64,000 nt of DNA, taken from assembly GCA_018433675.1 (NCBI GenBank), contig JAHDQS010000006.1, positions 2,425 to 66,424 on the forward strand, given 5' to 3'. Of this stretch, positions 1 through 64,000 are shown piece by piece. The notes below the pieces were generated by a model, which was not told where the DNA came from, did no database searches, and worked only from the letters and a program-made list of their open reading frames with translations. How positions within the stretch are numbered: the first letter of the stretch is position 1; the number at the start of each line of letters is the position of its first letter. The position numbers were made by a program, and so were the translations under genes. This DNA comes from Clostridia bacterium. Lineage in GTDB: Bacteria > Bacillota > Peptococcia > DRI-13 > SM3-B62.

Positions 1-2510
1 TACCAAGGATCGAAGGTCACAGCGCCTACAACGGCATCACCGCTTCCTTCGGGATTAGACTCATGCGTCGGGCCACTGGCATCACCCCACCAGTTCTTTT
101 CGGCTCCAATCACAAAGTCATTTGTTGGAGTACCTTGTACCTTAACACCATTATTGCCATTTCCTTCAATGGCATTATTACTGACCGTAACATCTGATGC
201 CCTGTTATAAAGGACAACACCATGATACTCTCCGTCCAAATCTACAATTACCCCATCCTCACCGTTATTATAAATATTGTTGTCTTCAATTGTAAGTCCA
301 GCTATTACCGGACCGGAATAGATGCCATGCTTAGCATTGCCGTATATCTCATTATTACTAATAGTAAGATTTTCGGGGCCATATGCCGAAGTATCTCCTT
401 TATCACCGGAACCCCTCAACAACACGATACCATTGCCGTATTTAAGGTTTTTCGAGGTATCTCCGCACCCGTTATCATGGATAGTGTTATTTCTGATAAT
501 TAAATTCTTGAACCCTCCCGCTGTCTCAATGCCGGAACGATGAGAACCGAATATATCGTTGTACTCGATAACTGTCCCATCCATTGGGCTAGGTTCGGCT
601 GCACCATAAGAGTGATATGCGGACCACACGAAAACGTTGTTGCCATTACCTTCGGCTCCGAATATCTTATTGTAGGCAAAGGTGCTATTCTTAACACTTA
701 AAGCACTGTTGTATGGATCGTTGACAATATACAAGCCCATCCGTCCATGCGTACCGTCTTGCTCTCCTACCTTAGTAAACGGGCCGATGATATTGTTGAT
801 TACTTGTATGTTCTCAATAGAAGAGGTTGCTTTTCTTGTAGTAACCCTGACTAACGAGGACAGAGCGTTTCCGTTAGCGTTAAGTACCTGCACCACAAAC
901 CCATCAAAAGTAACATCACTAGTTCCATTAATGTCCATAACGCAATCACCGGAGGAACTCGGATCCGGATGCTGAATAACGCTCTCGCCCGATTGATCCC
1001 AGATTTCTGTCGAATTTACATTGTAACCTCTTTTATCTACGCCATGGGTTGCGCCCAATAATGTCAGCGGCTTAGTAATTGAAATTACCTCATTGTAGAG
1101 GCCTGCGGCCACTTTAATAGTGTCCCCGGCCGATGCCGCGTCGATTGCCGACTGGATTGAGGTATATGTAGTATGCTGCCCTTCGTGGTTGCCTACAAAT
1201 AACGTCTTGTTATTATATTTAAACTTTACAGCACCACTGTTATATATTCGCAATGTCGGCAACTCATCTTCAGGCTTAGTTGCATCGCCGCTTATTCCAT
1301 CAACATTGGGCTTTTGCATATCAAAGCCCGGCTCATTGAGACTTTCATCCGCTAATTCTGTATATGTAACCGGATTGTCCGTAAAAGTATTATCGGTTAC
1401 ATCCAATGTTTCTGATGAACTACCTGCATTCTTAATCAATATTTCCGAATACCAATTGTTATCAAAGATGTTTTTGGTCACCTTAACAGTTGAAAAGTCC
1501 GTATTATCGCCTTGAGAATAATAGACAATTCCCAATGTCCAGTTTTCGGATATCGTGTTTCCGCTTATCTCTGTACTGTTAACATTATTTGTTAGATTAA
1601 TTCCTGTTCTGTTATTGTAAACCGTGTTATTCTTGATAATATTTCCTTGGCAATCGTTTAGGTAAATGCCATTTCTATTGAGCGTGACAACACAATTCTC
1701 CAATGTATTTCTTGTAGTCGTAGGTTTAGAAAAAGTAACGCCATTGTTGTTGAAATTCCAATTTTGAAGTTCCGTATCCGTATATTCGTGGGTTAGCGTA
1801 AACCCACTCACTGTGGCACCATCTGTATTGAAACTCAACGGATATGAGTTCCCATCCGTGGCAACAATTTTTGTCTTATCGGCACCGTCAACACCAATAA
1901 TAGTCACCTTTTTATTAACAACTACATTTTCTCTATACACCCCGGCAGACACCTCGATGATATCACCGGGATCTGCATCATCTATAGCATCTTGAATAGA
2001 TTCACCTTCTCCTACCTCCAGAGTCGCCGGTCCGGTACGCAAAGCATAAGACATAGGCTTTTCTTTTAACCCATCTTCTACTTTTGGTTCCTCCTCAGTT
2101 GCGGGAAAAACTGCTGTGACAACTCCCGAATCCTCATCGTATATCGTTTCTGCTCCATCTACCGTGAAGAAATTGGCAGATACACCAGTCAATGTGAATC
2201 CTTCTTTAGGAGTAAGACTGATCGTTGCCGTATATACCGTTTCGGCAGCAAACACATCATCTTCCGGGTTCCAGGCAATTTCACCCGTGTACTGCTCTGT
2301 TTCGGTTATTTCTGTTACCGGAGTCTCACCTGTCACCGGGGCTTTTACCCCTTCAATTGCTGCAATACTGATTGTCTCAGCAGAGTCGTCTCCCTCTCCC
2401 GGAGCAATTACGGGTTCATCTTCTGCAAAAACCGATACGGGAATTATTATTGTGAACATCATGGCAAGCAATACCAGAATAGATAATAACTTTCTATGAT
2501 TACCCAACAT
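1..2510 (-). CDS. secreted right-handed parallel beta-helix repeat protein (3' end beyond window, at least 836 codons)
   Basis: Absent from the ORF track because it has no stop in the window. The reverse complement of 2508-2510 is ATG, preceded by GGAGG (2521-2525). The N-terminus MLGNHRKLLSILVLLAMMFTIIIPVSVFAEDEP reads as a signal peptide. The same frame at the window edge reads DFVIGAEKNWWGDASGPTHESNPEGSGDAVVGAVTFDPW, typical of NosD/pectate-lyase-like beta-helix domains. Plus-strand ORFs across 222-2499 are short and low-complexity shadow ORFs. Confidence 0.7.
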   Translation of the reverse strand, partial: MLGNHRKLLSILVLLAMMFTIIIPVSVFAEDEPVIAPGEGDDSAETISIAAIEGVKAPVTGETPVTEITETEQYTGEIAWNPEDDVFAAETVYTATISLTPKEGFTLTGVSANFFTVDGAETIYDEDSGVVTAVFPATEEEPKVEDGLKEKPMSYALRTGPATLEVGEGESIQDAIDDADPGDIIEVSAGVYRENVVVNKKVTIIGVDGADKTKIVATDGNSYPLSFNTDGATVSGFTLTHEYTDTELQNWNFNNNGVTFSKPTTTRNTLENCVVTLNRNGIYLNDCQGNIIKNNTVYNNRTGINLTNNVNSTEISGNTISENWTLGIVYYSQGDNTDFSTVKVTKNIFDNNWYSEILIKNAGSSSETLDVTDNTFTDNPVTYTELADESLNEPGFDMQKPNVDGISGDATKPEDELPTLRIYNSGAVKFKYNNKTLFVGNHEGQHTTYTSIQSAIDAASAGDTIKVAAGLYNEVISITKPLTLLGATHGVDKRGYNVNSTEIWDQSGESVIQHPDPSSSGDCVMDINGTSDVTFDGFVVQVLNANGNALSSLVRVTTRKATSSIENIQVINNIIGPFTKVGEQDGTHGRMGLYIVNDPYNSALSVKNSTFAYNKIFGAEGNGNNVFVWSAYHSYGAAEPSPMDGTVIEYNDIFGSHRSGIETAGGFKNLIIRNNTIHDNGCGDTSKNLKYGNGIVLLRGSGDKGDTSAYGPENLTISNNEIYGNAKHGIYSGPVIAGLTIEDNNIYNNGEDGVIVDLDGEYHGVVLYNRASDVTVSNNAIEGNGNNGVKVQGTPTNDFVIGAEKNWWGDASGPTHESNPEGSGDAVVGAVTFDPW

Positions 2511-2595
2511 TCTTAATTTCCTCCTTATACATAATATTCTCTTATTTAAAGTCCTGTCGCTCTCTTGTTGATATAAAGCTTGTCTAATAACACCT

Positions 2596-2702
2596 AAAAA
2601 AACAAAAAGCCGCATAAACACATAGTTTATACGACCGGTTGCACCACTGGCTCTGCGCAAATCAGGTGCCCAGATTTCCCTGCGCTTCATAGCTTTCGTA
2701 CA
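2596..2702 (-). promoter_or_regulatory. candidate c-di-GMP-II riboswitch with terminator expression platform
   Basis: The minus-strand RNA is UACGAAAGCUAUGAAGCGCAGGGAAAUCUGGGCACCUGAUUUGCGCAGAGCCAGUGGUGCAACCGGUCGUA. It contains UGGGCACNUGA and GUGCAACCGNNCG blocks, as I recall them from the crystallised Clostridium acetobutylicum class-II c-di-GMP aptamer. P1 would be UACGA/UCGUA. The aptamer is followed by the hairpin CGUAUAAAC-UAUGU-GUUUAUGCG plus GCUUUUUGUUUUUUU (2596-2633). Confidence 0.55.
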
Positions 2703-2707
2703 CAGTA

Positions 2708-2742
2708 ATTATAGCATATCCGGCTTTTAATAGTTAATAATT
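2708..2742 (-). promoter_or_regulatory. candidate sigma-A promoter for the riboswitch/beta-helix gene
   Basis: The minus strand reads TTAACT, an 18 nt spacer, then TATAAT (-10 at 2713-2708). The predicted start lies just upstream of the riboswitch P1 helix. Confidence 0.45.
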
Positions 2743-2863
2743 ATCTTTTATATTCATAATATTTAGTATGTATATTCTCTATTTACCATTCATTATTTAT
2801 ATTGCGAACTATACACACAAGCAAAGATTGCTGTCGGGTTCCTGGAGCTTTGTTATTTCCGCT

Positions 2864-2895
2864 AAAAAAAGGGGCTCGCTTCCCGGCGATAACCC
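2864..2895 (-). terminator. rho-independent terminator after the phosphodiester glycosidase gene
   Basis: Minus strand GGGGUUAUCGCCGGGAAGCGAGCCCC followed by UUUUUUU. Confidence 0.7.
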
Positions 2896-2915
2896 CATTT
2901 TAAGCCTTACTGCAT

Positions 2916-3959
2916 TTATGGTAATATCACAATATTCGTCACAACAGGACGTGCACTGCCATCCGAAGGCTTGTTTAATATCTCCTTATCATAAACAAAG
3001 GTACTGGAACCGCCGCCGTCAAGATTGTATGCCTCTTTAACCCCTAGTTCCACCAATTTATCAAGCAGTGCTTCCAAAGTAACGCCACTGCTCCAGTTTG
3101 ACTGGCGACCATCTACGACAATCATAATGAGGTCACCGTTTGCATATTCACCAATGATGGTACGCGGCTGTCTTGTCAACTTCCAATCCTCATGAATAGG
3201 TCTTACTATCCCGCCCTTGATCAAAATAGGGATGAAGCTCACGCCATGTATGGGATTAAGCCCCATCAGCTGATCTTTTTCAGAGAATATCCCGCCAATC
3301 AGACGCCCCTCTCTGTCTATTCCCGCAAAATGCAGATCCGGGGGATATGGATTGAACGGTCCCACCAGCTTCCCATTAATAATCAGATTCCCAATATGCT
3401 GAGCATAAGATTTGCCGTCCCGCATCTCAGAATAAAAGCCGCCTCCGTTAATAGCCAGTATAGCCCCGGTCCTCTCTGCTGCTGCAAGAGTCGTTTCCTT
3501 TTCACCAAGTGTATCCTTAGCTAATACCACCTTAAAAGCCGACGGATCGAAGAGCTTCACCTTGGCAATATAACCGCGATAGCCGATTTCCTTTAATTCG
3601 AAAACCTTAATCTCAACTCTCCGAGATTTATAGTCCTTAACAGGAGGCCCCAGCATCTTCAATATCCTGTCTTCATATATCTGTTCGGACAGGTTCTTTT
3701 GTTCTGAAACCTGAGTTGTCAGTTGATCTAATGTCTCGTGCTGTTCTCGGTAGCCTGACTCCTGAAACTGTGCCATGTTCGCTACAGCGGCAATTTCCTC
3801 CCCAAACAGTTTAAGCTCATTTTCAACCGTTTCAACACTTACCCTGACAGTTTCAACCGGCAGGACGACCGCCTGCATATCGCCGACAAACATAAAAACA
3901 GCAACTCCCAATCCGAGTAACGGTGCCAGCAAAAATACCATTAGCTTTTTAACTGACAT
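2916..3959 (-). CDS. phosphodiester glycosidase family protein (DUF2233/NAGPA-like), membrane-anchored
   Basis: 347 aa with an N-terminal TM segment. The AINGGGF and NLDGGGSS motifs are typical of this family. Confidence 0.7.
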   Translation of the reverse strand: MSVKKLMVFLLAPLLGLGVAVFMFVGDMQAVVLPVETVRVSVETVENELKLFGEEIAAVANMAQFQESGYREQHETLDQLTTQVSEQKNLSEQIYEDRILKMLGPPVKDYKSRRVEIKVFELKEIGYRGYIAKVKLFDPSAFKVVLAKDTLGEKETTLAAAERTGAILAINGGGFYSEMRDGKSYAQHIGNLIINGKLVGPFNPYPPDLHFAGIDREGRLIGGIFSEKDQLMGLNPIHGVSFIPILIKGGIVRPIHEDWKLTRQPRTIIGEYANGDLIMIVVDGRQSNWSSGVTLEALLDKLVELGVKEAYNLDGGGSSTFVYDKEILNKPSDGSARPVVTNIVILP

Positions 3960-4387
3960 TAGGGTGCCTCCTTCAGTACCTGCAGGCTCTTTTGCAGTTC
4001 CAGCAGTTGTGATTCCAGTTCAACTATCCTTCCGCTTAGTTCCCTCTGTATATCACCCGAACTGGAAAGTGTCTGACCTGTCATGTTCAAGCCGTTTTTT
4101 AACGCTTGTATATCAGAAGCAATTGCATCCAAACGATCGTTTACCGCTTTTATATTCATCGCATTCGTTTGCTGTATATTCTGCATAGACTGATCAATAT
4201 ATGTTTTGGCAACATAAAATCCTCCCGCAACAAGACCTAACCACAAAACAACACCCAACAGAATTCCCGCCCAGGCAGTTGTCTTTTTTCTTTTCCTACC
4301 TTGCAAATACTGAGAATCGCTTCCCCTTCTGATTTCCTCACTATTTTTTACTTCACTGCTCACGATATTACCCCCGCTCTTCGGCAT
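3959..4387 (-). CDS. hypothetical single-pass membrane protein with coiled-coil ectodomain
   Basis: 142 aa with one TM (WAGILLGVVLWLGLVAGGFYV) and a heptad-like C-terminus. Its stop abuts the start of the downstream gene. Confidence 0.5.
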   Translation of the reverse strand: MPKSGGNIVSSEVKNSEEIRRGSDSQYLQGRKRKKTTAWAGILLGVVLWLGLVAGGFYVAKTYIDQSMQNIQQTNAMNIKAVNDRLDAIASDIQALKNGLNMTGQTLSSSGDIQRELSGRIVELESQLLELQKSLQVLKEAP

Positions 4388-4406
4388 CCCGGTTTAACAT
4401 CACCGG

Positions 4407-4763
4407 CTAGAATGCCGCCTTGATCAATTCTATCGACTTAATTTTGTTATTATTGCCAATCAGCACACCAACCACGTCAAACCTACAGCTCTTGTTCCAT
4501 AAACCTTTATCCTTCAAATACGCGCTTGCCAGTCGTCTTAGTCTTTGCTGCTTTGCCCAATTGACCGTCTCCTGTGGGAACCCGAAACGTATTCCTTGTC
4601 TGCTGCGAACCTCAATAAATACCAAAGAACCTTGATCTTCGGCAACAATATCAATTTCCCCCAGGGATGACCTGTAGTTCCTTTCAAGGACAACATAACC
4701 CAGACTTTCTAGATACCTAACGGCTGCATTTTCAGCCCTGCGGCCTTTCTCCGTCTTTTTCAC
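4407..4763 (-). CDS. yraN: YraN family endonuclease (UPF0102)
   Basis: 118 aa. GEIDIVA...LVFIEVR...KQQRLRRLASAYL is the typical YraN pattern, and the gene sits in the conserved position next to rnhB. Confidence 0.8.
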   Translation of the reverse strand: MKKTEKGRRAENAAVRYLESLGYVVLERNYRSSLGEIDIVAEDQGSLVFIEVRSRQGIRFGFPQETVNWAKQQRLRRLASAYLKDKGLWNKSCRFDVVGVLIGNNNKIKSIELIKAAF

Positions 4764-4802
4764 GAAACCACCCCGTTTTACCCGGCACTAGACCCTCGTT
4801 CC

Positions 4803-5582
4803 TCATCCTATAAATTTCTGAATAAAACTCATCCTATGTACCGGACAGGGTCCGTGCTCTGTCAACGCTTTCATGTGCAAAAGTGTCCCATAGCCCTTAT
4901 GCTTGCGGAAATCGTACTGAGGATATATGGTATCCATCTCTTCCATTAAAAAATCACGATGTGTTTTAGCTATAATAGATGCTGCGGCAATCGACGCACA
5001 AACAGCATCACCATGAATTATTCCCTCTTGTCTAATATCTGTCTGTATATTCATGGCATCAATCAAGAGGTAATCAGGCTTAACGTTCATGTCTTCCACT
5101 GCTAGAAGCATAGCTTTTTCTGTAGCATTAAGAATATTTATACGATCAATCTCTTCGTTATCTACAAGCCCAACCCCCCAGGCCACCGCACAATCTTTAA
5201 TCTGCCCAGCCAGCTTTTCTCTCATCCCCGGCGACAACTTTTTTGAATCATTCAAACCAGTCAACTCCACACCGCAAGGCAACAGCACACATGCCGCCAC
5301 TACCGGACCCGCCAAAGGTCCTCGGCCCGCTTCGTCGATCCCGGCTACCTGTAGAAAACCTTTTTTTTGCAGAAGCCGCTCCTTTTCCCAAAGAACTGCC
5401 AAGCGATTGCTTTCCTCTTTTTCACGGAACAGCATCTTTTCGTAGCGCTCAACAAGGGTTTTTACACCTTTACGCTTGTCATACCTCAATTCTTCGAGGA
5501 TCTCATCCCTACCCTTTCCCGCTTCATACAACAACGATTGAAGCTCTGAAACACTCATTTTCTCTCTTTCTGCTTTATTCAT
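4803..5582 (-). CDS. rnhB: ribonuclease HII
   Basis: 259 aa. AGIDEAGRGPLAGPVVAA and DSKKL motifs are present, with synteny to ylqF. Confidence 0.9.
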   Translation of the reverse strand: MNKAEREKMSVSELQSLLYEAGKGRDEILEELRYDKRKGVKTLVERYEKMLFREKEESNRLAVLWEKERLLQKKGFLQVAGIDEAGRGPLAGPVVAACVLLPCGVELTGLNDSKKLSPGMREKLAGQIKDCAVAWGVGLVDNEEIDRINILNATEKAMLLAVEDMNVKPDYLLIDAMNIQTDIRQEGIIHGDAVCASIAAASIIAKTHRDFLMEEMDTIYPQYDFRKHKGYGTLLHMKALTEHGPCPVHRMSFIQKFIG

Positions 5583-6433
5583 ATACTTCTCCTTATGTCA
5601 TCCATAGTTACAGCTCCAAGCTTCCCGCTGCGAAACTCCTCCAGCAAAACCAAGGCACCCTTTTCTGTCTCAATTATACCGCCGGTCCTGACAAATCCGC
5701 GCCTTTTACTTATCCGAGTCATTATCTCCTCTACAGAAAGTTCCTCGTCAACACCATATCTCTGAAGTATTCTACCGGGTATATTAACGCATAGCCACTC
5801 AACCAACCACCTTGCTATGTCTTCGACATCTAGTGCCCTTTCTCCGACGGCACCGGTTACTGCCAACTTGTATCCGACTTCGGGATCCTCGATCTTTGGC
5901 CACAGAATACCCGGCATATCCAGTAATTCAACATCTCTGCCGATCTTGATCCACTGTTTACCTCTGGTAACGCCCGGTTTATTCCCTGTTTCTGCTGCTT
6001 TACTGCCTGCCAGGAAATTGATTAGCGTTGACTTTCCAACGTTTGGTATACCAACAACCATCGTCCTTACTACAGTTTTAATTATACCTTTTTTCTTCCT
6101 TTTTTCAATGACACCCTGAGCCTGTTCCCTGATACCCTGAAGGAGACGGTTTCTTGCAGAGCCCTTGCCATGCAAGGCATCAATCGGTATTGCCGAAAGA
6201 CCCACACCCTCAAAATGTTTTAGCCACTCTGCCGTTTTTTCCGGATCAGCTAAATCCTCTCTTGTTAACACCAATACCTTTGGCTTATTGATAATAATAT
6301 CGTCCAACAAGGGATTACGGCTGCTTACAGGAAGCCTCGCATCAGCCAATTCCAGCACTACATCCACCAGATTGATGTTTTCCGTGATAAGGCGTTTGGT
6401 TTTAGCCATATGCCCCGGAAACCATTGTACCAT
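5579..6433 (-). CDS. rbgA: ribosome biogenesis GTPase YlqF/RbgA
   Basis: 284 aa. The protein starts MVQWFPGHMAK and has circularly permuted GTPase motifs (NKPKVLVLTREDL, GIPNVGKST). Confidence 0.9.
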   Translation of the reverse strand: MVQWFPGHMAKTKRLITENINLVDVVLELADARLPVSSRNPLLDDIIINKPKVLVLTREDLADPEKTAEWLKHFEGVGLSAIPIDALHGKGSARNRLLQGIREQAQGVIEKRKKKGIIKTVVRTMVVGIPNVGKSTLINFLAGSKAAETGNKPGVTRGKQWIKIGRDVELLDMPGILWPKIEDPEVGYKLAVTGAVGERALDVEDIARWLVEWLCVNIPGRILQRYGVDEELSVEEIMTRISKRRGFVRTGGIIETEKGALVLLEEFRSGKLGAVTMDDIRRSI

Positions 6434-6499
6434 TTTACTCGCCTCCCAAAAGACAACACAGCTTACGCGAAATAATCGCCTTTTTGTTTATATTATATA

Positions 6500-6530
6500 G
6501 AAACAAAGGGACTGAATAATTCAGCCCCTT
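6500..6530 (-). terminator. hairpin/terminator after rplS
   Basis: Minus strand AAGGGGCUGAAUUAUUCAGUCCCUU followed by UGUUUC. The U tract is weak. Confidence 0.45.
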
Positions 6531-6555
6531 CAACCACCATCCGAAATTCAACTAT

Positions 6556-6900
6556 CTACTTTGCCCGCTCTTTGATTCTGGCAGCCTTACCCGAACGCTG
6601 ACGCAGATAATAAAGCTTGGCTCTTCTTACTCTGCCCAGACGTACGACTTCAATCTTCTCCAATCTGGGTGAATGTACGGGAAAACAGCGCTCAACTCCC
6701 ACACCATAGGAAACACGACGCACGGTGAAGGTCTCACTCAAACCGCTTCCTTTTCTTTTTATAACAACACCTTCAAATACCTGTACCCTTTCCCTGCTGC
6801 CCTCAACAACCTTAACGTGTACTTTCACGGTGTCACCGGGACGGAATTCAGGTATATCATCGCGAAGATGTTCTTTTTCCACAGCTTTGATAAAATCCAT
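6556..6900 (-). CDS. rplS: 50S ribosomal protein L19
   Basis: The track ORF is trimmed to the internal ATG at 6900 ([11 protein letters not shown]...), which is preceded by GGAGG. The sequence is a typical L19. Confidence 0.9.
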
Positions 6901-7028
6901 AATATACAACCTCCTTCCCACATGAACGTTCATATCCCACCCTCAGGTCAGGACAGCGGACCATCCGTTCTCACAAGCGCAATGCGCAACCGTTTTGTAT
7001 TATATCATAACACTTTGCCAACAAGCAA
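6901..7028 (-). promoter_or_regulatory. rplS promoter plus structured leader (possible L19 autoregulatory leader)
   Basis: The minus strand reads TTGCTT (7028-7023), an 18 nt spacer, then TGATATAAT (-10 at 7004-6999). A GC-rich leader of about 95 nt follows, with paired segments GCGCAUUGCGC and GGAUGGUCCGCUGUCC. Firmicute rplS genes commonly carry an L19 leader at this position. Confidence 0.4.
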
Positions 7029-7029
7029 C

Positions 7030-7605
7030 TTATTTCCACCATTTTTCTCCCAAAAGCCTGTCTAAAATGATAGAAACGGCGCTCCTTACGGAAAGATGAT
7101 TGTATTCAGCCCCACCCTGGATCGGTTCCAGCACATAATCTGCCGTGGCAACAGTTTCTTCTGTCATTCCCCAGCCAGTTCCGAACAAAAGCAAATAGTT
7201 GCTGTTTGTCCCATTTTTTAACTGCTCACGCAAATAACTGTAAGATACACTCTTCGGTGACCTTTTCGCATCAGTCGCTACCGTATAAACCGGACCATGG
7301 TATTCCTCCTTGATCCCCTTAACCGCACTTTCAATGGAATTAGTCAACTTAATAAGACCCACGGCTTCTTTGCGGTCCGGGTTATAGGCGGCACCAAACC
7401 CCTCATGCCAATAATCGACTATCTCCTGTACAAGCTCGTGATGCGACTGTAAAGGATGAATAATATAATAACGATTTAAGCCATAGGTCGCCGCACAACG
7501 CGCTATATCGTGGATGTCAAGGTTTGTAACCGAAGTAGCTATAACATCCATGTTTTTGCTGTAAACAGGATGATGAACCAGACCTAAAAAAACGCGGTTT
7601 ATCAT
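7030..7605 (-). CDS. SAM-dependent RNA methyltransferase-like protein (TrmD-adjacent family)
   Basis: 191 aa. Its start forms an ATGA overlap with the trmD stop. The family is a conserved neighbour of trmD in Clostridia. Confidence 0.55.
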   Translation of the reverse strand: MINRVFLGLVHHPVYSKNMDVIATSVTNLDIHDIARCAATYGLNRYYIIHPLQSHHELVQEIVDYWHEGFGAAYNPDRKEAVGLIKLTNSIESAVKGIKEEYHGPVYTVATDAKRSPKSVSYSYLREQLKNGTNSNYLLLFGTGWGMTEETVATADYVLEPIQGGAEYNHLSVRSAVSIILDRLLGEKWWK

Positions 7606-8339
7606 TTTTCGGTTCTCTCCTCGTTCAGTATTTCAGCCAGCAATACTTCGTCCTCACGACACAATTTAGCTCTGTCCAACAAGTCCGGTCTGCGTAGCAA
7701 GGTACGCCGCAAAGACTCCTTACGCCGCCAGCGTCTTATCTTTTCGTGATTACCGGATAGCAAAACATCAGGAACAGCCATCCCGCGAAACTCACGGGGT
7801 CGGGTATACTGCGGATGCTCAAGCAGGCCGTCATAATGGGAATCAAAGCAAGCAGACTCTTCCTCTCCCAAAACACCGGGAATAAGGCGACTTACGGCAT
7901 CGATTACGACAACTGCCGGTATTTCCCCCCCCGTCAGTACATAATCACCGATTGACACCTCCTGATGGGCCAGCTTCCTAATCCTTTCGTCAAACCCTTC
8001 ATAATGCCCACAAATGATAGATAACCTTTCCTCCCCGGCCAGTTCCTTAGCCATCCCTTGTGAGAACTTCTCACCCTGGGGGGTCATCAAAAGCACCTTC
8101 CCATAATCTCCCTGCAAACGATCTTCGAAGGCGTAATAAACAGGTTCAGGCTTAATCACCATACCGGCACCACCGCCAAAGGGATAGTCATCTACGTTCT
8201 TATGCTTGGAAGGAGCATATAGCCTGTAATCTATCATTTGAATGCGAACAAGCCCTCTCTCCCTGGCCTTTTGCATAATACTCGTATTTAACGGCCCCTC
8301 AAACATCTCAGGAAATATCGTAAAAACAAAAATATCCAT
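7602..8339 (-). CDS. trmD: tRNA (guanine37-N1)-methyltransferase
   Basis: 245 aa. YPFGGGAGMV, GHYEGFDERI and SIGDYVLTGGE motifs are present. Confidence 0.9.
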   Translation of the reverse strand: MDIFVFTIFPEMFEGPLNTSIMQKARERGLVRIQMIDYRLYAPSKHKNVDDYPFGGGAGMVIKPEPVYYAFEDRLQGDYGKVLLMTPQGEKFSQGMAKELAGEERLSIICGHYEGFDERIRKLAHQEVSIGDYVLTGGEIPAVVVIDAVSRLIPGVLGEEESACFDSHYDGLLEHPQYTRPREFRGMAVPDVLLSGNHEKIRRWRRKESLRRTLLRRPDLLDRAKLCREDEVLLAEILNEERTEK

Positions 8340-8360
8340 AGTCCCTCCGCTTTAAAACAC

Positions 8361-8855
8361 TTAATCCAACAAGCCGGGCGGTAGCTTAACCTCGATTTTG
8401 CCCGCCTCGACATCAATGTTGCGCACGACTTCTTTAAGTGCCGGAAGATATATTTCCTTCCCTTTAGGGACTTTGACTACATAAACATCATTACTTCCCG
8501 TTTGTAAAATATCCGACACTTCCCCCAACAGCCTGTCATCCTCATAAACTCTCAAGCCGACTATTTGGAAATGGTAATAGTGCCCTTCCGGCAATTTCTT
8601 GAGTTCTTCAACCGGCAATTCCAAATATGATCCCTGTAATTCTTTGGCACTATCCATATCTTCTCTTCCCTGCAATAAAAGAAGCACATACCCCTGGTGC
8701 ATTCTGGCCTTTATGACATGATACTCATTATCAGCTATAAACACATGGTCCAAAGCAAAGAACCTGTCCGCATCATCAGTTAATGGTAGCACCTTCAGTT
8801 CACCTTTGTAACCGTGAGTATTAATAATCTTACCGATCTTTATGTAAAGTGGCAC
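8361..8855 (-). CDS. rimM: 16S rRNA processing protein RimM
   Basis: 164 aa with a GTG start after GGTAGGTG. GKIINTHGYKGELKV and the PRC barrel C-terminus are present. Confidence 0.9.
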   Translation of the reverse strand: MPLYIKIGKIINTHGYKGELKVLPLTDDADRFFALDHVFIADNEYHVIKARMHQGYVLLLLQGREDMDSAKELQGSYLELPVEELKKLPEGHYYHFQIVGLRVYEDDRLLGEVSDILQTGSNDVYVVKVPKGKEIYLPALKEVVRNIDVEAGKIEVKLPPGLLD

Positions 8856-8865
8856 CGTAACACAC

Positions 8866-9261
8866 CTACCTTATCTCAACGACAATACCGTCTTTCACAA
8901 CTATCTCCTTACTGTATAACTCTTTCCAGTCAGCACCAACACTAACCTCAATAGGACCTTCTACTTCCCCCTGTAAAACCTCTGAACCCTCTTCCAGTGC
9001 ATTTACCTGTTTGATTTGCTCTAACAGATTGCTTTTTGTCTCTTCTCTTTTCCTTCTTTCGTATTCCAACTGCTCCCGTACCGTGTTTACCTGAGGAGAA
9101 GCTTTAATAGTCAATTCCGTCACAGTCTTCTTTGTCCTTTGTTCGATAAAAGCAACTTCCGCTTCGATTTTTTTGATAGCTTCCTGCATCTCATTAACAA
9201 CCACATTTTTAAAATTTTCCGTAACTATTACCTTCACCTTGATTTTACGTTGAATAATCAT
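8866..9261 (-). CDS. ylqD: YlqD family protein
   Basis: 131 aa charged coiled-coil protein in the conserved slot between the KH protein and rimM. Confidence 0.6.
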   Translation of the reverse strand: MIIQRKIKVKVIVTENFKNVVVNEMQEAIKKIEAEVAFIEQRTKKTVTELTIKASPQVNTVREQLEYERRKREETKSNLLEQIKQVNALEEGSEVLQGEVEGPIEVSVGADWKELYSKEIVVKDGIVVEIR

Positions 9262-9341
9262 TCAATAGCCTCCAATATCAGAAAATACTTTTCCTTCTGT
9301 TTACCCAAACCAAGAAAAGAGGCCCAAGGCCCCTTCCCGGT

Positions 9342-9575
9342 TTACTCCAGTATATCCACTACCACTCTTTTGCCTGTTCCTTGGGACGCGGCAGCCTTAA
9401 CAACAGTACGAATAGCTCTGGCAATTCTTCCCTGCTTGCCGATTACCTTTCCCATATCTTCGGATGCAACACGCAACTCAATGATAATAGCATTACCTTC
9501 TTCCCGGCTGCCTACTTGTACGGCACCTGGGTTGTCGACAAGGGCTTGTGCCAGGACCTTCACCAATTCTACCAT
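9342..9575 (-). CDS. KH domain RNA-binding protein (YlqC/UPF0109)
   Basis: 77 aa with the GKVIGKQGRIARAIRTV KH motif. Confidence 0.85.
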   Translation of the reverse strand: MVELVKVLAQALVDNPGAVQVGSREEGNAIIIELRVASEDMGKVIGKQGRIARAIRTVVKAAASQGTGKRVVVDILE

Positions 9576-9599
9576 TTGTCCTTCCTCCTAACCTTACGG

Positions 9600-9914
9600 T
9601 TATTCACTTACCTCTTGTACTTCTTGTACTTCTTGTACTTCTTGTACCTCTTCCGCTTTGACTTGCTTTTTGGAAATAATTCCTGCTTTTGTTAACAAAG
9701 CCTTGGCCGTATCGGAAGGTTTTGCGCCTGTTCCTAACCAATATGCGGCCCTCTCTTCATTAATCTTAACAACTGTAGGCTCTTTGGTCGGATCATAATA
9801 CCCAATTTCTTCAATGAACCTTCCGTCACGCGGTGAGCGGGAATCAGCAACAACTAAGCGATAGAACGGATTCTTTTTTGCTCCCATGCGTTTAAGTCTG
9901 ATACGTGTAGCCAT
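9600..9914 (-). CDS. rpsP: 30S ribosomal protein S16 with repetitive acidic C-terminal tail
   Basis: The protein starts [35 protein letters not shown]. The tail is [18 protein letters not shown]. Confidence 0.9.
9612..9650. repeat. 9-bp tandem repeat (about 4 copies) inside the rpsP 3' end
   Basis: ctcttgtac ttcttgtac ttcttgtac ttcttgtac. The repeat is in frame and encodes the (EVQ)n tail. Confidence 0.85.
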
Positions 9915-9960
9915 ATTTGTTCACCTCCTCATCATCAATAGCACAACTATTAAAAGAAAT

Positions 9961-11313
9961 TTATTTTAAGAAAGGAAGATTGAAGCTCCCTTTTTTACCA
10001 CCCTTAGTTGCTGTCTGCAGTTGGTTCATCTGTTTTATCAGTTTCAACGAATGTTCATACTGCTTGATCAGCTTATTGACCTCCTGCACGGAAGTACCGC
10101 TCCCTCTGGCTATCCTTTTTCTGCGACCTGCATTAAGTATCTCCGGTTTCCTGCGTTCTTCCACCGTCATCGAGTAGACAATTGCTTCGGTCTTTTTAAG
10201 GTCATGCTCGTTTATTTCAATATTTTTCATACCCTTCATTTTTCCCATACCGGGGAGCATATCCATGATCTGATTGATCGGACCCATTGACTTCATCTGC
10301 TGCAATTGATCAAGAAAATCTTCCAAGGTATACTCATTCTTCCGGAGCTTCTGCTGAAGCTGCGCCGCCTTTTTTGCATCTACACTATCCTGTGCTTTTT
10401 CAATAAGTGTCAGCACATCGCCCATTCCCAAAATACGGGAGGCCATCCTATCAGGATAAAAAGGCTCTAGGGCTTCCAGCTTTTCCCCCATCCCCACAAA
10501 TTTAATGGGTTTCCCCGTAACAGCCTTCACAGAAAGGGCCGCACCACCGCGGGCATCTCCGTCCAGCTTAGTCAGTATTACACCGTCCAAGCCTAAACGA
10601 TCATTAAATGCTTCGGCAGCATTAACTGCATCCTGTCCTGTCATAGCGTCCACCACAAGCAGAATCTCATGAGGCCGGCACTTTTTCTTGATTCCTTCCA
10701 GCTCCGACATTAAGTCCTCATCTATGTGCAAACGTCCAGCCGTATCAATGATTAACATGTCTTTTCCTTGCTTTTCCGCAAAAGAGCGAGCTGCTTCAAC
10801 GATGTCGACGGGTTTGCTTTTATCTCCTATCGTAAAGACAGAAACATCAAGATTCTCTCCTAGTATCTGCAGCTGTTTAATGGCCGCCGGACGATAAATA
10901 TCACAGGCTACAAGTAGAGGGTTCTTTCCTTGTTTTTTTAAAAGCAGGGCCAGTTTCCCGCAGGTGGTCGTCTTGCCTGCTCCCTGCAGTCCGACAAGCA
11001 TCACCACAGTCGGCGGTTTGGAAGACATATTGAGTTTGCTGAGACTTCCGCCCATCAAAGCCGTCATTTCTTGGTTAACGATTTTAACGACCTGCTGTCC
11101 CGGCGTCAGGCTCTCCAACACCTCGGCGCCAACCGCTTTTTCTTTGAGATTATTAATAAATTCTTTTACAACTTTATAGTTAACATCAGCCTCCAACAAC
11201 GCCATCCGTATTTCCCGCATAGCCTGGCTGACATCCTTTTCGGAAAGCTTCCCCTTACCGCGTAGATTCTTAAATACACCCTGTAGTTTTTCCGCTAAAC
11301 TTTCAAAGGCCAC
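9961..11313 (-). CDS. ffh: signal recognition particle protein Ffh
   Basis: GLQGAGKTTT and DTAGR motifs and a Met-rich M domain are present. The preferred start is GTG at 11313 (VAFESLAEKLQ), 7 nt after GGTAGGTGA. The track start TTG at 11331 would overlap ylxM. Confidence 0.9.
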   Translation of the reverse strand: MAFESLAEKLQGVFKNLRGKGKLSEKDVSQAMREIRMALLEADVNYKVVKEFINNLKEKAVGAEVLESLTPGQQVVKIVNQEMTALMGGSLSKLNMSSKPPTVVMLVGLQGAGKTTTCGKLALLLKKQGKNPLLVACDIYRPAAIKQLQILGENLDVSVFTIGDKSKPVDIVEAARSFAEKQGKDMLIIDTAGRLHIDEDLMSELEGIKKKCRPHEILLVVDAMTGQDAVNAAEAFNDRLGLDGVILTKLDGDARGGAALSVKAVTGKPIKFVGMGEKLEALEPFYPDRMASRILGMGDVLTLIEKAQDSVDAKKAAQLQQKLRKNEYTLEDFLDQLQQMKSMGPINQIMDMLPGMGKMKGMKNIEINEHDLKKTEAIVYSMTVEERRKPEILNAGRRKRIARGSGTSVQEVNKLIKQYEHSLKLIKQMNQLQTATKGGKKGSFNLPFLK

Positions 11314-11324
11314 TTGGGCATCAC

Positions 11325-11684
11325 CTACCAAACACTTTTTAATGAATTCAAGAGGCTGTACACATCTTTTAAATCAACGTTTGCCGCGTTCTTTTCCACT
11401 CCTGCCAACAGTTCGTTAACTTTTTCCACTATACCCACACTGCTGAAATACTTTGCAACAAGCCCTAATTTGTTGTCATATTCCCTTAAGACTTCATCCG
11501 TTCTTTTCAGCAAATCAAAAACGGCCTGCCTTGAAACACCGTGCAGCTCTGCAATCTCACCTAAGGACAGATCCTGCTGGTAATACAGGTCATACATCTC
11601 CCGTTGTTTCTGCGTCAACAGGGTTCCGTAAAAGTCATACATCATCACACGTTTCGTTCGCTCATCAATCAATTCTACCACCAC
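11325..11684 (-). CDS. ylxM: YlxM family putative DNA-binding protein (UPF0122)
   Basis: 119 aa. MYDFYGTLLTQKQREMYDLYYQQDLSLGEIAE is a typical sequence, and the gene lies directly upstream of ffh. Confidence 0.8.
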   Translation of the reverse strand: MVVELIDERTKRVMMYDFYGTLLTQKQREMYDLYYQQDLSLGEIAELHGVSRQAVFDLLKRTDEVLREYDNKLGLVAKYFSSVGIVEKVNELLAGVEKNAANVDLKDVYSLLNSLKSVW

Positions 11685-11719
11685 AACATTGTTAAGTATT
11701 TTTGCTTAACACCAGTATT

Positions 11720-12592
11720 CTATAACTCTTTTCTCTTCTTGTCAAACACATTTTGAGAAAGCCCTTTTTCCCGCCAGATAGATGATATTTCTTTTTCTGT
11801 AATAAAAGGTTCTCCCAAACGGCGCGAATCGTGTAGCCCTCCATGACAATCCGAACCACCTGAGATATAGAGCTTTTTTCCCTCGGTCCAGTCAAGGCAC
11901 CACTTCGTCGTCCGCGAATCGTGCTCCGGATGAAAGCATTCAATACCTTCTATCCCGCAGGAATACAAAAACTCTAACGTGTCCAAGAGATCAATACCTC
12001 CGTAAATATCCCCCCCCGGGTGGGCTAGAACAGGAATACCGCCCGATTTCTTTATGACTTCAATCACCTCGAAAGGCTCGGGAAAAATGGGAAAAGGTGT
12101 TTTCAAGTCGCCTTTGAATAGATTACGGAAGAAGTCATCCTTATCGGTGCAAATCCCTTCGTCAATCAGAAAGTTAAGGGCTTTCCATCCTCCGCGCCGG
12201 GGATCGTTTTGATATGTTTGGTATTTTGCCAAATCCAGCGTATAACCTTTTTCAGCCAACATGACAATACTGTCGTCGTCTTTCTTACGCATCAATTCCG
12301 AATTGTGCCCAAGAAGTGATAAAAAATCCTTATTCTGCACATCCACATAATAGCCGAGGATGTGGTACATCTGACCGTTACTCGTGGCTGAAATCTCTAC
12401 ACCGGGTAAAAAACCCAGGCCTTTTGTTTCAGCCAGTTTTCGGGTTTCGGCAACATTAGCTACCGACTCATGATCGGTAACCGCAAACAACCCGATACCC
12501 CTTTCTGCTACCTTTCTTACCAATTGTTCCGGAGACCAACACCCATCGGACGCCGTCGTATGGATATGTAAATCAACCCTCATTCCTTCCAT
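11720..12592 (-). CDS. PHP domain phosphoesterase
   Basis: 290 aa. The protein starts with VDLHIHTTASDG and also contains LAHPG and GGSDCHG motifs. Confidence 0.7.
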   Translation of the reverse strand: MEGMRVDLHIHTTASDGCWSPEQLVRKVAERGIGLFAVTDHESVANVAETRKLAETKGLGFLPGVEISATSNGQMYHILGYYVDVQNKDFLSLLGHNSELMRKKDDDSIVMLAEKGYTLDLAKYQTYQNDPRRGGWKALNFLIDEGICTDKDDFFRNLFKGDLKTPFPIFPEPFEVIEVIKKSGGIPVLAHPGGDIYGGIDLLDTLEFLYSCGIEGIECFHPEHDSRTTKWCLDWTEGKKLYISGGSDCHGGLHDSRRLGEPFITEKEISSIWREKGLSQNVFDKKRKEL

Positions 12593-12739
12593 CCTCCGTT
12601 CATACCACCACTTGCGTCACTTTGATTATTTTGCTATAAAATTATATCAGTAAATATTATCGTCGTCTAATCCACCGCAAAATCTTAAGTATGCTGTCGT
12701 GATAAAACTTGCTATACTAAACCTTGAGGTGAGAATAAA

Positions 12740-14689
12740 ATGTATAACCAAGCAAGTGAAAAGATTCTTGTTTGTGTTGGTCCAAGCCCCTTTTCGGCCC
12801 ATGTTATCAGGGCTGGCAAGAAAATAGCCGATGCTTTACAGGCGGAATGGTTTGCCGTCTACGTTGAAACACAGCAGTTTTCTTCAACCGATGAAAAATT
12901 ATACGAACAACTGGACAATAACTTGCGTTTAGCCGAAAGCCTGGGAGCAGAAATAACAATACTTTATGGAAAGCAAATAGCACATGAACTTCTTTCCTTT
13001 GTGGAACGTAAAAACATAACCCAAATAGTGATTGGAAAACCCCGTCATGCAAAATTCAGTGAGATCTGGAAGGGTTCGTTAGTTGACAATATCGTCAGGG
13101 GAAGCAACGGTATCAGTGTGCATTTGCTTCCCGGAGAAAGCACACCGTACAAAACAAAAATCTCTAACCCTTTTCGGAAACAACATAGGCTTCTCCCCTA
13201 TCTCTTTACAGTTCTTTTAGTTGTCTTCACAACATTACTAAACATGCTGACCGGCTTTGATCACGTTAATATTGCCTTGCTTTTCCTCCTGCCTGTCCTA
13301 ATTAGCGCCGCATATTGGGGGAGAGGACCTTCCATCCTAGCCTCGGTATTAAGCGTCCTGTCATTTGACATCTTTTTTATCCCACCGGTGTTAAGTATCA
13401 CTGTTGAAGACCTTAAATACCTTCTGAGCTTTGCTATTTTCTTGCTCGTGGCAGTCATGACCGGTACAATGGCCAATAGATTAAGGGCTCAGGCATCTGT
13501 ATCCAAACGACGCGAAGCAAGAACCGCAGCACTTTATGCTTTAAGTCGTAAAATTGTTGTTGAAACGGATATTGAAGGCATCCTCAATACCGTTATCAAC
13601 GTCATTGCCGAAACTATTGATGCCGAAACAACAATTCTGCTGCCGGATAATTTGGGAATATTAAAACCCATGGCCTATTCCTCCTGTAATCCAAAAGAAT
13701 TTGGTATTAATGATGAAATTGCTTCCTGGGCTTTTGAACACGGAAAAAGTGCAGGTTGCGGAACAAATACCGGTGAAAAGGAAAACTGCCTTTACATTCC
13801 GTTAAAAACCGAGGAAAAAAACATTGGAGTATTAGTTTTAAAATCGTATCATCCTCCCCTCCGCCTTTCAACAGAACAAAACCGTTTATTAGAAGCCTTT
13901 GCTAATCTCACCGCCATAGCTGTTTTCAGCCTGCAGTTATCTGCTGAAGCACAACAAGCACGAAACCTCATTCAATCCGAAAAATTACGAACAGCCTTGT
14001 TTAATTCGATTTCTCATGAACTGCGCACACCCCTGGCCTCCATTATGGGAGCAGTAACAAGCCTGCTTGAAGAAGGGGACCTATATACTCCTTCGGAAAG
14101 AAACACCCTTTTACAGACAATCAATGAGGGTGCATTAAGAATGAACAGGCTGGTAAAAAATCTGATTGATATGGCTCGCCTTGAGAGCGGAATGATGAAG
14201 CTGAAAAGTGAATGGTGCGATATTCAGGAAATCATTGAAGTTACCCTCCGTAAGCTCAACTCTGTCCTGCGGGATAGAAAAATTGAAATCAGTCTTCCTG
14301 AAAACATGCCTTTAATCAATGTCGATTTCGTCTTAATTGAACAGGTGATAACAAATCTGATCGATAACGCCCATAAGTACTCATCACCTGAAAGCAAAAT
14401 AGACATTATCGTAAAAACAACCCCTGATAACATAACTTTTCTTATAAAGAATCTCGGCAACCCCATATCGGAAGAAAACAGAAAAAGAATCTTTGATAAA
14501 TTTTATCGACTTGATTCCAACAGACATATCACCGGAACCGGGTTAGGGTTATCTATTTGCAAAGGGATCATTGAAGCCCATGGTGGTGAAATATGGGCGG
14601 AAGGAAAGAATAATAAAGTGATCTTTGCTTTCTCCTTACCTTTTAATCAATCACCGCCTAATATTTCTTTGGAAAGTGAAGGTGAATAA
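12740..14689 (+). CDS. kdpD: KdpD-like sensor histidine kinase lacking the N-terminal KdpD domain (Usp-TM-GAF-HisKA-HATPase)
   Basis: 649 aa. It starts directly with the Usp-like segment (ILVCVGPSPFSAHVIR), followed by 4 TM helices, the H-box SHELRTPL and G-box GTGLGLSICKGI. Confidence 0.8.
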   Translation: MYNQASEKILVCVGPSPFSAHVIRAGKKIADALQAEWFAVYVETQQFSSTDEKLYEQLDNNLRLAESLGAEITILYGKQIAHELLSFVERKNITQIVIGKPRHAKFSEIWKGSLVDNIVRGSNGISVHLLPGESTPYKTKISNPFRKQHRLLPYLFTVLLVVFTTLLNMLTGFDHVNIALLFLLPVLISAAYWGRGPSILASVLSVLSFDIFFIPPVLSITVEDLKYLLSFAIFLLVAVMTGTMANRLRAQASVSKRREARTAALYALSRKIVVETDIEGILNTVINVIAETIDAETTILLPDNLGILKPMAYSSCNPKEFGINDEIASWAFEHGKSAGCGTNTGEKENCLYIPLKTEEKNIGVLVLKSYHPPLRLSTEQNRLLEAFANLTAIAVFSLQLSAEAQQARNLIQSEKLRTALFNSISHELRTPLASIMGAVTSLLEEGDLYTPSERNTLLQTINEGALRMNRLVKNLIDMARLESGMMKLKSEWCDIQEIIEVTLRKLNSVLRDRKIEISLPENMPLINVDFVLIEQVITNLIDNAHKYSSPESKIDIIVKTTPDNITFLIKNLGNPISEENRKRIFDKFYRLDSNRHITGTGLGLSICKGIIEAHGGEIWAEGKNNKVIFAFSLPFNQSPPNISLESEGE

Positions 14690-14690
14690 A

Positions 14691-15383
14691 ATGCAGGATA
14701 AAGGTGCCAGAGTATTGATAATAGATGACGAGAGTCAAATCAGAAGGATGCTTAAGGTTGCTCTTACAGCTCATAAATACCACATCAACGAAGCGCCTAC
14801 CGGTCAGGATGGTTTGAACCAGGCAGCCTTGTTCCATCCCGACCTTATCATCTTAGACCTGGGTCTGCCCGACATGAATGGGTTAGATGTATTAAGGGAA
14901 CTGCGAGAATGGACCACAGTTCCGATTATAGTATTATCGGTGAGAGAGTCGGAAAACGATAAAGTCGCGGCGCTGGATTTGGGAGCTGATGACTATGTAA
15001 CAAAGCCCTTTGGTATGGGCGAACTATTGGCACGCATCCGTGTTGCCATCAGGCATGCAGTGAAATCTGACACAGAACCCGTAATTAACTGCGGAAGCTT
15101 AACAATTGATATGGCCCACAGACAGGTTACCGTGGATAAAAACGAAATACGCCTAACACCTACCGAGTACGACCTCTTAAAACACCTTATCATCCATGCC
15201 GGTAAAGTTTTGACACATCGCCAGTTGCTTAAAGCTATCTGGGGTGTCGATTACCAACAAAAAGACCATTATTTAAGGGTTTATATCAGGCAAATAAGGC
15301 GAAAAATAGAAAAAGACCCCACTCGACCAGAATTCATTATCACAGAGCCGGGGGTCGGCTACAGGTTCACTTCCAAAACATAG
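14691..15383 (+). CDS. kdpE: OmpR-family response regulator KdpE
   Basis: The start is trimmed to ATG at 14691 (MQDKGARVLIIDDE), 1 nt after the kdpD stop. It has a receiver domain and a winged-helix C-terminus (GVGYRF). Confidence 0.8.
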   Translation: MQDKGARVLIIDDESQIRRMLKVALTAHKYHINEAPTGQDGLNQAALFHPDLIILDLGLPDMNGLDVLRELREWTTVPIIVLSVRESENDKVAALDLGADDYVTKPFGMGELLARIRVAIRHAVKSDTEPVINCGSLTIDMAHRQVTVDKNEIRLTPTEYDLLKHLIIHAGKVLTHRQLLKAIWGVDYQQKDHYLRVYIRQIRRKIEKDPTRPEFIITEPGVGYRFTSKT

Positions 15384-15517
15384 GGAGACAATTAAATGGC
15401 CTCTCACTGCTTGCATCCTTCTGTTTACATCTTTCTTTATAAAATATTTACACATTGAGCATTAATATTAACACCATTTTGACAAAGTATAGTATAGCAT
15501 TTACTGAGGGTGAAAAA

Positions 15518-16906
15518 ATGAAGGAAATTATTGACCTTTCACATGAAAACACAAACAAACCTGGCAAAAACGGTTCTATAAAGTTTGATCCACCTCAGGT
15601 TCTCGTCCTTGGTTTCGCTGCCCTGATAATCTGCGGGGCAATAATGTTATCCTTGCCCCAGGCCACAGTCAAAGACGGAGGTTTGCCTTTTCTTGATGCA
15701 ATTTTCACGGCAGCTTCAGCCGTCTGTGTTACAGGGTTAACAGTTGTCGATACCGGGACTGCCTTTACCATCTTTGGGCAAGTAGTTATTTTGTTTCTAA
15801 TTCAAATTGGTGGTATCGGTTTTATGACCTTTGCCAGCCTTTTGGCTATTATTATGGGTAAGAAAATAACGTTGAAAGAGCGCCTGCTGTTGCAGGAAGC
15901 TTTAAATCAGCTTTCTCTTCAGGGCGTTGTTCGGCTTACAAAATATATTATTAAAATATCCCTCCTTATCGAGGGAATCGCCGCCCTCGTCTTTGCTTTC
16001 AATTGGTCTTCTGAACTTGGGTGGGGTAAATCATTTTACTTTGGAATATTTCATGCGGCCTCAGGCTTCAACAATGCCGGCTTTGATCTCTTCGGGAACT
16101 ATTCAAGTCTCACTTCCTATACCGCAGATTATATTACCAACATAACAATGATGTTCTTAATAATTACCGGAGGTTTGGGGTTTACAGTCTTATCCGATTT
16201 GTATTCACACCAGGGAAAACGATTGACCCTACATTCAAAAATGGTCATTCAAACCTCCCTGATTCTTATAGTCTCCGGTACAATTCTCGTTTTTCTCCTT
16301 GAATACACTAATCCGGCTACCTTAGCCGGATTGGATTCTTCAAACAAGATATTAGCCTCGCTGTTTCAATCGGTTACCGCCCGTACCGCCGGTTTTAATA
16401 CAATTGACACCTCGGGTCTTTGCAACTCTACTCATATCCTTCTCCTTCTGCTAATGTTTATCGGCGCATCGCCGGGCTCAACAGGGGGCGGTATTAAAAC
16501 AACCACCTTTGCTTCAATTGTCTTGTACCTGAAGTGTACTTTTCGCGGTAACAATCAGGTCTCTTATGAAAGCAGAGCCATATCTCAAGAAGTCATCCGC
16601 AAGGCAGTTATAATCGTATTCTCTGCCTTTGCTCTCATCCTTATGATTGTCTTTATCCTTTCAATTACTGAAAGCAGTGACTTTATGACACTGTTGTTCG
16701 AAACCGTATCTGCTTTCGGAACGGTAGGATTGTCAATGGGTATAACCCCTTATCTTACCGGAATCGGAAAAGCGGCTCTCATTCTTACAATGTTTTGCGG
16801 CAGAGTAGGTCCCCTTACCTTAGTTTTTGCTCTCAGCCAAAACAAAAGCAAATCTAATGGCACCAACCATATAAAACTGCCGGAGGAAAGAATTACTATC
16901 GGATAG
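15518..16906 (+). CDS. ktrB: TrkH/KtrB family potassium transporter membrane subunit
   Basis: The start is trimmed to ATG at 15518, after GAGGGTG. The protein is polytopic with repeated GFN/TGGG selectivity-filter-like motifs (SGFNNAG, TAGFNT, GSTGGGIKT, GTVGLS). Confidence 0.85.
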   Translation: MKEIIDLSHENTNKPGKNGSIKFDPPQVLVLGFAALIICGAIMLSLPQATVKDGGLPFLDAIFTAASAVCVTGLTVVDTGTAFTIFGQVVILFLIQIGGIGFMTFASLLAIIMGKKITLKERLLLQEALNQLSLQGVVRLTKYIIKISLLIEGIAALVFAFNWSSELGWGKSFYFGIFHAASGFNNAGFDLFGNYSSLTSYTADYITNITMMFLIITGGLGFTVLSDLYSHQGKRLTLHSKMVIQTSLILIVSGTILVFLLEYTNPATLAGLDSSNKILASLFQSVTARTAGFNTIDTSGLCNSTHILLLLLMFIGASPGSTGGGIKTTTFASIVLYLKCTFRGNNQVSYESRAISQEVIRKAVIIVFSAFALILMIVFILSITESSDFMTLLFETVSAFGTVGLSMGITPYLTGIGKAALILTMFCGRVGPLTLVFALSQNKSKSNGTNHIKLPEERITIG

Positions 16907-16916
16907 GAGGCATATT

Positions 16917-17564
16917 ATGCGTAAACAGTTTGCAGTAATCGGATTAGGTCGTTTTGGAACCAGCCTGGCCTTGACTTTAAGCTCCTTAGGACACGATGTT
17001 CTGGCTGTCGATACCTCTGAACAGGCCGTTCAAAGAGTTGCAAATGAAGTGACTCACTCTGTCCAAGCCGACGCCCGCGATGAATCAGCGTTAAAGGCCT
17101 TGGGCATACGTAACTTTGATGTGGTTGTGGTAGCTATCGGAAACGACTTAGAAGCAAACATCTTAATAACAGTAATGCTAAAAGAACTCGGAATAAAATA
17201 TGTGGTCGTTAAGGCTCAAAGCAATCTTCACGGAAAGGTTTTAGAAAAAGTAGGAGCTGATAAAGTCGTATATCCGGAAAAGGACATGGGTATCCGCTTA
17301 GCTCAAAGTTTGGTCAGTTCAAATGTAATGGACTATATTGAGTTGCATCCCAATTACAGCATTATGGAGGTTTTGGCCCCTTTTGCATATACCAACAAGA
17401 CACTTGGCGAACTGGATCTGCGTGCAAAATACGGATTGAGTGTCTTGGCCATAAAGAAAAACGACACCATTGTAGTTGCTCCCGGTGCCGATTCAAAAGT
17501 TGACAAAGGCGATGCTTTGATTCTGCTTGGACATAATAATGTCTTAAGTAAGCTTCCTGAATGA
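16917..17564 (+). CDS. ktrA: TrkA/KtrA potassium uptake peripheral subunit (RCK_N/RCK_C)
   Basis: 215 aa with the Rossmann motif VIGLGRFG and an RCK C-terminal domain. Confidence 0.85.
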   Translation: MRKQFAVIGLGRFGTSLALTLSSLGHDVLAVDTSEQAVQRVANEVTHSVQADARDESALKALGIRNFDVVVVAIGNDLEANILITVMLKELGIKYVVVKAQSNLHGKVLEKVGADKVVYPEKDMGIRLAQSLVSSNVMDYIELHPNYSIMEVLAPFAYTNKTLGELDLRAKYGLSVLAIKKNDTIVVAPGADSKVDKGDALILLGHNNVLSKLPE

Positions 17565-17597
17565 AATAAAAGATTTGTTATCCCTATACCCTTACCT

Positions 17598-18323
17598 CTA
17601 TAATATCTGGCTTAGAAACTCCTGTGTTCTTTCAACCTTAGGATTATTGAAGATTTCTTCGGGAGTGCCTTCCTCAACGATTAGCCCATCATCCATATAT
17701 ATGACCCGATCAGCTACCTCTCTGGCAAAGCCCATCTCATGTGTGACCACAACCATAGTCATACCCTCACCGGCTAAATCTTTCATGACGGATAACACTT
17801 CTCCTACAAGCTCAGGATCAAGGGCTGAGGTCGGTTCGTCAAACAACATCACCGAAGGCTCCATGCCGAGAGCACGGGCAATAGCCACCCGCTGTTTCTG
17901 ACCACCCGAAAGCATACTGGGATAGGCAGCTTCCTTATCACTCAAACCAACCTTTTCTAAATAATATTTCCCGATCTCCACAGCTTTTGCTTTGGAGATT
18001 TTCTTTACCTGTGTCGGTCCTTCTATCACATTCTGCAACACTGTCATATGCGGAAAGAGATTAAAATGTTGGAACACCATACCGACATGGGTCCTCATCT
18101 CATTCTTCATTTTTTCATTATTTTTATCAATGACCTTACCGTCAATCTCCACAGTACCCTTTTTGAATTTCTCCAAAAAATTTATACACCTGAGCAGCGT
18201 ACTTTTGCCTGAGCCACTGGCTCCGATTATAACCACAACCTCAGAAGGATTAACATCCAAATCAATGCCCTTTAATACATGAAGCTTTCCGAACCACTTT
18301 TCTAATTCCCTAACCTTGATCAT
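17598..18323 (-). CDS. polar amino acid ABC transporter ATP-binding protein
   Basis: 241 aa with Walker [10 protein letters not shown], signature LSGGQKQR and Walker [12 protein letters not shown]. Confidence 0.9.
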
Positions 18324-18336
18324 CCCTCATCCCCCT

Positions 18337-19005
18337 TTAGCGGCTGCCACTAACTGCCAGTTTTTCTTCGATCTTATGAAACAACCAGGTGAAGATGCTT
18401 GTGTAAAAAAGATAGAAAATAGCGGCTATCGTCAGCATCTCCATCATATAGTAATTTGAAGACGCAAGCTGCTGTGCTTTAAGCAGCAACTCTTTAATCG
18501 TAATCGCACTGGCTAAAGAAGAATCCTTCAAGGCAATGATAAACTGGTTTCCTAGAGGAGGTATGGCGCGTTTAAAGGCCTGAGGCAGAATTATCCTTAT
18601 CATGGCCTTCCGATACGTCATTCCCAAAGAACGTGCCGCCTCCATCTGACCAACGGCTATAGATTGGATGGCACCGCGGAATATTTCGGCAATATATGCC
18701 CCGTTATGAATGCCTAAAGCTATCACCGCCGAAGTGATTGCCTCCAAATTTAAGATACTGCGTAAACCAAAATACAAAAACAGAAGCTGCAACAAAAGAG
18801 GCGTTCCTCTAATCATGAAAATATAAAGACGAGCTGGTACATTAAAAAGAGGATTCTTCGACAGTCTGGAAAATGCAGTCAATAAGCCCAACACCATACC
18901 CAACAGAATCCCTAAAGCTGTAACCTCAATTGTTTTCCAAGCCGCGGGTATAAAATAGGGAAAATATTCGATTAGAACCGATACATTATAATCCATTTCC
19001 TTCAC
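18337..19005 (-). CDS. polar amino acid ABC transporter permease (His/Glu/Gln/Arg family)
   Basis: 222 aa polytopic protein with the EAA-like loop EAARSLGMTYRKAMIRIILPQA. Confidence 0.85.
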   Translation of the reverse strand: MKEMDYNVSVLIEYFPYFIPAAWKTIEVTALGILLGMVLGLLTAFSRLSKNPLFNVPARLYIFMIRGTPLLLQLLFLYFGLRSILNLEAITSAVIALGIHNGAYIAEIFRGAIQSIAVGQMEAARSLGMTYRKAMIRIILPQAFKRAIPPLGNQFIIALKDSSLASAITIKELLLKAQQLASSNYYMMEMLTIAAIFYLFYTSIFTWLFHKIEEKLAVSGSR

Positions 19006-19025
19006 CTCTCCTTAATGCCAAAACC

Positions 19026-19053
19026 AAGGCACAGCAGTGAACTACTGTGCCTT
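19026..19053 (-). other. intra-operon hairpin between the binding-protein and permease genes
   Basis: AAGGCACAG...CUGUGCCUU stem. It is probably an mRNA-stabilising or attenuating hairpin that favours binding-protein expression. Confidence 0.4.
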
Positions 19054-19074
19054 TTAATTCTTTATGCTCCGTGT

Positions 19075-19866
19075 CTACTTCTTGGTAATATCAGTATTCA
19101 GCCAATTCTCACTGAACTCTGTCAATGTTCCGTCCTCATGCATTTCTTCCAAGATTTTATCAATCTCTGCTTTTAACGAATCATCACCTTTTCTGATGGC
19201 AACCGCGATGTCCTCGCTTCTCAGAGGACTGCCTAAAAGTTCAACGGAAAAAGTACCTTTATTAACTGCATTGACACCTACCACACGGTCAGTTATAACT
19301 GCATCGACCATGTCATTGTCTAATTCAAGCAGGGTTTGGTTATCGTCTTTATACAGCTTAACTTCACCGGCTCCCAGTTCTTCGGCATCATTTTCAAAGG
19401 TTGTTCCCGTGGCGACACCTATTACTTTCCCTTCAAGATCTGATGGGCTTGTGAAACCACTCCCTTTTTTCACAACCAATTGAGCCCCGGAGTAATAATA
19501 AGGCACAGAAAAATCTACAACTTCTAGTCTTTTTTCTGTTACGGCCATGCTTCCCAGAATACCGTCATAAGCTCCTGATCTCAATCCTTCGATAATGCCG
19601 CTCCAATCAGTGGTGACCGGTTTGAATTCTACTCCCAATCTCTTGGCAACCTCTTTGCATACATCCACATCAAAACCAACTAATTGGTCCTTCTCGTTAT
19701 AATAATTGAAGGGCGGATAACCACCGCTCATGGCAAAAGAAATCTCGCCGGCATCCTTTACCCTCTCCAACGCATCTCCTTCTTTCGCGCCGCAGCCTGT
19801 AAACAACAGCCCCAAAGCAACAACCAAAACAATGCCCCAAGAGAGCATTTTCTTACTCTTAAACAA
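19075..19866 (-). CDS. amino acid ABC transporter substrate-binding lipoprotein
   Basis: 263 aa with lipobox LLFTGC and type 3 periplasmic binding protein features. A TTG start 9 nt after GGAGG is plausible. Confidence 0.8.
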   Translation of the reverse strand: MFKSKKMLSWGIVLVVALGLLFTGCGAKEGDALERVKDAGEISFAMSGGYPPFNYYNEKDQLVGFDVDVCKEVAKRLGVEFKPVTTDWSGIIEGLRSGAYDGILGSMAVTEKRLEVVDFSVPYYYSGAQLVVKKGSGFTSPSDLEGKVIGVATGTTFENDAEELGAGEVKLYKDDNQTLLELDNDMVDAVITDRVVGVNAVNKGTFSVELLGSPLRSEDIAVAIRKGDDSLKAEIDKILEEMHEDGTLTEFSENWLNTDITKK

Positions 19867-19949
19867 AATAATAACCTCCTTCTTTTCTAAACAAAAATAA
19901 ACCTAAGCGTATTTCAATTTTTCTATATAATTTTAACATGTATTATTTG

Positions 19950-19985
19950 AAAAAGCAACAACCCTATCATTCATGATAGGGTTGT
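19950..19985 (-). terminator. rho-independent terminator after the kor operon
   Basis: Minus strand ACAACCCUAUCAUGAAUGAUAGGGUUGU followed by UGCUUUUUC. Confidence 0.65.
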
Positions 19986-20019
19986 AAGTTGTTGTGTGAT
20001 CTTAATTTTCCGCCTACAA

Positions 20020-20559
20020 TTAAATTATCTCTTTTGCACTTTCCCAACCAAGACGCAAGGCCTTGATATTCAAATCTGCCACCTTAGCCAGCCGCATTTT
20101 TACCGCTTCTTCTAACGATTCATACGAAACAAGGTCTCCCGCTCCGGCCAGAGCACCGATTGCCAGAATATTAGTGGTCAGGGTATTACCGATTTTTTCT
20201 CGTGCCAGCTCCGTAAGAGGAAGATAAGCAACCTGAGCATTTTGGATAGGTATTTTCCCTACGTTAGTACCGTCCACAATGACCAAACCCTTATCCGCTA
20301 TCTCGCTTGCATATTTGTCGGCTGCTGCTTGGGACATAATTAATAAGTAATTGGGAATCACAACCTTAGGATGCAAAATCGGTTTCTCATCTATGATAAC
20401 TTCGGCTTTGCTGGCCCCTCCCCTGGCTTCGGGCCCGTAGCTTTGCGTCTGTACGACCTCTTTACCATCCAGGATTGCGGCTTCAGCCAAAAGAATTCCA
20501 CCGAGAATTATACCCTGGCCCCCTGTTCCGCTTAATCGTATTTCCTTCCTATTAGCCAA
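20020..20559 (-). CDS. korC: 2-oxoacid:ferredoxin oxidoreductase gamma subunit
   Basis: 179 aa with GTGGQG near the N-terminus, in a four-gene kor layout. Confidence 0.85.
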   Translation of the reverse strand: MANRKEIRLSGTGGQGIILGGILLAEAAILDGKEVVQTQSYGPEARGGASKAEVIIDEKPILHPKVVIPNYLLIMSQAAADKYASEIADKGLVIVDGTNVGKIPIQNAQVAYLPLTELAREKIGNTLTTNILAIGALAGAGDLVSYESLEEAVKMRLAKVADLNIKALRLGWESAKEII

Positions 20560-20560
20560 T

Positions 20561-21382
20561 TTATTCAGCTCCCTTCTGGAAACGAGCTATTAGTTCATCG
20601 TACTTTTGTGTAAACTCCGGGGCTTCCTCTTTGTATAATTCGCCGACAAGAATTTTCCCCGCGACCTTCTCAGGCGGTAATTTTGAAGCGGCTTTAACCG
20701 GTACACTGTTTTCTTTAAGCCATTCCATCATTTGCGGGGCCGTACCCATTTTGTTCCTGCGGCCATAAGAAATTGGACAGATGCTTACTGCTTCAACAAA
20801 GGAAAAACCTTTATTCTCAATAGCTCCTTTTATCATCTCAGTGAGTACCTTCGTATGGAATACCGTTCCTCTTCCGATAAAGGTTGCACCGGCTCCTTTT
20901 ACCAGGTCACAAATATTAAATGCCCTATCAAAATTACCGTACGGTGCAGTAGTCGCAAATTTACCATGAGGAGTTAGTGGTGAATATTGTCCTCCTGTCA
21001 TGCCATAAATGTTATTATTAAACATCACCACATTAATATCTATATTTCGACGGGCTGCATGAATCAAATGGTTACCGCCAATAGCCGAACCGTCCCCATC
21101 CCCTGTTACCACGAACACGTTCAATTCAGGCTTGGCAAGCTTCACACCTGTAGCAAAAGCAAGAGCCCTCCCGTGTGTAGTATGAAGAGTATCAAAATTC
21201 ATATAACCGGTAGCACGGGAAGAACAGCCTATTCCCGAGACAACGACAGTCTTTTTTGTGTCAATACCGGTACTATTAATTGCCTCAAGCATAGCCTTCA
21301 TGACAATACCGTTCCCGCAGCCGGGGCACCAAATATGCGGCATCTTATCCTGTCGCAGCAACTTTTCAATGTCCTTTAGCAT
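20561..21382 (-). CDS. korB: 2-oxoacid:ferredoxin oxidoreductase beta subunit (TPP-binding)
   Basis: 273 aa with WCPGCGNG and GDGDGSAIGGNH TPP motifs. Confidence 0.9.
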   Translation of the reverse strand: MLKDIEKLLRQDKMPHIWCPGCGNGIVMKAMLEAINSTGIDTKKTVVVSGIGCSSRATGYMNFDTLHTTHGRALAFATGVKLAKPELNVFVVTGDGDGSAIGGNHLIHAARRNIDINVVMFNNNIYGMTGGQYSPLTPHGKFATTAPYGNFDRAFNICDLVKGAGATFIGRGTVFHTKVLTEMIKGAIENKGFSFVEAVSICPISYGRRNKMGTAPQMMEWLKENSVPVKAASKLPPEKVAGKILVGELYKEEAPEFTQKYDELIARFQKGAE

Positions 21383-22524
21383 TTATTGGCCACCTCCTTA
21401 ACCTTGGAGACTATTTCTTGCGGTGTGATTATTTCTCCGTTTATCTTATTTATACCAACCAGCTTTTCTTTATTATCAACTACTTTCTTTATTTCTCCCC
21501 GGATTTGACCCATATTCATTTCCGGAACAAAGATTGTTTTCTTATCTTTACAGTATTCCTGCACTATTTCTTCTGGAAAAGGCCAGATGGTTTGAAGTTG
21601 GAAAAGGCCAATTTTCATGCCTTCTTTTCTTAAGATTTCAACAGCCTCCATCGCAGGACGTACAGTCCCTCCAAAGGTGATAAATAAGTACTCGGCATCT
21701 TCGATCTTATATGTTTTATATAATGTAATTTCTTCTTGATACTTCTCAACTTTTGTCAACAGCCTCATCAACTGCTTTTCGATAACATCTGTCTTTCCGG
21801 TTGGGAAACCGGTCTCATCATGATTCAAGCCAGTAACATGCCAGCGATACCCGGTGCCAAAGTCGGCCATTTCCGGAATCCCTGTTTCATCAGTTTCATA
21901 CGGCAAATATTTCTCAGCCGGAGTTGAAGGCCGTTTGCGTTCGTACAGCTCCAATGTTTCTATGGCCGGAAGCTCTACTTTCTCCCTCATGTGTCCGATT
22001 GTTTCATCTAATAGTATTATGACAGGCGTCCGAAGCTTCTCAGAAAAATTAATTGCCTTGACCGTTAATTCATAAGCTTCCAACACAGAAGCCGGTGAAA
22101 CAGCAATGATAGGATGATCCCCATGGGTACCCCATCTTGCTTGCATAACATCCCCCTGAGCCGGTGCCGTCGGTCCACCGGTACTTGGCCCCATACGTTG
22201 TACATTAACTATTACACAAGGAATTTCCGTCATTGCCGCAAACCCAATATTCTCTTGCTTTAAGGAAAATCCAGGTCCACTTGTAGCGGTCATAGCCTTT
22301 GTTCCGGTCAATGCAGCACCTAATACAGCTCCCATACCGCCGATTTCATCTTCCATTTGAATAAATTTTCCACCAAGTTTCGGCAATTCTGCCGCCATAT
22401 GCTCCGCAATTTCAGTCGAGGGTGTAATAGGGTATCCCCCGAAAAACCTAACTCCCGCCTCCAAAGCTGCTATCGCACAGGCTTGATTGCCTTGTAGCAG
22501 TTGAGCTTTTCTAAGCTTTTCCAA
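21376..22524 (-). CDS. korA: 2-oxoacid:ferredoxin oxidoreductase alpha subunit
   Basis: The start is trimmed to TTG at 22524 (LEKLRKAQLLQGNQA...). It lies 8 nt after GGAGG and just after the korD stop. The longer track ORF would overlap korD. Confidence 0.85.
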   Translation of the reverse strand: MEKLRKAQLLQGNQACAIAALEAGVRFFGGYPITPSTEIAEHMAAELPKLGGKFIQMEDEIGGMGAVLGAALTGTKAMTATSGPGFSLKQENIGFAAMTEIPCVIVNVQRMGPSTGGPTAPAQGDVMQARWGTHGDHPIIAVSPASVLEAYELTVKAINFSEKLRTPVIILLDETIGHMREKVELPAIETLELYERKRPSTPAEKYLPYETDETGIPEMADFGTGYRWHVTGLNHDETGFPTGKTDVIEKQLMRLLTKVEKYQEEITLYKTYKIEDAEYLFITFGGTVRPAMEAVEILRKEGMKIGLFQLQTIWPFPEEIVQEYCKDKKTIFVPEMNMGQIRGEIKKVVDNKEKLVGINKINGEIITPQEIVSKVKEVANKC

Positions 22525-22528
22525 TGCC

Positions 22529-22723
22529 TTATCCTCCAATCTTGATGCAATAATCAGGACAGTGTTCCTCACAAATCCGACACATGATACAAGCATCCGG
22601 ATTTTTAACAACAACTTTTCCCGTATCATCTTTGTCTAATACACCCTTGGGACACAAGCCGTAGCAGATACCGCACGCTTTACACCATTTTTGGTTAATA
22701 ACTATTTTAGCCAAACAACTCAC
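22529..22723 (-). CDS. korD: 2-oxoacid:ferredoxin oxidoreductase delta subunit (2x[4Fe-4S] ferredoxin)
   Basis: 64 aa with CKACGICYGLCP and CIMCRICEEHCP motifs. Confidence 0.85.
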   Translation of the reverse strand: MSCLAKIVINQKWCKACGICYGLCPKGVLDKDDTGKVVVKNPDACIMCRICEEHCPDYCIKIGG

Positions 22724-22872
22724 CTCCAGCTTATGCAGTTCTTTATGTAGTCTCTTTTGTTTAGAGACGTTGTCTCTGTTTTTATTTTATACTTCTATAC
22801 AATAATGTCAATTCCTTTTTATATATCTATTAATAATTTTTAATTTCTGCTTGGCAATTAACCATTAAAAGT

Positions 22873-22913
22873 AAAAAAAGGACTGAATATCTTCATAAAC
22901 AGATATCCTGCCC
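22873..22913 (-). terminator. terminator after fni
   Basis: Minus strand GGGCAGGAUAUCU...AGAUAUUCAGUCC followed by UUUUUUU. Confidence 0.55.
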
Positions 22914-22948
22914 TTTTTTCTTTACTGACCGCCACTATTTCTATCTCT

Positions 22949-24007
22949 TTACCGTCTGGCGTAAACGTTCATATCTATTCCTCGCCTCTCACACCACTTT
23001 GCAGTTGTACCAAGAATGACGAGAGGAATCTTTCTGCAATCATTAATCTCTTTAATACCGGTTAAAAGCATCATTGCTTTTAATTCATCTTTAATCTCTT
23101 CAATTCTTTTTATCAACGCACTTTCGCCTTGGCAAATAATGATTTTAAGAAAATGCCCTGCTATTCCTGCTACGGAAGCACCAATAGCAAGTGATTTCAT
23201 GATATGCTCGGCATTACTTACTCCTCCGGAGGACACAATGGTAAGAGGCAGCTTAAGACTTTGCACCTCCAATAATGAAGCAACGGTTGGAATCCCCCAT
23301 TCCCTCAAAAACCCTAGCCTTGTTTCAGGGGTACGAGCCGACTCAATACAGGCAAAGTTTGTCCCTCCCCTGCCACTTACATCGACTGCACGCACGCCCA
23401 TTTCATACAAGGATTTGGCTGTTTCCCTGGAAACACCAAAACCTACCTCCTTCAACATTACCGGTACAGATACTTTGCTGATGATTTCTTGAATGTTCTC
23501 ACAAATCCGACGGAAATCCCTGTCACCCTCAGGCATGATTAATTCTTGAGCAGAATTCATATGAAGCTGCAACGCGTCTGCTTCAATCATCTCCACGGCT
23601 TGGCAAGCAAAGAGCGGATCAGCCAGGGCACTGACATTTGCCATTACTAAACCTTGCGGGTTTTCTTTCCTGACAATTTCAAAGGTATGTCTTACCTCCT
23701 TGTTGAAAATCCCTGCCGTTTGTGACCCAACGGCTATTCCGACCCTAGTCTCCCTTGCCACACAAGCCAAGGACCTGTTTATGCTTTCTAAGCCTTCGGC
23801 TCCGCCTGTCAGTGCATTTATCACAAGCGGAAGTTCCAGCCATTTATTGAACAACCTACTTCTTGTCTCTATTTCCTGTAAATCGTGTAGCGGCAAGGCC
23901 TGATGGATTAAGGATACATCTTCCCATCCGGCCGTTTTGTAATTATCTTCAGCCTGTAAAGCATAAACAATATGCTCATGCTTCCGTTTTTCTCTTTTTT
24001 CCCCCAT
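22949..24007 (-). CDS. fni: type 2 isopentenyl-diphosphate delta-isomerase (FMN-dependent)
   Basis: 352 aa TIM-barrel FMN protein with the SGGVSN glycine-rich FMN loop and typical length. Confidence 0.85.
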   Translation of the reverse strand: MGEKREKRKHEHIVYALQAEDNYKTAGWEDVSLIHQALPLHDLQEIETRSRLFNKWLELPLVINALTGGAEGLESINRSLACVARETRVGIAVGSQTAGIFNKEVRHTFEIVRKENPQGLVMANVSALADPLFACQAVEMIEADALQLHMNSAQELIMPEGDRDFRRICENIQEIISKVSVPVMLKEVGFGVSRETAKSLYEMGVRAVDVSGRGGTNFACIESARTPETRLGFLREWGIPTVASLLEVQSLKLPLTIVSSGGVSNAEHIMKSLAIGASVAGIAGHFLKIIICQGESALIKRIEEIKDELKAMMLLTGIKEINDCRKIPLVILGTTAKWCERRGIDMNVYARR

Positions 24008-24063
24008 TATCTTCCCACCCCTATCTCGATATTCCCATCTGCGAAGTATCCGTGACCGGTGTA

Positions 24064-24090
24064 GAAAAAAGCCGGCACCGCCGGCTTTTT
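24064..24090 (-). terminator. rho-independent terminator after ispH-S1
   Basis: Minus strand AAAAAGCCGGCGGUGCCGGCUUUUUU. Confidence 0.8.
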
Positions 24091-24096
24091 GGCACT

Positions 24097-26268
24097 TTAT
24101 AGTTCCCCATTGTTTTCCCGTAATATATCACCTATTGTAACACCTGAATCCTTATCCTCCTGATGATCAAGATAAGACTTCATCGCAGCATTTTCCTTAT
24201 CAGTAGCTACATCTTTCAGACTCAAGCTAATGCGTTTTTTAACCGGATCAATGTCCAGTATCTTGACATCAACCTCTTGCCCTGCTTGAAGAACATCTTC
24301 AACCTTGTTAACACGATTAACAGAAAGCTGTGAAATATGAGCCAATCCTTCAACTCCGGGCTCAACCTCAATAAAAGCACCAAAGGAGGCTAATCTTTTT
24401 ACCTTACCCGGAACAACCATTCCCGAGGACAACTTCTCTAATGCATTATCCCACGGGCTTTTTAGCAGTTCCTTCAAACTGAGGGAAAGCTTTTTCTTTT
24501 CACGATCAACCTTAATAATCAAAACCTCAACCTCATCACCTTCATTTAAAACCTCAGAAGGGGTCTCTATCCTTTGCCAACTCATTTCTGAAATGTGCAA
24601 AAGACCGTCAATCCCGCCGATATCCACAAAAGCCCCAAAACCGGCCAGACGCCTCACAATACCTTTCCGTGTTTCCCCTTCCTTGATTTCATCCCAGATT
24701 TCTTCTGCTTTCTGCTGGTATTCCTCTTCCAGAACTACCTTCTGGGAAAGTACGGCTTTTTTCTTCTCTCTGTCCAGTTCAAGAACCTTCATTCTCAATT
24801 TTTGTCCCACAAACTGACTCAGGTCTTCGACATATTTACGATCCACTTGAGAGGCAGGCATAAAACCGCGTATTCCTACATCGACCAATAAACCACCCTT
24901 AACAACTTCAATTACGGACGCTTCAATAATTTCTTTATTCTCAAAGGCCTTCTCAAGCATGTTCAGTGTTTCCCCCAGCATAGCCAGCTTATGGGATAAA
25001 ATAATATTTCCTTCTTTGCTTTCCTTTACAATCTCAACACTTATTTCCTGTCCGACAGAAACAAACTCCTGCGGATCAACTCTTCTATATGACAACTCAC
25101 CTGCCGGGATAATACCCTCTGATTTTCCTCCGATATCAACCAATACCTCATCGGACGATACCTTAACCACAGTGCCGTTTACAATTTCACCAGCCTGGAA
25201 ATTGCGGAAGTCCAATTGTTCCTCAATGTCGGAGATATCCTGCCTTTCTTCTTCTCTGTCTTCCTCTGCTTGCAGTTTTTGTGTTTCATCCACAGCTTCT
25301 TCTCCCACTTGTTCATTTGCTTCTTCTGTTATGCTCTCTTCTTCTTCTACTATTTCTTCTTCTCTTAGCTCTTCTCTTACTTCCTCATTTACTTCCTCTG
25401 TCTGTACAGTATTCTCTTTTTGTAGATCGGCATAGTCTTGCATTCTCTCAACAACCTCCTTAATTATCCATGCTGGGGTAGAAGCCCCTGCTGTCATTCC
25501 TACCGTATATTTATCCTTAAACCAAACTTGGTCCATTTCTTCCGGTATTTCAACCAAAAAACTGTTTGGATTTTTTTCCCTGCATATTTCCCACAACTTA
25601 TTTGTATTAGAGCTATGTCGTCCCCCTACGATGATCATCACATCAACCTGCCCTGCTAGTTTAGCGGCAGCTTCCTGCCTTTCCTTTGTAGCCTTGCAGA
25701 TGGTATTAAAAACCTCTACTTTGGGAACTTTCTCCCGCAGGAAAGCGACAATTTCCTCAAACCTTTTCTCCTTCTCAGTAGTCTGAGCAAGTACCGTAAC
25801 CCTATCTGTCAACTTCGTGTCCTGCAAATCTTTTACGGATGCCACCACTATTGCGGTATTATCGGTCCATTCTTTGATAGCCTTAACTTCAGGATGCTCC
25901 TTATTACCGAGAATAATCACCTGCCGGTCTTCCTGAAAAGCCTTCTGCGCCAGAGATTGTACCCTTGCAACATAAGGACAGGTAGCATCAATGATACGCC
26001 AGTTCTCTTCATTTAGTCTCTTAATAACCTGCGGACCGACACCATGTGACCTTATAATAACTGTGTCTTCATCCCCATTAGGCTTAGGCAATTTGGCACC
26101 GTCGCATGTTCTGATGCCTAAGGCCCCCAAACGATTAGTTTCCTGGCGATTATGTATCAAAGGTCCAAGTGTAATAAGTCTCCCACCACAAGCATTGTTT
26201 TCTGCCATATCAATGGCCCTTTTCACACCAAAACAGAATCCCGCATGATCAGCAATAATAATTCGCAA
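24097..26268 (-). CDS. ispH: bifunctional 4-hydroxy-3-methylbut-2-enyl diphosphate reductase (IspH) / ribosomal protein S1-like (four S1 domains)
   Basis: The start is trimmed to TTG at 26268 (LRIIIADHAGFCFGVKRAI), after GGGGTGGG. The N-terminal ~290 aa are IspH/LytB. An acidic linker of about 70 aa follows, then repeated S1 motifs (G.V..V...G..VDIGG..G..H.S). Confidence 0.85.
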   Translation of the reverse strand: MRIIIADHAGFCFGVKRAIDMAENNACGGRLITLGPLIHNRQETNRLGALGIRTCDGAKLPKPNGDEDTVIIRSHGVGPQVIKRLNEENWRIIDATCPYVARVQSLAQKAFQEDRQVIILGNKEHPEVKAIKEWTDNTAIVVASVKDLQDTKLTDRVTVLAQTTEKEKRFEEIVAFLREKVPKVEVFNTICKATKERQEAAAKLAGQVDVMIIVGGRHSSNTNKLWEICREKNPNSFLVEIPEEMDQVWFKDKYTVGMTAGASTPAWIIKEVVERMQDYADLQKENTVQTEEVNEEVREELREEEIVEEEESITEEANEQVGEEAVDETQKLQAEEDREEERQDISDIEEQLDFRNFQAGEIVNGTVVKVSSDEVLVDIGGKSEGIIPAGELSYRRVDPQEFVSVGQEISVEIVKESKEGNIILSHKLAMLGETLNMLEKAFENKEIIEASVIEVVKGGLLVDVGIRGFMPASQVDRKYVEDLSQFVGQKLRMKVLELDREKKKAVLSQKVVLEEEYQQKAEEIWDEIKEGETRKGIVRRLAGFGAFVDIGGIDGLLHISEMSWQRIETPSEVLNEGDEVEVLIIKVDREKKKLSLSLKELLKSPWDNALEKLSSGMVVPGKVKRLASFGAFIEVEPGVEGLAHISQLSVNRVNKVEDVLQAGQEVDVKILDIDPVKKRISLSLKDVATDKENAAMKSYLDHQEDKDSGVTIGDILRENNGEL

Positions 26269-26409
26269 ATACCCACCCCACGATGCACATGAACGATATC
26301 TAATTATTGAATAATATATGTATATAAATATTAAATACAAGCCATTGTATCATAAACAAGCGCTATGATGCAAACCAACACGTTAGCGTCATGCACCGGA
26401 TTTTTAAAC

Positions 26410-27015
26410 TCAAACTTTTTGACTTAACATTTTCCTAATCTCCCCTTTTACCTCAGCCGTTACTTTTTCTATCTCTTCGGATTTTACCTTCCTTTTGTAT
26501 AATTCAGGATAATACATTGGCTTGCCTATTTTGACAACCAATTTCCCCCGGACAGTTGCGGGAAAAGTCGTTCTGGTTCCGCTAAGAGCGATGGGAATAA
26601 TCGGCACACCGGCTTTAATGGCTATTAAGGCCATCCCTTGTTGAAAGGGCAACAGTTCCTGAGCATCATTCCTTCTTCCCTCAGGAAAAATGCCCAGTAT
26701 TTCACCTTGTTCCAAATAAGCAAAGGATTTACGCAAAGCACTCCGGTCAACACTATCCCTTTTGACAGGAAAACACTCTAGAAAATTAAATATTTTCCCA
26801 ATCAACGGGATTTTAAACAGTTCTTCCTTCGCCATAAAATGGACAACTCTGTCGATTGAACACCCAACGGCAGGAGGATCCCAATTGGAACTGTGATTTG
26901 CGGTTAAAATCGCCGGACCATTGAGCGGAATATTCTCTTTGCCTTCAATCACCCAAGAGTTGAATACTTTTAAATATGCTTTAACAAGAGCACGGACTAT
27001 CTTATATACTATCAT
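26410..27015 (-). CDS. plsC: 1-acyl-sn-glycerol-3-phosphate acyltransferase
   Basis: 201 aa with NHSSNWDP (HX4D) and FPEGRR motifs. Confidence 0.85.
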   Translation of the reverse strand: MIVYKIVRALVKAYLKVFNSWVIEGKENIPLNGPAILTANHSSNWDPPAVGCSIDRVVHFMAKEELFKIPLIGKIFNFLECFPVKRDSVDRSALRKSFAYLEQGEILGIFPEGRRNDAQELLPFQQGMALIAIKAGVPIIPIALSGTRTTFPATVRGKLVVKIGKPMYYPELYKRKVKSEEIEKVTAEVKGEIRKMLSQKV

Positions 27016-27685
27016 CTTTTTCTCCTCTTTTTTCCCGATATATGCCCATAATAGCCTCTGTTACTTCCTCCCTGCTCAAACCGGTCGTATCAATCACAAC
27101 AGCATCCGGCGCCGGGCGCAAAGGCCCTACTGCTCTCTTTTTATCGATAAGGTCCCTTTTTTCTATTTCCCTTTTCACCTCTGAAAACTCTCCGGTATAC
27201 CCTTTATCGACATTCTCACGATACCTTCTTTTCGCTCTTTCCTCAAGTTCGGCTGTAAGAAATATCTTTATTTCAGCATCAGGTAAAACAACCGTCCCAA
27301 TATCCCGCCCATCCATAACCACATCACGATCGGCTGCAAGCTCTTGCTGCTTCTTCACAAGCGCTTCTCTTACACTTTTGTGTTTCGATACCTCCGAAAC
27401 ACTTTGAGATACACTCGGCTCTCTAATCGCCTCCGTTACGTCCTCCTTATTGCATATCACCTGCTGACTTCCATTGATTATCGGGCCTAATTCTATCTTG
27501 GTTTCCTCAGCCAAGTTCGAAAGACCTTCGTCGTTATCGCAGGAAATCCCTTTTTGCAAAGCGGCATATGTCAGTGCCCTATACATGGCCCCTGTGTCAA
27601 TATATAAAAATTCCAGTCTCTGTGCAAGCCCTTTTGCGATTGTGCTTTTCCCGGCACCTGCCGGCCCATCAATAGCTATTTGAAT
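27002..27685 (-). CDS. cmk: cytidylate kinase (start codon unclear)
   Basis: The P-loop IAIDGPAGAGKST is encoded upstream of the track start. That frame has TGA at 27694-27692 and no ATG, GTG or TTG before the P-loop. ATT at 27685 is the best in-frame candidate, and an ATG at 27695 is 1 nt out of frame. Confidence 0.7.
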   Translation of the reverse strand: MQIAIDGPAGAGKSTIAKGLAQRLEFLYIDTGAMYRALTYAALQKGISCDNDEGLSNLAEETKIELGPIINGSQQVICNKEDVTEAIREPSVSQSVSEVSKHKSVREALVKKQQELAADRDVVMDGRDIGTVVLPDAEIKIFLTAELEERAKRRYRENVDKGYTGEFSEVKREIEKRDLIDKKRAVGPLRPAPDAVVIDTTGLSREEVTEAIMGIYREKRGEKDDSI

Positions 27686-27779
27686 CGGAGCTCATTCCTT
27701 TCATCAACCACATCATTGTATGTTAAACTAAAGAATCCCCCGAAGTACCTCTCAGGAGATTGTTTGATTCGACGCGCAA

Positions 27780-28136
27780 TCAGGAAATATCAGGGCGCAA
27801 ACTCTTGGCCTCATTTAAATAGACAGGGTTAATTTTACTTCCTTCTTGCATGTAAGCATGGATCAAAACCCTGATGCACCTTGCTACACCATGGGGTACA
27901 GCTGCTTCGACCGCACCAAGCAATGCTACGTCAGTCCAGCCCATAATCCTACAGGCCTTGGCAGGAAACTCAGCATTTAAATCGTCTGTGGTCGTAAAAA
28001 TCATGCTGACAACATTCTCTTGTTTTATTCCGTTCTTTTCGATTATCTCTCGTAACAGACGTTCAGTTTCCCTCAGTATACTCTCTTTGTCATTTGAGCT
28101 TACCGATGTGGCGCCACGAATTCCATATAATCTCAT
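27780..28136 (-). CDS. aroH: chorismate mutase, AroH class
   Basis: 118 aa. MRLYGIRGATSV at the start and the overall length are typical of AroH-type monofunctional chorismate mutase. Confidence 0.8.
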   Translation of the reverse strand: MRLYGIRGATSVSSNDKESILRETERLLREIIEKNGIKQENVVSMIFTTTDDLNAEFPAKACRIMGWTDVALLGAVEAAVPHGVARCIRVLIHAYMQEGSKINPVYLNEAKSLRPDIS

Positions 28137-28142
28137 CCCATC

Positions 28143-28568
28143 TCACTCCCGAATAGGCGATGCCCGGTGGCTCAAACCAATAGCCACCTCATCTAAATGA
28201 ATTAAACCAATTCCTAAAAACACCGCAACACTGATATGATCATCCTGACGGGCAATACCGATCTTCCCGCCAACATTTAGCCCCATAGCCTTTGGCATAA
28301 TCTGCGAAATCGCCTCTCGCGTCGCTCCGGCCACAGCCCCTTCATCAGCATGGTTATCGGCAATGACTTTTTCTCTTTTTGCCGATACGATCGCCCGCTC
28401 GATCATTTTTTTTATTGAGGATACAAACTCTCCACCCACATCGACAGCCGCGGTCTTGATTTCTATCGAAGCATACCTCTTTTTTAACTCGACCTCCTCA
28501 TCCCTACTCTCAGACAAGGCCATTTCTATAGCTGCAAAGGCAATCTTTTTTGAACCAAATTTCATCAT
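28143..28568 (-). CDS. HutP-superfamily protein (paralog 1)
   Basis: 141 aa. NHADEGAVAGATREA and DHISVAVFLGIGLIHLDEVAIGLSHR align by eye with B. subtilis HutP HALYHATMEA and DWIAVSLYGTIG...FGVGINHI. Confidence 0.6.
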   Translation of the reverse strand: MMKFGSKKIAFAAIEMALSESRDEEVELKKRYASIEIKTAAVDVGGEFVSSIKKMIERAIVSAKREKVIADNHADEGAVAGATREAISQIMPKAMGLNVGGKIGIARQDDHISVAVFLGIGLIHLDEVAIGLSHRASPIRE

Positions 28569-28662
28569 GCACCATCTCCGTCCGTATACCTCAATGGAAT
28601 TATATTACACCAGGCCTGTTATTTCAACTATTTTATAATAAGAACCCCACCCAACAACGCAA

Positions 28663-29205
28663 TCAAAGATTGCTGTTGGGTCCCGGGAACCTTGTTGTAT
28701 TCACAATAATACCGTCGAAATGCAACACTCCTTTACCATGTACACTGCTGTTTATTTGTGGAGCCAATACATTGGGTGACTTTTTGCTGACTATTACCGT
28801 TACAGGGTTTTCCGGATCGGTGTTTTTGATCGCGGCAATATCGCCCTGCTTCACGGTAACAGTAATTTCGTTTTGCAGAAAAGTACCGGCTTCTCTCCCG
28901 TTTATCAGCAGCTTCACACCCGGCATGCTCACACGATCTAACAGTTTAAAGCTTACGACAGCCCATGGCGCATGGGAGACACCGCCAACAGAAGAAACCG
29001 AATCGGCACTTTTAAGGGGTTCTCCCTCCAGCCATAACGCGGTATTTATTAAAGGTCCGATTTCCGGATCAATAACAAGTGCCGACTGTGCCAATACCAT
29101 CACCAGCAGAAGCAGTAATATTGAGTAAAGCAATAGTCCATTAATTCTTTTCGTTAAAATGCGTTTATTCTTTAGACGTCTTTCCTTGCGTTTTTCCACA
29201 AACAT
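28663..29205 (-). CDS. hypothetical membrane-anchored protein
   Basis: It has a basic N-terminus, one TM (LLLYSILLLLLVMVLA) and an extracytoplasmic domain. The start is uncertain. The internal ATG at 29205 is used, which still overlaps the rluB 3' end. Confidence 0.4.
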   Translation of the reverse strand: MFVEKRKERRLKNKRILTKRINGLLLYSILLLLLVMVLAQSALVIDPEIGPLINTALWLEGEPLKSADSVSSVGGVSHAPWAVVSFKLLDRVSMPGVKLLINGREAGTFLQNEITVTVKQGDIAAIKNTDPENPVTVIVSKKSPNVLAPQINSSVHGKGVLHFDGIIVNTTRFPGPNSNL

Positions 29206-29992
29206 GCCCTTTTTTATCAAAACTATTGTCTCTAGCATATCCAAATTGAGTTTTCGTTAAGCAAGGCAAGTGACAGGCCTTTCTTAAACCTTCTACCTCA
29301 TGGTTTGTCAAATGCCGGTATTCTCCCGACTTAAGATTCTCCAAAGATAAATTTCCAAATCTCACCCTCTTTAACGAAGAAACCTTATGACCCACCGCCT
29401 CAAGCATTCGCCGCACCTGCCTGTTTCTTCCTTCGCTAATGATGATTTCCAACAGCATGTGCCCTTTCTCGGCTTGAAGACTTCTGACCTTAGCCGGCAT
29501 AGTAAAAGAACCGTCTAACATGACACCTTGTTTTAGTGTCTGCAATTCCCGGTTTGTAACCATTCCTTCTACCCCAACGATATATACCTTGTCCACTTTA
29601 AATTTGGGGTGTGTTAAACGATACGCCATCTCTCCGTCATTTGTCAATAACAACAGCCCGCTTGTCAGGTAATCCAAGCGGCCAACAGGATAGACCCTTT
29701 GCTTAAGGTCCTTTACAAAAGAGGATATTACCTGCCTGCCCTGAGGATCGCTTAAAGTGGTAACCACACGCAAGGGTTTATGAAAAAGCAAATATACCAT
29801 TTCTTCCTCCGGTCTCACGTCTTTACCGTTAACCGTAACCCTATCCCGCAGCGCCTCAACCTTATATCCCATCTCGGTAATGACCATACCGTTGACACTG
29901 ACTAATCCGGCCTTGACCATTTCCTCCGACTTCCGCCGTGAGGCTATTCCTGAACGGGCTAAATACTTTTGGAGTCTTTCCACACAAATCAC
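29165..29992 (-). CDS. rluB: 23S rRNA pseudouridine synthase, RluB/RsuA family
   Basis: 275 aa with an S4 domain (RLQKYLARSGIASRRKSEEMV) and the catalytic GRLDYLTSGLLLLTNDG motif. Confidence 0.85.
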   Translation of the reverse strand: MICVERLQKYLARSGIASRRKSEEMVKAGLVSVNGMVITEMGYKVEALRDRVTVNGKDVRPEEEMVYLLFHKPLRVVTTLSDPQGRQVISSFVKDLKQRVYPVGRLDYLTSGLLLLTNDGEMAYRLTHPKFKVDKVYIVGVEGMVTNRELQTLKQGVMLDGSFTMPAKVRSLQAEKGHMLLEIIISEGRNRQVRRMLEAVGHKVSSLKRVRFGNLSLENLKSGEYRHLTNHEVEGLRKACHLPCLTKTQFGYARDNSFDKKGHVCGKTQGKTSKE

Positions 29993-29998
29993 CTTCAG

Positions 29999-30532
29999 TT
30001 ACATAAAAACCCTGTTTACAATATAAACCGAGGCGAAAAACGTTGTCAAGTCTGCCAGCAATCCTACCGCCAAGGAATAACGATATTTTCTCACCCCTAC
30101 CGAACCAAAATATACCGTTAAAACAAAAAATGTCGTATCGGTACTGCCCTGCATGGTTGAAGCCAACCTACCAATAAACGAGTCGGGACCGAAGGCATCA
30201 ATCAGTTCCGCGGCAATGCCTAAAGCGCCGCCCCCTGAAAACGGCCTCATAATCGCCAGCGGAATAATCTCCGGTGGAATACCCCATTGCTGTAGTACCG
30301 ACCCACAGGCGTCGCTAACTAGATCCATCATCCCGGTTTGCCGAAAAATTCCTACTGCCGCCATCATTGCTACTAAATACGGTATGATCCGTACGGCAAT
30401 CGCAAAACCCTCGCCCGCACCTTTAACAAAACACTCATACACTTTGACTCCACGCAACATGGCATATAAAGGAACAAACAACAAAAATACCGGCACAGCC
30501 CAACGCGATAGATTTTGAATAAACTCCACCAT
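29999..30532 (-). CDS. spmB: spore maturation protein B
   Basis: 177 aa polytopic nucleoside-recognition-domain protein paired with spmA. Confidence 0.8.
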   Translation of the reverse strand: MVEFIQNLSRWAVPVFLLFVPLYAMLRGVKVYECFVKGAGEGFAIAVRIIPYLVAMMAAVGIFRQTGMMDLVSDACGSVLQQWGIPPEIIPLAIMRPFSGGGALGIAAELIDAFGPDSFIGRLASTMQGSTDTTFFVLTVYFGSVGVRKYRYSLAVGLLADLTTFFASVYIVNRVFM

Positions 30533-30535
30533 TCG

Positions 30536-31123
30536 TTAAAGCCTCCGCCGATAAATTTTGCGAAAAATCCCATCGGCTACTATGGCTATACCCATACCCA
30601 CGGCAGTGGCAAATATGGTCGGGCCGACAATTTCCGCCGGGGCGGCTGATTCGGCCGAAAGCCTGATACCGAGAATCATCGTCGGCATCAAAGTTAGGCA
30701 GGCCGTGTTAATTGCCAGGAAAGTACACATCGCCTCGCTTGCCTCTTCCTTGTTCCCGTTTAGCTCCTGCAGTTCCCCCATGGCTTTTAATCCAAAAGGT
30801 GTGGCTGCATTCCCCATCCCCAAGATATTAGCACTCAAGTTCATCAGTATTGAACCCATAGCAGGGTGCTGCGAAGGAATCGAAGGAAATAGGAAACTTG
30901 TAAAGGGTCTCAATAAACGAGCTAATCCACGTACCAGTCCCGCCTCTTCGGCAATTTTCATAATTCCCAGCCAAAAGCTCATAACACCTGCCAGCATGAG
31001 AGCGTACTTAACGGCAGCTTGCGCGGCTTGAAAAGTCGCTTGAGTGACTATCTCGGGGCTATCTTGCACCACCGCCAGCACAATACCTGAGACGATCATC
31101 ACCACCCAAACAATATTGATCAT
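30536..31123 (-). CDS. spmA: spore maturation protein A
   Basis: 195 aa polytopic protein in the typical spmA-spmB tandem. Confidence 0.8.
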   Translation of the reverse strand: MINIVWVVMIVSGIVLAVVQDSPEIVTQATFQAAQAAVKYALMLAGVMSFWLGIMKIAEEAGLVRGLARLLRPFTSFLFPSIPSQHPAMGSILMNLSANILGMGNAATPFGLKAMGELQELNGNKEEASEAMCTFLAINTACLTLMPTMILGIRLSAESAAPAEIVGPTIFATAVGMGIAIVADGIFRKIYRRRL

Positions 31124-31208
31124 TATTCCCCTCCGTTAGGCTGAAACTATAGTAAATATTTATGAAAACAACCCAACGGCTAGAACAAATATGTCCGGAA
31201 AACAAACT

Positions 31209-32183
31209 CTAAAGCAGTAATTCCTTCACAGCCGCGACAATATCGCTGCTATGGGGATAGATGTAGTCTTCCAGGGCAGGACTGAAAGGTGGGATTACGT
31301 TTAAACCCGCAACCCTTTTAACCGGAGCATCAAGATAGTCAAACAACTCTTCGGAAATCTGCGCGGCAATTTCTCCGCCATACCCTCCTCTTTTCACAGC
31401 CTCATGAACAACAACTGCCCGATGTGTCTTAGTTACCGAATTACTGATCGTCTCAAAATCAAGAGGCACCAGTGATCTAAGATCGACCACCTCTGCGTTT
31501 ATTCCCTCTTTTGCCAATTGCTCGGCAGCATCAAGGGCAGACAAGACCTGTCTCGACCAGGCTATTATGGTCACATCTTCTCCTGTCCGCTTGACATCGG
31601 CCTTACCTAATTCAAGCAGATACTCCTCTTCCGGAACCTCGCCTTTCCCGGCATACAACAATTTATGCTCAATACACACCACCGGATCATCGTCTCTGAT
31701 GGCTGACTTGAGCAAACCCTTAGCATCATAAGGAGTGGAAGGCGCAATTACCTTCAATCCCGGAATATGGGTGAAAATCGCTTCCAGACTCTGTGAATGC
31801 TGTCCGGCATTTCTCCGTCCCGCTCCTCCCGGAGCCCTGATCACTACCGGTATCGTAAGCTGCCCGCCTGTCATATAGCGCATCTTGGCAGCCTGATTTG
31901 CTATCGCGTCATAACAAACAGTAGTAAAGTCCACATACATTATCTCCACTACCGGCCTTAAGCCCCTCATCGCAGCGCCGACAGCAATTGAAGTAAAACC
32001 GTTCTCCGATATCGGGGTATCAATAACTCGGTCTGAACCGAATTCCTCCATGAATCCCCTTGTTATCCCGAAGACACTGCCCATCACACCCATATCCTCA
32101 CCCATAACAATAACCGCTTCGTTCCGAAGCATTTCTTCCCGCAAGGCTTCGCTGATCGCCTTGCTGTACGTAAGCTGTCTCAT
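31209..32183 (-). CDS. 2-oxoacid (pyruvate/acetoin-type) dehydrogenase E1 beta subunit, copy 1
   Basis: 324 aa transketolase-like pyrimidine-binding and C-terminal domains (VIDTPISENGF). It overlaps the alpha gene by 4 nt. Confidence 0.85.
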   Translation of the reverse strand: MRQLTYSKAISEALREEMLRNEAVIVMGEDMGVMGSVFGITRGFMEEFGSDRVIDTPISENGFTSIAVGAAMRGLRPVVEIMYVDFTTVCYDAIANQAAKMRYMTGGQLTIPVVIRAPGGAGRRNAGQHSQSLEAIFTHIPGLKVIAPSTPYDAKGLLKSAIRDDDPVVCIEHKLLYAGKGEVPEEEYLLELGKADVKRTGEDVTIIAWSRQVLSALDAAEQLAKEGINAEVVDLRSLVPLDFETISNSVTKTHRAVVVHEAVKRGGYGGEIAAQISEELFDYLDAPVKRVAGLNVIPPFSPALEDYIYPHSSDIVAAVKELLL

Positions 32184-33175
32184 CTGGCCACACCCCTTTC
32201 ATTGTCGCTTGCATAAACGTCGGTCATAACCTCTTTTTTTTCAGGATAAGGTGAATTCTGGGCAAATAAAACGGCAGCTTCCATCTCCTCTTTTACCTCT
32301 TTATCGATCCCTGCCAATTCTTCTTCCAAGGCAAATCCTGCCTCTATTATCTCCTTACGCAACCGCTCTATAGCGTCGCGATTTTTCCATTCCAAGACCT
32401 CTTCTTTGGTCCTGTACACCTGAGGATCTCCTTCATAATGACCGTGATACCGGTAGGTCTTAGCCTCGACCAAAGTCGGACCTTGCCCCGCCCTGGCTCT
32501 TTTAACCGCCTTCTTGACCGTCTCATGCACTGCCAAGACGTCACACCCGTCTGTAATCACCCCGGGGATACCGTAGCCTTTTGCCCGTTCTGCAATGTCC
32601 TTTACCTTTGTCACCCTATCAATATTCACAGAAACAGCGTATTTATTATTTTCACATAAAAAGACGACGGGCAAGTCCCAGGCTGAGGCCATATTTAAAG
32701 CCTCATGGAACTCACCCGTATTGCTTGCACCGTCACCAAAAAACACCAAAGTAACCTCCATCGTCTTTAAAATCTTGGAGGCCAAAGCAGAACCAACTCC
32801 GATCGGGATGCCGGCTCCAACTATCCCGTTAGCGCCGAGGATACCGATATCAACATTTGCAATATGCATTGACCCTCCCTTGCCACGACAATAACCTGTC
32901 TCTTTCCCAAAAAGCTCGGCCATCATCATACCGGGATCACCGCCTTTTGCCAGGCACTGCCCATGCCCGCGGTGAGTAGCTACTATGAAATCACTCGGGT
33001 TTAAGGCCAGACAACCACCTACCGCAGTGGCCTCCTGACCTATACAAGTATGTATATTACCGGCTATCATGGCCTTAGTGAAGAGTTCGGAAGCCTTTGT
33101 GTCGAATCCCCTGACTCTTTTCATTTCCCGATAGAACCTTAACAGGGTCTCTCGGTTATACTTTTTTATAATCAT
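32180..33175 (-). CDS. 2-oxoacid dehydrogenase E1 alpha subunit (TPP-binding), copy 1
   Basis: 331 aa with the TPP motif GDGASNTGEFHEALNMASAW and the phosphorylation-loop-like YRYHGH. Confidence 0.85.
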   Translation of the reverse strand: MIIKKYNRETLLRFYREMKRVRGFDTKASELFTKAMIAGNIHTCIGQEATAVGGCLALNPSDFIVATHRGHGQCLAKGGDPGMMMAELFGKETGYCRGKGGSMHIANVDIGILGANGIVGAGIPIGVGSALASKILKTMEVTLVFFGDGASNTGEFHEALNMASAWDLPVVFLCENNKYAVSVNIDRVTKVKDIAERAKGYGIPGVITDGCDVLAVHETVKKAVKRARAGQGPTLVEAKTYRYHGHYEGDPQVYRTKEEVLEWKNRDAIERLRKEIIEAGFALEEELAGIDKEVKEEMEAAVLFAQNSPYPEKKEVMTDVYASDNERGVAR

Positions 33176-33195
33176 TCTATACCATCCTCCAATAC

Positions 33196-33642
33196 TTAAT
33201 ACTTATCCACTTCGGTAATAACAATATCCATTTCTGTCAAAGCAATATTGCCATCCGGCTGCATGTGTCCATCCCATATCATTTTTTCACCGATCGAAAA
33301 GCTTCCCCGGAGAAATACATGGTATTCACCATCGTTCTTTCTTACGACAAATCCCCTCTCACCGGAAAACATTACTGTTTCACCTTTATCAGGAAAACTA
33401 TTTTCTTCAAATAAATATTCCCCCATCTTGGCAATTACCGGATAAAAAAACGACGCTTCCTTCAGTGAAACCACTCCACAGCTAATATATGCACATTCTA
33501 CATTGTATTGCCTGCATACATCCTTAATACCCTGAAAAACATTAACACCAGGCAGCAGCCTGCCGCTAATGACACGTACACCTTTACTGGCTACACACCT
33601 GAAATCCGAATTGTTTGTCAACCTGATACCCCCTAATCTCAA
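33196..33642 (-). CDS. PPC (DUF296)-like domain protein
   Basis: 148 aa. The C-terminal pattern YHVFLRGSFS...WDGHMQPDGNIALTEMDIVITEV resembles the PPC-domain consensus. This is a by-eye call only. Confidence 0.4.
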   Translation of the reverse strand: MRLGGIRLTNNSDFRCVASKGVRVISGRLLPGVNVFQGIKDVCRQYNVECAYISCGVVSLKEASFFYPVIAKMGEYLFEENSFPDKGETVMFSGERGFVVRKNDGEYHVFLRGSFSIGEKMIWDGHMQPDGNIALTEMDIVITEVDKY

Positions 33643-33762
33643 TTTGTGATTATTATATTTACCAAATTCAACTCTTTATTATGATTAATGTCAACTGTTT
33701 TATTTTTTAATCTATTCTACTTTTTTGTGAAATGTCCTTCAGCTATTATAGGCTTCCGGTGT

Positions 33763-33789
33763 AAAAAAAAATGCCGTTTAAACGGCATT
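33763..33789 (-). terminator. strong rho-independent terminator between the two E1 units
   Basis: Minus strand AAUGCCGUUUAAACGGCAUU followed by UUUUUUUU. The stop codon of E1 beta copy 2 lies in the loop. Confidence 0.85.
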
Positions 33790-34791
33790 CGTAAAAACGG
33801 CATTTTTCCCTCCATGCAGCAATTCCCTCACGGTTGCGACAATATTTCCGGTCTGGGGAATAATTTTATCCTCCAGAGCGGGACTATAAGGTATTACCAC
33901 ATTTGAACCGGCAACCCTTTTCACCGGAGCATCAAGATAATCAAACAATTCATCTGAGATTTGCGCGGCAATTTCTCCGCCGTATCCTCCTCTTTTTACA
34001 GCCTCATGAACAACAACTGCCCGACGGGTCTTGATAATCGAATTCCTGATTGTATCAAAATCAAGAGGAACCAAGGACCTGATATCTATTACTTCTGCGC
34101 TTATGCCCTCTTCTGCCAGCTGCGCGGCGGCTTCTAGGGCATGAATAACCTCTTGTGACCAGGCTATTATTGTCACATCATCTCCCGCCCTCTTGATATC
34201 GGCCTTACCCAACTCAATCAAATACTCCTCCTCCGGAACATCGCATTTCGCGTCATAAAAATACAGCGATTTATGCTCAATAAACACCACCGGATCGTTG
34301 TCTCTGATGGCCGACTTCAGCAGACCTTTGGCATCATAAGGAGTAGAGGCCGCTACTACCTTCAAGCCCGGAATATGCGTAAAGATAGCCTCCAGGCTTT
34401 GTGAATGTTGTCCGGCACTCCTCCGTCCCGCTCCTGCCGGAGTGCGGATCACCATCGGTACCGAAAGTGTTCCTCCTGACATATAGCTTACTTTGGCAGC
34501 CTGATTAGCTATTGCATCATAACAGGCCATAGCAAAATCAACATACATAATCTCCACCACCGGTCTCAGTCCCCGCATTGCCGCACCGATAGCAACTGAA
34601 GTAAAACCATTTTCCGAAATGGGAGTATCGATAACACGGTGTGCACCGAACTCCTTCATAAACCCTATAGTCAGTCCGAATACACTGCCCATTACACCCA
34701 TGTCTTCGCCCATAATGATCATTTTTTCATCCCGACGCATTTCTTCCCGCAAGGCCTCAGTTATTGCTTTGCTGTAATTAAGCTGTCTCAT
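33778..34791 (-). CDS. 2-oxoacid dehydrogenase E1 beta subunit, copy 2 (13-aa C-terminal extension)
   Basis: 337 aa, collinear with copy 1 and with most residues identical by eye. It carries an extra tail, HGGKNAVFTNAV. Confidence 0.85.
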   Translation of the reverse strand: MRQLNYSKAITEALREEMRRDEKMIIMGEDMGVMGSVFGLTIGFMKEFGAHRVIDTPISENGFTSVAIGAAMRGLRPVVEIMYVDFAMACYDAIANQAAKVSYMSGGTLSVPMVIRTPAGAGRRSAGQHSQSLEAIFTHIPGLKVVAASTPYDAKGLLKSAIRDNDPVVFIEHKSLYFYDAKCDVPEEEYLIELGKADIKRAGDDVTIIAWSQEVIHALEAAAQLAEEGISAEVIDIRSLVPLDFDTIRNSIIKTRRAVVVHEAVKRGGYGGEIAAQISDELFDYLDAPVKRVAGSNVVIPYSPALEDKIIPQTGNIVATVRELLHGGKNAVFTNAV

Positions 34792-35783
34792 CTTGCCACA
34801 CTCCTCTCATTGTCGTTGGAATAAACGTTTCTCATCGCCTCATCTTCTGCCGGCCAAGGCGAATCCTGGGCAAATAAAGCAGCTTCCTCCATCTCTTCTT
34901 TTACTTCTTTATCTATATCTGCCAACTCTTCGGCGGAGGCAAATCCTGCCTCAATTATTTCTTTGTACAGCCGCTCGATGGCATCGCGTTTTTTCCACTC
35001 CGACATCTCTTCTTCTGTCCTGTATACCTGCGGTTCACCCTCAAAATGACCATGATACCGGTAAGTCTTGGCCTCGATTAAAGTAGGCCCCAGACCCTCA
35101 CGAGCCCGTTCTACCGCCTTCTTGGTCGTCTCATAGACTGCCAACACATCACACCCGTCGACAACTACTCCGGGGATATCATAAGCCTTTGCTCTTTCTG
35201 CAATATCTTTAACCTTACTTACCCTTTCAATATCCACGGAAACAGCATACTTATTATTTTCACAGAAAAAGACAACAGGCAGGTTCCAGGCTGAAGCCAT
35301 ATTTAAAGCCTCATGAAATTCACCCGTATTGCTTGCGCCATCACCAAAAAACGCCAGAGTAATTTCCGTCGTCTTCAGGATGTTCGTGGCTAATGCCGAA
35401 CCTACTGCAATCGGTATACCTGCACCAACTATCCCGTTAGCACCGAGAATACCAACATCAATACTGGCAATGTGCATGGATCCCCCTCTTCCTCGGCAAT
35501 ATCCAGTTTCTCTTCCAAACAGCTCGGCCATCATTATCCCGGGATCACCGCCCTTTGCCAGGCACTGACCATGTCCGCGGTGCGTGCAAATTATTAAATC
35601 ATTCTTTTCCAATGCTTGACAGCCGCCAACCGCAGTAGCCTCTTGCCCAATGCAGGTATGGATATTATACTCTATCATACCTTGAGCGAAGAGTTCGCAA
35701 GCCTTTTCTTCAAATTCCCTGACCCTTTTCATTTCCCGATAGAACTTTATTAAGGTCTCTCGGCCATACTTTCTGATAACCAT
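34788..35783 (-). CDS. 2-oxoacid dehydrogenase E1 alpha subunit, copy 2
   Basis: 331 aa, collinear with copy 1 and with the same TPP motif. Confidence 0.85.
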   Translation of the reverse strand: MVIRKYGRETLIKFYREMKRVREFEEKACELFAQGMIEYNIHTCIGQEATAVGGCQALEKNDLIICTHRGHGQCLAKGGDPGIMMAELFGRETGYCRGRGGSMHIASIDVGILGANGIVGAGIPIAVGSALATNILKTTEITLAFFGDGASNTGEFHEALNMASAWNLPVVFFCENNKYAVSVDIERVSKVKDIAERAKAYDIPGVVVDGCDVLAVYETTKKAVERAREGLGPTLIEAKTYRYHGHFEGEPQVYRTEEEMSEWKKRDAIERLYKEIIEAGFASAEELADIDKEVKEEMEEAALFAQDSPWPAEDEAMRNVYSNDNERSVAR

Positions 35784-36146
35784 TTTAGATCAACCTCCCA
35801 CCCTTGATTGTCCACATAGTTAAAACATAGCCTGTAGCCGTTATATATAGTTTTCACCTGCCTTTTTATTGCATATATTGCTTTATGTATCCACATATAG
35901 CGATATATGACATTTTGCTTTCCTAATTCTGCTTTATTTTCAAATATCCTTCTATATTTTTTAACTTTTTGCAAATTTTGCTGCTAAACGAAAAATGAAT
36001 TACATCTAGCATTTTGTGTTATATTTTACCATTCGCTTTCATATCATTGTTATCATTGGTTTGTCTTTCACCCGGAAGCGCAATGAGGTACACAAATAAG
36101 TCAAAGGTCAAAGCTTGTAAATCCAAGTTTGGAAAGGAGGATATAT

Positions 36147-36476
36147 ATGCCGGAAAAAAAAGTTTCCAAGTTTGATTCCCAATTGGTTACAGATTTAAAC
36201 ATCGTTTTATCAAAGCAGCAAATCGATGCTATCGTCAAAGAACTCATGAAAACCATTGAACTTCATCCCGGCGGTCAGGTTTCTTTAGCCGGAGACTATT
36301 GCTGCGTTGATACCTCAATCGGCTCGTCAGTAGCGGGACCATTTAGCAGCGTCGGTTCATCCGTCAGCTATGACCCCGGTATCCAAGCAACTGCAAGGAC
36401 CGGTATTCGGGAAAAGTTATCAGCCGAAAATATGAAAGTTAACGTGATGCTTCCCGAGAAATTTAAAATAAAGTAG
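36147..36476 (+). CDS. small protein, candidate RiPP precursor peptide (109 aa)
   Basis: The start is trimmed to ATG at 36147, 7 nt after GGAAAGGAGG. The N-terminal 43 aa are helical and charged and end in LHPGG. The central segment is Gly/Ser/Val-rich: QVSLAGDYCCVDTSIGSSVAGPFSSVGSSVSYDPG. The gene lies immediately upstream of five radical-SAM genes. Confidence 0.6.
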   Translation: MPEKKVSKFDSQLVTDLNIVLSKQQIDAIVKELMKTIELHPGGQVSLAGDYCCVDTSIGSSVAGPFSSVGSSVSYDPGIQATARTGIREKLSAENMKVNVMLPEKFKIK

Positions 36477-36486
36477 TTCCAATAAA

Positions 36487-36530
36487 AAGAGGGTTACGCC
36501 TTCCGGGTGAAAGGGCAACCTCTACCATTT
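36487..36530 (+). other. imperfect stem-loop after the peptide gene (possible attenuator)
   Basis: AGAGGGUU...AACCUCU outer stem with inner CGCC/GGUG pairing, followed by ACCAUUUUC. Confidence 0.35.
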
Positions 36531-36551
36531 TCTAAGAAAGGTAAAATTTTT

Positions 36552-37901
36552 ATGAAAAACAGCATGTTTAACCATACCATACCCTGGCAAAAGGATAAAA
36601 CTCTATTGGTAAATACCCTTTCAGGCGCTATTGATGTGATTCCTTCACACTTCGAATATTACCTCACTAATGCAAATCAACTTCAAAAAAACAAAATAAC
36701 GGATTTTCTCTTTGCAAGACGTTATCTACTGGAAAAAGAGATCGATGAATCTCTGATTCTCGAAAGCCTCTATCGCGAACTCCTTGCCCTGCAGAGAAAA
36801 AATTCCCCCTTAAAGAGCGTCCTCATTACTACCTTCGACTGTAATTTGAAGTGTTCTTACTGCTGGCAGCAGCACAATACCCGCTCTCTGAAATCATCCA
36901 CCCTATCCGTTGAAATGGTCGATGCGGCCTTCAAGGCCATTGATAAATTACAAAATCTTTTAGAGGAAAAAAGCATTGACCCTCCTGTTATTCAAATATT
37001 TGGCGGTGAACCTTTGCTGACAAAAAACAAAGAACTGGTCGAGCATGTTCTTAAGAAGTGCCGTGAATACTCTTATGGCTCGCAAGTAACAACAAATGGC
37101 GTTAATCTGGAGATATTTCAAGAAATGCTTCTCGAATATAAAGTTGATGAAATACAAGTAACAGTGGACGGAACGGAAGAAGCACATAACAGGCGACGAA
37201 TAGGCAGCAATTACAACAGTATTATGAATTCAATCGCAAATATTCTCAGTTATCAAGCTGCCTTCTTGAAACTAAGGGTCAATGTTGACCTTTCCAATGT
37301 AAACACCCTCCGGGATCTGGCTGATGAAATAATTGACCGCAGATGGTATACAAATAGGAAGTTTTACGCCTATCTTGCTCCCCTAAGGGATTCCTCCTTT
37401 GCGTCAACCGACCTCATTACCCAGCGTCCCAAACTGCTGGCAAAGGTATTGGAGTTAAAAAGACTCTATCCCCAAATCGAACTCTTCGACATGAAGGGCT
37501 GGGACGGTTATCAGCCTATTAGGGTTTTAGAAAACACCGGACGCTTCCCATACCCTAAGGCCAACATCTGTGATGTGAACCTAAATCAGTTTGTCTTCGC
37601 TCCCGACGGCAAAATACGCCTCTGCGCAGAAGAAGCTCACGATCAGCGAGGTATCATCGGTGAATTCTATCCCGAATTCTCTTTGGATGATAACTCCTTC
37701 CAAAGACTGTATGACCACTCTCCCTTGGATATTAAAAAATGTAAGCAATGTACTCTCCTGCCCATCTGCGGAGGCGGTTGCATGCTGATGGAAAAAGAAG
37801 AAAACTTTCGAAATCACTATTGTCAAGCCGTCAAGGATTGTTTCGAATACACCCTGACATCTTATCTGGAAAGTAGGGAAGCAAATTGCGCATCGCTCTG
37901 A
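36552..37901 (+). CDS. radical SAM/SPASM domain peptide-maturase-like protein
   Basis: It has the CNLKCSYC cluster motif and a full SPASM pattern: CDVNLNQFVFAPDGKIRLC (CX12GX4C), CKQCTLLPICGGGC (CX2CX5CX3C) and a downstream YC. About 95 aa N-terminal to the cluster could be an RRE-like domain. ATG at 36552 is preferred over GTG at 36507, which lies inside the hairpin. Confidence 0.8.
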   Translation: MKNSMFNHTIPWQKDKTLLVNTLSGAIDVIPSHFEYYLTNANQLQKNKITDFLFARRYLLEKEIDESLILESLYRELLALQRKNSPLKSVLITTFDCNLKCSYCWQQHNTRSLKSSTLSVEMVDAAFKAIDKLQNLLEEKSIDPPVIQIFGGEPLLTKNKELVEHVLKKCREYSYGSQVTTNGVNLEIFQEMLLEYKVDEIQVTVDGTEEAHNRRRIGSNYNSIMNSIANILSYQAAFLKLRVNVDLSNVNTLRDLADEIIDRRWYTNRKFYAYLAPLRDSSFASTDLITQRPKLLAKVLELKRLYPQIELFDMKGWDGYQPIRVLENTGRFPYPKANICDVNLNQFVFAPDGKIRLCAEEAHDQRGIIGEFYPEFSLDDNSFQRLYDHSPLDIKKCKQCTLLPICGGGCMLMEKEENFRNHYCQAVKDCFEYTLTSYLESREANCASL

Positions 37902-39169
37902 TCAATCCACCCCTCTTTGAACGTTACGTTAACAGCATTGATGAACCCTTGGGAATTCTTTATCTTGCGGCTTCTTTGCAAAATAACCACGAGGTATATT
38001 TGATCGACAGCTTTAATAACCTGCTCTCCACAGAAGAAACCATAGAAATTATCAAGGAGCTTAACGTCGAAGTCCTGGGAGTCAGCATGATTTTCACCGG
38101 CGCCTACCAAACCTCCCTGGAAATCATTAAAACCCTCAAACAAATTAAGCCCTCTATTACCAGCATAATTGGGGGAAACACCGCCACATTCCTTGTCAAC
38201 GAGTTGGCGGGCGTCCCTTTTATAGATTATGTGGTACGAGGCGAAGGCGACATCTCCTTCCCCCGACTCATCAACGCCTTAAGTAACGGTACGGAAACAG
38301 CCAACATCCCCGGCCTCTCTTTTTACAAGGACGGCACAATCGTCCATAACCCCACCGCACCTCTTGTTGAAAACTTGGATTCCCTTCCCTATCCGGCACG
38401 TGAACTCTTACCCCTAAAATATAAATACCCTCGAGCAATACTGAGCTCCAGAGGTTGTGCTTACAACTGTATATACTGTTCCTCCTCCGCCTTCTGGCAA
38501 AAAACCTTTCGTATCAGGAGTATTGACAATATTATCAACGAAATCAAATTGCTAAACGAGCAGGAAGAATTGCAGTACTTTTCCTTTGCCGACGACTGTC
38601 TAACCCTGATCCCGGACAGGGCACGTGAAATCGCGACAAGGATCCACGCCCTAAATCTCGACTGTACCTGGGGTTGTACGGGCAGGATCGAAACCATGTC
38701 GGAAACCCTGATTAAAGACTTATCTGACTCAGGCTGCAAAGGAATTTTTTTCGGTGTTGAATCCGGAAGCAGTCGTGTACTTAAATTGCTCAAACGACGC
38801 TATTCCCCTAATGACGTCTATACGTTGTACAGGCTGTGCCTCAAACACGGCATAACACCCTACTTTTCTTTTATCATTGGACTTCCTTTTGAAGAAAAAG
38901 GGGATTTAGACCAAACTTTCAACCTTATTCAAAAACTGCAAGGGGTTGAAAACGGGATACACATCCTGACACCTTTGCCCGGGACCCCTATATTCAAAGA
39001 AGCCAACAAATACGGAATAAAAATGACATCTTGCGATATTACGGATCTGGACATCAATGGTAAACCTCTGATAACAACCAGGCATCTTACCTCCGCAGAA
39101 ATCAGTGAAGCTTATCGAAAAGCGGTAGGTTACAGTTTAAAAGCCTTAAGGAAAAGAGGCGTGCAATGA
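37886..39169 (+). CDS. B12-binding domain radical SAM protein (class B)
   Basis: The TTG start after GTAGGGAAG overlaps the upstream gene by 16 nt. The N-terminus is cobalamin-binding-like (RIALINPP...LGILYLAASL...GVSMIFTG...IIGG), followed by the RGCAYNCIYC cluster motif. Confidence 0.8.
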   Translation: MRIALINPPLFERYVNSIDEPLGILYLAASLQNNHEVYLIDSFNNLLSTEETIEIIKELNVEVLGVSMIFTGAYQTSLEIIKTLKQIKPSITSIIGGNTATFLVNELAGVPFIDYVVRGEGDISFPRLINALSNGTETANIPGLSFYKDGTIVHNPTAPLVENLDSLPYPARELLPLKYKYPRAILSSRGCAYNCIYCSSSAFWQKTFRIRSIDNIINEIKLLNEQEELQYFSFADDCLTLIPDRAREIATRIHALNLDCTWGCTGRIETMSETLIKDLSDSGCKGIFFGVESGSSRVLKLLKRRYSPNDVYTLYRLCLKHGITPYFSFIIGLPFEEKGDLDQTFNLIQKLQGVENGIHILTPLPGTPIFKEANKYGIKMTSCDITDLDINGKPLITTRHLTSAEISEAYRKAVGYSLKALRKRGVQ

Positions 39170-40182
39170 TTAAACTCGATTCAATCACATTATTTCTTTC
39201 CTGGAAGTGTAATTTCAGCTGTGCTCACTGCGGTTTCCAGTGTAATCCTGAAAGAAAGGAAAAAATGCATCTTCATGAAGCCAAAAGCTACATCAACTCG
39301 GTAACAGAAAATCAAGACCTGAAAATGCTCGCTTTCTCCGGAGGCGAACCCTTCCTTTATTATAACGAGATGAAAGAACTGATGTCTTATGCCCTACAAC
39401 GAAACCTGGTAGGAGGTATTGTCAGCAACTGTTTCTGGGCAGTCGATTATTATACGGCTTATGAAACACTGCAAGAACTGAAAAGCCTCGGCCTGAGAGA
39501 AATAATAACAAGCTTCGATGATTTCCATGCCGCATACGTCCCGGCTCAAAACATCGCACATGTCATCAAAGCAGCTTCTCAATTAGGCATCAAGACAGGT
39601 CTGAATATCCTGGCGACAAAGAAGAGCCGGATTCGCCAAAGCAATGCGTCAAGTATCTTAGGTCTGGATTTGGAGAATTTGGTATGTGCACAAAAATTGT
39701 GGATCAGAGAATCAAGCCCCCTAATCGTAGGCCGAGCCAGGGAAAGCTTAAATATAGAAACATTTTCCTCAAAAGACCTCATCACCTACGGAGAAAAGGA
39801 ATTACTCTACAATCCCTGTCCTTATGTGATCAGAAACAGCATTATTACACCGAAAGGCGACTTCTATGCTTGCTGCGGCTTCGGCGATGCGACCAGTCTG
39901 GGCCCATCATCCATTACCTATGGCGGAAACATGAAAAAATCAAATTTCCCGGAACTTTTCACAGGGGTTTCACACAATCTCATACTTAACATTATCTGTT
40001 TGTACGGCCCTTATCTGCTGGTTAAACTGGCCAGAGATTTACACCAGGACTTAGTCATCAAGGAACGCTATATCAGCAATTGTGAGGTTTGCGGTGAAAT
40101 TGCCACAAATAAAAAACTTCATAATGCCGTCGGCGAGGTTTTAAACAAAATGGCACTACAAAACAAGGAGGGAATCAATTGA
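39166..40182 (+). CDS. radical SAM protein with truncated SPASM/twitch-like C-terminus, paralog 1
   Basis: It forms an ATGA overlap with the upstream gene. Motifs are CNFSCAHC, GGEPF, SFDDFH, GRA, CPYVIRNSIITPKGDFYACCGFGDA (CX12GX4CC) and NCEVC. Confidence 0.75.
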   Translation: MIKLDSITLFLSWKCNFSCAHCGFQCNPERKEKMHLHEAKSYINSVTENQDLKMLAFSGGEPFLYYNEMKELMSYALQRNLVGGIVSNCFWAVDYYTAYETLQELKSLGLREIITSFDDFHAAYVPAQNIAHVIKAASQLGIKTGLNILATKKSRIRQSNASSILGLDLENLVCAQKLWIRESSPLIVGRARESLNIETFSSKDLITYGEKELLYNPCPYVIRNSIITPKGDFYACCGFGDATSLGPSSITYGGNMKKSNFPELFTGVSHNLILNIICLYGPYLLVKLARDLHQDLVIKERYISNCEVCGEIATNKKLHNAVGEVLNKMALQNKEGIN

Positions 40183-41192
40183 AAACAAAATCCGATTTGA
40201 ACCTTGTTCTCACCTACGCTTGCGACTTTTCATGCAAACACTGCATCTGTAACTCCGGTCCTTTCAGAAAGGAAGTGATGTCTTACGAAAAAGCAGTAAA
40301 TTATCTCGATACGGCTGCCTCTGTCTTAGATTTGGCAAGCATCGGTTATACCGGAGGAGAACCCTTCACGGTTTATCCTCTACTGAAAGAACTTATGTAT
40401 TACGCCAACCGTAAATACGGTTTGCCGGCCGGTGTCGTAACCAACTGTGGCTGGTGCAAAAGCCCGCAAACAGCCACACAAAAAATAGAAGAACTGATAG
40501 CATGCGGCTTAAGAAGCATCGTGGTCAGTCTTGATAGCTTCCATCTCGAATTTGTAAGACTCGAGTCAATTAAAAATGTTGTTGACGCGGCCTTAAAATA
40601 TAACCTTCAAATCACCGTGAACACCGTCGTCACCAGAAACGTCCAAATATCAAAAAACGACGCTAAGAATCTCCTTAGCATCAGTGATGATTTGATTGAA
40701 AGCGGTCAAGTCACCTTCAAGGAATTTGGTCCCCTGCGTACCGGCAGGGCTAAAAGGGTCCTTGATCCGGAAGAATATATTGATACTACAGACGAAACGC
40801 ACTTTAACGGCAACTGCCCCTTTATTATCAACACTCCTGCCATCGCACCCGACGGCAGTGTTTACTCCTGCTGTTGCTTCGGTGATGCCACAAAAGAGCC
40901 CGAACAACTGATTGGTTACTGCGGTAATTCAAATACGACTCCGCTTCATGACATCCTGGTTGCCATGGACAACAACCTCCTCTTTAATATTCTAAAAACA
41001 AATGGCCCATACGCTATACTTAAAGCCCTGCAAAAAAATAATCCCAACCTGACAACAAGAGGACGCTATCTAACGAATTGCGACGTCTGTATCGAACTCT
41101 ATCATAATAAAGAAGTGAAAAAAGCTTTGCAGGCCTTTCTTAAATCCCTAAGTTCAGAAGACCGCAAGGAGGCAAAGATATGCTCGAAATAG
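40179..41192 (+). CDS. radical SAM protein with truncated SPASM/twitch-like C-terminus, paralog 2
   Basis: The TTG start after AAGGAGGGA gives a 4-nt overlap. Motifs are CDFSCKHC, GGEPF, SLDSFH, GRA, CPFIINTPAIAPDGSVYSCCCFGDA and NCDVC. Confidence 0.75.
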   Translation: MKTKSDLNLVLTYACDFSCKHCICNSGPFRKEVMSYEKAVNYLDTAASVLDLASIGYTGGEPFTVYPLLKELMYYANRKYGLPAGVVTNCGWCKSPQTATQKIEELIACGLRSIVVSLDSFHLEFVRLESIKNVVDAALKYNLQITVNTVVTRNVQISKNDAKNLLSISDDLIESGQVTFKEFGPLRTGRAKRVLDPEEYIDTTDETHFNGNCPFIINTPAIAPDGSVYSCCCFGDATKEPEQLIGYCGNSNTTPLHDILVAMDNNLLFNILKTNGPYAILKALQKNNPNLTTRGRYLTNCDVCIELYHNKEVKKALQAFLKSLSSEDRKEAKICSK

Positions 41193-42106
41193 ATGGTTTG
41201 AGTCTCATCATTACCGACAAATGTAATGCCTGTTGCCGTCATTGCGGTTTTTCTGCCGGCCCCGACAAAAAAAATGTCATGACTATGAAAACAGCCCGTG
41301 AATGTATTAAAGAACTCGCTCTCCTAGGAAGCGCAAAATTAGTCTCTTATACGGGTGGAGAGCCCTTCCTCTTTTTCGATTATCTTAAGGAAATTGTCTC
41401 ATTCTCAGACTCCTTAGGTTTTTACGGCGAAGTCGTCACAAACAGCTTCTGGGCAGAAAACATGACCCTGGCCAGAGAAAAACTCATTTCCCTCAAAAAA
41501 TTGGGGGTTATTAACTTTGTTACCAGCCTGGATGATTATCACATAGAATTCATCAAGCCGGAATACATAAAAAATGCCGTTCTAACGGCATGTGATTTGG
41601 GCTATCATGTTACGGTCAAAACCATTGAAACACCGGACTCTTATTTCACTTACACTACTGTCAAATCCTTTCTCGAGACTGACAAGAATAAAATTAAAAT
41701 CATCAGCCAGTCACCGGTAACAGCAGGACGTGCCAAAGGACAACCATCCACCTTAAATAGCGCCCATCCTGAACAATCCGGCGGCAATTGCCGTACGGTC
41801 ATCCGTTTCCCGGCTGTAGACCCAAAAGGCAATGTCTTCCCCTGCTGCGGGTTTGGAGACAAAAGAATAATACTGGGCAACATCAATCAGACACCTTTAA
41901 GTATCATCCTCCATGAAATGAGACACAACCTATTCCTTAACCTACTCGCCTGTGCTGGACCTAAAGCCCTTCTCAACTCCGCACAGCAATACTTTTCTCA
42001 AACACCCCGCAATCACTTCCCAAACACCTGTGAGGCCTGTAATTACATCGTACAGAATGCTGATGCCGCTCTTGCGGTAAAACGTTTTTTAGAACAACTG
42101 CTATAG
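41180..42106 (+). CDS. radical SAM protein with truncated SPASM/twitch-like C-terminus, paralog 3
   Basis: The ATG start after AAGGAGG gives a 13-nt overlap. Motifs are CNACCRHC, GGEPF, SLDDYH, GRA, CRTVIRFPAVDPKGNVFPCCGFGDK and TCEAC. Confidence 0.75.
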   Translation: MLEIDGLSLIITDKCNACCRHCGFSAGPDKKNVMTMKTARECIKELALLGSAKLVSYTGGEPFLFFDYLKEIVSFSDSLGFYGEVVTNSFWAENMTLAREKLISLKKLGVINFVTSLDDYHIEFIKPEYIKNAVLTACDLGYHVTVKTIETPDSYFTYTTVKSFLETDKNKIKIISQSPVTAGRAKGQPSTLNSAHPEQSGGNCRTVIRFPAVDPKGNVFPCCGFGDKRIILGNINQTPLSIILHEMRHNLFLNLLACAGPKALLNSAQQYFSQTPRNHFPNTCEACNYIVQNADAALAVKRFLEQLL

Positions 42107-43027
42107 AATCGGAACCGGGAAACGCTCATTTTCCAAAAGATACACACTTGCGGTAACCGCCACCAAATCAGCTGAGCCACCTGGACTGATATTCTCTCGG
42201 ACAAATTCCTCATCCAATTTTTTGATTGTCTCCAGACCTTCTTTCGTGAAAACACTGCCTCTCTCTAAAACCTCTTTTGCCTTTTCTTTAACCATTGCCA
42301 AAGTCTCTTGATCTTTCCTCCAAAGGATTGTTGTATCATCGACAGATGTCATCAGTGCAAGCAACGTATGCACCAAACAATCGTTCAGTTTCGAACAGTT
42401 TTGTAAAGCCTCCTGAAAAGCCGGCAACCCGACCTTGCTCACCGACGGGAGCCCTGCCGCTACCTCACCTCTGATACCAGTTACTCCGTACTTTTTATAT
42501 AACAGCTCTCCGGCTGTGAGCTTCCTGTTCACGCCCTCGTCAAGCTGTTCCAATTCCCTGGCAACGATTCCACGGGTCATTTCCGCCGTTCTTTGGAACA
42601 GCACTTCGGCTTTCAACTCCTCATTCTCCCGGGAAAAATACCCTGCCACCCCGCATAAAAGACCGGCGGCAAACAGTATCCCCCTCTGGGTATTGACACC
42701 TCCGGTAGCGTCCAATAACTCTTTTTCATATTGTACTCCTATCCTCCGGATCCCGGGAAGCAAATCTTCTATTGCTCCCACATGGTCTCTTCCCGCTTGT
42801 GCACAAAGAAAAAAGGCGGGACTGATGGCCGCGGAGCTTACCATAAACGTTAATATATCCATATCCCGGTGCGAACCGCTGGAAATTGAGCTTACCAGGC
42901 CAGGCTTAGGATGCGAACTGACCTCTAATAGCACGCCCTTTAAAAAAGCTGTGCCTATCTTCCAGGCCTTCGGCTCTATCTGCGAAACTGCATTTTCAAA
43001 TTCTTTACCCCTATTCATCCTTTCCAC
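42101..43027 (-). CDS. madG: triphosphoribosyl-dephospho-CoA synthase (CitG/MdcB/MadG)
   Basis: 308 aa. KPGLVSSISSGSHRDMD and ISPGGSADL motifs are typical of the CitG family, and the gene sits at the end of the mad locus. Confidence 0.8.
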   Translation of the reverse strand: MERMNRGKEFENAVSQIEPKAWKIGTAFLKGVLLEVSSHPKPGLVSSISSGSHRDMDILTFMVSSAAISPAFFLCAQAGRDHVGAIEDLLPGIRRIGVQYEKELLDATGGVNTQRGILFAAGLLCGVAGYFSRENEELKAEVLFQRTAEMTRGIVARELEQLDEGVNRKLTAGELLYKKYGVTGIRGEVAAGLPSVSKVGLPAFQEALQNCSKLNDCLVHTLLALMTSVDDTTILWRKDQETLAMVKEKAKEVLERGSVFTKEGLETIKKLDEEFVRENISPGGSADLVAVTASVYLLENERFPVPIL

Positions 43028-43056
43028 CCCTTACCATCTTATCCCAACAGCATCTT

Positions 43057-43096
43057 CTAGAAAATCAAAGGCCATAGCCCGAAAGCTACGGCCTTT
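43057..43096 (-). terminator. terminator-like hairpin between madM and madG
   Basis: Minus strand AAAGGCCGUAGCUUUCGGGCUAUGGCCUUU followed by GAUUUUCUAG. Confidence 0.45.
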
Positions 43097-43111
43097 AATT
43101 ATTTTAACACA

Positions 43112-43876
43112 TTATCCTAAAATTGCTTTCGTGATTAAGAACAATACGGAGGGGCACAACAGACAACCTAATCCTGTATAGAAAGTTGCTGTCATTGCAC
43201 CGTATGGAACCAACCTGGGGTCAGTTGCTGCCAAACCTGCGGCAGTTCCGCTTGTTGTTCCCATCAGACCGCCGTAAACCATAGCACTCTTGGGATTGTT
43301 GAGTCCGACAGGCTTAGCGACAAAGGGAGTAACGATCATGACCAGAATTGACTTAACAACACCGGCCGCAATACTCAAAGCAACAACTTCTGAGCTGGCT
43401 CCCACCGCAGCACCCGTAACAGGTCCGACGATAAATGTTACCGCACCTGCTCCGATAGTGGTTGCACTGGCGGCATCACTGTAACCGAACATAACTGCTA
43501 TAACTACCCCTACAATGTAAGCGGAAATAACACCGATGAACAAGGAAATAATGCCGGCAGCTCCTGCCTTTTTAATTTCACTAATCCTTGCACCGAAGGC
43601 TGTGGAAATGATGCAGTAATCCCTCAGCATCGAACCACCCATGACGCCGATCCCTGAAAACAGCGGAATGTTGGATATCCCCCCGCTGCCTTTTCCGGAG
43701 GCAACACCGCCAATATACGCGAGGATCAGACCAATAATTATTGCAATAGCTGAACCGGCAATCCTCTTATTAGTAAGCTTGGAAATCCAGCTGGAAATAT
43801 ACATTACTACACCGATAATCAAAAATGCCATAACAAGACCGTATTTAGTAAATGGCGCAATAATCATATCCATCAT
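43112..43876 (-). CDS. madM: malonate transporter subunit MadM
   Basis: 254 aa polytopic protein immediately after madL, as in the Malonomonas rubra mad cluster. Confidence 0.8.
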   Translation of the reverse strand: MMDMIIAPFTKYGLVMAFLIIGVVMYISSWISKLTNKRIAGSAIAIIIGLILAYIGGVASGKGSGGISNIPLFSGIGVMGGSMLRDYCIISTAFGARISEIKKAGAAGIISLFIGVISAYIVGVVIAVMFGYSDAASATTIGAGAVTFIVGPVTGAAVGASSEVVALSIAAGVVKSILVMIVTPFVAKPVGLNNPKSAMVYGGLMGTTSGTAAGLAATDPRLVPYGAMTATFYTGLGCLLCPSVLFLITKAILG

Positions 43877-43880
43877 CTAG

Positions 43881-44273
43881 CTACGCCTCCTTCTTTTCTA
43901 ATTCAGGTAATGGTTCACCGGGTGCACCAATCTTACTAAGCATTGGAATAAACGTGAATGCCACAGCAACAGCCACCACACCGGCTAAAATAGCCATCGG
44001 GCCACCGGTTACTGCCGAAACAACATTCTGACGTGCAGACATGGCCACTACGACGGGAATATACATCATGCTCCAGAACTGAATCCCTGCCTGAGCTTTT
44101 GAGGACAACAAGTCTCTTTCCAACAGATAATCGGAAAGCAGGATCAAGAACAACATGGCTATACCGACGCCGCCGACGTTTGAGTTGACTCCGGTGATCT
44201 TGCCTAAAATGTCGCCAATCAGGACACCCGCATACATACAACCGGACAATAATAGTAATCCATAAACTACCAT
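43881..44273 (-). CDS. madL: malonate transporter subunit MadL
   Basis: 130 aa protein with 4 TM helices, paired with madM. Confidence 0.8.
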   Translation of the reverse strand: MVVYGLLLLSGCMYAGVLIGDILGKITGVNSNVGGVGIAMLFLILLSDYLLERDLLSSKAQAGIQFWSMMYIPVVVAMSARQNVVSAVTGGPMAILAGVVAVAVAFTFIPMLSKIGAPGEPLPELEKKEA

Positions 44274-44386
44274 TTAATCATGGCACCTCCTCTTATTTTG
44301 GGGTATTTCCTTGTCAGAAATATCTCTTTTTTCGTGGCGAGTAGTATCAGAACAATTCAATCCTGGTACTACTCGTTTTATACCGA

Positions 44387-44596
44387 TTACTCAATTACCA
44401 TAATAACACTTCCCGGATTAACCCGGTCACCGACGTTAGCCTTGATTTCTTTGACAACGCCGTCCTCCGGAGTCGGAACCGGCTGTTTCATCTTCATGGC
44501 TTCCATAATTACCACGATGTCTTTGGCTTTAACACTATCACCTACAGCAACTTTTAATTCCACAATTTTACCTGGAACACGGGATTTAATCTCCAT
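44387..44596 (-). CDS. madF: biotin carboxyl carrier protein of malonate decarboxylase (MadF-like)
   Basis: 69 aa biotinyl domain with the EAMKM biotinylation motif. The RBS is AAAGGAGGTGAAGGTGA. Confidence 0.8.
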
Positions 44597-44624
44597 TCAC
44601 CTTCACCTCCTTTCTTTAGATAAA

Positions 44625-45347
44625 TCATCTATCCTCAAGAATTTCTAAGGATGACCACAGTTCTCGTTTGGGTATCAGCTTCACCTCATCAATGCTTTTA
44701 CCCAAGACATCATCTGTCTGCATAAACAATTCAACTGCTTTTATGCCATAGCCATTAAGTACATCGAGCTCAAGATCAAGCTTGCAACCCTCTTCCTGGA
44801 CTATATTCTGCGCCTGTACCAAGAACTCCTTGATTTTTGCAATAGGTGCAGAATCCATAAGCAAATCAAGATCCGAATGATCGTGGGTATAAGGCAGCTC
44901 CGTCGCTAATTCTAACGCAGCCGAGCCCCATACTCCAAGCTTGAGTCCCATTTCTGCGGCTGTTACAGTCACTCTTCGCAAAGCCCGCAGGCACTTCGTT
45001 CTCACCATAATGCCTGGGTTTTCCGTAACTCTGCCTGCAGCAGACTTAAGCAAATCATAGGGAGTAATTACCTTAAGTATCTCCTCTTTTGGAACGTGTG
45101 CTGCAACCCTCGTCCGCCTCATCTCATGTAACCAAGGAGAGGCAAAACCTACCGGGACAACCCCCAAAGCGACATTTTCTTCATCACGCCGCATAATACC
45201 GGGGATTTTCTTCCCTTTATAACCTTCAACAATCAGGCTTTTAAGTTCGTTTTCATCCCGGACTTCAACCTTCCGGTCAAGGTTTTCATACGCCCAAGCG
45301 CGTCCCTTATCGGTAATTTCAACCAGATAGTGTCTTTTTATTTCCAT
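44625..45347 (-). CDS. malonate decarboxylase holo-ACP synthase (phosphoribosyl-dephospho-CoA transferase, MdcG/MadK-like)
   Basis: 240 aa. The nucleotidyltransferase-like GVWGSAALE...HDHSDLDLLM motif is present, and the position matches madK. Confidence 0.65.
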   Translation of the reverse strand: MEIKRHYLVEITDKGRAWAYENLDRKVEVRDENELKSLIVEGYKGKKIPGIMRRDEENVALGVVPVGFASPWLHEMRRTRVAAHVPKEEILKVITPYDLLKSAAGRVTENPGIMVRTKCLRALRRVTVTAAEMGLKLGVWGSAALELATELPYTHDHSDLDLLMDSAPIAKIKEFLVQAQNIVQEEGCKLDLELDVLNGYGIKAVELFMQTDDVLGKSIDEVKLIPKRELWSSLEILEDR

Positions 45348-45350
45348 ATG

Positions 45351-46460
45351 CTACCTTCTCTTAATCCAGGTCGGATCGGATTTACTCCCTTGCTGGTAAC
45401 CAATCTGCGCCTCAATCATCTTGTCAAAGAGCCTGGTTTTTTCAGGACCTTCAATAATTATCGGTTCATCAGACTCTTGATTACCAATACCGACCCGGTA
45501 TTCCAAAACAGTATTCTCAGCAGAAAGCTGAACCTCCGGATCAACCTTAACAACCCTGCTCTTTAAGCGCAAAATTGTTCTGGCCACCCTGCCTATCGTT
45601 TCGGCGGATGATAGCTTAGTAGCTTTGACAATCACTTCATATTCCGGGTGTGTCCGCTTACGACGATATGTAATAATCTTGCCTTCACTGTTACACACAT
45701 GTCCGCTTTCCGATACCGCAAAGGTGTCACCCATGGGAAGCCCGCCGACAACAACTTCATATAGATTAATCCCTTTAGAAGGAGATTTGATTAAACTCAA
45801 ATCGTCCCTCACAGGTATCCCGTCAATCGTCAGCCAACCGAACTCTTGACAACCGTATAGATCATGAACTTTCGAGGAAACGATACTCTCTGCAACATCC
45901 AAGAGATCCAAGTCCAAAGGTGTACCGGCTACAATCAAGGCTTTGCCTTTCGGCAAGTATTCGGCTATTCCCATACTCTTCGCATCCTCCAGGGCAACTC
46001 TTAAAAAGGAGGATTCACCTAATACAGCATCCGGCTCCATTTCGTAGAACTGACTTAAAAAGGAATCCCTACTGGAACGTCTCAGAAACTGCCATTCAAT
46101 CTCTAGTTCGTCAAGAGCCCGCTTGGTAAACACGTTTACTAGCGGCGGGTAGGTGAAAAGAATCTTATCGCCACGCTTTATGCCAGCCAATTCCAGCGCC
46201 TTGTGGGAAGCCTTTACCTTGTCTTCCATTTCCGTATGGGTAACTCCGACTATATTTTGAAAGGCCGAAGAACCCGTCGTAAATGTCAGATAAGCCAAGT
46301 TCAAAGGGGAATGGACTTCTTCAATGACGTGTGCCGCAGTCGGGCCGTTGATCCCTTTATCCTGCAGAGTTCTTTTCGGCATATCTTCTATTACAGGAGC
46401 TGTGCCGAATTCTTCTACCATTGTTTTTAACTCATCAAAGAAGTCCTTCATTTTCCTCAC
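45351..46460 (-). CDS. adenylate-forming ligase-like protein, probable ACP-SH:acetate ligase (MadH-like)
   Basis: 369 aa. TFTTGSS is an AMP-binding-like motif of the PaaK/F390-synthetase type. The gene occupies the madH position between madD and madK. Confidence 0.5.
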   Translation of the reverse strand: MRKMKDFFDELKTMVEEFGTAPVIEDMPKRTLQDKGINGPTAAHVIEEVHSPLNLAYLTFTTGSSAFQNIVGVTHTEMEDKVKASHKALELAGIKRGDKILFTYPPLVNVFTKRALDELEIEWQFLRRSSRDSFLSQFYEMEPDAVLGESSFLRVALEDAKSMGIAEYLPKGKALIVAGTPLDLDLLDVAESIVSSKVHDLYGCQEFGWLTIDGIPVRDDLSLIKSPSKGINLYEVVVGGLPMGDTFAVSESGHVCNSEGKIITYRRKRTHPEYEVIVKATKLSSAETIGRVARTILRLKSRVVKVDPEVQLSAENTVLEYRVGIGNQESDEPIIIEGPEKTRLFDKMIEAQIGYQQGSKSDPTWIKRR

Positions 46461-46462
46461 TC

Positions 46463-47350
46463 CTAGGCGTTTAGATATTTGTCTGCCACGGCGTTGTATT
46501 CCTCGGTCATTTTTTCCATGACCTTCTTGCGGGCTACCCTTCCTCCGCGCTCATCACCTAATGCACCGCGACCCCAAGGTCCTAGCTTTTCTTGCTGTCC
46601 GGCTTTCTTTGCCTCGCGAACTTCCGCAATATGCTTTTTGATAGTAGCCTTCATGTCTTCTACTTTTTTGACTATCTCTTCGACTCCTCCCAGTCTGTGG
46701 AAGAAGTCAACGCCGGCAGCAAAAACCGGATTGTCTTTTGACAGTTCTTCTAAGCGTTCAATGTCAATCTTAGTAATCCTGGAAATACTGGTCAGAGGCA
46801 TAACGTGGATCATTGTGCCAAAAGTCTTGTCCAGTGCTAAGATTTGGTCTGCCTGCAGCCCATGACAGAGGAATGCGCCGCTGATAGCCCTTCCTATTAC
46901 CATAGCAATAATAGGATGCCCAAGTTTTCTAGCTTCGGCTAAAGCGAGCTGATAACTACCGGTAGCCTTGTTCATTCCGAATATCTCTTCGGTTTTTCCG
47001 GGGCCGTTACCGGGGGTATCGACAATCAAAACCAAAGGTCTTTTTTGCTCAAGGGGCTTATCCTTATCAGCTTCTATCGTACTATATACCGCAAGAGCCA
47101 TCTTATAAGCCTCTTCCATCCCAATTACGCCGAAGTAAACAACATTAAACCTGGGGTTAATCGCTTGCGCATCATTTGCTATGAATGTAGCCTTTTCACC
47201 GTCCAAAAGCCCTGTGCCTACAACTGCTCCCGGTCCTATTTCAGCTTCTATTTGAATATCGTCAATCAAATTTTCTTTAATAGAATCAGCATCGAAAATC
47301 ATTTCCAATGCGTCCCGGCCTCTACCGATCATACCTTGTTCGTAATCCAT
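46463..47350 (-). CDS. madD: malonate decarboxylase carboxyltransferase subunit (MadD / MdcE gamma-like)
   Basis: 295 aa crotonase-like carboxyltransferase fold (LVLIVDTPGNGPG) following madC. Confidence 0.8.
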   Translation of the reverse strand: MDYEQGMIGRGRDALEMIFDADSIKENLIDDIQIEAEIGPGAVVGTGLLDGEKATFIANDAQAINPRFNVVYFGVIGMEEAYKMALAVYSTIEADKDKPLEQKRPLVLIVDTPGNGPGKTEEIFGMNKATGSYQLALAEARKLGHPIIAMVIGRAISGAFLCHGLQADQILALDKTFGTMIHVMPLTSISRITKIDIERLEELSKDNPVFAAGVDFFHRLGGVEEIVKKVEDMKATIKKHIAEVREAKKAGQQEKLGPWGRGALGDERGGRVARKKVMEKMTEEYNAVADKYLNA

Positions 47351-47365
47351 TAATTTATACCTCCT

Positions 47366-48331
47366 TTACCCTAGTTTTCTTTCCCTGCGTTTTGCGACCT
47401 TCAAAAATTCATCAGGTCCCATATCAACGAGTTTCGCAGGATCTTCATTGCCGTAGTATTTCCAAACATCCATGGAATCCTTCGCCCCTAACCCCACAGC
47501 CAGCTTCACTAACTCCAGCTGTTCCTCGACCAATTTCTTGGAACCGATTCTGCGGAATTTCTCGATTTCGGCAAAAGGCAGTTTCATAACTTCCTGTAAT
47601 TGCTGGTAGAATCCAGCCACGCTATCTTCCACCAGGAAATTGGCATCCTGCATGATGTACTTATGCTTGCCGCCAGTTGTCCTGAAGACCAACGCCTTGT
47701 TGGAAGCATCAAATTCGTCCTTGCCCATCTCCTGTTCAATAACCTCGGGGCCTGTTAAGCCCAGCCGTCCCTGTTCGCTCATTATTATCACATCAGTTGC
47801 GGCACCGACAAAACCCATCCCGCCAAAACAACCTATTTTACTCCCTATTACCGCTATAATGGGGATTTTGCCACGGGCATCCTGGAACTGATCCATTACT
47901 TCCGCGTGGGCCAACAGACCTGCATTTGATTCATGAAGCCTAACCCCGCCTGTTTCAAAGGAGATTACAACTGCCGGGAGCCTTTCTTCGTATGAATCAG
48001 GGTACTTCACCTTAACATCCTCATATGCTTTCAAAGCTAACTTAATTGCCTGTACCATTTTAGCTCCGTGTACTTCACCAACTGCTCCGCCGATAAAGCG
48101 TCCTTCCTGGGAGACTACGAAAACTGGCCTTTTTCCGATAAGCCCTATTCCGGTAACAACACCGTCATCGTACCCAATCGCCTCACCAAGTACCGGCAAG
48201 TGAGGGCTTGGCATCCTATCCCTTGGAGAGACAAATTCAGTGAAAGTACCTTTGTCAACAAGGCCAAAAGCCCTTTCTCTGGCATTTGCTTCAGTAAATT
48301 TTGCTTTTTGCAGTTCATCCCAACTAAGCAT
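47366..48331 (-). CDS. madC: malonate decarboxylase carboxyltransferase subunit (MadC / MdcD beta-like)
   Basis: 321 aa with GGAVGEVHGAKM and GGVRLHE motifs of carboxyltransferase beta-type subunits. Confidence 0.8.
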   Translation of the reverse strand: MLSWDELQKAKFTEANARERAFGLVDKGTFTEFVSPRDRMPSPHLPVLGEAIGYDDGVVTGIGLIGKRPVFVVSQEGRFIGGAVGEVHGAKMVQAIKLALKAYEDVKVKYPDSYEERLPAVVISFETGGVRLHESNAGLLAHAEVMDQFQDARGKIPIIAVIGSKIGCFGGMGFVGAATDVIIMSEQGRLGLTGPEVIEQEMGKDEFDASNKALVFRTTGGKHKYIMQDANFLVEDSVAGFYQQLQEVMKLPFAEIEKFRRIGSKKLVEEQLELVKLAVGLGAKDSMDVWKYYGNEDPAKLVDMGPDEFLKVAKRRERKLG

Positions 48332-48336
48332 TATTT

Positions 48337-48669
48337 CTACTCCCCTCCTTTTTCAATCTTATTAGCTTCTGCCAACGCCTGACGAAGCCTCATGGAAACA
48401 ACCACAGGAGTCGCATTGTTATCATTTATTTCAATCAACAAATCTCCCAGGTTATTACCCTTCACAAACTTAGTAACTACCATTTCCCAGACCTTGTCAA
48501 AACCTGTAACCGGAGTTACAACCTTTACTTCAGCACCACCGCCGAAATCCTTCTTCTCCATCAGCACTTCCAAATCACCGGAGCCAACGACTCCCAGATG
48601 AGAATACTCCTTTGCAATCGACTGCGGATTTTCAACCTTATACTTGAAATTCAGCTCATTCAAAGCCAC
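48337..48669 (-). CDS. madE: malonate decarboxylase acyl carrier protein (delta subunit)
   Basis: 110 aa. GVVGSGDLEVL contains the prosthetic-group serine, as in MdcC/CitD. Confidence 0.85.
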   Translation of the reverse strand: MALNELNFKYKVENPQSIAKEYSHLGVVGSGDLEVLMEKKDFGGGAEVKVVTPVTGFDKVWEMVVTKFVKGNNLGDLLIEINDNNATPVVVSMRLRQALAEANKIEKGGE

Positions 48670-48690
48670 AGCGTATAGCCTCCTTTCTTC

Positions 48691-50358
48691 TTACCAGTTT
48701 CTGAATCTTGCCGGTGGATTATATAATCCGCCGGACCATTCGACCAGTTCCTTGATATTCTTCGCCGCAAGCATCGACCTGTTGGCGCGTGTAACATCAA
48801 TGCCTAAATCTTCCGGTGTCTTTACAATGCCTCTCTTACGCAAATCCATCGTTTCTTCTTCTTTAGCCTGTAAACCAATCTCGGTATAACCGGCAATCGC
48901 TCTAATAGCAGCCATCTTTTCCTTCATATCCACACATTTATGGAAGTAGGCAATTCCTTCCTCAGTGATATAGTGGGTGACATCGTCCGAATAAACCATA
49001 ACCGGAGGAATATCCAGATTAGCGTTTTTCTGCAGCTTCCAAGCATCCAGCTCATCAACAAAGGCCGGATCCATCTTCTCTTTGAAGGTCTCCTGCATCT
49101 GAACAACCAACTTTTTACCGCGAGGCATTTTGCCGAGAAGGGCTTCTTGCATACCGTACTCGAGTCCACACTTCAACCATGCATCTGACGAGTGACGGCG
49201 CCCTTTGGCATCGCAACCCATGTTGGGTGCACCGCCGAAGCCGGCAACCCTATTTGCCGTAGCAGTACTGCTGTTGCCGTACTTATCTATCTGCAGAGTT
49301 CCACCGATAAACATATCCATTGCATAATGCCCTGCTGCCTGGCTGTAAGCCCGGTTTGACCTCAGGGTTCCATCCGGCCCAATGAAGAAGACATCTGATC
49401 TTGCGGCAACGTATTTTTCCATTCCTAATTCTCCGCCGAAGCAGTGAATATTCTTGACCCAACCACTTTCAATAGCCGGTATCATCGTCGGATGGGGGTT
49501 GAGAGCAAAGTATGAACAAATCTTGCCTTTGAGTCCTAACTCTTCGGCATAGGTCGGCAGCATGAGTTCGATTGCGGCTGTGAAGAATCCTATCCCGTGG
49601 TTCATGCTCTGCACACCGTATTCTGCGTAAACGCCTTTAAGGGCCATCATACCCATCAAAATTTGTGTGTCTGTAATTAGGCCAGGATCCCTTGTAAACA
49701 AAGGCTCAATGTAAAAGTTCTTGGGCGATTGAATGACAAAGTCGACCCAGTCGGCCGGAATATCTACCCGTGGAACCTTGTCGACTATTTTATTGACCTG
49801 CGCAATAACAATACCCTGCTTAAACTTCGTAGCTTCGACAATTATCGGCGTGTCTTCCGTATTAAAACCCGTATAGAGGTTACCCTCCTTATCTGCTTCA
49901 AACGCAACAATCAAGGCTACTTTCGGTACCAGGTCTGCATAGTACCTACCAAATAACTCCAAATAAGTATGGATGGCACCCAATTCCAGCTTGCCATCAC
50001 GGACAAAATCCGCCAGACGGCCCGCCTGCGGTCCCGAAAAAGAAAAATCGAGTTTTTTCGCGATTCCCTTTTCGAAAACGTCAAGATGGCTTTTCAATGA
50101 TACGACTGACTGAACCATATGAAGATCATAGATCTTCTTGGGGTCCACCTCACAGAGACATTCCGCCAAAAAATCCGCCTGTTTCTGGTTGTTTCCTTCC
50201 AGATTCACCTTGTCTCCGGGCTTGATTACTCCTTCTAATAGAGCAACCGTATTCTCGGCTTTAACTACCTTGCCTTCTTCAACCAGATGCGCTACTTTTT
50301 TCATTCTTTCTTCGGTGTCTCTTTTTAAATTGTCCCAAACTCTCACTTCACGTTCCAT
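48691..50358 (-). CDS. madA: malonate decarboxylase alpha subunit (acetyl-S-ACP:malonate ACP transferase)
   Basis: 555 aa, the typical length for MdcA/MadA, with CoA-transferase-like architecture. It is the first gene after the leader terminator. Confidence 0.9.
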   Translation of the reverse strand: MEREVRVWDNLKRDTEERMKKVAHLVEEGKVVKAENTVALLEGVIKPGDKVNLEGNNQKQADFLAECLCEVDPKKIYDLHMVQSVVSLKSHLDVFEKGIAKKLDFSFSGPQAGRLADFVRDGKLELGAIHTYLELFGRYYADLVPKVALIVAFEADKEGNLYTGFNTEDTPIIVEATKFKQGIVIAQVNKIVDKVPRVDIPADWVDFVIQSPKNFYIEPLFTRDPGLITDTQILMGMMALKGVYAEYGVQSMNHGIGFFTAAIELMLPTYAEELGLKGKICSYFALNPHPTMIPAIESGWVKNIHCFGGELGMEKYVAARSDVFFIGPDGTLRSNRAYSQAAGHYAMDMFIGGTLQIDKYGNSSTATANRVAGFGGAPNMGCDAKGRRHSSDAWLKCGLEYGMQEALLGKMPRGKKLVVQMQETFKEKMDPAFVDELDAWKLQKNANLDIPPVMVYSDDVTHYITEEGIAYFHKCVDMKEKMAAIRAIAGYTEIGLQAKEEETMDLRKRGIVKTPEDLGIDVTRANRSMLAAKNIKELVEWSGGLYNPPARFRNW

Positions 50359-50403
50359 TTACTACGCTCCTTTCTTACCATATTAATTTAACTGCAACCT
50401 CCT

Positions 50404-50447
50404 AAAAAAAAGGACAGATTGGAGCCCTCACGGACCCTTCCTCTGTC
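50404..50447 (-). terminator. intrinsic terminator in the hutP-like/madA intergenic leader
   Basis: Minus strand GACAGAGGAAGGGUCCGUGAGGGCUCCAAUCUGUCC followed by UUUUUUUU. It ends about 45 nt upstream of the madA ATG. Confidence 0.7.
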
Positions 50448-50533
50448 TCTCCTTCTCCACTATCTCTTTTCTCTGTCTATATTCTCTTCTTTTGTCTTGT
50501 TTATTCTTTCTCTCTGTCATTCATATTATATCC

Positions 50534-50986
50534 TTAACAGATATGCATTACTCCCAAACCAGCTCTCATATGATTTGTCAGTGGGTGTATAGCAGATTGA
50601 CCGAACATGGCTACCGCTATCCACGTATCATCTCTCACTATTGCAACTTTCACGGCAAGGCTGGTACTGGTAGAAGCATTAACCAAAATACCTTTCTTTG
50701 CTTCCTCTGTCGCATGTAACACCGCATGTACCTGCTGTGTTGTCTTCTTGATGATATTGGTGTTTAAGCAAGCACCCAATATTGCTTTAGTCGTTTTTTC
50801 CTGAAAACCGGTATGAGAAAGACCTCCGATTTCGGTAACAACATGTCTTAAACCATCTTTATCAAGAAGAGCTTTAACTGCTTTTTCCGTATTTAAACTC
50901 CGGGTTATCGCCAGCAACATGGCAGCCGTTTCAACCGAAAGAGTAGCTTCGTCCTTAAAGCAATCAACCATCTTAACCGTGTTCAA
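50534..50986 (-). CDS. hutP: HutP-family RNA-binding antiterminator-like protein (paralog 2)
   Basis: 150 aa. VHAVLHATEEAKKGI and TWIAVAMFGQSAIHPLTNHMRAGLGVMHI align by eye with B. subtilis HutP HALYHATMEALHGV and DWIAVSLYGTIGAPIKGLEHETFGVGINHI. The TTG start lies after GGAAGGTG. Confidence 0.75.
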   Translation of the reverse strand: MNTVKMVDCFKDEATLSVETAAMLLAITRSLNTEKAVKALLDKDGLRHVVTEIGGLSHTGFQEKTTKAILGACLNTNIIKKTTQQVHAVLHATEEAKKGILVNASTSTSLAVKVAIVRDDTWIAVAMFGQSAIHPLTNHMRAGLGVMHIC

Positions 50987-51031
50987 TTTAACACCTTCCT
51001 TCCCTCTATTTCTCTTTCCCTCATTGTGTTA

Positions 51032-51061
51032 AATATACAATAAATTTGTAAAGAATGTCAA
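51032..51061 (-). promoter_or_regulatory. candidate sigma-A promoter for hutP-like/madA operon
   Basis: The minus strand reads TTGACA (51061-51056), an 18 nt spacer, then TATATT (51037-51032). Confidence 0.55.
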
Positions 51062-51131
51062 CGCTTTTGTAACTATTCCACCAAGTTACCGATACCTGCT
51101 TGTTACCGGTCACTATCTCGATAATCATTTC

Positions 51132-52337
51132 TTACAGCATGAAAATCGTCGAGATAAAGACACCTGCCGCAATGGCCGAAACTATCAAACCGCTGACACC
51201 GGCACCCATAGCTAAGGGCATAATAACACAGAAAGGATTCTCTTCCATGGCGGTCTTTTGAGCAATTTTAGCAGTCGTTGGCAGGCAGGAAACACCGGCA
51301 ATACCGATAACCGGGTTATAGTTCCCCTTACTGAACTTATAAATCAGCCAACCGCCAACGATGCCGCCTACACCTGAAACAGCCAAAGCAAGTATTCCTA
51401 AAACGACCAAAACACCTACCTTAGGATTCAGAATCGTTTGCGCTTCACACAAAGCCCCTAACAAGAAACCCAGGAACAATGTTGAACCGTAAGTAACGGT
51501 AGTCTCCAACAAAGTCTGAAAAGGTTCAATCTCCGCTTCTTTAATGGCAATCCCCAAGAAGAAGGAAACAATAAGCGGTGCCGCAACAGGCAACAGGAGA
51601 CATAACAAACCACAAGCTATGACAGTGAAGACGAACTTTGATTTTTTGGTAACGTTAGGCGTTGGTATCTCCACGTCAATACCCCTGTATTTTTTAGGAA
51701 CCAAAAGCTTGATGATATAAGGATACCCTGCATAAGTCAAGCTCAAGTAAAGATAAGCTATGATCGAAATCGGTACAAAGAGATCTTTCGCCAGAATCAG
51801 GGACGTAAACAGAACCATCGGCCCGTCTGCACCGCCGATAACAGCAATTGAAGCAGCCTCACCGGGCGGAAGACCTATCTTGAGGGCTACTACCAAAGTT
51901 ACAAATGTACCCAACTCGGCAAACAGAGCCACAATTATGCTTGCCCAAGGTCTAGCCAAGATGAAACCGATCTCGCTCATGGACCCTATTCCAAAGAACA
52001 CTAAGCAGGCAATCAAGCCATTGCTAAAGGTCATATTGTAAATCGGCTGCAGCCAGTTAACCTGCATAATATCCACAAGGGCACCAGGATCTGCTACCAG
52101 AGGATCCAAAAATATGGTGCCTATTCTACCGGCCTCCAAGAACAAAACACCGGCATTGATTGCTATCATCCCAATTCCCATGGGAACCATAATCAACGGT
52201 TCTAAGACCCTCTTAAAACCCATGTAAGCTAAAATGAATCCAAAAATCATTAATGCTACCCTTGTTAAGGATATAACAGGGTCTTGCAAAAAAAGAGTAC
52301 TTATACCGGGAAACAACTGTGACAAAGTATTAAGCAT
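51132..52337 (-). CDS. madB: Na+-translocating decarboxylase beta subunit (MadB/OadB family)
   Basis: 401 aa polytopic protein of typical OadB/GcdB/MadB length and composition. Confidence 0.9.
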   Translation of the reverse strand: MLNTLSQLFPGISTLFLQDPVISLTRVALMIFGFILAYMGFKRVLEPLIMVPMGIGMIAINAGVLFLEAGRIGTIFLDPLVADPGALVDIMQVNWLQPIYNMTFSNGLIACLVFFGIGSMSEIGFILARPWASIIVALFAELGTFVTLVVALKIGLPPGEAASIAVIGGADGPMVLFTSLILAKDLFVPISIIAYLYLSLTYAGYPYIIKLLVPKKYRGIDVEIPTPNVTKKSKFVFTVIACGLLCLLLPVAAPLIVSFFLGIAIKEAEIEPFQTLLETTVTYGSTLFLGFLLGALCEAQTILNPKVGVLVVLGILALAVSGVGGIVGGWLIYKFSKGNYNPVIGIAGVSCLPTTAKIAQKTAMEENPFCVIMPLAMGAGVSGLIVSAIAAGVFISTIFML

Positions 52338-52340
52338 CTG

Positions 52341-52511
52341 TTAAACCTCCCCTTCCCCGTTGTCTTTACCACCGGACAACATTTTATTTACTCCGACTAT
52401 TACCCCCACAACGGCGAAGGCTATCACTGCAGTCAAAGCATAAGCAAAAAGCGCGTATTGTATTGCTCCCAATTTTTCCACCTTCCTTTTGTAATATTTG
52501 AAAACAAACAT
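52341..52511 (-). CDS. small single-TM protein (possible decarboxylase gamma-like/anchor subunit)
   Basis: The start is trimmed to ATG at 52511, after GGAGG (52521-52517). The 56 aa protein has one TM (ALFAYALTAVIAFAVVGVIVGV) and is separated from madB by 3 nt. Confidence 0.5.
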   Translation of the reverse strand: MFVFKYYKRKVEKLGAIQYALFAYALTAVIAFAVVGVIVGVNKMLSGGKDNGEGEV

Positions 52512-52571
52512 CGTATCCTCCGACCCGTTGACATCCCTCCCGTCTTGCCATAACAACCTTGAAAATTTAAC

Positions 52572-52616
52572 AAAAAAAAAGGAACCGCCCAGGCTGTCCC
52601 TACCTGGATTTGTCCC
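52572..52616 (-). terminator. intrinsic terminator inside the 5' leader of the small-ORF/madB unit
   Basis: Minus strand GGGACAAAUCCAGGUAGGGACAGCCUGGGCGGUUCC followed by UUUUUUUUU. It lies downstream of the promoter at 52749-52721. Confidence 0.6.
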
Positions 52617-52720
52617 TTTTTCGCCACATATTAAAATGCTGACATAACCGTATTTAGTTCTAACAATACTGTCAAGCTAAAGAAACTGCTTCTCTATTTC
52701 CCTGACATTTCACTGGGAAC

Positions 52721-52749
52721 ATTATAGCATCCACATATTTTTTTGTCAA
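52721..52749 (-). promoter_or_regulatory. consensus sigma-A promoter
   Basis: The minus strand reads TTGACA (52749-52744), a 17 nt spacer, then TATAAT (52726-52721). Both hexamers are perfect. Confidence 0.7.
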
Positions 52750-52797
52750 CAAAATGGGCACCTCAAATTTTAAATGTTTTTTTCCATTACTAGCCAT

Positions 52798-53241
52798 TTA
52801 ACTCATTTCATTTACCTGTTGGATACCCTGTCCGTTTGTTTGCACAATGGGCTTATCATTCTTAAACTTATCAACTACACCTTGAATCTTATCCACCACT
52901 TGAGGGGCAACATCTACCAGTCTTTCCATTACCGCATTCCTGCCATCAACAGGCATTAAACGCACCTCGCCATTACCAACCACAAGAAAACCGACAGGCT
53001 GAACAGAAACACCCGCGCCGCTACCTCCGCCAAAAGGCAGTTCCGATATCTCGCGTCCTTCTGTTGTGGCGTTGAACTCGCTGCCCCCCGCTGCAAAACC
53101 GCAGCCGACACGAGATACAGGAATAATCACAGTGCCGTCGGGTGTTTCCACCGCATCGCCGACAACAGTATTCACCTCTACCATTTCCTTGATACTCTCC
53201 ATGGCCGTTTTCATAAGAGCTTCAATAGGATGGTTACTCAT
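52798..53241 (-). CDS. ytfJ: sporulation protein YtfJ (GerW family)
   Basis: 147 aa with the typical sequence VIIPVSRVGCGFAAGGSEF...PFGGGSGAGVSVQPVGFLVV. Confidence 0.85.
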   Translation of the reverse strand: MSNHPIEALMKTAMESIKEMVEVNTVVGDAVETPDGTVIIPVSRVGCGFAAGGSEFNATTEGREISELPFGGGSGAGVSVQPVGFLVVGNGEVRLMPVDGRNAVMERLVDVAPQVVDKIQGVVDKFKNDKPIVQTNGQGIQQVNEMS

Positions 53242-53923
53242 TTTTAAACCTCCTTAGTGTTTCTTTGATTTCTCCGATATTCCTAAGTATCCGGTAAACG
53301 ATAATAATAATATGGCTTAAGTAAAACTCAATTATACAGTAATAATCCACATGCAGGTAATTTGTCTTTTCAAACCTGGGGATCACCTCTATTTTCCCTT
53401 CCGTATCGTGCATATCGAAAGTCGTCGCCAGTCTAGCGTGCATCACACCCATAACCGACCATAACAAACCTGTTGATACTGCTGTTTCTGCGACATCTTG
53501 CAGCGCAATTTCGGTAGCAAGCTTGAGGGTGGCTAGCTTTGGCCTGCCTATCACCGCAAAAGCCCTCGTAAAACCCTGCATGATATAACTGTTCAGCTTT
53601 GCTGCCAATAGAATCCTTCTCAATACACGACCCCAGGGCACATCTTTTGCTGCAAGATCCTCCGGTGATTTTTCCGGCTTTCTAAAAGGTTTGCGTGAAA
53701 GACCCCAAATCATCTTCGTCACAGGATTAACCACTTCTATCCCCCCGGGAAGGAAGCGGTTTTTTATTCGCGCACTGAATTCTATCCTGTTTTCTTTTCT
53801 TGTCAGCCTCAGCGATAACGAAAGAGGCAGATATATTACAACAACCACTACAAGCAACAGGAGAAAAAAAACACCCAAGGCTATATAACCCAAGACAAGC
53901 CACCCTTTACTTTTTACTGCCAA
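53234..53923 (-). CDS. DUF2953-like membrane protein (YtfI-like)
   Basis: 229 aa with an N-terminal TM, directly upstream of and overlapping ytfJ as in other spore formers. Confidence 0.55.
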   Translation of the reverse strand: MAVKSKGWLVLGYIALGVFFLLLLVVVVVIYLPLSLSLRLTRKENRIEFSARIKNRFLPGGIEVVNPVTKMIWGLSRKPFRKPEKSPEDLAAKDVPWGRVLRRILLAAKLNSYIMQGFTRAFAVIGRPKLATLKLATEIALQDVAETAVSTGLLWSVMGVMHARLATTFDMHDTEGKIEVIPRFEKTNYLHVDYYCIIEFYLSHIIIIVYRILRNIGEIKETLRRFKNE

Positions 53924-53937
53924 TTACTAGTATTACC

Positions 53938-53966
53938 AAAAAATGCCGCGGCAATTTGCCGCAGCA
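53938..53966 (-). terminator. rho-independent terminator after scpB
   Basis: Minus strand UGCUGCGGCAAAUUGCCGCGGCA followed by UUUUUU. Confidence 0.7.
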
Positions 53967-53971
53967 CTTAA

Positions 53972-54514
53972 TTACTTACTCTCATTTTCAATTTTCTCTG
54001 TTTCCTGCAGCTTGGGTAATTCTTCTAACGACCTTAGCCCTAAATACTTTAAGAAGGATTTAGACGTAACGTACAAAATAGGACGTCCCGCAGTATCCCG
54101 CCGACCCGCTTCCTTGATTAAGCCTCTTTCCTGTAACGTATTTAAGGAACTCTCACTTTTAACACCACGAATTTCATCAATCTCACTTTTTGTTACCGGC
54201 TGTCGATAGGCAATAATTGCTAACGTTTCCAGCGCTGCTTGTGAAAGAGCCATTAACCTGGGTTTAGCTATCTTTTCCACATATGGAGCAAACTCCGGTC
54301 GGGTCACAAAGGAATAACCCTCTGCTACCTCTGTCAAAATGAAGCCCTTCCCCGTCTTCTCACAATCGGCTTTGATTTCTTTTAAATAGTACAGGACATC
54401 CCTTTCGTCCCTACCCAGTGTTTCGGCAATAACCTTCAGAGATAATGGCTCACCTGAAACAAACAGTAGAGCCTCAATTATGCTTTTAGTATCATCAGGA
54501 AACAAAGTTGGCAC
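53972..54514 (-). CDS. scpB: segregation and condensation protein B
   Basis: 180 aa. EALLFVSGEPL and tandem winged-helix features are present (LETLAIIAYRQPVTKSEIDEIRG). Confidence 0.9.
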   Translation of the reverse strand: MPTLFPDDTKSIIEALLFVSGEPLSLKVIAETLGRDERDVLYYLKEIKADCEKTGKGFILTEVAEGYSFVTRPEFAPYVEKIAKPRLMALSQAALETLAIIAYRQPVTKSEIDEIRGVKSESSLNTLQERGLIKEAGRRDTAGRPILYVTSKSFLKYLGLRSLEELPKLQETEKIENESK

Positions 54515-55256
54515 TTGTCCGTTCTCCTTCTTCTATTCTCAAGAATACAATAATATCAGCAAACAACCCTGACTGACGAAGCATCACAACGCCGCGTCTG
54601 GCTAGTTCCAACAACGCTAAAAAAGTAACAACAACTTCATCCGGCCTTCTGACCGAACTGAATAATTCATAGAATACAACACCCCCAGGTCTCTCCTCCA
54701 GCGCTGTTACTATCTCCCGGATCTTTTCCTGGATGGTTATTTCCTCACGGTCTATCGAAATAACTTCCTTCTTCCTCTCAGCCCTGCGTAACACATGACA
54801 ATACGCTTTCAGCATATCCTGCAGAGAAACAGAGCCTAACGGATTCGCCGCGGGAAACTCACTCAAGAGCTTGACCTCGTCAACCTCCCGCCAAAAGGCA
54901 ATCGATTGCGCCGTCTCCATGTTTTTGAATTCCGCGGCCTTCTCCTTATATTGCTTATACTCTAAAAGCTTTTCTACCAGAGCTTGTCTCGGGTCCTCTT
55001 CAATTTCATCTTCTTCTGCCTTTTTGTGTTTGGGAAGCAGCATTTTAACCTTAATCGACAGAAGAGTACACGCCATCAACAAAAATTCGCTTGTTAACTC
55101 AAGGTCCAGTTCTCCCACCCCAGCTAAGTACTCTAAGTATTGCTCCGTTATCAGGGCAATAGGAATATCATAAATATCAATTTCATTTTTCTCAATCAGA
55201 TGCAATAAAACATCAAGTGGCCCTTCAAAATCAGGTATCTTCACTTCATAATTCAT
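54495..55256 (-). CDS. scpA: segregation and condensation protein A
   Basis: 253 aa. FEGPLDVLLHLIEKNEIDIYDIPIA is a typical ScpA N-terminus. Confidence 0.9.
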   Translation of the reverse strand: MNYEVKIPDFEGPLDVLLHLIEKNEIDIYDIPIALITEQYLEYLAGVGELDLELTSEFLLMACTLLSIKVKMLLPKHKKAEEDEIEEDPRQALVEKLLEYKQYKEKAAEFKNMETAQSIAFWREVDEVKLLSEFPAANPLGSVSLQDMLKAYCHVLRRAERKKEVISIDREEITIQEKIREIVTALEERPGGVVFYELFSSVRRPDEVVVTFLALLELARRGVVMLRQSGLFADIIVFLRIEEGERTSANFVS

Positions 55257-55295
55257 GTCGTCACCTTTTTTTCCGACATACGCATGTTTATCCGG

Positions 55296-56282
55296 CTATA
55301 TCTTCATAGCCGAACGAACCAGTTCCATCGTTATTTGCGCCTTTGTACGAGCTCTGTCTGCCCCATCAGCTAATACTTCATTGATAATACTCGGATTTTT
55401 TGCATACTGTTGGCGTCTTTCACGGATAGGAGCTAATTCCTTTTCTAACACCTCAGCTAACTTTTTCTTACAGGCTACACAACCGATTGTACCCGCACGA
55501 CAGGAAGACCGTATTTCCTCGACTTCTTCGGGATTGTAGATGCTCTGATAAGTGTGAACAATACACACATCAGGATTGCCCGGATCACTTTTTTTAATCC
55601 TGGCGGGATCGGTAACCATCATTTGCACCTTTGCCATAATTTCTTCCCTGGTAGCATCCAGTGGAATGTCATTGTTATAGCTCTTGCTCATTTTTCGACC
55701 ATCCACACCAGGTAACAACGATACCTTAGAAAGCTTGGCCTGGGGTTCAGGTAAAACATCAGTCTGATACAAATAATTAAAACGGCGGGCGATTTCCCGG
55801 CAGAATTCTATATGAGGAAGCTGATCTTCGCCTACAGGCACAGTATCCGCCCGATAAACAAGAATATCCGCAGCCATTAGAACCGGATAACCCAAAAAGC
55901 CGTACGTCGAAACGTCTTTCCCCTGACTGCCAAGCTGTTGGATCTGATCCTTATAGGTAGGCACCCTCTCCAGCCACGAAAGGGGAGTAAGCATAGAAAG
56001 AATCATATGCAGCTCCACATGTTCCTTAACGTGAGACTGAATAAAGATTGGACTCTTGTTCGGATCAAGACCTACGCTTAACCAATCAAGACACATCAAA
56101 GCGATGTTCTTGTTTAAATCCTCTGTTTTGTCAAAATTCGAGGTCAAAGCATGCCAATCTACAATACCAAAGTTGCATTCATATTCGTCCGAAAGCTTTA
56201 ACCAGTTTTCCAGAACACTCAGATGCCCTACGTGTAACCTACCGGTAGGACGCATGCCGCTGAAAATCACCCCTTTTTTCAT
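55296..56282 (-). CDS. trpS: tryptophan--tRNA ligase
   Basis: The start is trimmed to ATG at 56282 (MKKGVIFSGMRPTGRLHVGH), after AGGAGGG. HIGH-like HVGH and KMSKS motifs are present. Confidence 0.9.
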   Translation of the reverse strand: MKKGVIFSGMRPTGRLHVGHLSVLENWLKLSDEYECNFGIVDWHALTSNFDKTEDLNKNIALMCLDWLSVGLDPNKSPIFIQSHVKEHVELHMILSMLTPLSWLERVPTYKDQIQQLGSQGKDVSTYGFLGYPVLMAADILVYRADTVPVGEDQLPHIEFCREIARRFNYLYQTDVLPEPQAKLSKVSLLPGVDGRKMSKSYNNDIPLDATREEIMAKVQMMVTDPARIKKSDPGNPDVCIVHTYQSIYNPEEVEEIRSSCRAGTIGCVACKKKLAEVLEKELAPIRERRQQYAKNPSIINEVLADGADRARTKAQITMELVRSAMKI

Positions 56283-56301
56283 CCACAAACCCTCCTGTAT
56301 A

Positions 56302-56937
56302 CTAGAACCCCCCCGCAATAACCCCGCCTATCGATAGTAACATGTTTATCACTTTATAGGCGAAGGTGCCGAGTATCCTGCTTGTTGCACCACTCATAAT
56401 CAACACTATCAGTATTATTGGTCCGTATGATTCCAACTGGTAGTAATACCTGTGCATATTCCGCGGTAAAAATCCTCTCAGGATTTTAGACCCATCCAGC
56501 GGCGGCACAGGAATAAGATTAAACAATGCCAGATAAACATTATATATTAAAAGTAAACTTAATAATGTTTCAACAAAACCCCCCGGCGCAAGACGCGAAC
56601 TAAATAGATTGTACAATATGGCACAGCACAGCGCAACAATTATGTTGGACACGGGGCCGGCTACGGCCACCAGCATCATCCCTCGGGTCCGGTCGCCCCG
56701 AAAATTCAGCGGGTTTACCTGTACCGGCTTAGCCCAACCGAATCTGGCTATTATCATCATCACCAAACCGAGGATATCAATATGGGCCAAAGGATTTAAT
56801 GTAAGCCTGCCCTGCATGCTCGGTGTAGGGTCCCCTAAGTAGTGAGCCACAAGGCCATGAGAGAATTCGTGTATTGATATGGTAAACAAAATTGCCGGTA
56901 TTAACACCGCAAGATAGGAAATATTTAAATCAAACAT
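56302..56937 (-). CDS. site-2 protease family (M50) membrane metalloprotease
   Basis: 211 aa polytopic protein with the HEFSHG (HExxH) motif in the first TM region. Confidence 0.75.
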   Translation of the reverse strand: MFDLNISYLAVLIPAILFTISIHEFSHGLVAHYLGDPTPSMQGRLTLNPLAHIDILGLVMMIIARFGWAKPVQVNPLNFRGDRTRGMMLVAVAGPVSNIIVALCCAILYNLFSSRLAPGGFVETLLSLLLIYNVYLALFNLIPVPPLDGSKILRGFLPRNMHRYYYQLESYGPIILIVLIMSGATSRILGTFAYKVINMLLSIGGVIAGGF

Positions 56938-58141
56938 TGTTTTCCTCCTCTAAAAAAAACTTGGCTAAAGCTATCCCTTCCTCTTGGGTATGAAACATAC
57001 CTCTCGCATAACACTCTTCCAGCCTTCTGATGAGTTCCCCCATTCTCGGTCCCGTTTCTACCCCTATCTTCATTAAAGAATCGCCATCGACGGGCATCCG
57101 GTAGGACTTTGCCTTGTACCGAAATTCCTCCCAGGTTAAACCTTCTTCTCCATAATGTCGGTAGATGTAATACAAACCTTCCAGCGACAAACCGCTTATA
57201 ACCTGAAGAAATCCTCGATGAGAACTTTTAGTAATATCCCCTCTATACTTATCGGCTACCCTCAAAGCATCGTACAGGGCCTGAAAGTCCTTTTTGGCAA
57301 AGCCCCAGAAGTCAGCCAAAACAAGCAACGATTCTGTTCTGCCGTCTAATATTTCCAGTAATACCAGTTTCCAAACCTGTAGGTCTTCCGGCAGGTGCCC
57401 TTTTAATAATTCCTCGCAATTAGTGATAGCTTCCGGTACAAACTGAACACTTTTAAAAAAGCTGTGCCAACCACCTTCTCTGTAAATATCCCAAAGTATT
57501 TCTGTAATTTCTTTTTCCTGGCATATAGCCAGCCATTCCTTCATTCTACGTGCCGGTGAGACACGTTCTAAATAAGAGCAATCACGTCGCAACCAGATGG
57601 CCGTTGCTTCTTCTAGAAAAAAGCCTAACCTGTTTTTGAAGCGCAAAGCCCTTAAAATACGGGTAGGATCATCGCGGAAACTATTGCCATGAAGTGTACG
57701 GATCACTCCGTCAGCAAGGTCCTTCCTCCCTCCCGCAATATCAAGCATATCTCCCCAACCATCTTTTGTCAAAGGAACGGCCAAAGCATTGATTGAAAAA
57801 TCACGCCTGTTTAGGTCTTCCTGCCACTTCGCCGGAAATACACGGGGAAGTGCACCGGGAGTGTCATAAATTTCCTTGCGAGCACAAGCCAAGTCGATTG
57901 TTCCCCATTTAGTTTGCAAGGAAGCTGTTAAAAGCTTTTTATTCACAACCGGGCGGCACATTAGTTTCACAGCTAACAGTTCTACGAATGCTGTCGGATC
58001 TTCTTCGCACATAAAATCATAATCATTGCTTACCTTGTTTAACAAACAATCCCGAACCGAACCGCCGACAAGAAATACCCTAACCCGACCGTTTCCAAAA
58101 ATATCCCGCATCACACCAATTAGAGCATTTTCCGGAAACAT
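56930..58141 (-). CDS. CCA-adding enzyme / poly(A) polymerase family nucleotidyltransferase
   Basis: 403 aa with VGGSVRD, a DYDF motif and RRDFSINA. Confidence 0.75.
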   Translation of the reverse strand: MFPENALIGVMRDIFGNGRVRVFLVGGSVRDCLLNKVSNDYDFMCEEDPTAFVELLAVKLMCRPVVNKKLLTASLQTKWGTIDLACARKEIYDTPGALPRVFPAKWQEDLNRRDFSINALAVPLTKDGWGDMLDIAGGRKDLADGVIRTLHGNSFRDDPTRILRALRFKNRLGFFLEEATAIWLRRDCSYLERVSPARRMKEWLAICQEKEITEILWDIYREGGWHSFFKSVQFVPEAITNCEELLKGHLPEDLQVWKLVLLEILDGRTESLLVLADFWGFAKKDFQALYDALRVADKYRGDITKSSHRGFLQVISGLSLEGLYYIYRHYGEEGLTWEEFRYKAKSYRMPVDGDSLMKIGVETGPRMGELIRRLEECYARGMFHTQEEGIALAKFFLEEENNV

Positions 58142-58212
58142 ACCCGTTACCCCCAGAGGTAATTATTTCATATTATATCACAAAGGCGCACAGACAAGGT
58201 TTAAGTTGCATT

Positions 58213-58239
58213 AAAAAAAGCCGGGTTATCTCCCGGCTC
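58213..58239 (-). terminator. rho-independent terminator after lysA
   Basis: Minus strand GAGCCGGGAGAUAACCCGGCUUUUUUU. Confidence 0.8.
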
Positions 58240-58253
58240 ATTCTCCTCGCTGC

Positions 58254-59600
58254 TCACCTGCTAACGGTTCGCAACTGTTTGCCGTTATCCCACAACCTTT
58301 CTGGGACAACGTCATTTCTGATCAAATCCTCATAAGTTTCTCCGGCAACTATTATTTCAGCCTTACCATTATCTACCAAAACCACAGCCGGTCGAGGCAG
58401 ACGATTGTAATTGCTGGACATCGAATAATTGTAGGCACCAGTTGACGCGACAGCTAAGATATCGCCGCTTTCCATTTTTGGCAAGTTAATATCCCATATC
58501 AGCATATCACCTGATTCACAGCACTTACCCGTTATCGACACCATTTCCTCAGGCGAAGCATCGGCTTTATTTGCTACTATGGCCTCATACTTTGCCTGAT
58601 ACAAGGCCGGACGCGGATTGTCTCCCATGCCACCGTCAACGGCAACATAATTCCTTATTCCGGGAATATGCTTAATTGAACCAACGGTATAGAGAGTTGT
58701 TCCTGCCGTACAGGAAATTGACCGTCCCGGTTCAATTATGACTTTGGGAATTTGCAGCCCCATCTTTTCCGCCTGCTGGGCAACAGTACCCAAAATAACA
58801 TCAGCGAACTCGTTGATAGGTACGGGCTGATCCCCCTCCTTATAGTAAACGCCAAAACCTCCACCCAGGTTTAATTCGGCAATACCTATCCCCAGGTTGT
58901 CCTTGATTTGCTTGACAAATCCCATCATCACCTCAGCCGTATGACGGAATGATTCTATTTCGAATATTTGTGATCCTATATGACAATGAAGTCCTTCCAA
59001 ATCGACGTTCTTTGCAGCATACGCCATTTTTACCATATCCAGCGCCTGTCCGGTGGCTATTGCCATTCCAAATTTAGAGTCGATCTGTCCGGTCTTAATA
59101 TATTCATGTGTATGAGCTTCGATCCCTGGTTGGATGCGAAGAAGGATTTTTATCTTCTTTTTACACTTTTCTGCTGCATCTTCAAGGATGGCCAATTCAT
59201 GCGGATTATCAACAACAATGCGGCCTATATTACTTTTTAAAGCATATTCGATTTCTTCCTGTGATTTGTTATTGCCGTGAAAATAAATACGCTCGGCCGG
59301 AAAACCTGCCTTCATTGCTGTATATAACTCCCCGCCGGAGACCACATCCAGCCCCAGTTTTTCCTGGGCTATTATCCTGGCCATCGCCAGATTAAAAAAA
59401 GCCTTGCTCGCGTAAATAACCTCGCTTTGCGGATATTTTGCCATAAAGGCTTGATAATATTCACGGCACACATTTCGTAAATGCTCCTCATCCATCACAT
59501 ACAAGGGTGTACCAAATTCCTTAACCAATTCTACAGTATCACAGCCTCCTATCGTAAGGTGTCCTTTTTGGCTTATTTGCATAGTACCGTGCATCTTCAT
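58254..59600 (-). CDS. lysA: diaminopimelate decarboxylase
   Basis: 448 aa. It has a PLP-dependent Orn/DAP/Arg decarboxylase fold (YASKAF, GGGFGV, CESGD). Confidence 0.9.
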   Translation of the reverse strand: MKMHGTMQISQKGHLTIGGCDTVELVKEFGTPLYVMDEEHLRNVCREYYQAFMAKYPQSEVIYASKAFFNLAMARIIAQEKLGLDVVSGGELYTAMKAGFPAERIYFHGNNKSQEEIEYALKSNIGRIVVDNPHELAILEDAAEKCKKKIKILLRIQPGIEAHTHEYIKTGQIDSKFGMAIATGQALDMVKMAYAAKNVDLEGLHCHIGSQIFEIESFRHTAEVMMGFVKQIKDNLGIGIAELNLGGGFGVYYKEGDQPVPINEFADVILGTVAQQAEKMGLQIPKVIIEPGRSISCTAGTTLYTVGSIKHIPGIRNYVAVDGGMGDNPRPALYQAKYEAIVANKADASPEEMVSITGKCCESGDMLIWDINLPKMESGDILAVASTGAYNYSMSSNYNRLPRPAVVLVDNGKAEIIVAGETYEDLIRNDVVPERLWDNGKQLRTVSR

Positions 59601-59644
59601 GTGCTCAACCCTTTCAATAAAAAAATATTAAACAAAAATAGATG

Positions 59645-59891
59645 AAAAAACAGCCCGAGGTTTTCTCCGCTGTTACTAGTCCAACACCCTCTTTTCCCCA
59701 GTTTGAGATAGTTCTCCCCCGGGTAAATGGGATTTACCCGGCGACAGTTCCGTACCTATTTGGCACGGACCCAGCATAAAGGCTCGGCAACCTTTACACT
59801 TCGGCGGAGATTCCTTTCAGCACGGCTCATTACAGCCACATTCCCCGGCTTACTCTTAACGCGCATTCTCAGCAAATTGCGCAACTCCGCG
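59645..59891 (-). promoter_or_regulatory. L-box lysine riboswitch with terminator
   Basis: The minus-strand RNA carries the conserved L-box blocks: GGAGUUGCGC, AAGAGUAAGCC, CUGAAAGGAAUCUCCGCCGAAG, GCUGGGUCCGUGCC and GGAACUGUCGCC. A CCGGGUAAAUCCCAUUUACCCGG hairpin follows, then CAGCGGAGAAAACCUCGGGCUG plus UUUUUU (59645-59672). The element lies upstream of lysA. Confidence 0.75.
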
Positions 59892-59941
59892 ACCACTACC
59901 CCACCTTGAAAAGATGAGGCAATTATCATATTTTCCCTGAT

Positions 59942-59970
59942 ATTTTAACATATTGATGCTACTCGGTCAA
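59942..59970 (-). promoter_or_regulatory. candidate promoter of the lysA leader
   Basis: The minus strand reads TTGACC (59970-59965), a 17 nt spacer, then TAAAAT (59947-59942). Confidence 0.5.
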
Positions 59971-60289
59971 GCAAGCCCTGCCTTTTGTGTGTTTGTCCTG
60001 TGACCTGTGATGATGAAGTTCAAAACTTAACTGTTTAATAAGTTCTCTGTTTGGCTTAAAGGTGCAATACAGTGGTTCAATTTATGATGGTGAGGTGTTG
60101 GAGCATTTACCACCAAAGAAAGTCATTCCTAGACAGTTAAGGTTACCTCGTAAAGCTGTTGCTCCCGCTGAAAATTACCCTTGGCGGACTAAATCTACTA
60201 CTTTTCCCATTTTTGTCTATGATGAATCAGATCGCGAAATCCTTGATGCTCTGTTTAGTTCCAGACTTGCATGGCGATAAAATCTATTT

Positions 60290-60560
60290 ATGCTTCTCAC
60301 CGTCGCCCCTCGCCCGTTATATATTAGCCCATGCTGTCAAGGGCAGCCACCACTTTAAAATACTTTTACCTGAAATGCAGGTGACATTATTTTTTTCTGT
60401 GTTCATTCCTATTTTCTTAATGAATATAATCCGATAGTCCGGTACTGCTATGTGTCGTTGTTGTTTCCCAAGTTCTTTTCCGGCCTCTGAAGGTCTTTTC
60501 TTGAATACTTCAGAGGCTCGTTTGAGGAACTCTTGCTTCCAGCGACTGATTGCTCATAAC
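60290..60560 (-). pseudogene. degenerate IS3-family OrfA-like transposase fragment
   Basis: One minus-strand frame reads AISRWKQEFLKRASEVFKKRPSEAGKELGKQQRH...KKIG. This resembles the leucine-zipper region of IS3-type OrfA proteins. It has no start codon and no HTH part, and it is bounded by an upstream TGA. Confidence 0.3.
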
Positions 60561-60609
60561 TGACACTACACTATTTCTAAAATCCAAGTACAGATGAGGG
60601 TGTTTCTTC

Positions 60610-61521
60610 TTAAATTACCTGCAAATGGTCCAGTACCTTCGTGACAATACTAAGCGCAATATGCTCCTGGGCCTCCACAGTCCCTGCTCCTATATGAGGG
60701 GTAGCAATGAAGTTATCCAGTTCAAAAAGTTTTGACTCTCCCGGCGGCTCTTTTTCCATAACGTCAACTGCCGCTCCTGCCAGATGACCGCTCTTTAATG
60801 CTTCATACAAAGCTTCTTCATCAACAACTCCACCACGTCCCAGGTTGAGGATGAATGAACACGGTTTCATGATTTCAATCTCTTTTCTTCCGATCAAATG
60901 GTAGGTTCCTTTGGTCAGTGGCGCATGAATGGAGATAATGTCTACTCTCTTTAACAATTCGTCAAGTTCTAATAGTTCAATGTTCATTTGCTCGGCAATT
61001 TTAGGATCCAGGAAGGGATCATAAGCTATCACTTTCATACCAAAGGCCTGACAAAACCCGGCTACCCGCGAGCCAATCTTGCCAAGTGCTATTATCCCCA
61101 TGGTCTTGCCTTTTAGTTGATTCCCAGGGAACCCGTGTTTATCCCATTTTTGGTTTCTGGTAGCATAAGAGGCTGCACTCACTTTCCTCACTATGTTCAG
61201 CATAAGTGCTATAGTCAGTTCTGCTACTGAATCATTACTGCCATCTGCTACATTGTACACTCCAATCCCTTTTTTCTTGGCGTATTCCACATCTACATGA
61301 TTTAGTCCTATGCCTGCCATACCTATAGCCTTAAGGTTACATCCGGCATCCATTAGTTCTTTGTCTATTGGAGTATCTGCTCGAATGATCATGGCATCGT
61401 ATTCTTTGATACAGTTTAGGAGTTCTTCTCTTTTAATCCCATATTTAATATCTGCCTGGACATGTTTTTCTATTAGTTTTATCCCGGCTTCATGTACTTT
61501 TTCTGTAATAATGATTTTCAT
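60610..61521 (-). CDS. D-isomer-specific 2-hydroxyacid dehydrogenase (phosphoglycerate dehydrogenase-like)
   Basis: 303 aa with the NAD motif GIIALGKIGSRVA and the catalytic region LNLGRGGVVDE...TPHIGA. Confidence 0.8.
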   Translation of the reverse strand: MKIIITEKVHEAGIKLIEKHVQADIKYGIKREELLNCIKEYDAMIIRADTPIDKELMDAGCNLKAIGMAGIGLNHVDVEYAKKKGIGVYNVADGSNDSVAELTIALMLNIVRKVSAASYATRNQKWDKHGFPGNQLKGKTMGIIALGKIGSRVAGFCQAFGMKVIAYDPFLDPKIAEQMNIELLELDELLKRVDIISIHAPLTKGTYHLIGRKEIEIMKPCSFILNLGRGGVVDEEALYEALKSGHLAGAAVDVMEKEPPGESKLFELDNFIATPHIGAGTVEAQEHIALSIVTKVLDHLQVI

Positions 61522-61613
61522 TGCTTTTTATTCCCCCTTATAGAAATTTTCGACCCTTTTTTGTTTAATTGTTCTTAATGCTACGATATTAGCTACGATT
61601 TCTTTTCAAACTG

Positions 61614-62477
61614 CTATATACCCAATAACCAAGCCGGATTATGCCTGGCCATCATTTCAATTTCCTGACAACTCAGATCAAGCTCCCTGAGTTTTTGTAT
61701 ATACTCCGCAAATCCTTCCACAGGACGTATGCTTGCGGCATGACCTAAATCAGTGGAAATAACACATGATTCAGCACCAATTTCTTTTATCGCCTCGACA
61801 TATTTTTCTATAGTGCTGGCCTTCCAGTGTTCAGTAATCCAGAGATAAGCCTTTTCTATTAAAACTCCTTTTTTGGCAAACTCCTTTTGTACACTTATGC
61901 TTATACTGTTCAAACCTGCTTCAGGATGATTAAGCAGTATTTTTTTTAGCCCCATTTTCAATGCTTCTTCGATGAGTTTTGTACTCTCTTCCAATGATAG
62001 GTGTGACGTTGCTATACAAATTTCATTATCTCTGGCAATCTCGATTATTTCTTTTACTTCGGTCTTTATTTTTCCGTTGTCATCTAGAACTGATTGCGCC
62101 TGTAAAGGTCTCATTACAGCAGATGTCATTTGTGTATACTGACTTCTGCCATAGTATTTTAAATGGTTTTGTGCCGATATGGTCGGCATCCAGATCACTC
62201 TGGCACCTAGTTTCTGCGCACAGTCTACCGCATCAGGATTAAAACCGCCCACAAATGAATTCAATACTATGGAACCATACAGGATGTTCTTATTTAAACG
62301 TGTATTCACCAGACTAGCCCGAAATACACTGCTCCCTTCATGGGCTTTCAACACCACGGCTTTCATCTTTTCTTTCTCTGCTTCTTCAGCCAGCATGAAA
62401 TCATTTACTGAACGGGGAAATAACCCGGGTTCAGAATGAACATGTATATCGATGCAATCCCTCAGTATTTCATACAA
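61614..62477 (-). CDS. putative metal-dependent TIM-barrel hydrolase (amidohydrolase-like)
   Basis: 287 aa. The N-terminal IDIHVHSEP is a metal-binding H-x-H motif. The family call is by eye only. Confidence 0.4.
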   Translation of the reverse strand: MYEILRDCIDIHVHSEPGLFPRSVNDFMLAEEAEKEKMKAVVLKAHEGSSVFRASLVNTRLNKNILYGSIVLNSFVGGFNPDAVDCAQKLGARVIWMPTISAQNHLKYYGRSQYTQMTSAVMRPLQAQSVLDDNGKIKTEVKEIIEIARDNEICIATSHLSLEESTKLIEEALKMGLKKILLNHPEAGLNSISISVQKEFAKKGVLIEKAYLWITEHWKASTIEKYVEAIKEIGAESCVISTDLGHAASIRPVEGFAEYIQKLRELDLSCQEIEMMARHNPAWLLGI

Positions 62478-62502
62478 AATTATCTCCCCTTCTATACTGA
62501 AA

Positions 62503-64000
62503 TTAATGAACTAAAGGCTTATAAAAGGCTGTTCTTCTTGATTGAACCAGTTTTTCTTGGTTAAACCACCAATCAGCTTGAATTGTAGAAAATCTCATCA
62601 CAAGAGCATCTCTTTTTTCAAGTGTTACCACAGGCTGGTCTAATCCATAAAGCGGGTCTAAAGTAAACAGAGCACTTCCGCCAAGATAGTTATTCTCAGT
62701 ACCTGTAAAGTTGGAAACTATAGTATATGCTTGAGAACTCATTGCTATAGAATCCCATAAACACATAGAACCATCGGGGTATCTGTTTGCAGAAATATCT
62801 TTGTTTATTTGCAATTCTTTCCCATACTGTAAGTCCCAACTGGTCGGAATAGTAATAATATCTGCTCTATTTACCATCATCACCCCTGCAACCTCAGGAA
62901 ACAACGCATCATATCCAATCATTATTCCTATTTTCCCTAAATCAGTTTCAAAAACTTTTATCTCATCACCCTGCGTTGCCCATGATTTATCTGATTCATT
63001 TAAATGTGTTTTCCTATACTTGCCTACCACTTCTCCTTTTGGTTCAACAAGTATTGCAGAATCATACAACTTATCCCCTTCTTTTTCGATCATTCCAAAG
63101 ACAATATGTACTTCATTTGTCGCTGCCAATTCTTTAAATGTTTTTACAGTAGCACCATCTAAAGTTTCGGCAAATATGTTTATTTCATTTAACTCTGCGA
63201 CAGGACCTGTCAACGCTAACTCAGGTAAAACTATTAAATCTAATTTTGTGCCCTCTTTTTCTGCCTTTATTAACGCATCATTAATCAATTCTTTTATTAT
63301 TGTAGTGTTGGCTTCTTTGTCACCTATAACAGGCTCATATTGGAGTGCGGCCGCTGTTATATCATTCTCAGTCGTGTTTTTTGTATAATCCCACGGAGCA
63401 ATATAAAGCATTAAATCCTGATAAAGCTCCGTTCTTCTCTCATTTAATCTTTCCTTAGCCGCATTTTCATAATGAGATGGGTTAATTTCCGCATAGACTA
63501 TAGTTGGTTCATCTATATCTTCTTCTTCTTTTGCCACATATTTTGCTTCTACTAATTTTTCTCCTGCTGGAGACCATACTGCACTAGCTCCAATCATATG
63601 AAATCCATTTTCAGTATTTGACCTATTAGCACTAACTATATATAAACCGTTCTGTTCGGCTCTTGCTTGAAGCGCAGATATCGCTTGTGCAGAAGAATTA
63701 GTAGGAAAGGCAAGTATATCAGCCCCATTCACTGCAGCTAATCGAGCTGACTCAAAATAAGCTGAATCCATACAAATATTAATTGCAATCTTCCCAATTT
63801 CTGTATCATATACAGGTACCCCAAGGTCTCCCCAAGCCGCCCAATGTTCTTCAGTTTCCCACTGATGCATTTTCCTATACTTACCTATGTATCCTTCAGG
63901 ACCTATAAGAGCTGCTGCATTATAATATATGCCTGTTTCACTATCAACTTCAGGCAATCCTACAACTATGTAAGTGTGATATTCTTTTGCAACTTCTGTA
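62503..64000 (-). CDS. tandem carbon-nitrogen hydrolase (nitrilase superfamily) domain protein, 5' end beyond window
   Basis: The frame stays open upstream of the track start to the window edge (TEVAKEYHTYIVVGLPEVDSETGIYYNAAALIGPEGYIGKYRKMH). There are two CN-hydrolase-like halves, each with YRK.H and a conserved Cys-containing strand (INICMDS in the first half; no Cys at the equivalent IMIGYDA strand of the second). Confidence 0.75.
   Translation of the reverse strand, partial: TEVAKEYHTYIVVGLPEVDSETGIYYNAAALIGPEGYIGKYRKMHQWETEEHWAAWGDLGVPVYDTEIGKIAINICMDSAYFESARLAAVNGADILAFPTNSSAQAISALQARAEQNGLYIVSANRSNTENGFHMIGASAVWSPAGEKLVEAKYVAKEEEDIDEPTIVYAEINPSHYENAAKERLNERRTELYQDLMLYIAPWDYTKNTTENDITAAALQYEPVIGDKEANTTIIKELINDALIKAEKEGTKLDLIVLPELALTGPVAELNEINIFAETLDGATVKTFKELAATNEVHIVFGMIEKEGDKLYDSAILVEPKGEVVGKYRKTHLNESDKSWATQGDEIKVFETDLGKIGIMIGYDALFPEVAGVMMVNRADIITIPTSWDLQYGKELQINKDISANRYPDGSMCLWDSIAMSSQAYTIVSNFTGTENNYLGGSALFTLDPLYGLDQPVVTLEKRDALVMRFSTIQADWWFNQEKLVQSRRTAFYKPLVH

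Follow-up and report, generated by a model that had tools for sequence, protein, structure and literature searches.

A canonical class-II c-di-GMP riboswitch, predicted to act as a transcriptional ON switch, in the leader of a secreted beta-helix protein gene of uncultured Clostridia

The minus-strand interval 2737..2511 of the window, the whole 64-kb stretch of Clostridia DNA analysed here, very probably constitutes a promoter and a leader with a canonical class-II c-di-GMP riboswitch, which acts on transcription as an ON switch for a secreted beta-helix surface protein. The promoter, aptamer, terminator, ribosome binding site (RBS) and start codon (ATG 2510) all lie on the minus strand, with the riboswitch in cis in the 5′ UTR of the downstream gene. 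The minus-strand sequence 2742..2596 is letter-for-letter that quoted in the initial annotation, which had assigned the element to this riboswitch class and proposed a covariance-model search as a check.

The Rfam 15 covariance models (4227 families) were run against both strands of the full 64-kb window, and the E-value given here refers to that search. The c-di-GMP-II family, RF01786, matches 2706..2624 with 62.3 bits, above its gathering score of 53.5, and E 1.7e-11; the alignment spans the full length of the model, positions 1-84 of 84. Two matches in the whole window exceed the gathering score, this being one of them. A lower-scoring match of the same clan overlaps the site and was set aside by the scan, leaving RF01786 at the top of its clan. 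The proposed check is therefore positive for class II, and c-di-GMP-I (RF01051), the other family named, has no match at the site. A more permissive scan of positions 1..6000 (E <= 1) returned RF01786 alone, with no c-di-GMP-I element, ribozyme or second aptamer.

The Infernal alignment keeps 30 of the 34 upper-case consensus positions. Four positions differ: one couple makes up a single P1 pair, in which G-C has become A-U by compensatory change, and the other two reside in the P2 loop. The core blocks UGA, UGGGCAC, GAG, AGU and GUGCAACCG follow the consensus throughout. Among the base pairs of the model, 18 of 22 are canonical, with the mismatches located at the outer end of P1 and at helix ends. 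P1 is formed by 2702-2696 with 2634-2628; its core is the UACGA/UCGUA helix that had been predicted, which can be extended to 7 pairs. In the Rfam model P1 continues outwards over 2706-2703, but this part contains two mismatches and probably lies outside the transcript, so that a short P1 of 6-7 bp would remain. P2 is interrupted, pairing 2693-2692 with 2651-2650 and 2685-2679 with 2661-2655. The pseudoknot blocks are UGGGCAC (2672..2666) and GUGCAACCGG (2644..2635). The RF01786 model leaves the pseudoknot unscored; read from the sequence, it joins the P2 loop to the 3′ joining region, with GCAC complementary to GUGC and UGG to CCG.

The aptamer is missing from the structures predicted by plain minimum free energy (MFE) folding of the leader, for which the z-scores are insignificant. 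Such a failure has to be expected of an RNA whose fold is pseudoknotted and ligand-dependent, yet thermodynamics alone gives the fold no support. Stated structures were therefore evaluated explicitly in place of MFE folding. In every family feature that can be checked in silico the element agrees with RF01786, and c-di-GMP is its predicted ligand. No GGDEF or EAL genes were seen among the ORFs of the 64-kb window in a crude motif scan, a slice of this size saying little on the matter.

The RNA would be transcribed from a sigma-70-type promoter at 2737..2708, which has 10 of 12 matches together with a TG. The TATAAT box reported at 2713-2708 is present and is extended by this TG (2716-2715) to TGcTATAAT (2716..2708). 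The -35 element is TTAACT (2737..2732), separated from the -10 by an 18-nt spacer. The -10 and its TG are unchanged in a sister Clostridia metagenome-assembled genome (locus L001), in which the -35 differs. As the -10 box ends at 2708, transcription is expected to start near 2702-2700, a few nucleotides past the extended -10, so that the RNA would begin near P1. Upstream, a hairpin followed by U7 (2896..2864, minus strand) lies 3′ of the neighbouring gene. Its folding energy is -13.6 kcal/mol with a z-score of only -0.57, which is weak alone. It probably shields the riboswitch unit from upstream read-through, and it suggests that this is a separate transcription unit.

The aptamer is followed by an intrinsic terminator (2636..2596). 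This has the sequence GGUCGUAUAAAC-UAUGU-GUUUAUGCGGCU followed by UUUUGUUUUUUU: a 12-bp stem of 2636..2625 with 2619..2608, the loop UAUGU, and a U-tract at 2607..2596. The hairpin folds at -14.9 kcal/mol (z -4.99), and none of 200 shuffled sequences folds equally well. All 12 nucleotides of its 5′ arm lie inside the aptamer: the arm opens with the GG of the conserved CCGG and continues with the seven nucleotides of the P1 3′ strand. The overlap between P1 and the terminator had been noted in the initial annotation. As the arm shares the P1 3′ strand, P1 and the terminator are mutually exclusive. The state that combines the terminator with P2 has an energy of -21.4 kcal/mol, compared with -10.5 kcal/mol for the nested aptamer, the contributions of ligand and pseudoknot being excluded. 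The terminator state is thus approximately 11 kcal/mol more stable, which makes termination the predicted default (OFF) and means that read-through would need the ligand-stabilised fold. Such a requirement corresponds to an ON switch, the logic that had been proposed, and this is supported by the exclusive pairing of P1 and terminator.

The spacer between the terminator and the start codon (2511..2595, minus strand) contains the RBS AAGGAGG (2526..2520) and is 88% identical in L001. Folding of the leader gave neither significant structure nor RBS-sequestering pairing in the spacer (whole-leader z +0.61). Since the RBS, and with it ATG 2510, is free of sequestering structure and separated from the U-tract by more than 70 nt, control is placed at transcription termination. 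A weak promoter-like site, GCGACA-18 nt-TATTAT, is found at 2560..2531 (minus strand), between terminator and RBS. This could give basal expression independent of the riboswitch; it is probably a chance match, as neither hexamer is kept in L001.

The proposed mechanism is as follows. At low c-di-GMP, the P1 3′ strand (UCGUAUA) and the adjoining GG of the core would pair with GUUUAUGCGGCU. The resulting 12-bp terminator and its U-tract would halt transcription about 90 nt short of the start codon. Binding of c-di-GMP would lock the pseudoknotted aptamer together with P1, leaving the 5′ arm of the terminator occupied. This would allow the RNA polymerase to read through, and the surface protein would be made.

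The regulated gene (1..2510, minus strand) runs off the start of the window, which holds its 5′ part of 836 codons. The product is the large secreted beta-helix protein expected from the initial annotation: a signal peptide and an N-terminal domain of about 100 amino acids are followed by repeated right-handed beta-helix sequence (Beta_helix 9.8e-28, NosD 1.6e-12). The L001 ortholog (4001-8857) has 1618 amino acids and is 82% identical across all 836 residues. Further parts of it are a third region of beta-helix, an fn3 domain and, at the C-terminus, a pair of Cu_amine_oxidN1 domains. These last are read as wall-binding, and the extracellular protein is probably held at the cell wall. A search of solved structures with the L001 ortholog gave no close relative save for a short fn3 stretch (1k85, chitinase A1, E 1.2e-05). 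It was observed that L001 residues ~1290-1500, between fn3 and Cu_amine_oxidN1, are far better conserved than the beta-helix regions in comparison with the more distant locus L054 and have no Pfam match. This stretch may be an undescribed domain.

The nearest gene upstream of the riboswitch encodes a phosphodiester glycosidase (NAGPA), and the genes beyond it are housekeeping genes: rplS, an RNA methyltransferase, a ylqF-type GTPase, rnhB and a YraN-like gene. A 142-aa ORF (3959-4387, minus strand) in the interval from the YraN-like gene to NAGPA belongs to no Pfam family and has a 134-aa counterpart at the equivalent position in L001. Elsewhere in the window, a lysine riboswitch (RF00168, 59699-59876, minus strand, 71.3 bits) sits directly upstream of the gene 59600..58254 (minus strand). 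This gene is of the diaminopimelate-decarboxylase type (Orn_Arg_deC_N), an arrangement of ordinary lysA control. There are no tRNA genes in the 64-kb window.

The riboswitch recurs in relatives, both in the sister genome and, before homologous genes, in two further lineages. L001 carries RF01786 at the equivalent place with 63 bits. Between the window and L001, aptamer and terminator are 97.2% identical, compared with 86.0% for the coding sequence, 86.5% for the upstream spacer and 90% for the NAGPA gene. The three substitutions comprise a change of G-C to G-U, one in an unpaired part of P2 and one towards the consensus. L054, from a more distant genome, encodes a 1901-aa beta-helix/Cu_amine_oxidN1 protein that is 46-52% identical. 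Its RF01786 match scores 68.9 bits; the P1 and terminator sequences are the same as in the window, and P2 is fully covaried (AUGCAGUU/AACUGCAU). Where the window, like the consensus, has GUGCAACCGG, the L054 aptamer (303-386) has GUGCACCCGG, with C replacing an A of the conserved AA dinucleotide in the core.

Two mutually syntenic metagenomic loci, L034 and L037, encode shorter beta-helix proteins with signal peptides, 27-29% identical. RF01786 matches these loci at 53.8 and 68 bits, respectively, and their downstream terminators use the 3′ end of the aptamer. P2 covaries in both, and the L034 pseudoknot, UCAC with GUGA, is a compensatory change. The design in which the 5′ arm of the terminator competes with the aptamer is common to all four relatives. 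As RF01786 is present at these loci as well as in the window, the link between class II and secreted beta-helix proteins is a recurrent one and no one-off. Most of the beta-helix homologs from genome and metagenome scans belong to unrelated phyla, among them CPR, archaea and Dehalococcoidia, and are without the riboswitch, the Rfam scan of homolog loci having covered 33 of 53.

Other readings of the site have to be weighed against the c-di-GMP-responsive ON switch. The aptamer could be genuine and bind another ligand, such as a different cyclic dinucleotide. There are precedents in the c-di-GMP-I variants that bind c-AMP-GMP and in the uncharacterised Rfam classes c-di-GMP-II-GAG and -GCG. The overlapping lower-scoring match of the same clan speaks for this reading, as does the L054 change from GUGCAACCGG to GUGCACCCGG, by which the core tolerates some change in the lineage. 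It is nonetheless very unlikely: the canonical model is the best of its clan and above its gathering score, the conserved core blocks are all consensus, and the sister genome L001 has c-di-GMP-I aptamers of ~88 bits nearby, indicating that c-di-GMP signalling is present in the lineage. A decayed, non-functional relic or a chance covariance-model match is harder still to credit. The score does exceed the gathering threshold by only ~9 bits and P1 is short, but the E-value is 1.7e-11 and the element is conserved above its flanks between the window and L001. Compensatory P2 changes in L054, L034 and L037 and a matched terminator that is always present further argue that the element is maintained.

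The element could also be an OFF switch, or it could control translation or RNA stability instead of transcription termination. A few class II aptamers do differ in their platform, for example the one fused to a group I ribozyme in C. difficile (PMC9481103), and the promoter-like site at 2560..2531 lies past the terminator. Such a platform is improbable here, to about the same degree as a different ligand. The 5′ arm of the terminator is the P1 3′ strand itself, hence the mutual exclusion, and the RBS, over 70 nt past the U-tract, is unsequestered. The scan of 1..6000 at E <= 1 brought up neither a ribozyme nor any further Rfam family, and L001 has not kept the promoter-like site. A transcriptional ON switch for c-di-GMP is therefore the preferred reading.

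Among the closest known counterparts is the C. acetobutylicum c-di-GMP-II aptamer, the crystal structure of which was reportedly solved by Smith et al. in 2011 (PDB 3Q3Z; cited in PMC7583470). The window element shares with it the blocks of the pseudoknot/triplex ligand pocket, UGGGCAC and GUGCAACCG, a likeness by family consensus, and it differs from it in the sequences of P1 and P2. Reported affinities of class II aptamers range from 200 pM to 2 nM (PMC7583470). Studies in C. difficile have shown that all four of its class II c-di-GMP riboswitches are ON switches, three of them acting through transcription elongation; their targets are CD2831, CD3246, cmrRST and the pilA1 operon (PMC6200980, PMC11477304). 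The anticipated fit to known biology is documented for C. difficile, in which such switches precede adhesin and pilus genes (PMC6200980, PMC11477304). The window element resembles Cdi2_3 (of the collagen-binding adhesin CD2831), Cdi2_2 (CD3246) and Cdi2_4 (pilA1) in its Rfam family, its occurrence within the Clostridia, its place in the 5′ UTR of a gene for a secreted or surface protein and its predicted transcriptional ON logic. It differs from the C. difficile set in its target, a multi-beta-helix/Cu_amine_oxidN1 protein as opposed to a pilin or an adhesin anchored by sortase. The host differs as well, being an uncultured environmental Clostridia lineage in which regulation is predicted from sequence.

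A second type of c-di-GMP aptamer is found beyond the surface-protein gene in relatives. In L001, tandem c-di-GMP-I aptamers (9600-9686 and 9808-9894; 88.9 and 88.4 bits) lie 743 nt past the stop codon of the surface-protein gene, with a small ferredoxin gene in between. The first aptamer has its own hairpin and U9. An 8-nt aptamer 3′ strand, GGGUUGCC, is complementary to GGCAACCC within the U9 terminator, and identical octamers are found in L054. This geometry suggests an OFF switch.

The ORF behind the tandem aptamers of L001 (9944-10633) encodes 229 amino acids with a signal peptide, the motif HELGH and the block EIFAEDFR. Its family comprises no fewer than 77 protein clusters, with a usual length of ~210-245 amino acids (range 177-296) and no informative name in any source. 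Across the family there is little or no variation in the H-E-x-x-H motif, a Glu further downstream and the F-A-E-D-F-R block. The Pfam family ATLF corresponds to peptidase M34, which comprises anthrax lethal factor and the Pro-Pro endopeptidases (PPEPs). It is matched by 21 of 32 members, mostly below the curated cut-off, with the L001 protein at 17.8 bits against 27.4. The family profile aligns with lethal factor (2l0r) across the zinc-site motifs at E 0.033, and a PDB search with the single protease sequence gave only noise. The best Foldseek matches of an AF2 model of the protease (pLDDT 92.7) are lethal factor catalytic domains (probability <=0.98, E ~1e-2, TM ~0.35), and the comparison with PPEP-2 gave a TMt of 0.42-0.49. 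By these matches, the protease appears to be M34-like but distant.

The label of Pro-Pro endopeptidase was considered for this protease and rejected, as repeated PPxP sites are missing from the surface proteins. PPxP sites are absent from the window fragment, the L001 protein and the L061 and L056 neighbours, and were seen only in a Pro-rich linker of L054.

Nine protease loci were compared: L001 and eight sampled through exact-protein look-ups (L054-L061, the protease gene being at 7001 in each). In seven of the nine, the protease gene is immediately preceded by one or more c-di-GMP-I aptamers. The other two loci have divergent copies without a riboswitch, one in a prophage tail-gene cluster (L058) and one in a mobile-element-like region (L060). 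The former locus also has an RT-18 RNA match at 10842-10918. In L001, L054 and L061, three of the nine, the surface-protein gene next to the protease gene carries a c-di-GMP-II aptamer. L001 and L054 have a beta-helix/Cu_amine_oxidN1 protein as the neighbour under class II control, and L061 has an SLH protein; the protease gene lies 3′ of the surface-protein gene in the first two and is convergent with it in L061. Elsewhere the protease gene neighbours a sortase gene together with that of a SpaA/SdrD adhesin, a lone sortase gene, or the gene of a Cu_amine_oxidN1 protein. With regard to the tandem of L059, upstream of a protease homolog, the aptamer at 6653-6737 is best matched by c-di-GMP-I-GGC (RF03167, 63.4 bits) and that at 6830-6914 is a canonical c-di-GMP-I. 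The syntenic locus L056 has two canonical c-di-GMP-I matches.

These loci recall two known pairs, CD2831 and PPEP-1 of C. difficile and VMSP and PPEP-2 of Paenibacillus alvei, in which the substrate gene adjoins the protease gene and both are under c-di-GMP riboswitches (PMC8610288). L001, L054 and L061 likewise pair a surface-protein gene under class II with the gene of a secreted HEXXH metalloprotease under class I. Unlike the PPEPs, the protease of the L001/L054 type is only distantly M34-like, and the neighbouring surface proteins are without repeated PPxP. In a survey from 2021, c-di-GMP riboswitches in the vicinity of PPEP-like genes were confined to C. difficile and Paenibacillus group A (PMC8610288). 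It is possible, if somewhat doubtful, that uncultured Clostridia possess a conserved attach/release module with two riboswitches. In this module, a high level of c-di-GMP would turn on the surface protein through class II and would turn off, through single or tandem class I aptamers, a small secreted metalloprotease encoded nearby that releases or processes it. The proposal draws on the relatives, as the window stops inside the surface-protein gene and the protease region would fall beyond position 1. Look-ups with the exact proteins of two window genes and with P0001, a 93% identical protease, gave no record that extends past this point. The protease family of the putative module has no description in the literature searched and would be a distant counterpart of anthrax lethal factor and the PPEPs.

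The riboswitch of the window is an ordinary, canonical instance of a well-studied class, which routine Rfam-based annotation would flag. Its modest significance lies in placing an uncharacterised giant beta-helix surface protein into the c-di-GMP, sessile-lifestyle regulon of uncultured Clostridia. Together with the class-I-controlled protease of the relatives, it yields a candidate, amenable to testing, for another and independent system of adhesin release of the PPEP-1 type. If this is true, the logic of PPEP-1 and CD2831 would reach a new protease family and a new type of substrate.

Follow-up and report, generated by a model that had tools for sequence, protein, structure and literature searches.

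The 64,000-nt stretch of Clostridia DNA analysed here (the window) encodes, within a malonate decarboxylase (mad) operon, a 150-aa protein that represents a distinct subfamily of the HutP family and probably controls malonate catabolism as a transcription antiterminator, binding RNA when activated by a ligand. A preliminary description of the locus had proposed a HutP-family antiterminator gating the mad operon in response to an effector other than histidine, and this proposal has stood up to computational tests. Whilst control had been placed directly before madA, the predicted regulated unit starts further upstream, with a promoter-like site (P1) and a second leader-terminator before madB. 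The features concerned are as follows.

52721..52749 (-): promoter-like site P1, TTGACA-17-TATAAT, its -10 preceded by TG, from a scan (12/12 consensus)
52572..52636 (-): leader element 1, 5' of the small ORF and madB, from covariance model R1 and folding
52341..52511 (-): small membrane-peptide ORF just 5' of madB, 43 aa (TTG at 52472) or 56 aa (ATG at 52511)
51132..52337 (-): madB, membrane Na+-pumping decarboxylase beta subunit (Pfam OAD_beta, E=2.2e-105)
51032..51061 (-): promoter-like site P2, TTGACA-18-TATATT, 5' of the hutP-like gene, from a scan (11/12 match)
51004..51022 (-): GAG-N5-GAG-N5-GAG site (GAGGGAAAGAGAAAUAGAG) directly 5' of the hutP-like Shine-Dalgarno sequence and TTG, a candidate autoregulatory site
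50534..50986 (-): hutP-like gene, 150 aa, TTG start, Shine-Dalgarno sequence AGGAAGGUG, a putative ligand-gated RNA-binding antiterminator
50471..50530 (-): upstream purine-rich leader with two non-conserved GACAGAG copies
50468-50403 (-): leader-terminator 2, between the hutP-like gene and madA, from the conserved element and folding
50440..50463 (-): conserved RNA site, units AUAGUGGA / GAAGGAGA / GACAGAGG, from alignment A2 and model R1
50404..50449 (-): intrinsic terminator 2, the 5' arm of its outer stem being site units 2-3, from folding
48691..50358 (-): madA, malonate decarboxylase alpha subunit (acetyl-ACP:malonate ACP transferase; Pfam E=2.4e-285)
42101..48669 (-): remaining operon genes after madA (Pfam), namely
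48669-48337 (-): ACP (Pfam)
48331-47366 and 47350-46463 (-): carboxyltransferase subunits (Pfam)
46460-45351 (-): MadH-like, from the PF27502 annotation of homologues
45347-44625 (-): MdcG-family transferase (Pfam)
44596-44387 (-): biotin carrier (Pfam)
44273-43881 (-): madL (Pfam)
43876-43112 (-): madM (Pfam)
43027-42101 (-): CitG-family (Pfam)

Pfam matches across the operon comprise Mal_decarbox_Al, ACP (MdcD), Carboxyl_trans, MdcE, OAD_beta, Biotin_lipoyl, MadL, MadM, MdcG, and CitG, with MadA scoring 979 bits against the NCBIfam mdcA model (cut-off 789). The presence of MadA, an ACP, two carboxyltransferase subunits, OAD_beta, a biotin carrier, and MadL/MadM marks the operon as of the biotin-dependent mad type, and the same components make up the mad cluster of Malonomonas rubra, for which the parts list of the Na+-translocating biotin-dependent malonate decarboxylase has been given (PMC8085960). 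The small ORF preceding madB has no match in Pfam or NCBIfam, with ORFs of 41–42 aa occupying the same position in Pelosinus and Veillonella, and most mad loci keep madB in synteny with the hutP-like gene. To our knowledge, no HutP-like gene has been reported from the M. rubra mad cluster. Pfam searches of the window found none of the hut genes (hutH/U/I/G) around the 150-aa ORF, the neighbours of which are madB and madA to citG.

The 150-aa protein matches the Pfam HutP family (PF09021) with an E-value of 8.4e-33 and 113.8 bits (gathering cut-off 25), with residues 18–147 aligned to positions 1–128 of the 128 in the model. The membership proposed earlier is therefore borne out, but not its restriction to the C-terminal half of the protein, as the whole model is matched. 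Pfam gives HutP only, and no homology to the TRAP family was found. The AF2 model of the single chain (pLDDT 88, pTM 0.85) has the order H-H-H-E-H-H-E-E-E and displays the HutP fold, in which helices pack against an antiparallel sheet of four strands, with the best four Foldseek matches in the PDB all being HutP structures (including 4ok9, 1vea, and 1wmq; TM 0.69–0.75, 21–23% identity, E=1e-9 to 2e-7) and the following matches lying at E>0.01. A single-sequence phmmer search against the PDB HutP chains gave no match at E≤0.01, so that a subfamily profile was needed at the sequence level, and this profile matches B. subtilis HutP with E=8e-7.

Residues His87, His91, His139, and Glu95 align with His73, His77, His138, and Glu81 of B. 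subtilis HutP, the three histidines of which reportedly form the divalent-metal site. These histidines are kept in 98–100% of 83 subfamily members, and Glu95 is invariant. For the B. subtilis residues Arg88 and Arg98, which we take to be the L-histidine contacts, the Arg98 position is Ala or Thr in the subfamily in both the HMMER and MAFFT alignments, with the equivalent of Arg88 differing between them (a 4-residue gap in the former, a conserved Lys/Arg98 in the latter). Furthermore, the protein scores 25 bits against the NCBIfam HutP equivalog (NF002838), for which the cut-off is 155. These comparisons point to membership of a distinct HutP subfamily rather than to a histidine-type HutP.

The leader between the hutP-like gene and madA contains a conserved element which, in an alignment of 66 distinct elements (A2), takes the form of three 8-nt units, AUAN[UGG/GAG]N-GANNGAGN-GANNGAGN, the predicted RNA target, with the central GAG found in 60, 64, and 66 of the 66 and a triplet spacing of N5. 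GAG pairs at a lag of 8 number 69, compared with 2.6 in shuffles, and those at a lag of 7 only 7. In the window copy the triplets are UGG (50459-57), GAG (50451-49), and GAG (50443-41), and this copy scores 48.3 bits under covariance model R1, the best in the window, though as an R1 training sequence. The terminator that follows pairs 50449/50447-50442 with 50418-50412 in its outer stem and 50437-50432 with 50427-50422 in its inner hairpin, and ends in a run of eight U residues (50411-50404), with the madA ATG at 50358, 45 nt past the U-run, as the preliminary description had it. Units 2 and 3 of the site pair with the 3' arm of this terminator, and binding of the protein is predicted to be incompatible with the hairpin. 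The predicted folding energy of -25.1 kcal/mol falls to -11.0 when 50463-50440 is blocked in constrained folding, leaving only the inner hairpin, which no longer abuts the U-run. The outer-stem pairing was set by hand and then tested by pair counts, with column 25-74 occupied by AU 47 times and GC 16 times, and column 28-71 by CG 22 times and GC 19 times; the observed covariation score was reached by none of 500 shuffles (0/500). The folding and covariation check suggested earlier thus favours pairing between the site and the terminator 3' arm. RNAalifold returned no consensus structure beyond the terminator on the 66-element alignment, as the hairpin interiors fail to align.

The tract at 50441-50530, ~90 nt in length, is purine-rich on the transcribed strand as originally noted, and does contain three copies of GACAGAG (50447-50441, 50477-50471, and 50518-50512), two of which lie 2 nt from where they had been placed. 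The heptamer was rejected as an operator, with the two upstream copies absent from the closest relative, Clostridia MAG SV3-B7.1 (L007; protein 91% identical), and with 19 copies on this strand across the whole window against 4.9 expected, a fourth copy lying within the hutP-like ORF. Only the last copy, 50447-50441, falls within the three-unit site at 50463-50440. The idea that the terminator 5' arm lies within the RNA site of the protein is supported by covariation, with the repeats in question being the 8-nt units and not GACAGAG. No conserved candidate for a second binding site, comparable to site I/site II of B. subtilis, was found in the purine-rich tract. Rfam 15 gave nothing relevant at E≤10 in 49800-51600, and its two matches across the whole window at the gathering threshold, a lysine riboswitch and a c-di-GMP-II riboswitch, both lie outside the leaders.

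A second copy of the element precedes the small ORF and madB. Its site is degenerate (52631-52608, triplets UGG-N5-AAG-N5-AAU) and overlaps the 5' arm of a terminator composed of an outer stem (52622-52612 with 52585-52575), an inner hairpin (52608-52602 with 52594-52588), and nine U residues (52580-52572), with a folding energy of -23.1 kcal/mol, or -9.3 with the site blocked. This copy scores 33.5 bits under R1 (E=4e-4) and is likewise an R1 training sequence, such that the scores of the two window elements are not independent. It is also conserved in L007, and elements before madB that took no part in training were found in L003 Pelosinus (45.6 bits), L067, L001, and L011.

P1 heads the mad cluster, ~85 nt before leader element 1. 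P2, the TTGACA-18-TATATT promoter-like site already reported at 51061-51032, is present with 11/12 matches, is kept in L007, and is not recognisable in more distant loci. Scans of the window alone recovered 2 promoters against 1.7 expected and 1 terminator against 0.8, neither above chance, and the evidence that these features matter therefore comes from the comparison with other genomes. Transcription starting ~7 nt past P2 would place the GAG site at 51004..51022 at the extreme 5' end of the mRNA. The strict motif GAG-N5-GAG-N5-GAG has 50 instances in ~850 kb (both strands of 83 loci), with 50/50 in mad or CoA-transferase leaders or just 5' of the hutP-like start codon, the latter accounting for 17/50. 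This third site, over the hutP-like ribosome-binding region, may serve autoregulation.

The locus is not an isolated case, and relatives of the protein occur in 80 species-level genomes. In 57/80 the gene lies within a biotin-type mad operon (53 directly upstream of madA, 4 in other mad arrangements), and in 22 of the other 23 it precedes a family-III CoA-transferase, including in Sporomusa malonica, giving linkage to mad genes or a CoA-transferase in 80/80. Negativicutes, Clostridia, Bacilli, and Fusobacteriota all share this gene order, and the HutP-like malonate-linked subfamily, as judged from these genomes, is widespread among gut and soil anaerobes. The features common to the mad and CoA-transferase operons are limited to the regulator gene, RNA element, and malonate link, with some CoA-transferase-linked loci also carrying madLM and carboxyltransferase genes. 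The CoA-transferases score below every named NCBIfam equivalog cut-off, the nearest being succinate/glutarate, mesaconate, and oxalate transferases, so that their link to malonate is circumstantial; in Sporomusa, the genes adjoining the regulator and CoA-transferase are unrelated to malonate. All highly conserved residues are common to the mad-linked and CoA-transferase-linked proteins, with no group-specific residues found to separate them, which is consistent with both sensing one shared ligand.

R1 matches lie on the strand of the regulator in 107/107 cases in genome loci and 42/42 in metagenome loci. Among metagenomic madA loci, the RNA element accompanies the gene in 21/22 and is found in 0/52 without it, ~15 of the 52 gene-free loci being biotin-type madB-madA operons. 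GC-rich mdc-type loci were also recovered, and have neither the HutP-like gene nor the RNA element. In Pelosinus, L011, and L012, there is no terminator between the gene and the next gene, and the element is instead found upstream of madB, the L012 copy having belonged to the R1 training set. In L071 and L074 only 17–20 nt follow the gene, with a weak match upstream of the gene in L071 and none in L074. Some long CoA-transferase leaders carry a second GAG array ~100 nt upstream.

HutP of B. subtilis is a histidine- and Mg2+-activated antiterminator acting at the hut terminator RNA (PDB 1WMQ, 3BOY, 1VEA). The 150-aa protein resembles it in Pfam family, fold, His-His-His metal triad, and the equivalent of Glu81, in the position of the regulator gene directly upstream of an intrinsic terminator preceding catabolic genes, and in an RNA target of three purine triplets ending in AG/GG that lies partly inside the terminator 5' arm. 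Despite these similarities, the protein shares 21–23% identity with HutP and falls below the NCBIfam HutP equivalog cut-off, and its regulon is malonate decarboxylation or CoA transfer as opposed to histidine degradation. The operator of B. subtilis HutP comprises UAG-N4 repeats (period 7) in two sites flanking the stem, both of which are needed (PMC2425495), whereas the leaders described here lack the arrangement of NAG triplets with 4-nt spacers in two sites around a stem. Instead, mostly GAG triplets are separated by 5-nt spacers (period 8), the flanking GA dinucleotides are also conserved, and each terminator has a single conserved three-unit site in place of two around the stem. An operon may hold as many as three sites, one of which lies at the ribosome-binding site of the regulator itself, and the taxa are Negativicutes, Clostridia, and Fusobacteriota as opposed to Bacillus. 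The analogy with HutP may thus be incomplete, given the N5 rather than N4 spacing and the one site per terminator rather than two.

The Bacillus TRAP protein is likewise a ligand-activated oligomer reading spaced GAG/UAG triplets in single-stranded RNA, however its fold is unrelated and the resemblance is functional only. TRAP reads 11 triplets with 2–3 nt spacers, and its effect is to favour termination, the opposite of the antitermination predicted from the site geometry here. In addition to its transcription-attenuation site, TRAP also binds the translation-initiation regions of some genes. Malonate-responsive regulators of decarboxylase or utilisation operons are known from Proteobacteria/Rhizobium, namely MdcR (LysR type), and MdcY and MatR (GntR type). 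In contrast to the putative antiterminator, these are DNA-binding transcription factors acting at promoters.

In the mechanism that we infer, including its RNA binding, direction of regulation, autoregulation, oligomeric state, and effector identity, transcription of the mad cluster would start both at P1, ahead of madB, and at P2, ahead of the hutP-like gene. In the absence of effector it would stop at the two intrinsic terminators, one preceding the small ORF and madB (52636-52573) and the other between the hutP-like gene and madA. With effector, the protein would bind the three 8-nt units of each leader, presumably as a hexamer with three equivalent pockets per face by analogy with HutP; a three-unit site is consistent with a HutP-like three-fold symmetry (a homohexamer with two RNA-binding faces). 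As units 2 and 3 form the terminator 5' arm, binding would prevent the hairpin from forming and allow polymerase to read madA through citG, and madB at the upstream copy. Through the triplet array that covers the ribosome-binding region of the hutP-like gene, the active protein would restrain its own translation. Malonate is the most likely effector and would probably be bound together with a divalent metal on the His87/His91/His139 triad; in HutP, L-histidine chelates Mg2+.

The same antitermination could instead respond to a different dicarboxylate (succinate or methylmalonate, for instance), to acetate, to a thioester of the malonyl or acetyl type, or to the metal ion alone, which we consider unlikely. 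Malonate is assigned solely by association with neighbouring genes, and neither the CoA-transferases, nearest to succinate/glutarate, mesaconate, and oxalate models and below all cut-offs, nor the uninformative Sporomusa neighbourhoods narrow the choice, with S. malonica also growing on succinate according to the title of its species description as cited in PMC8085960. However, only free malonate would be a substrate both of MadA and of a CoA-transferase route for malonate, both types of operon are flanked by the malonate-transporter genes madLM, and the highly conserved residues are all common to the two groups of proteins. An ordinary histidine-responsive HutP lying next to mad genes by chance would account for the retained metal-binding histidines and Glu81 equivalent, but is scarcely credible given the score of 25 bits against an equivalog cut-off of 155, the 21–23% identity to solved HutPs, the replacement of Arg98 by Ala or Thr, the different RNA repeat spacing, and a locus without hut genes whose mad or CoA-transferase linkage recurs in 80/80 genomes.

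Two further readings concern what the RNA does. The leaders may be self-sufficient cis RNAs (a riboswitch, or constitutive terminators or insulators) with the protein otherwise employed, for example as a decarboxylase accessory, as might be suggested by a gene embedded among those for enzymes, with madB (or a biotin ligase gene) on one side and madA on the other, and by the failure of RNAalifold to find structure beyond the terminator. This is very improbable, as what is conserved is a short purine repeat with no structure resembling an aptamer and no Rfam family match, and the repeat also occurs, without a terminator, at the translation start of the protein. Furthermore, the element extends to CoA-transferase operons without decarboxylase subunits and is absent from 52/52 madA loci without the gene, and the protein retains the HutP fold and metal triad. 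Equally improbable is a TRAP-like protein whose main effect is repression, at the level of translation or of RNA stability; TRAP likewise reads GAG/UAG repeats (PMC2425495), and one site does overlap the ribosome-binding region of the protein itself, but the start codons of madA and madB lie 45–100 nt from their sites, and binding can only disfavour termination since the site covers the hairpin 5' arm at both terminators.

The preliminary description had known of no HutP homologue gating malonate decarboxylation, and our literature searches, covering HutP and its family, alone or together with malonate, as well as malonate decarboxylase in connection with antitermination or Negativicutes, agree, with no prior description found. 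A 2025 review of RNA-binding antiterminators covers, for HutP, only histidine utilisation in Bacillus, and a role for the HutP family in malonate catabolism appears to be undescribed. For a fuller claim the case is evenly balanced: that this is the first HutP-family regulator with a non-histidine effector, a sensor of a malonate-metal chelate, reading GAG triplets with a period of 8 nt and controlling a whole pathway through two antitermination sites and a translational autoregulatory site, in a module reused before the MadA ACP-transferase and an unrelated family-III CoA-transferase in Negativicutes, Clostridia, Bacilli, and Fusobacteriota alike, the common human-gut genera Phascolarctobacterium and Veillonella among them.

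If true, the HutP scaffold would be a general small-molecule-sensing RNA switch, beyond a curiosity of one system, and would offer a natural experiment in the co-evolution of ligand specificity and RNA repeat spacing on one fold. The protein, its 24-nt site, and the terminator would additionally amount to a small, transferable protein-RNA part with a possible response to malonate, and the size of the system, a 150-aa protein and a 70-nt RNA, suits direct testing. Phascolarctobacterium and Veillonella are abundant gut bacteria whose organic-acid metabolism is of current interest, and the protein described here would be the missing regulator of anaerobic biotin-type malonate decarboxylation and of the malonyl-CoA route.

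By its sequence, the 150-aa protein encoded between madB and madA is a HutP family member and not a histidine-type HutP, since it matches Pfam HutP (PF09021) across the entire model (E = 8.4e-33, 113.8 bits vs a cut-off of 25), beyond the C-terminal half to which the preliminary description had aligned it by eye, but reaches only 25 bits with the NCBI equivalog model for histidine-utilisation HutP, which requires 155. Relatives at 50–91% identity bear only the name "HutP family protein". A single-sequence search of the protein found no solved relative; with a profile built from 41 members of the subfamily, B. subtilis and Geobacillus HutP do align (E about 1e-6), and the sole significant PDB matches of an AlphaFold2 model (pLDDT 88) are HutP, with TM scores of 0.70–0.75 and 21–23% identity. 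Residues His87, His91, His139, and Glu95, invariant or nearly so among 83 subfamily members, align with HutP His73, His77, His138, and Glu81, of which the three histidines hold the metal in HutP. Arg98 of HutP is replaced by Ala or Thr in the subfamily, and the equivalent of Arg88 differs between alignments.

All features of the locus lie on the minus strand of the window:

52749-52721 (-), promoter-like site with an extended -10 box and a 12/12 consensus match, preceding leader element 1
52636-52573 (-), leader element 1 (three-unit RNA site plus terminator), a covariance model match upstream of a small ORF and madB
just before madB (-), small membrane-peptide ORF, read in the window
52337-51132 (-), madB, OAD_beta membrane subunit, directly upstream of the hutP-like gene
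51022-51004 (-), GAGGGAAAGAGAAAUAGAG, a site of a third kind, between the -10 box of the hutP-like gene's promoter and the Shine-Dalgarno sequence
50986-50534 (-), hutP-like gene, 150 aa, TTG start 5 nt past a AGGAAGGUG Shine-Dalgarno sequence
50468-50403 (-), leader element 2, the madA leader, a covariance model match
50358-48691 (-), madA (Pfam E = 2.4e-285; NCBIfam mdcA 979 bits)

The region 3' of the hutP-like gene holds a complete biotin-type malonate decarboxylase (mad) operon, with madA followed by genes for an ACP, two carboxyltransferase subunits, a MadH-like protein, an MdcG-family transferase, a biotin carrier, MadL, MadM, and a CitG-family enzyme; with madB and the small ORF upstream, the hutP-like gene therefore sits inside the mad cluster and not at its head. 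The promoter proposed at 51061-51032 (TTGACA, 18-nt spacer, TATATT) is borne out with 11/12 matches, as are the stem-loop (50449/50447-50442 with 50418-50412, an inner hairpin, and U8 at 50411-50404) and the madA start 45 nt past the U-run. Simple promoter and terminator scans alone are not above chance, and weight must rest on cross-genome comparison.

Upstream of the mad cluster (52798-53923 and 53972-55256, minus strand) lie sporulation-associated ytfJ, a DUF2953 gene, and scpB/scpA, so the host is probably a spore-forming member of Clostridia; its nearest named relative is the MAG "Clostridia bacterium SV3-B7.1". The window also contains a lysine riboswitch (59699-59876, minus strand, 71 bits) and a c-di-GMP-II riboswitch (2624-2706, minus strand, 62 bits), both passing the Rfam gathering threshold. 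A biotin protein ligase gene (BPL_LplA_LipB) separates madB from the hutP-like gene in Pelosinus (L003, 5140-5931), L005, and most Negativicutes loci. The window lacks it and has a promoter-like site in this gap instead.

The order small ORF, madB, (sometimes a biotin ligase gene), hutP-like gene, madA, ACP, madC, madD, madH and onwards recurs in Pelosinus fermentans, an uncultured Veillonella, and a Clostridia MAG. Among 80 loci, representing one genome per species, the hutP-like gene lies directly 5' of madA in 53 and in another mad arrangement in 4, and precedes a family-III CoA-transferase gene (E about 1e-126 to 1e-143) in 22; in the last (L070) the contig ends right behind the gene. The CoA-transferase group includes Sporomusa malonica, which uses the malonyl-CoA route, S. 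aerivorans, Anaerospora, and several Veillonellaceae, and in L068-L074 this version has madLM at its flank and/or a carboxyltransferase after it. S. malonica is among the organisms living by malonate decarboxylation (PMC8085960). Two non-homologous malonate-activating enzymes are thus linked to the same upstream regulator gene, with no group-specific conserved residues found between the mad-linked and CoA-transferase-linked proteins.

A compact two-gene module, comprising the hutP-like gene, a leader (GAG-N5 site plus terminator), and the family-III CoA-transferase, occupies about 5000-7000 in each of L013, L014, L016-L018, L020, L021, L023-L025, L027-L032, L043, L062, L068, L071, L072, and L074, from Sporomusa (including S. 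malonica), Anaerospora, and Veillonellaceae, with unrelated flanking genes. Its CoA-transferase reaches the level of no named NCBIfam equivalog, and may be a malonate CoA-transferase not yet characterised. Some Phascolarctobacterium/Acidaminococcaceae mad clusters (L035-L037, L040, L041, L049, L065, L075, L077, L085, L101-L103, L106, L109, L112) encode two HutP-like paralogues with 42–59% identity to the window protein, one ahead of the madB leader(s) and the other ahead of the madA leader (e.g. L075 2043-2435 and 5001-5438). Phascolarctobacterium-type mad operon contigs also occur in bins named Duodenibacillus, Ruminococcus intestinalis, Segatella copri, Bacteroidaceae, Bacteroides sp. CAG:545, and Escherichia coli (L047, L054, L055, L056, L060, L083), and are probably mis-binned.

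In both operon types, the intergenic region downstream of the gene carries a conserved sequence that starts shortly before a terminator hairpin and extends into it; it reads AUAGUGGAGAAGGAGAGACAGAGG in the window, AUAGUGGCGAAUGAGGGAC in a Peptococcaceae MAG (L019), AGAGUGAAUGAGGGACAGAG in Sporomusa, and AUAGUGGUGAUAGAGAGAGCGAGAG in Phascolarctobacterium. Alignment of 66 distinct elements gives three 8-nt units, AUAN[UGG or GAG]N, GANNGAGN, and GANNGAGN, with 5-nt spacers and a central GAG in 60, 64, and 66 of the 66 sequences respectively. GAG-to-GAG distances peak at 8 (69 cases vs 2.6 in shuffles), with a period of 7 seen only 7 times, in contrast to the canonical period of 7 in B. subtilis HutP RNA (U498/U505/U512, and the (UUUAGUU)3 model RNA; PMC2425495). 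Units 2 and 3 form the 5' arm of the terminator; covariation with the 3' arm is seen for the R of GAGRGA (AU 47, GC 16) and again at the variable pair after it (CG 22, GC 19). The stem-loop of the preliminary description is thereby backed by covariation between its arms across the aligned elements, the observed score being reached by 0 of 500 shuffles. When pairing is forbidden at the window site (50463-50440), the fold falls from -25.1 to -11.0 kcal/mol and the inner hairpin alone is left, away from the U-run. A search of the leaders against Rfam gave no family match.

In long CoA-transferase leaders (about 280–320 nt; L018, L024, L027, L030, L032), another GAG/UAG-N5 array, with a hairpin after it, lies about 100 nt 5' of the site next to the terminator (GAGAGUAUUAGUGCAAGAGGG in L027); it could be an additional operator or another structure under regulation.

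The three GACAGAG repeats previously proposed are present, at 50447-50441, 50477-50471, and 50518-50512, the latter two lying 2 nt from where they had been placed. The heptamer was rejected as the protein's RNA site, with one copy (50447-50441) falling within 50463-50440 and the other two missing from the closest relative (L007). Across the whole window it occurs 19 times vs 4.9 expected, 17 of the 19 on the minus strand; this excess probably reflects coding-strand purine/codon bias, and such abundance weakens the argument from the heptamer alone.

Scanned over the 64-kb window, R1, a covariance model of the element, has just two matches, leader elements 1 and 2, both of them training sequences; the next best scores 13 bits. 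The site of leader element 1 is degenerate (UGG-N5-AAG-N5-AAU), and both elements recur in many related-genome loci. Pelosinus, L011, and L012 have no terminator between the gene and madA, the element lying upstream of madB instead; the copies in Pelosinus (45.6 bits) and L011 (33.1 bits) are outside the training set, that of L012 was a training sequence, and further non-training upstream matches include L067 and L001. Instances of the strict pattern GAG-N5-GAG-N5-GAG number 50 in about 850 kb, both strands included: 23 in leaders downstream of the hutP-like gene, 10 in leaders that precede madB or the first gene (the sole minus-strand case, in a divergent operon, among them), and 17 immediately 5' of the hutP-like start codon, where the window site at 51022-51004 is conserved in, among others, L007, L001, L009, and Pelosinus. 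One leader variant is shorter, consisting of CUGAGAAUCAGAGGACAGGAG and a terminator (L081 5387-5472, and L121); it keeps the strict pattern and is missed by R1, which therefore underestimates how common the element is.

All 107 R1 matches (E ≤ 1) in the genome loci are on the regulator's strand. In a control set of 80 metagenomic loci retrieved by MadA alone, 22 contain the HutP-like gene, and 21 of these the element at E ≤ 1e-3, the exception being the L081-type variant. The gene is lacking from 58, with no R1 match at E ≤ 1 in the 52 that have at least 500 nt upstream of madA (about 15 biotin-type madB-madA operons with 62–73% MadA identity, and about 37 GC-rich mdc-type). Biotin-type mad operons with 50–59% GC and madB abutting madA (L107, L108, L111, L114, L115, L117, L118) carry neither HutP-like gene nor RNA element. 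The co-occurrence of gene and element, the site at the translation start, and the reuse of the module before a CoA-transferase together make it very improbable that the RNA acts independently of the protein, or that the HutP-like protein has an accessory role. Mainly repressive, TRAP-like action is just as hard to credit, being contradicted by the geometry of the sites at terminators, whilst an ordinary histidine-responsive HutP, at odds with the equivalog score, the gene context, and the RNA spacing, has the slightest chance.

From these comparisons we infer RNA binding, direction of regulation, oligomeric state, autoregulation, and effector. In the proposed mechanism, the effector-loaded protein would bind the three-unit site and the terminator 5' arm would stay single-stranded, with transcription then running on into madA-citG and, at the upstream copy, into madB; antitermination by covering a terminator arm is the logic of HutP. 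The site over the gene's own ribosome-binding region suggests that active protein would also restrict translation of its own mRNA, in the way TRAP acts at some targets, which would damp the positive loop where the gene itself sits behind the first terminator. Malonate is the most probable effector: MadA and a malonate CoA-transferase have it as their common substrate, madLM transporters are found with both operon types, and the conserved residues are the same in both protein groups. Retention of the His triad suggests that the ligand may be sensed as a metal chelate, like L-histidine in HutP, and malonate, a good bidentate chelator, would fit such sensing. The same mechanism with another effector is unlikely.

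A literature search over 8 million full texts found no description of HutP-family control of malonate catabolism, and the preliminary description's statement that no HutP homolog is known to gate malonate decarboxylation stands; a 2025 review of RNA-binding antiterminators covers HutP solely as the Bacillus histidine system. Whilst the fold and strategy are known from HutP, the regulon, repeat period, and multi-site architecture appear new, as probably is the ligand. This variant of the HutP system occurs widely among anaerobic Bacillota and Fusobacteriota, the gut genera Phascolarctobacterium and Veillonella among them.
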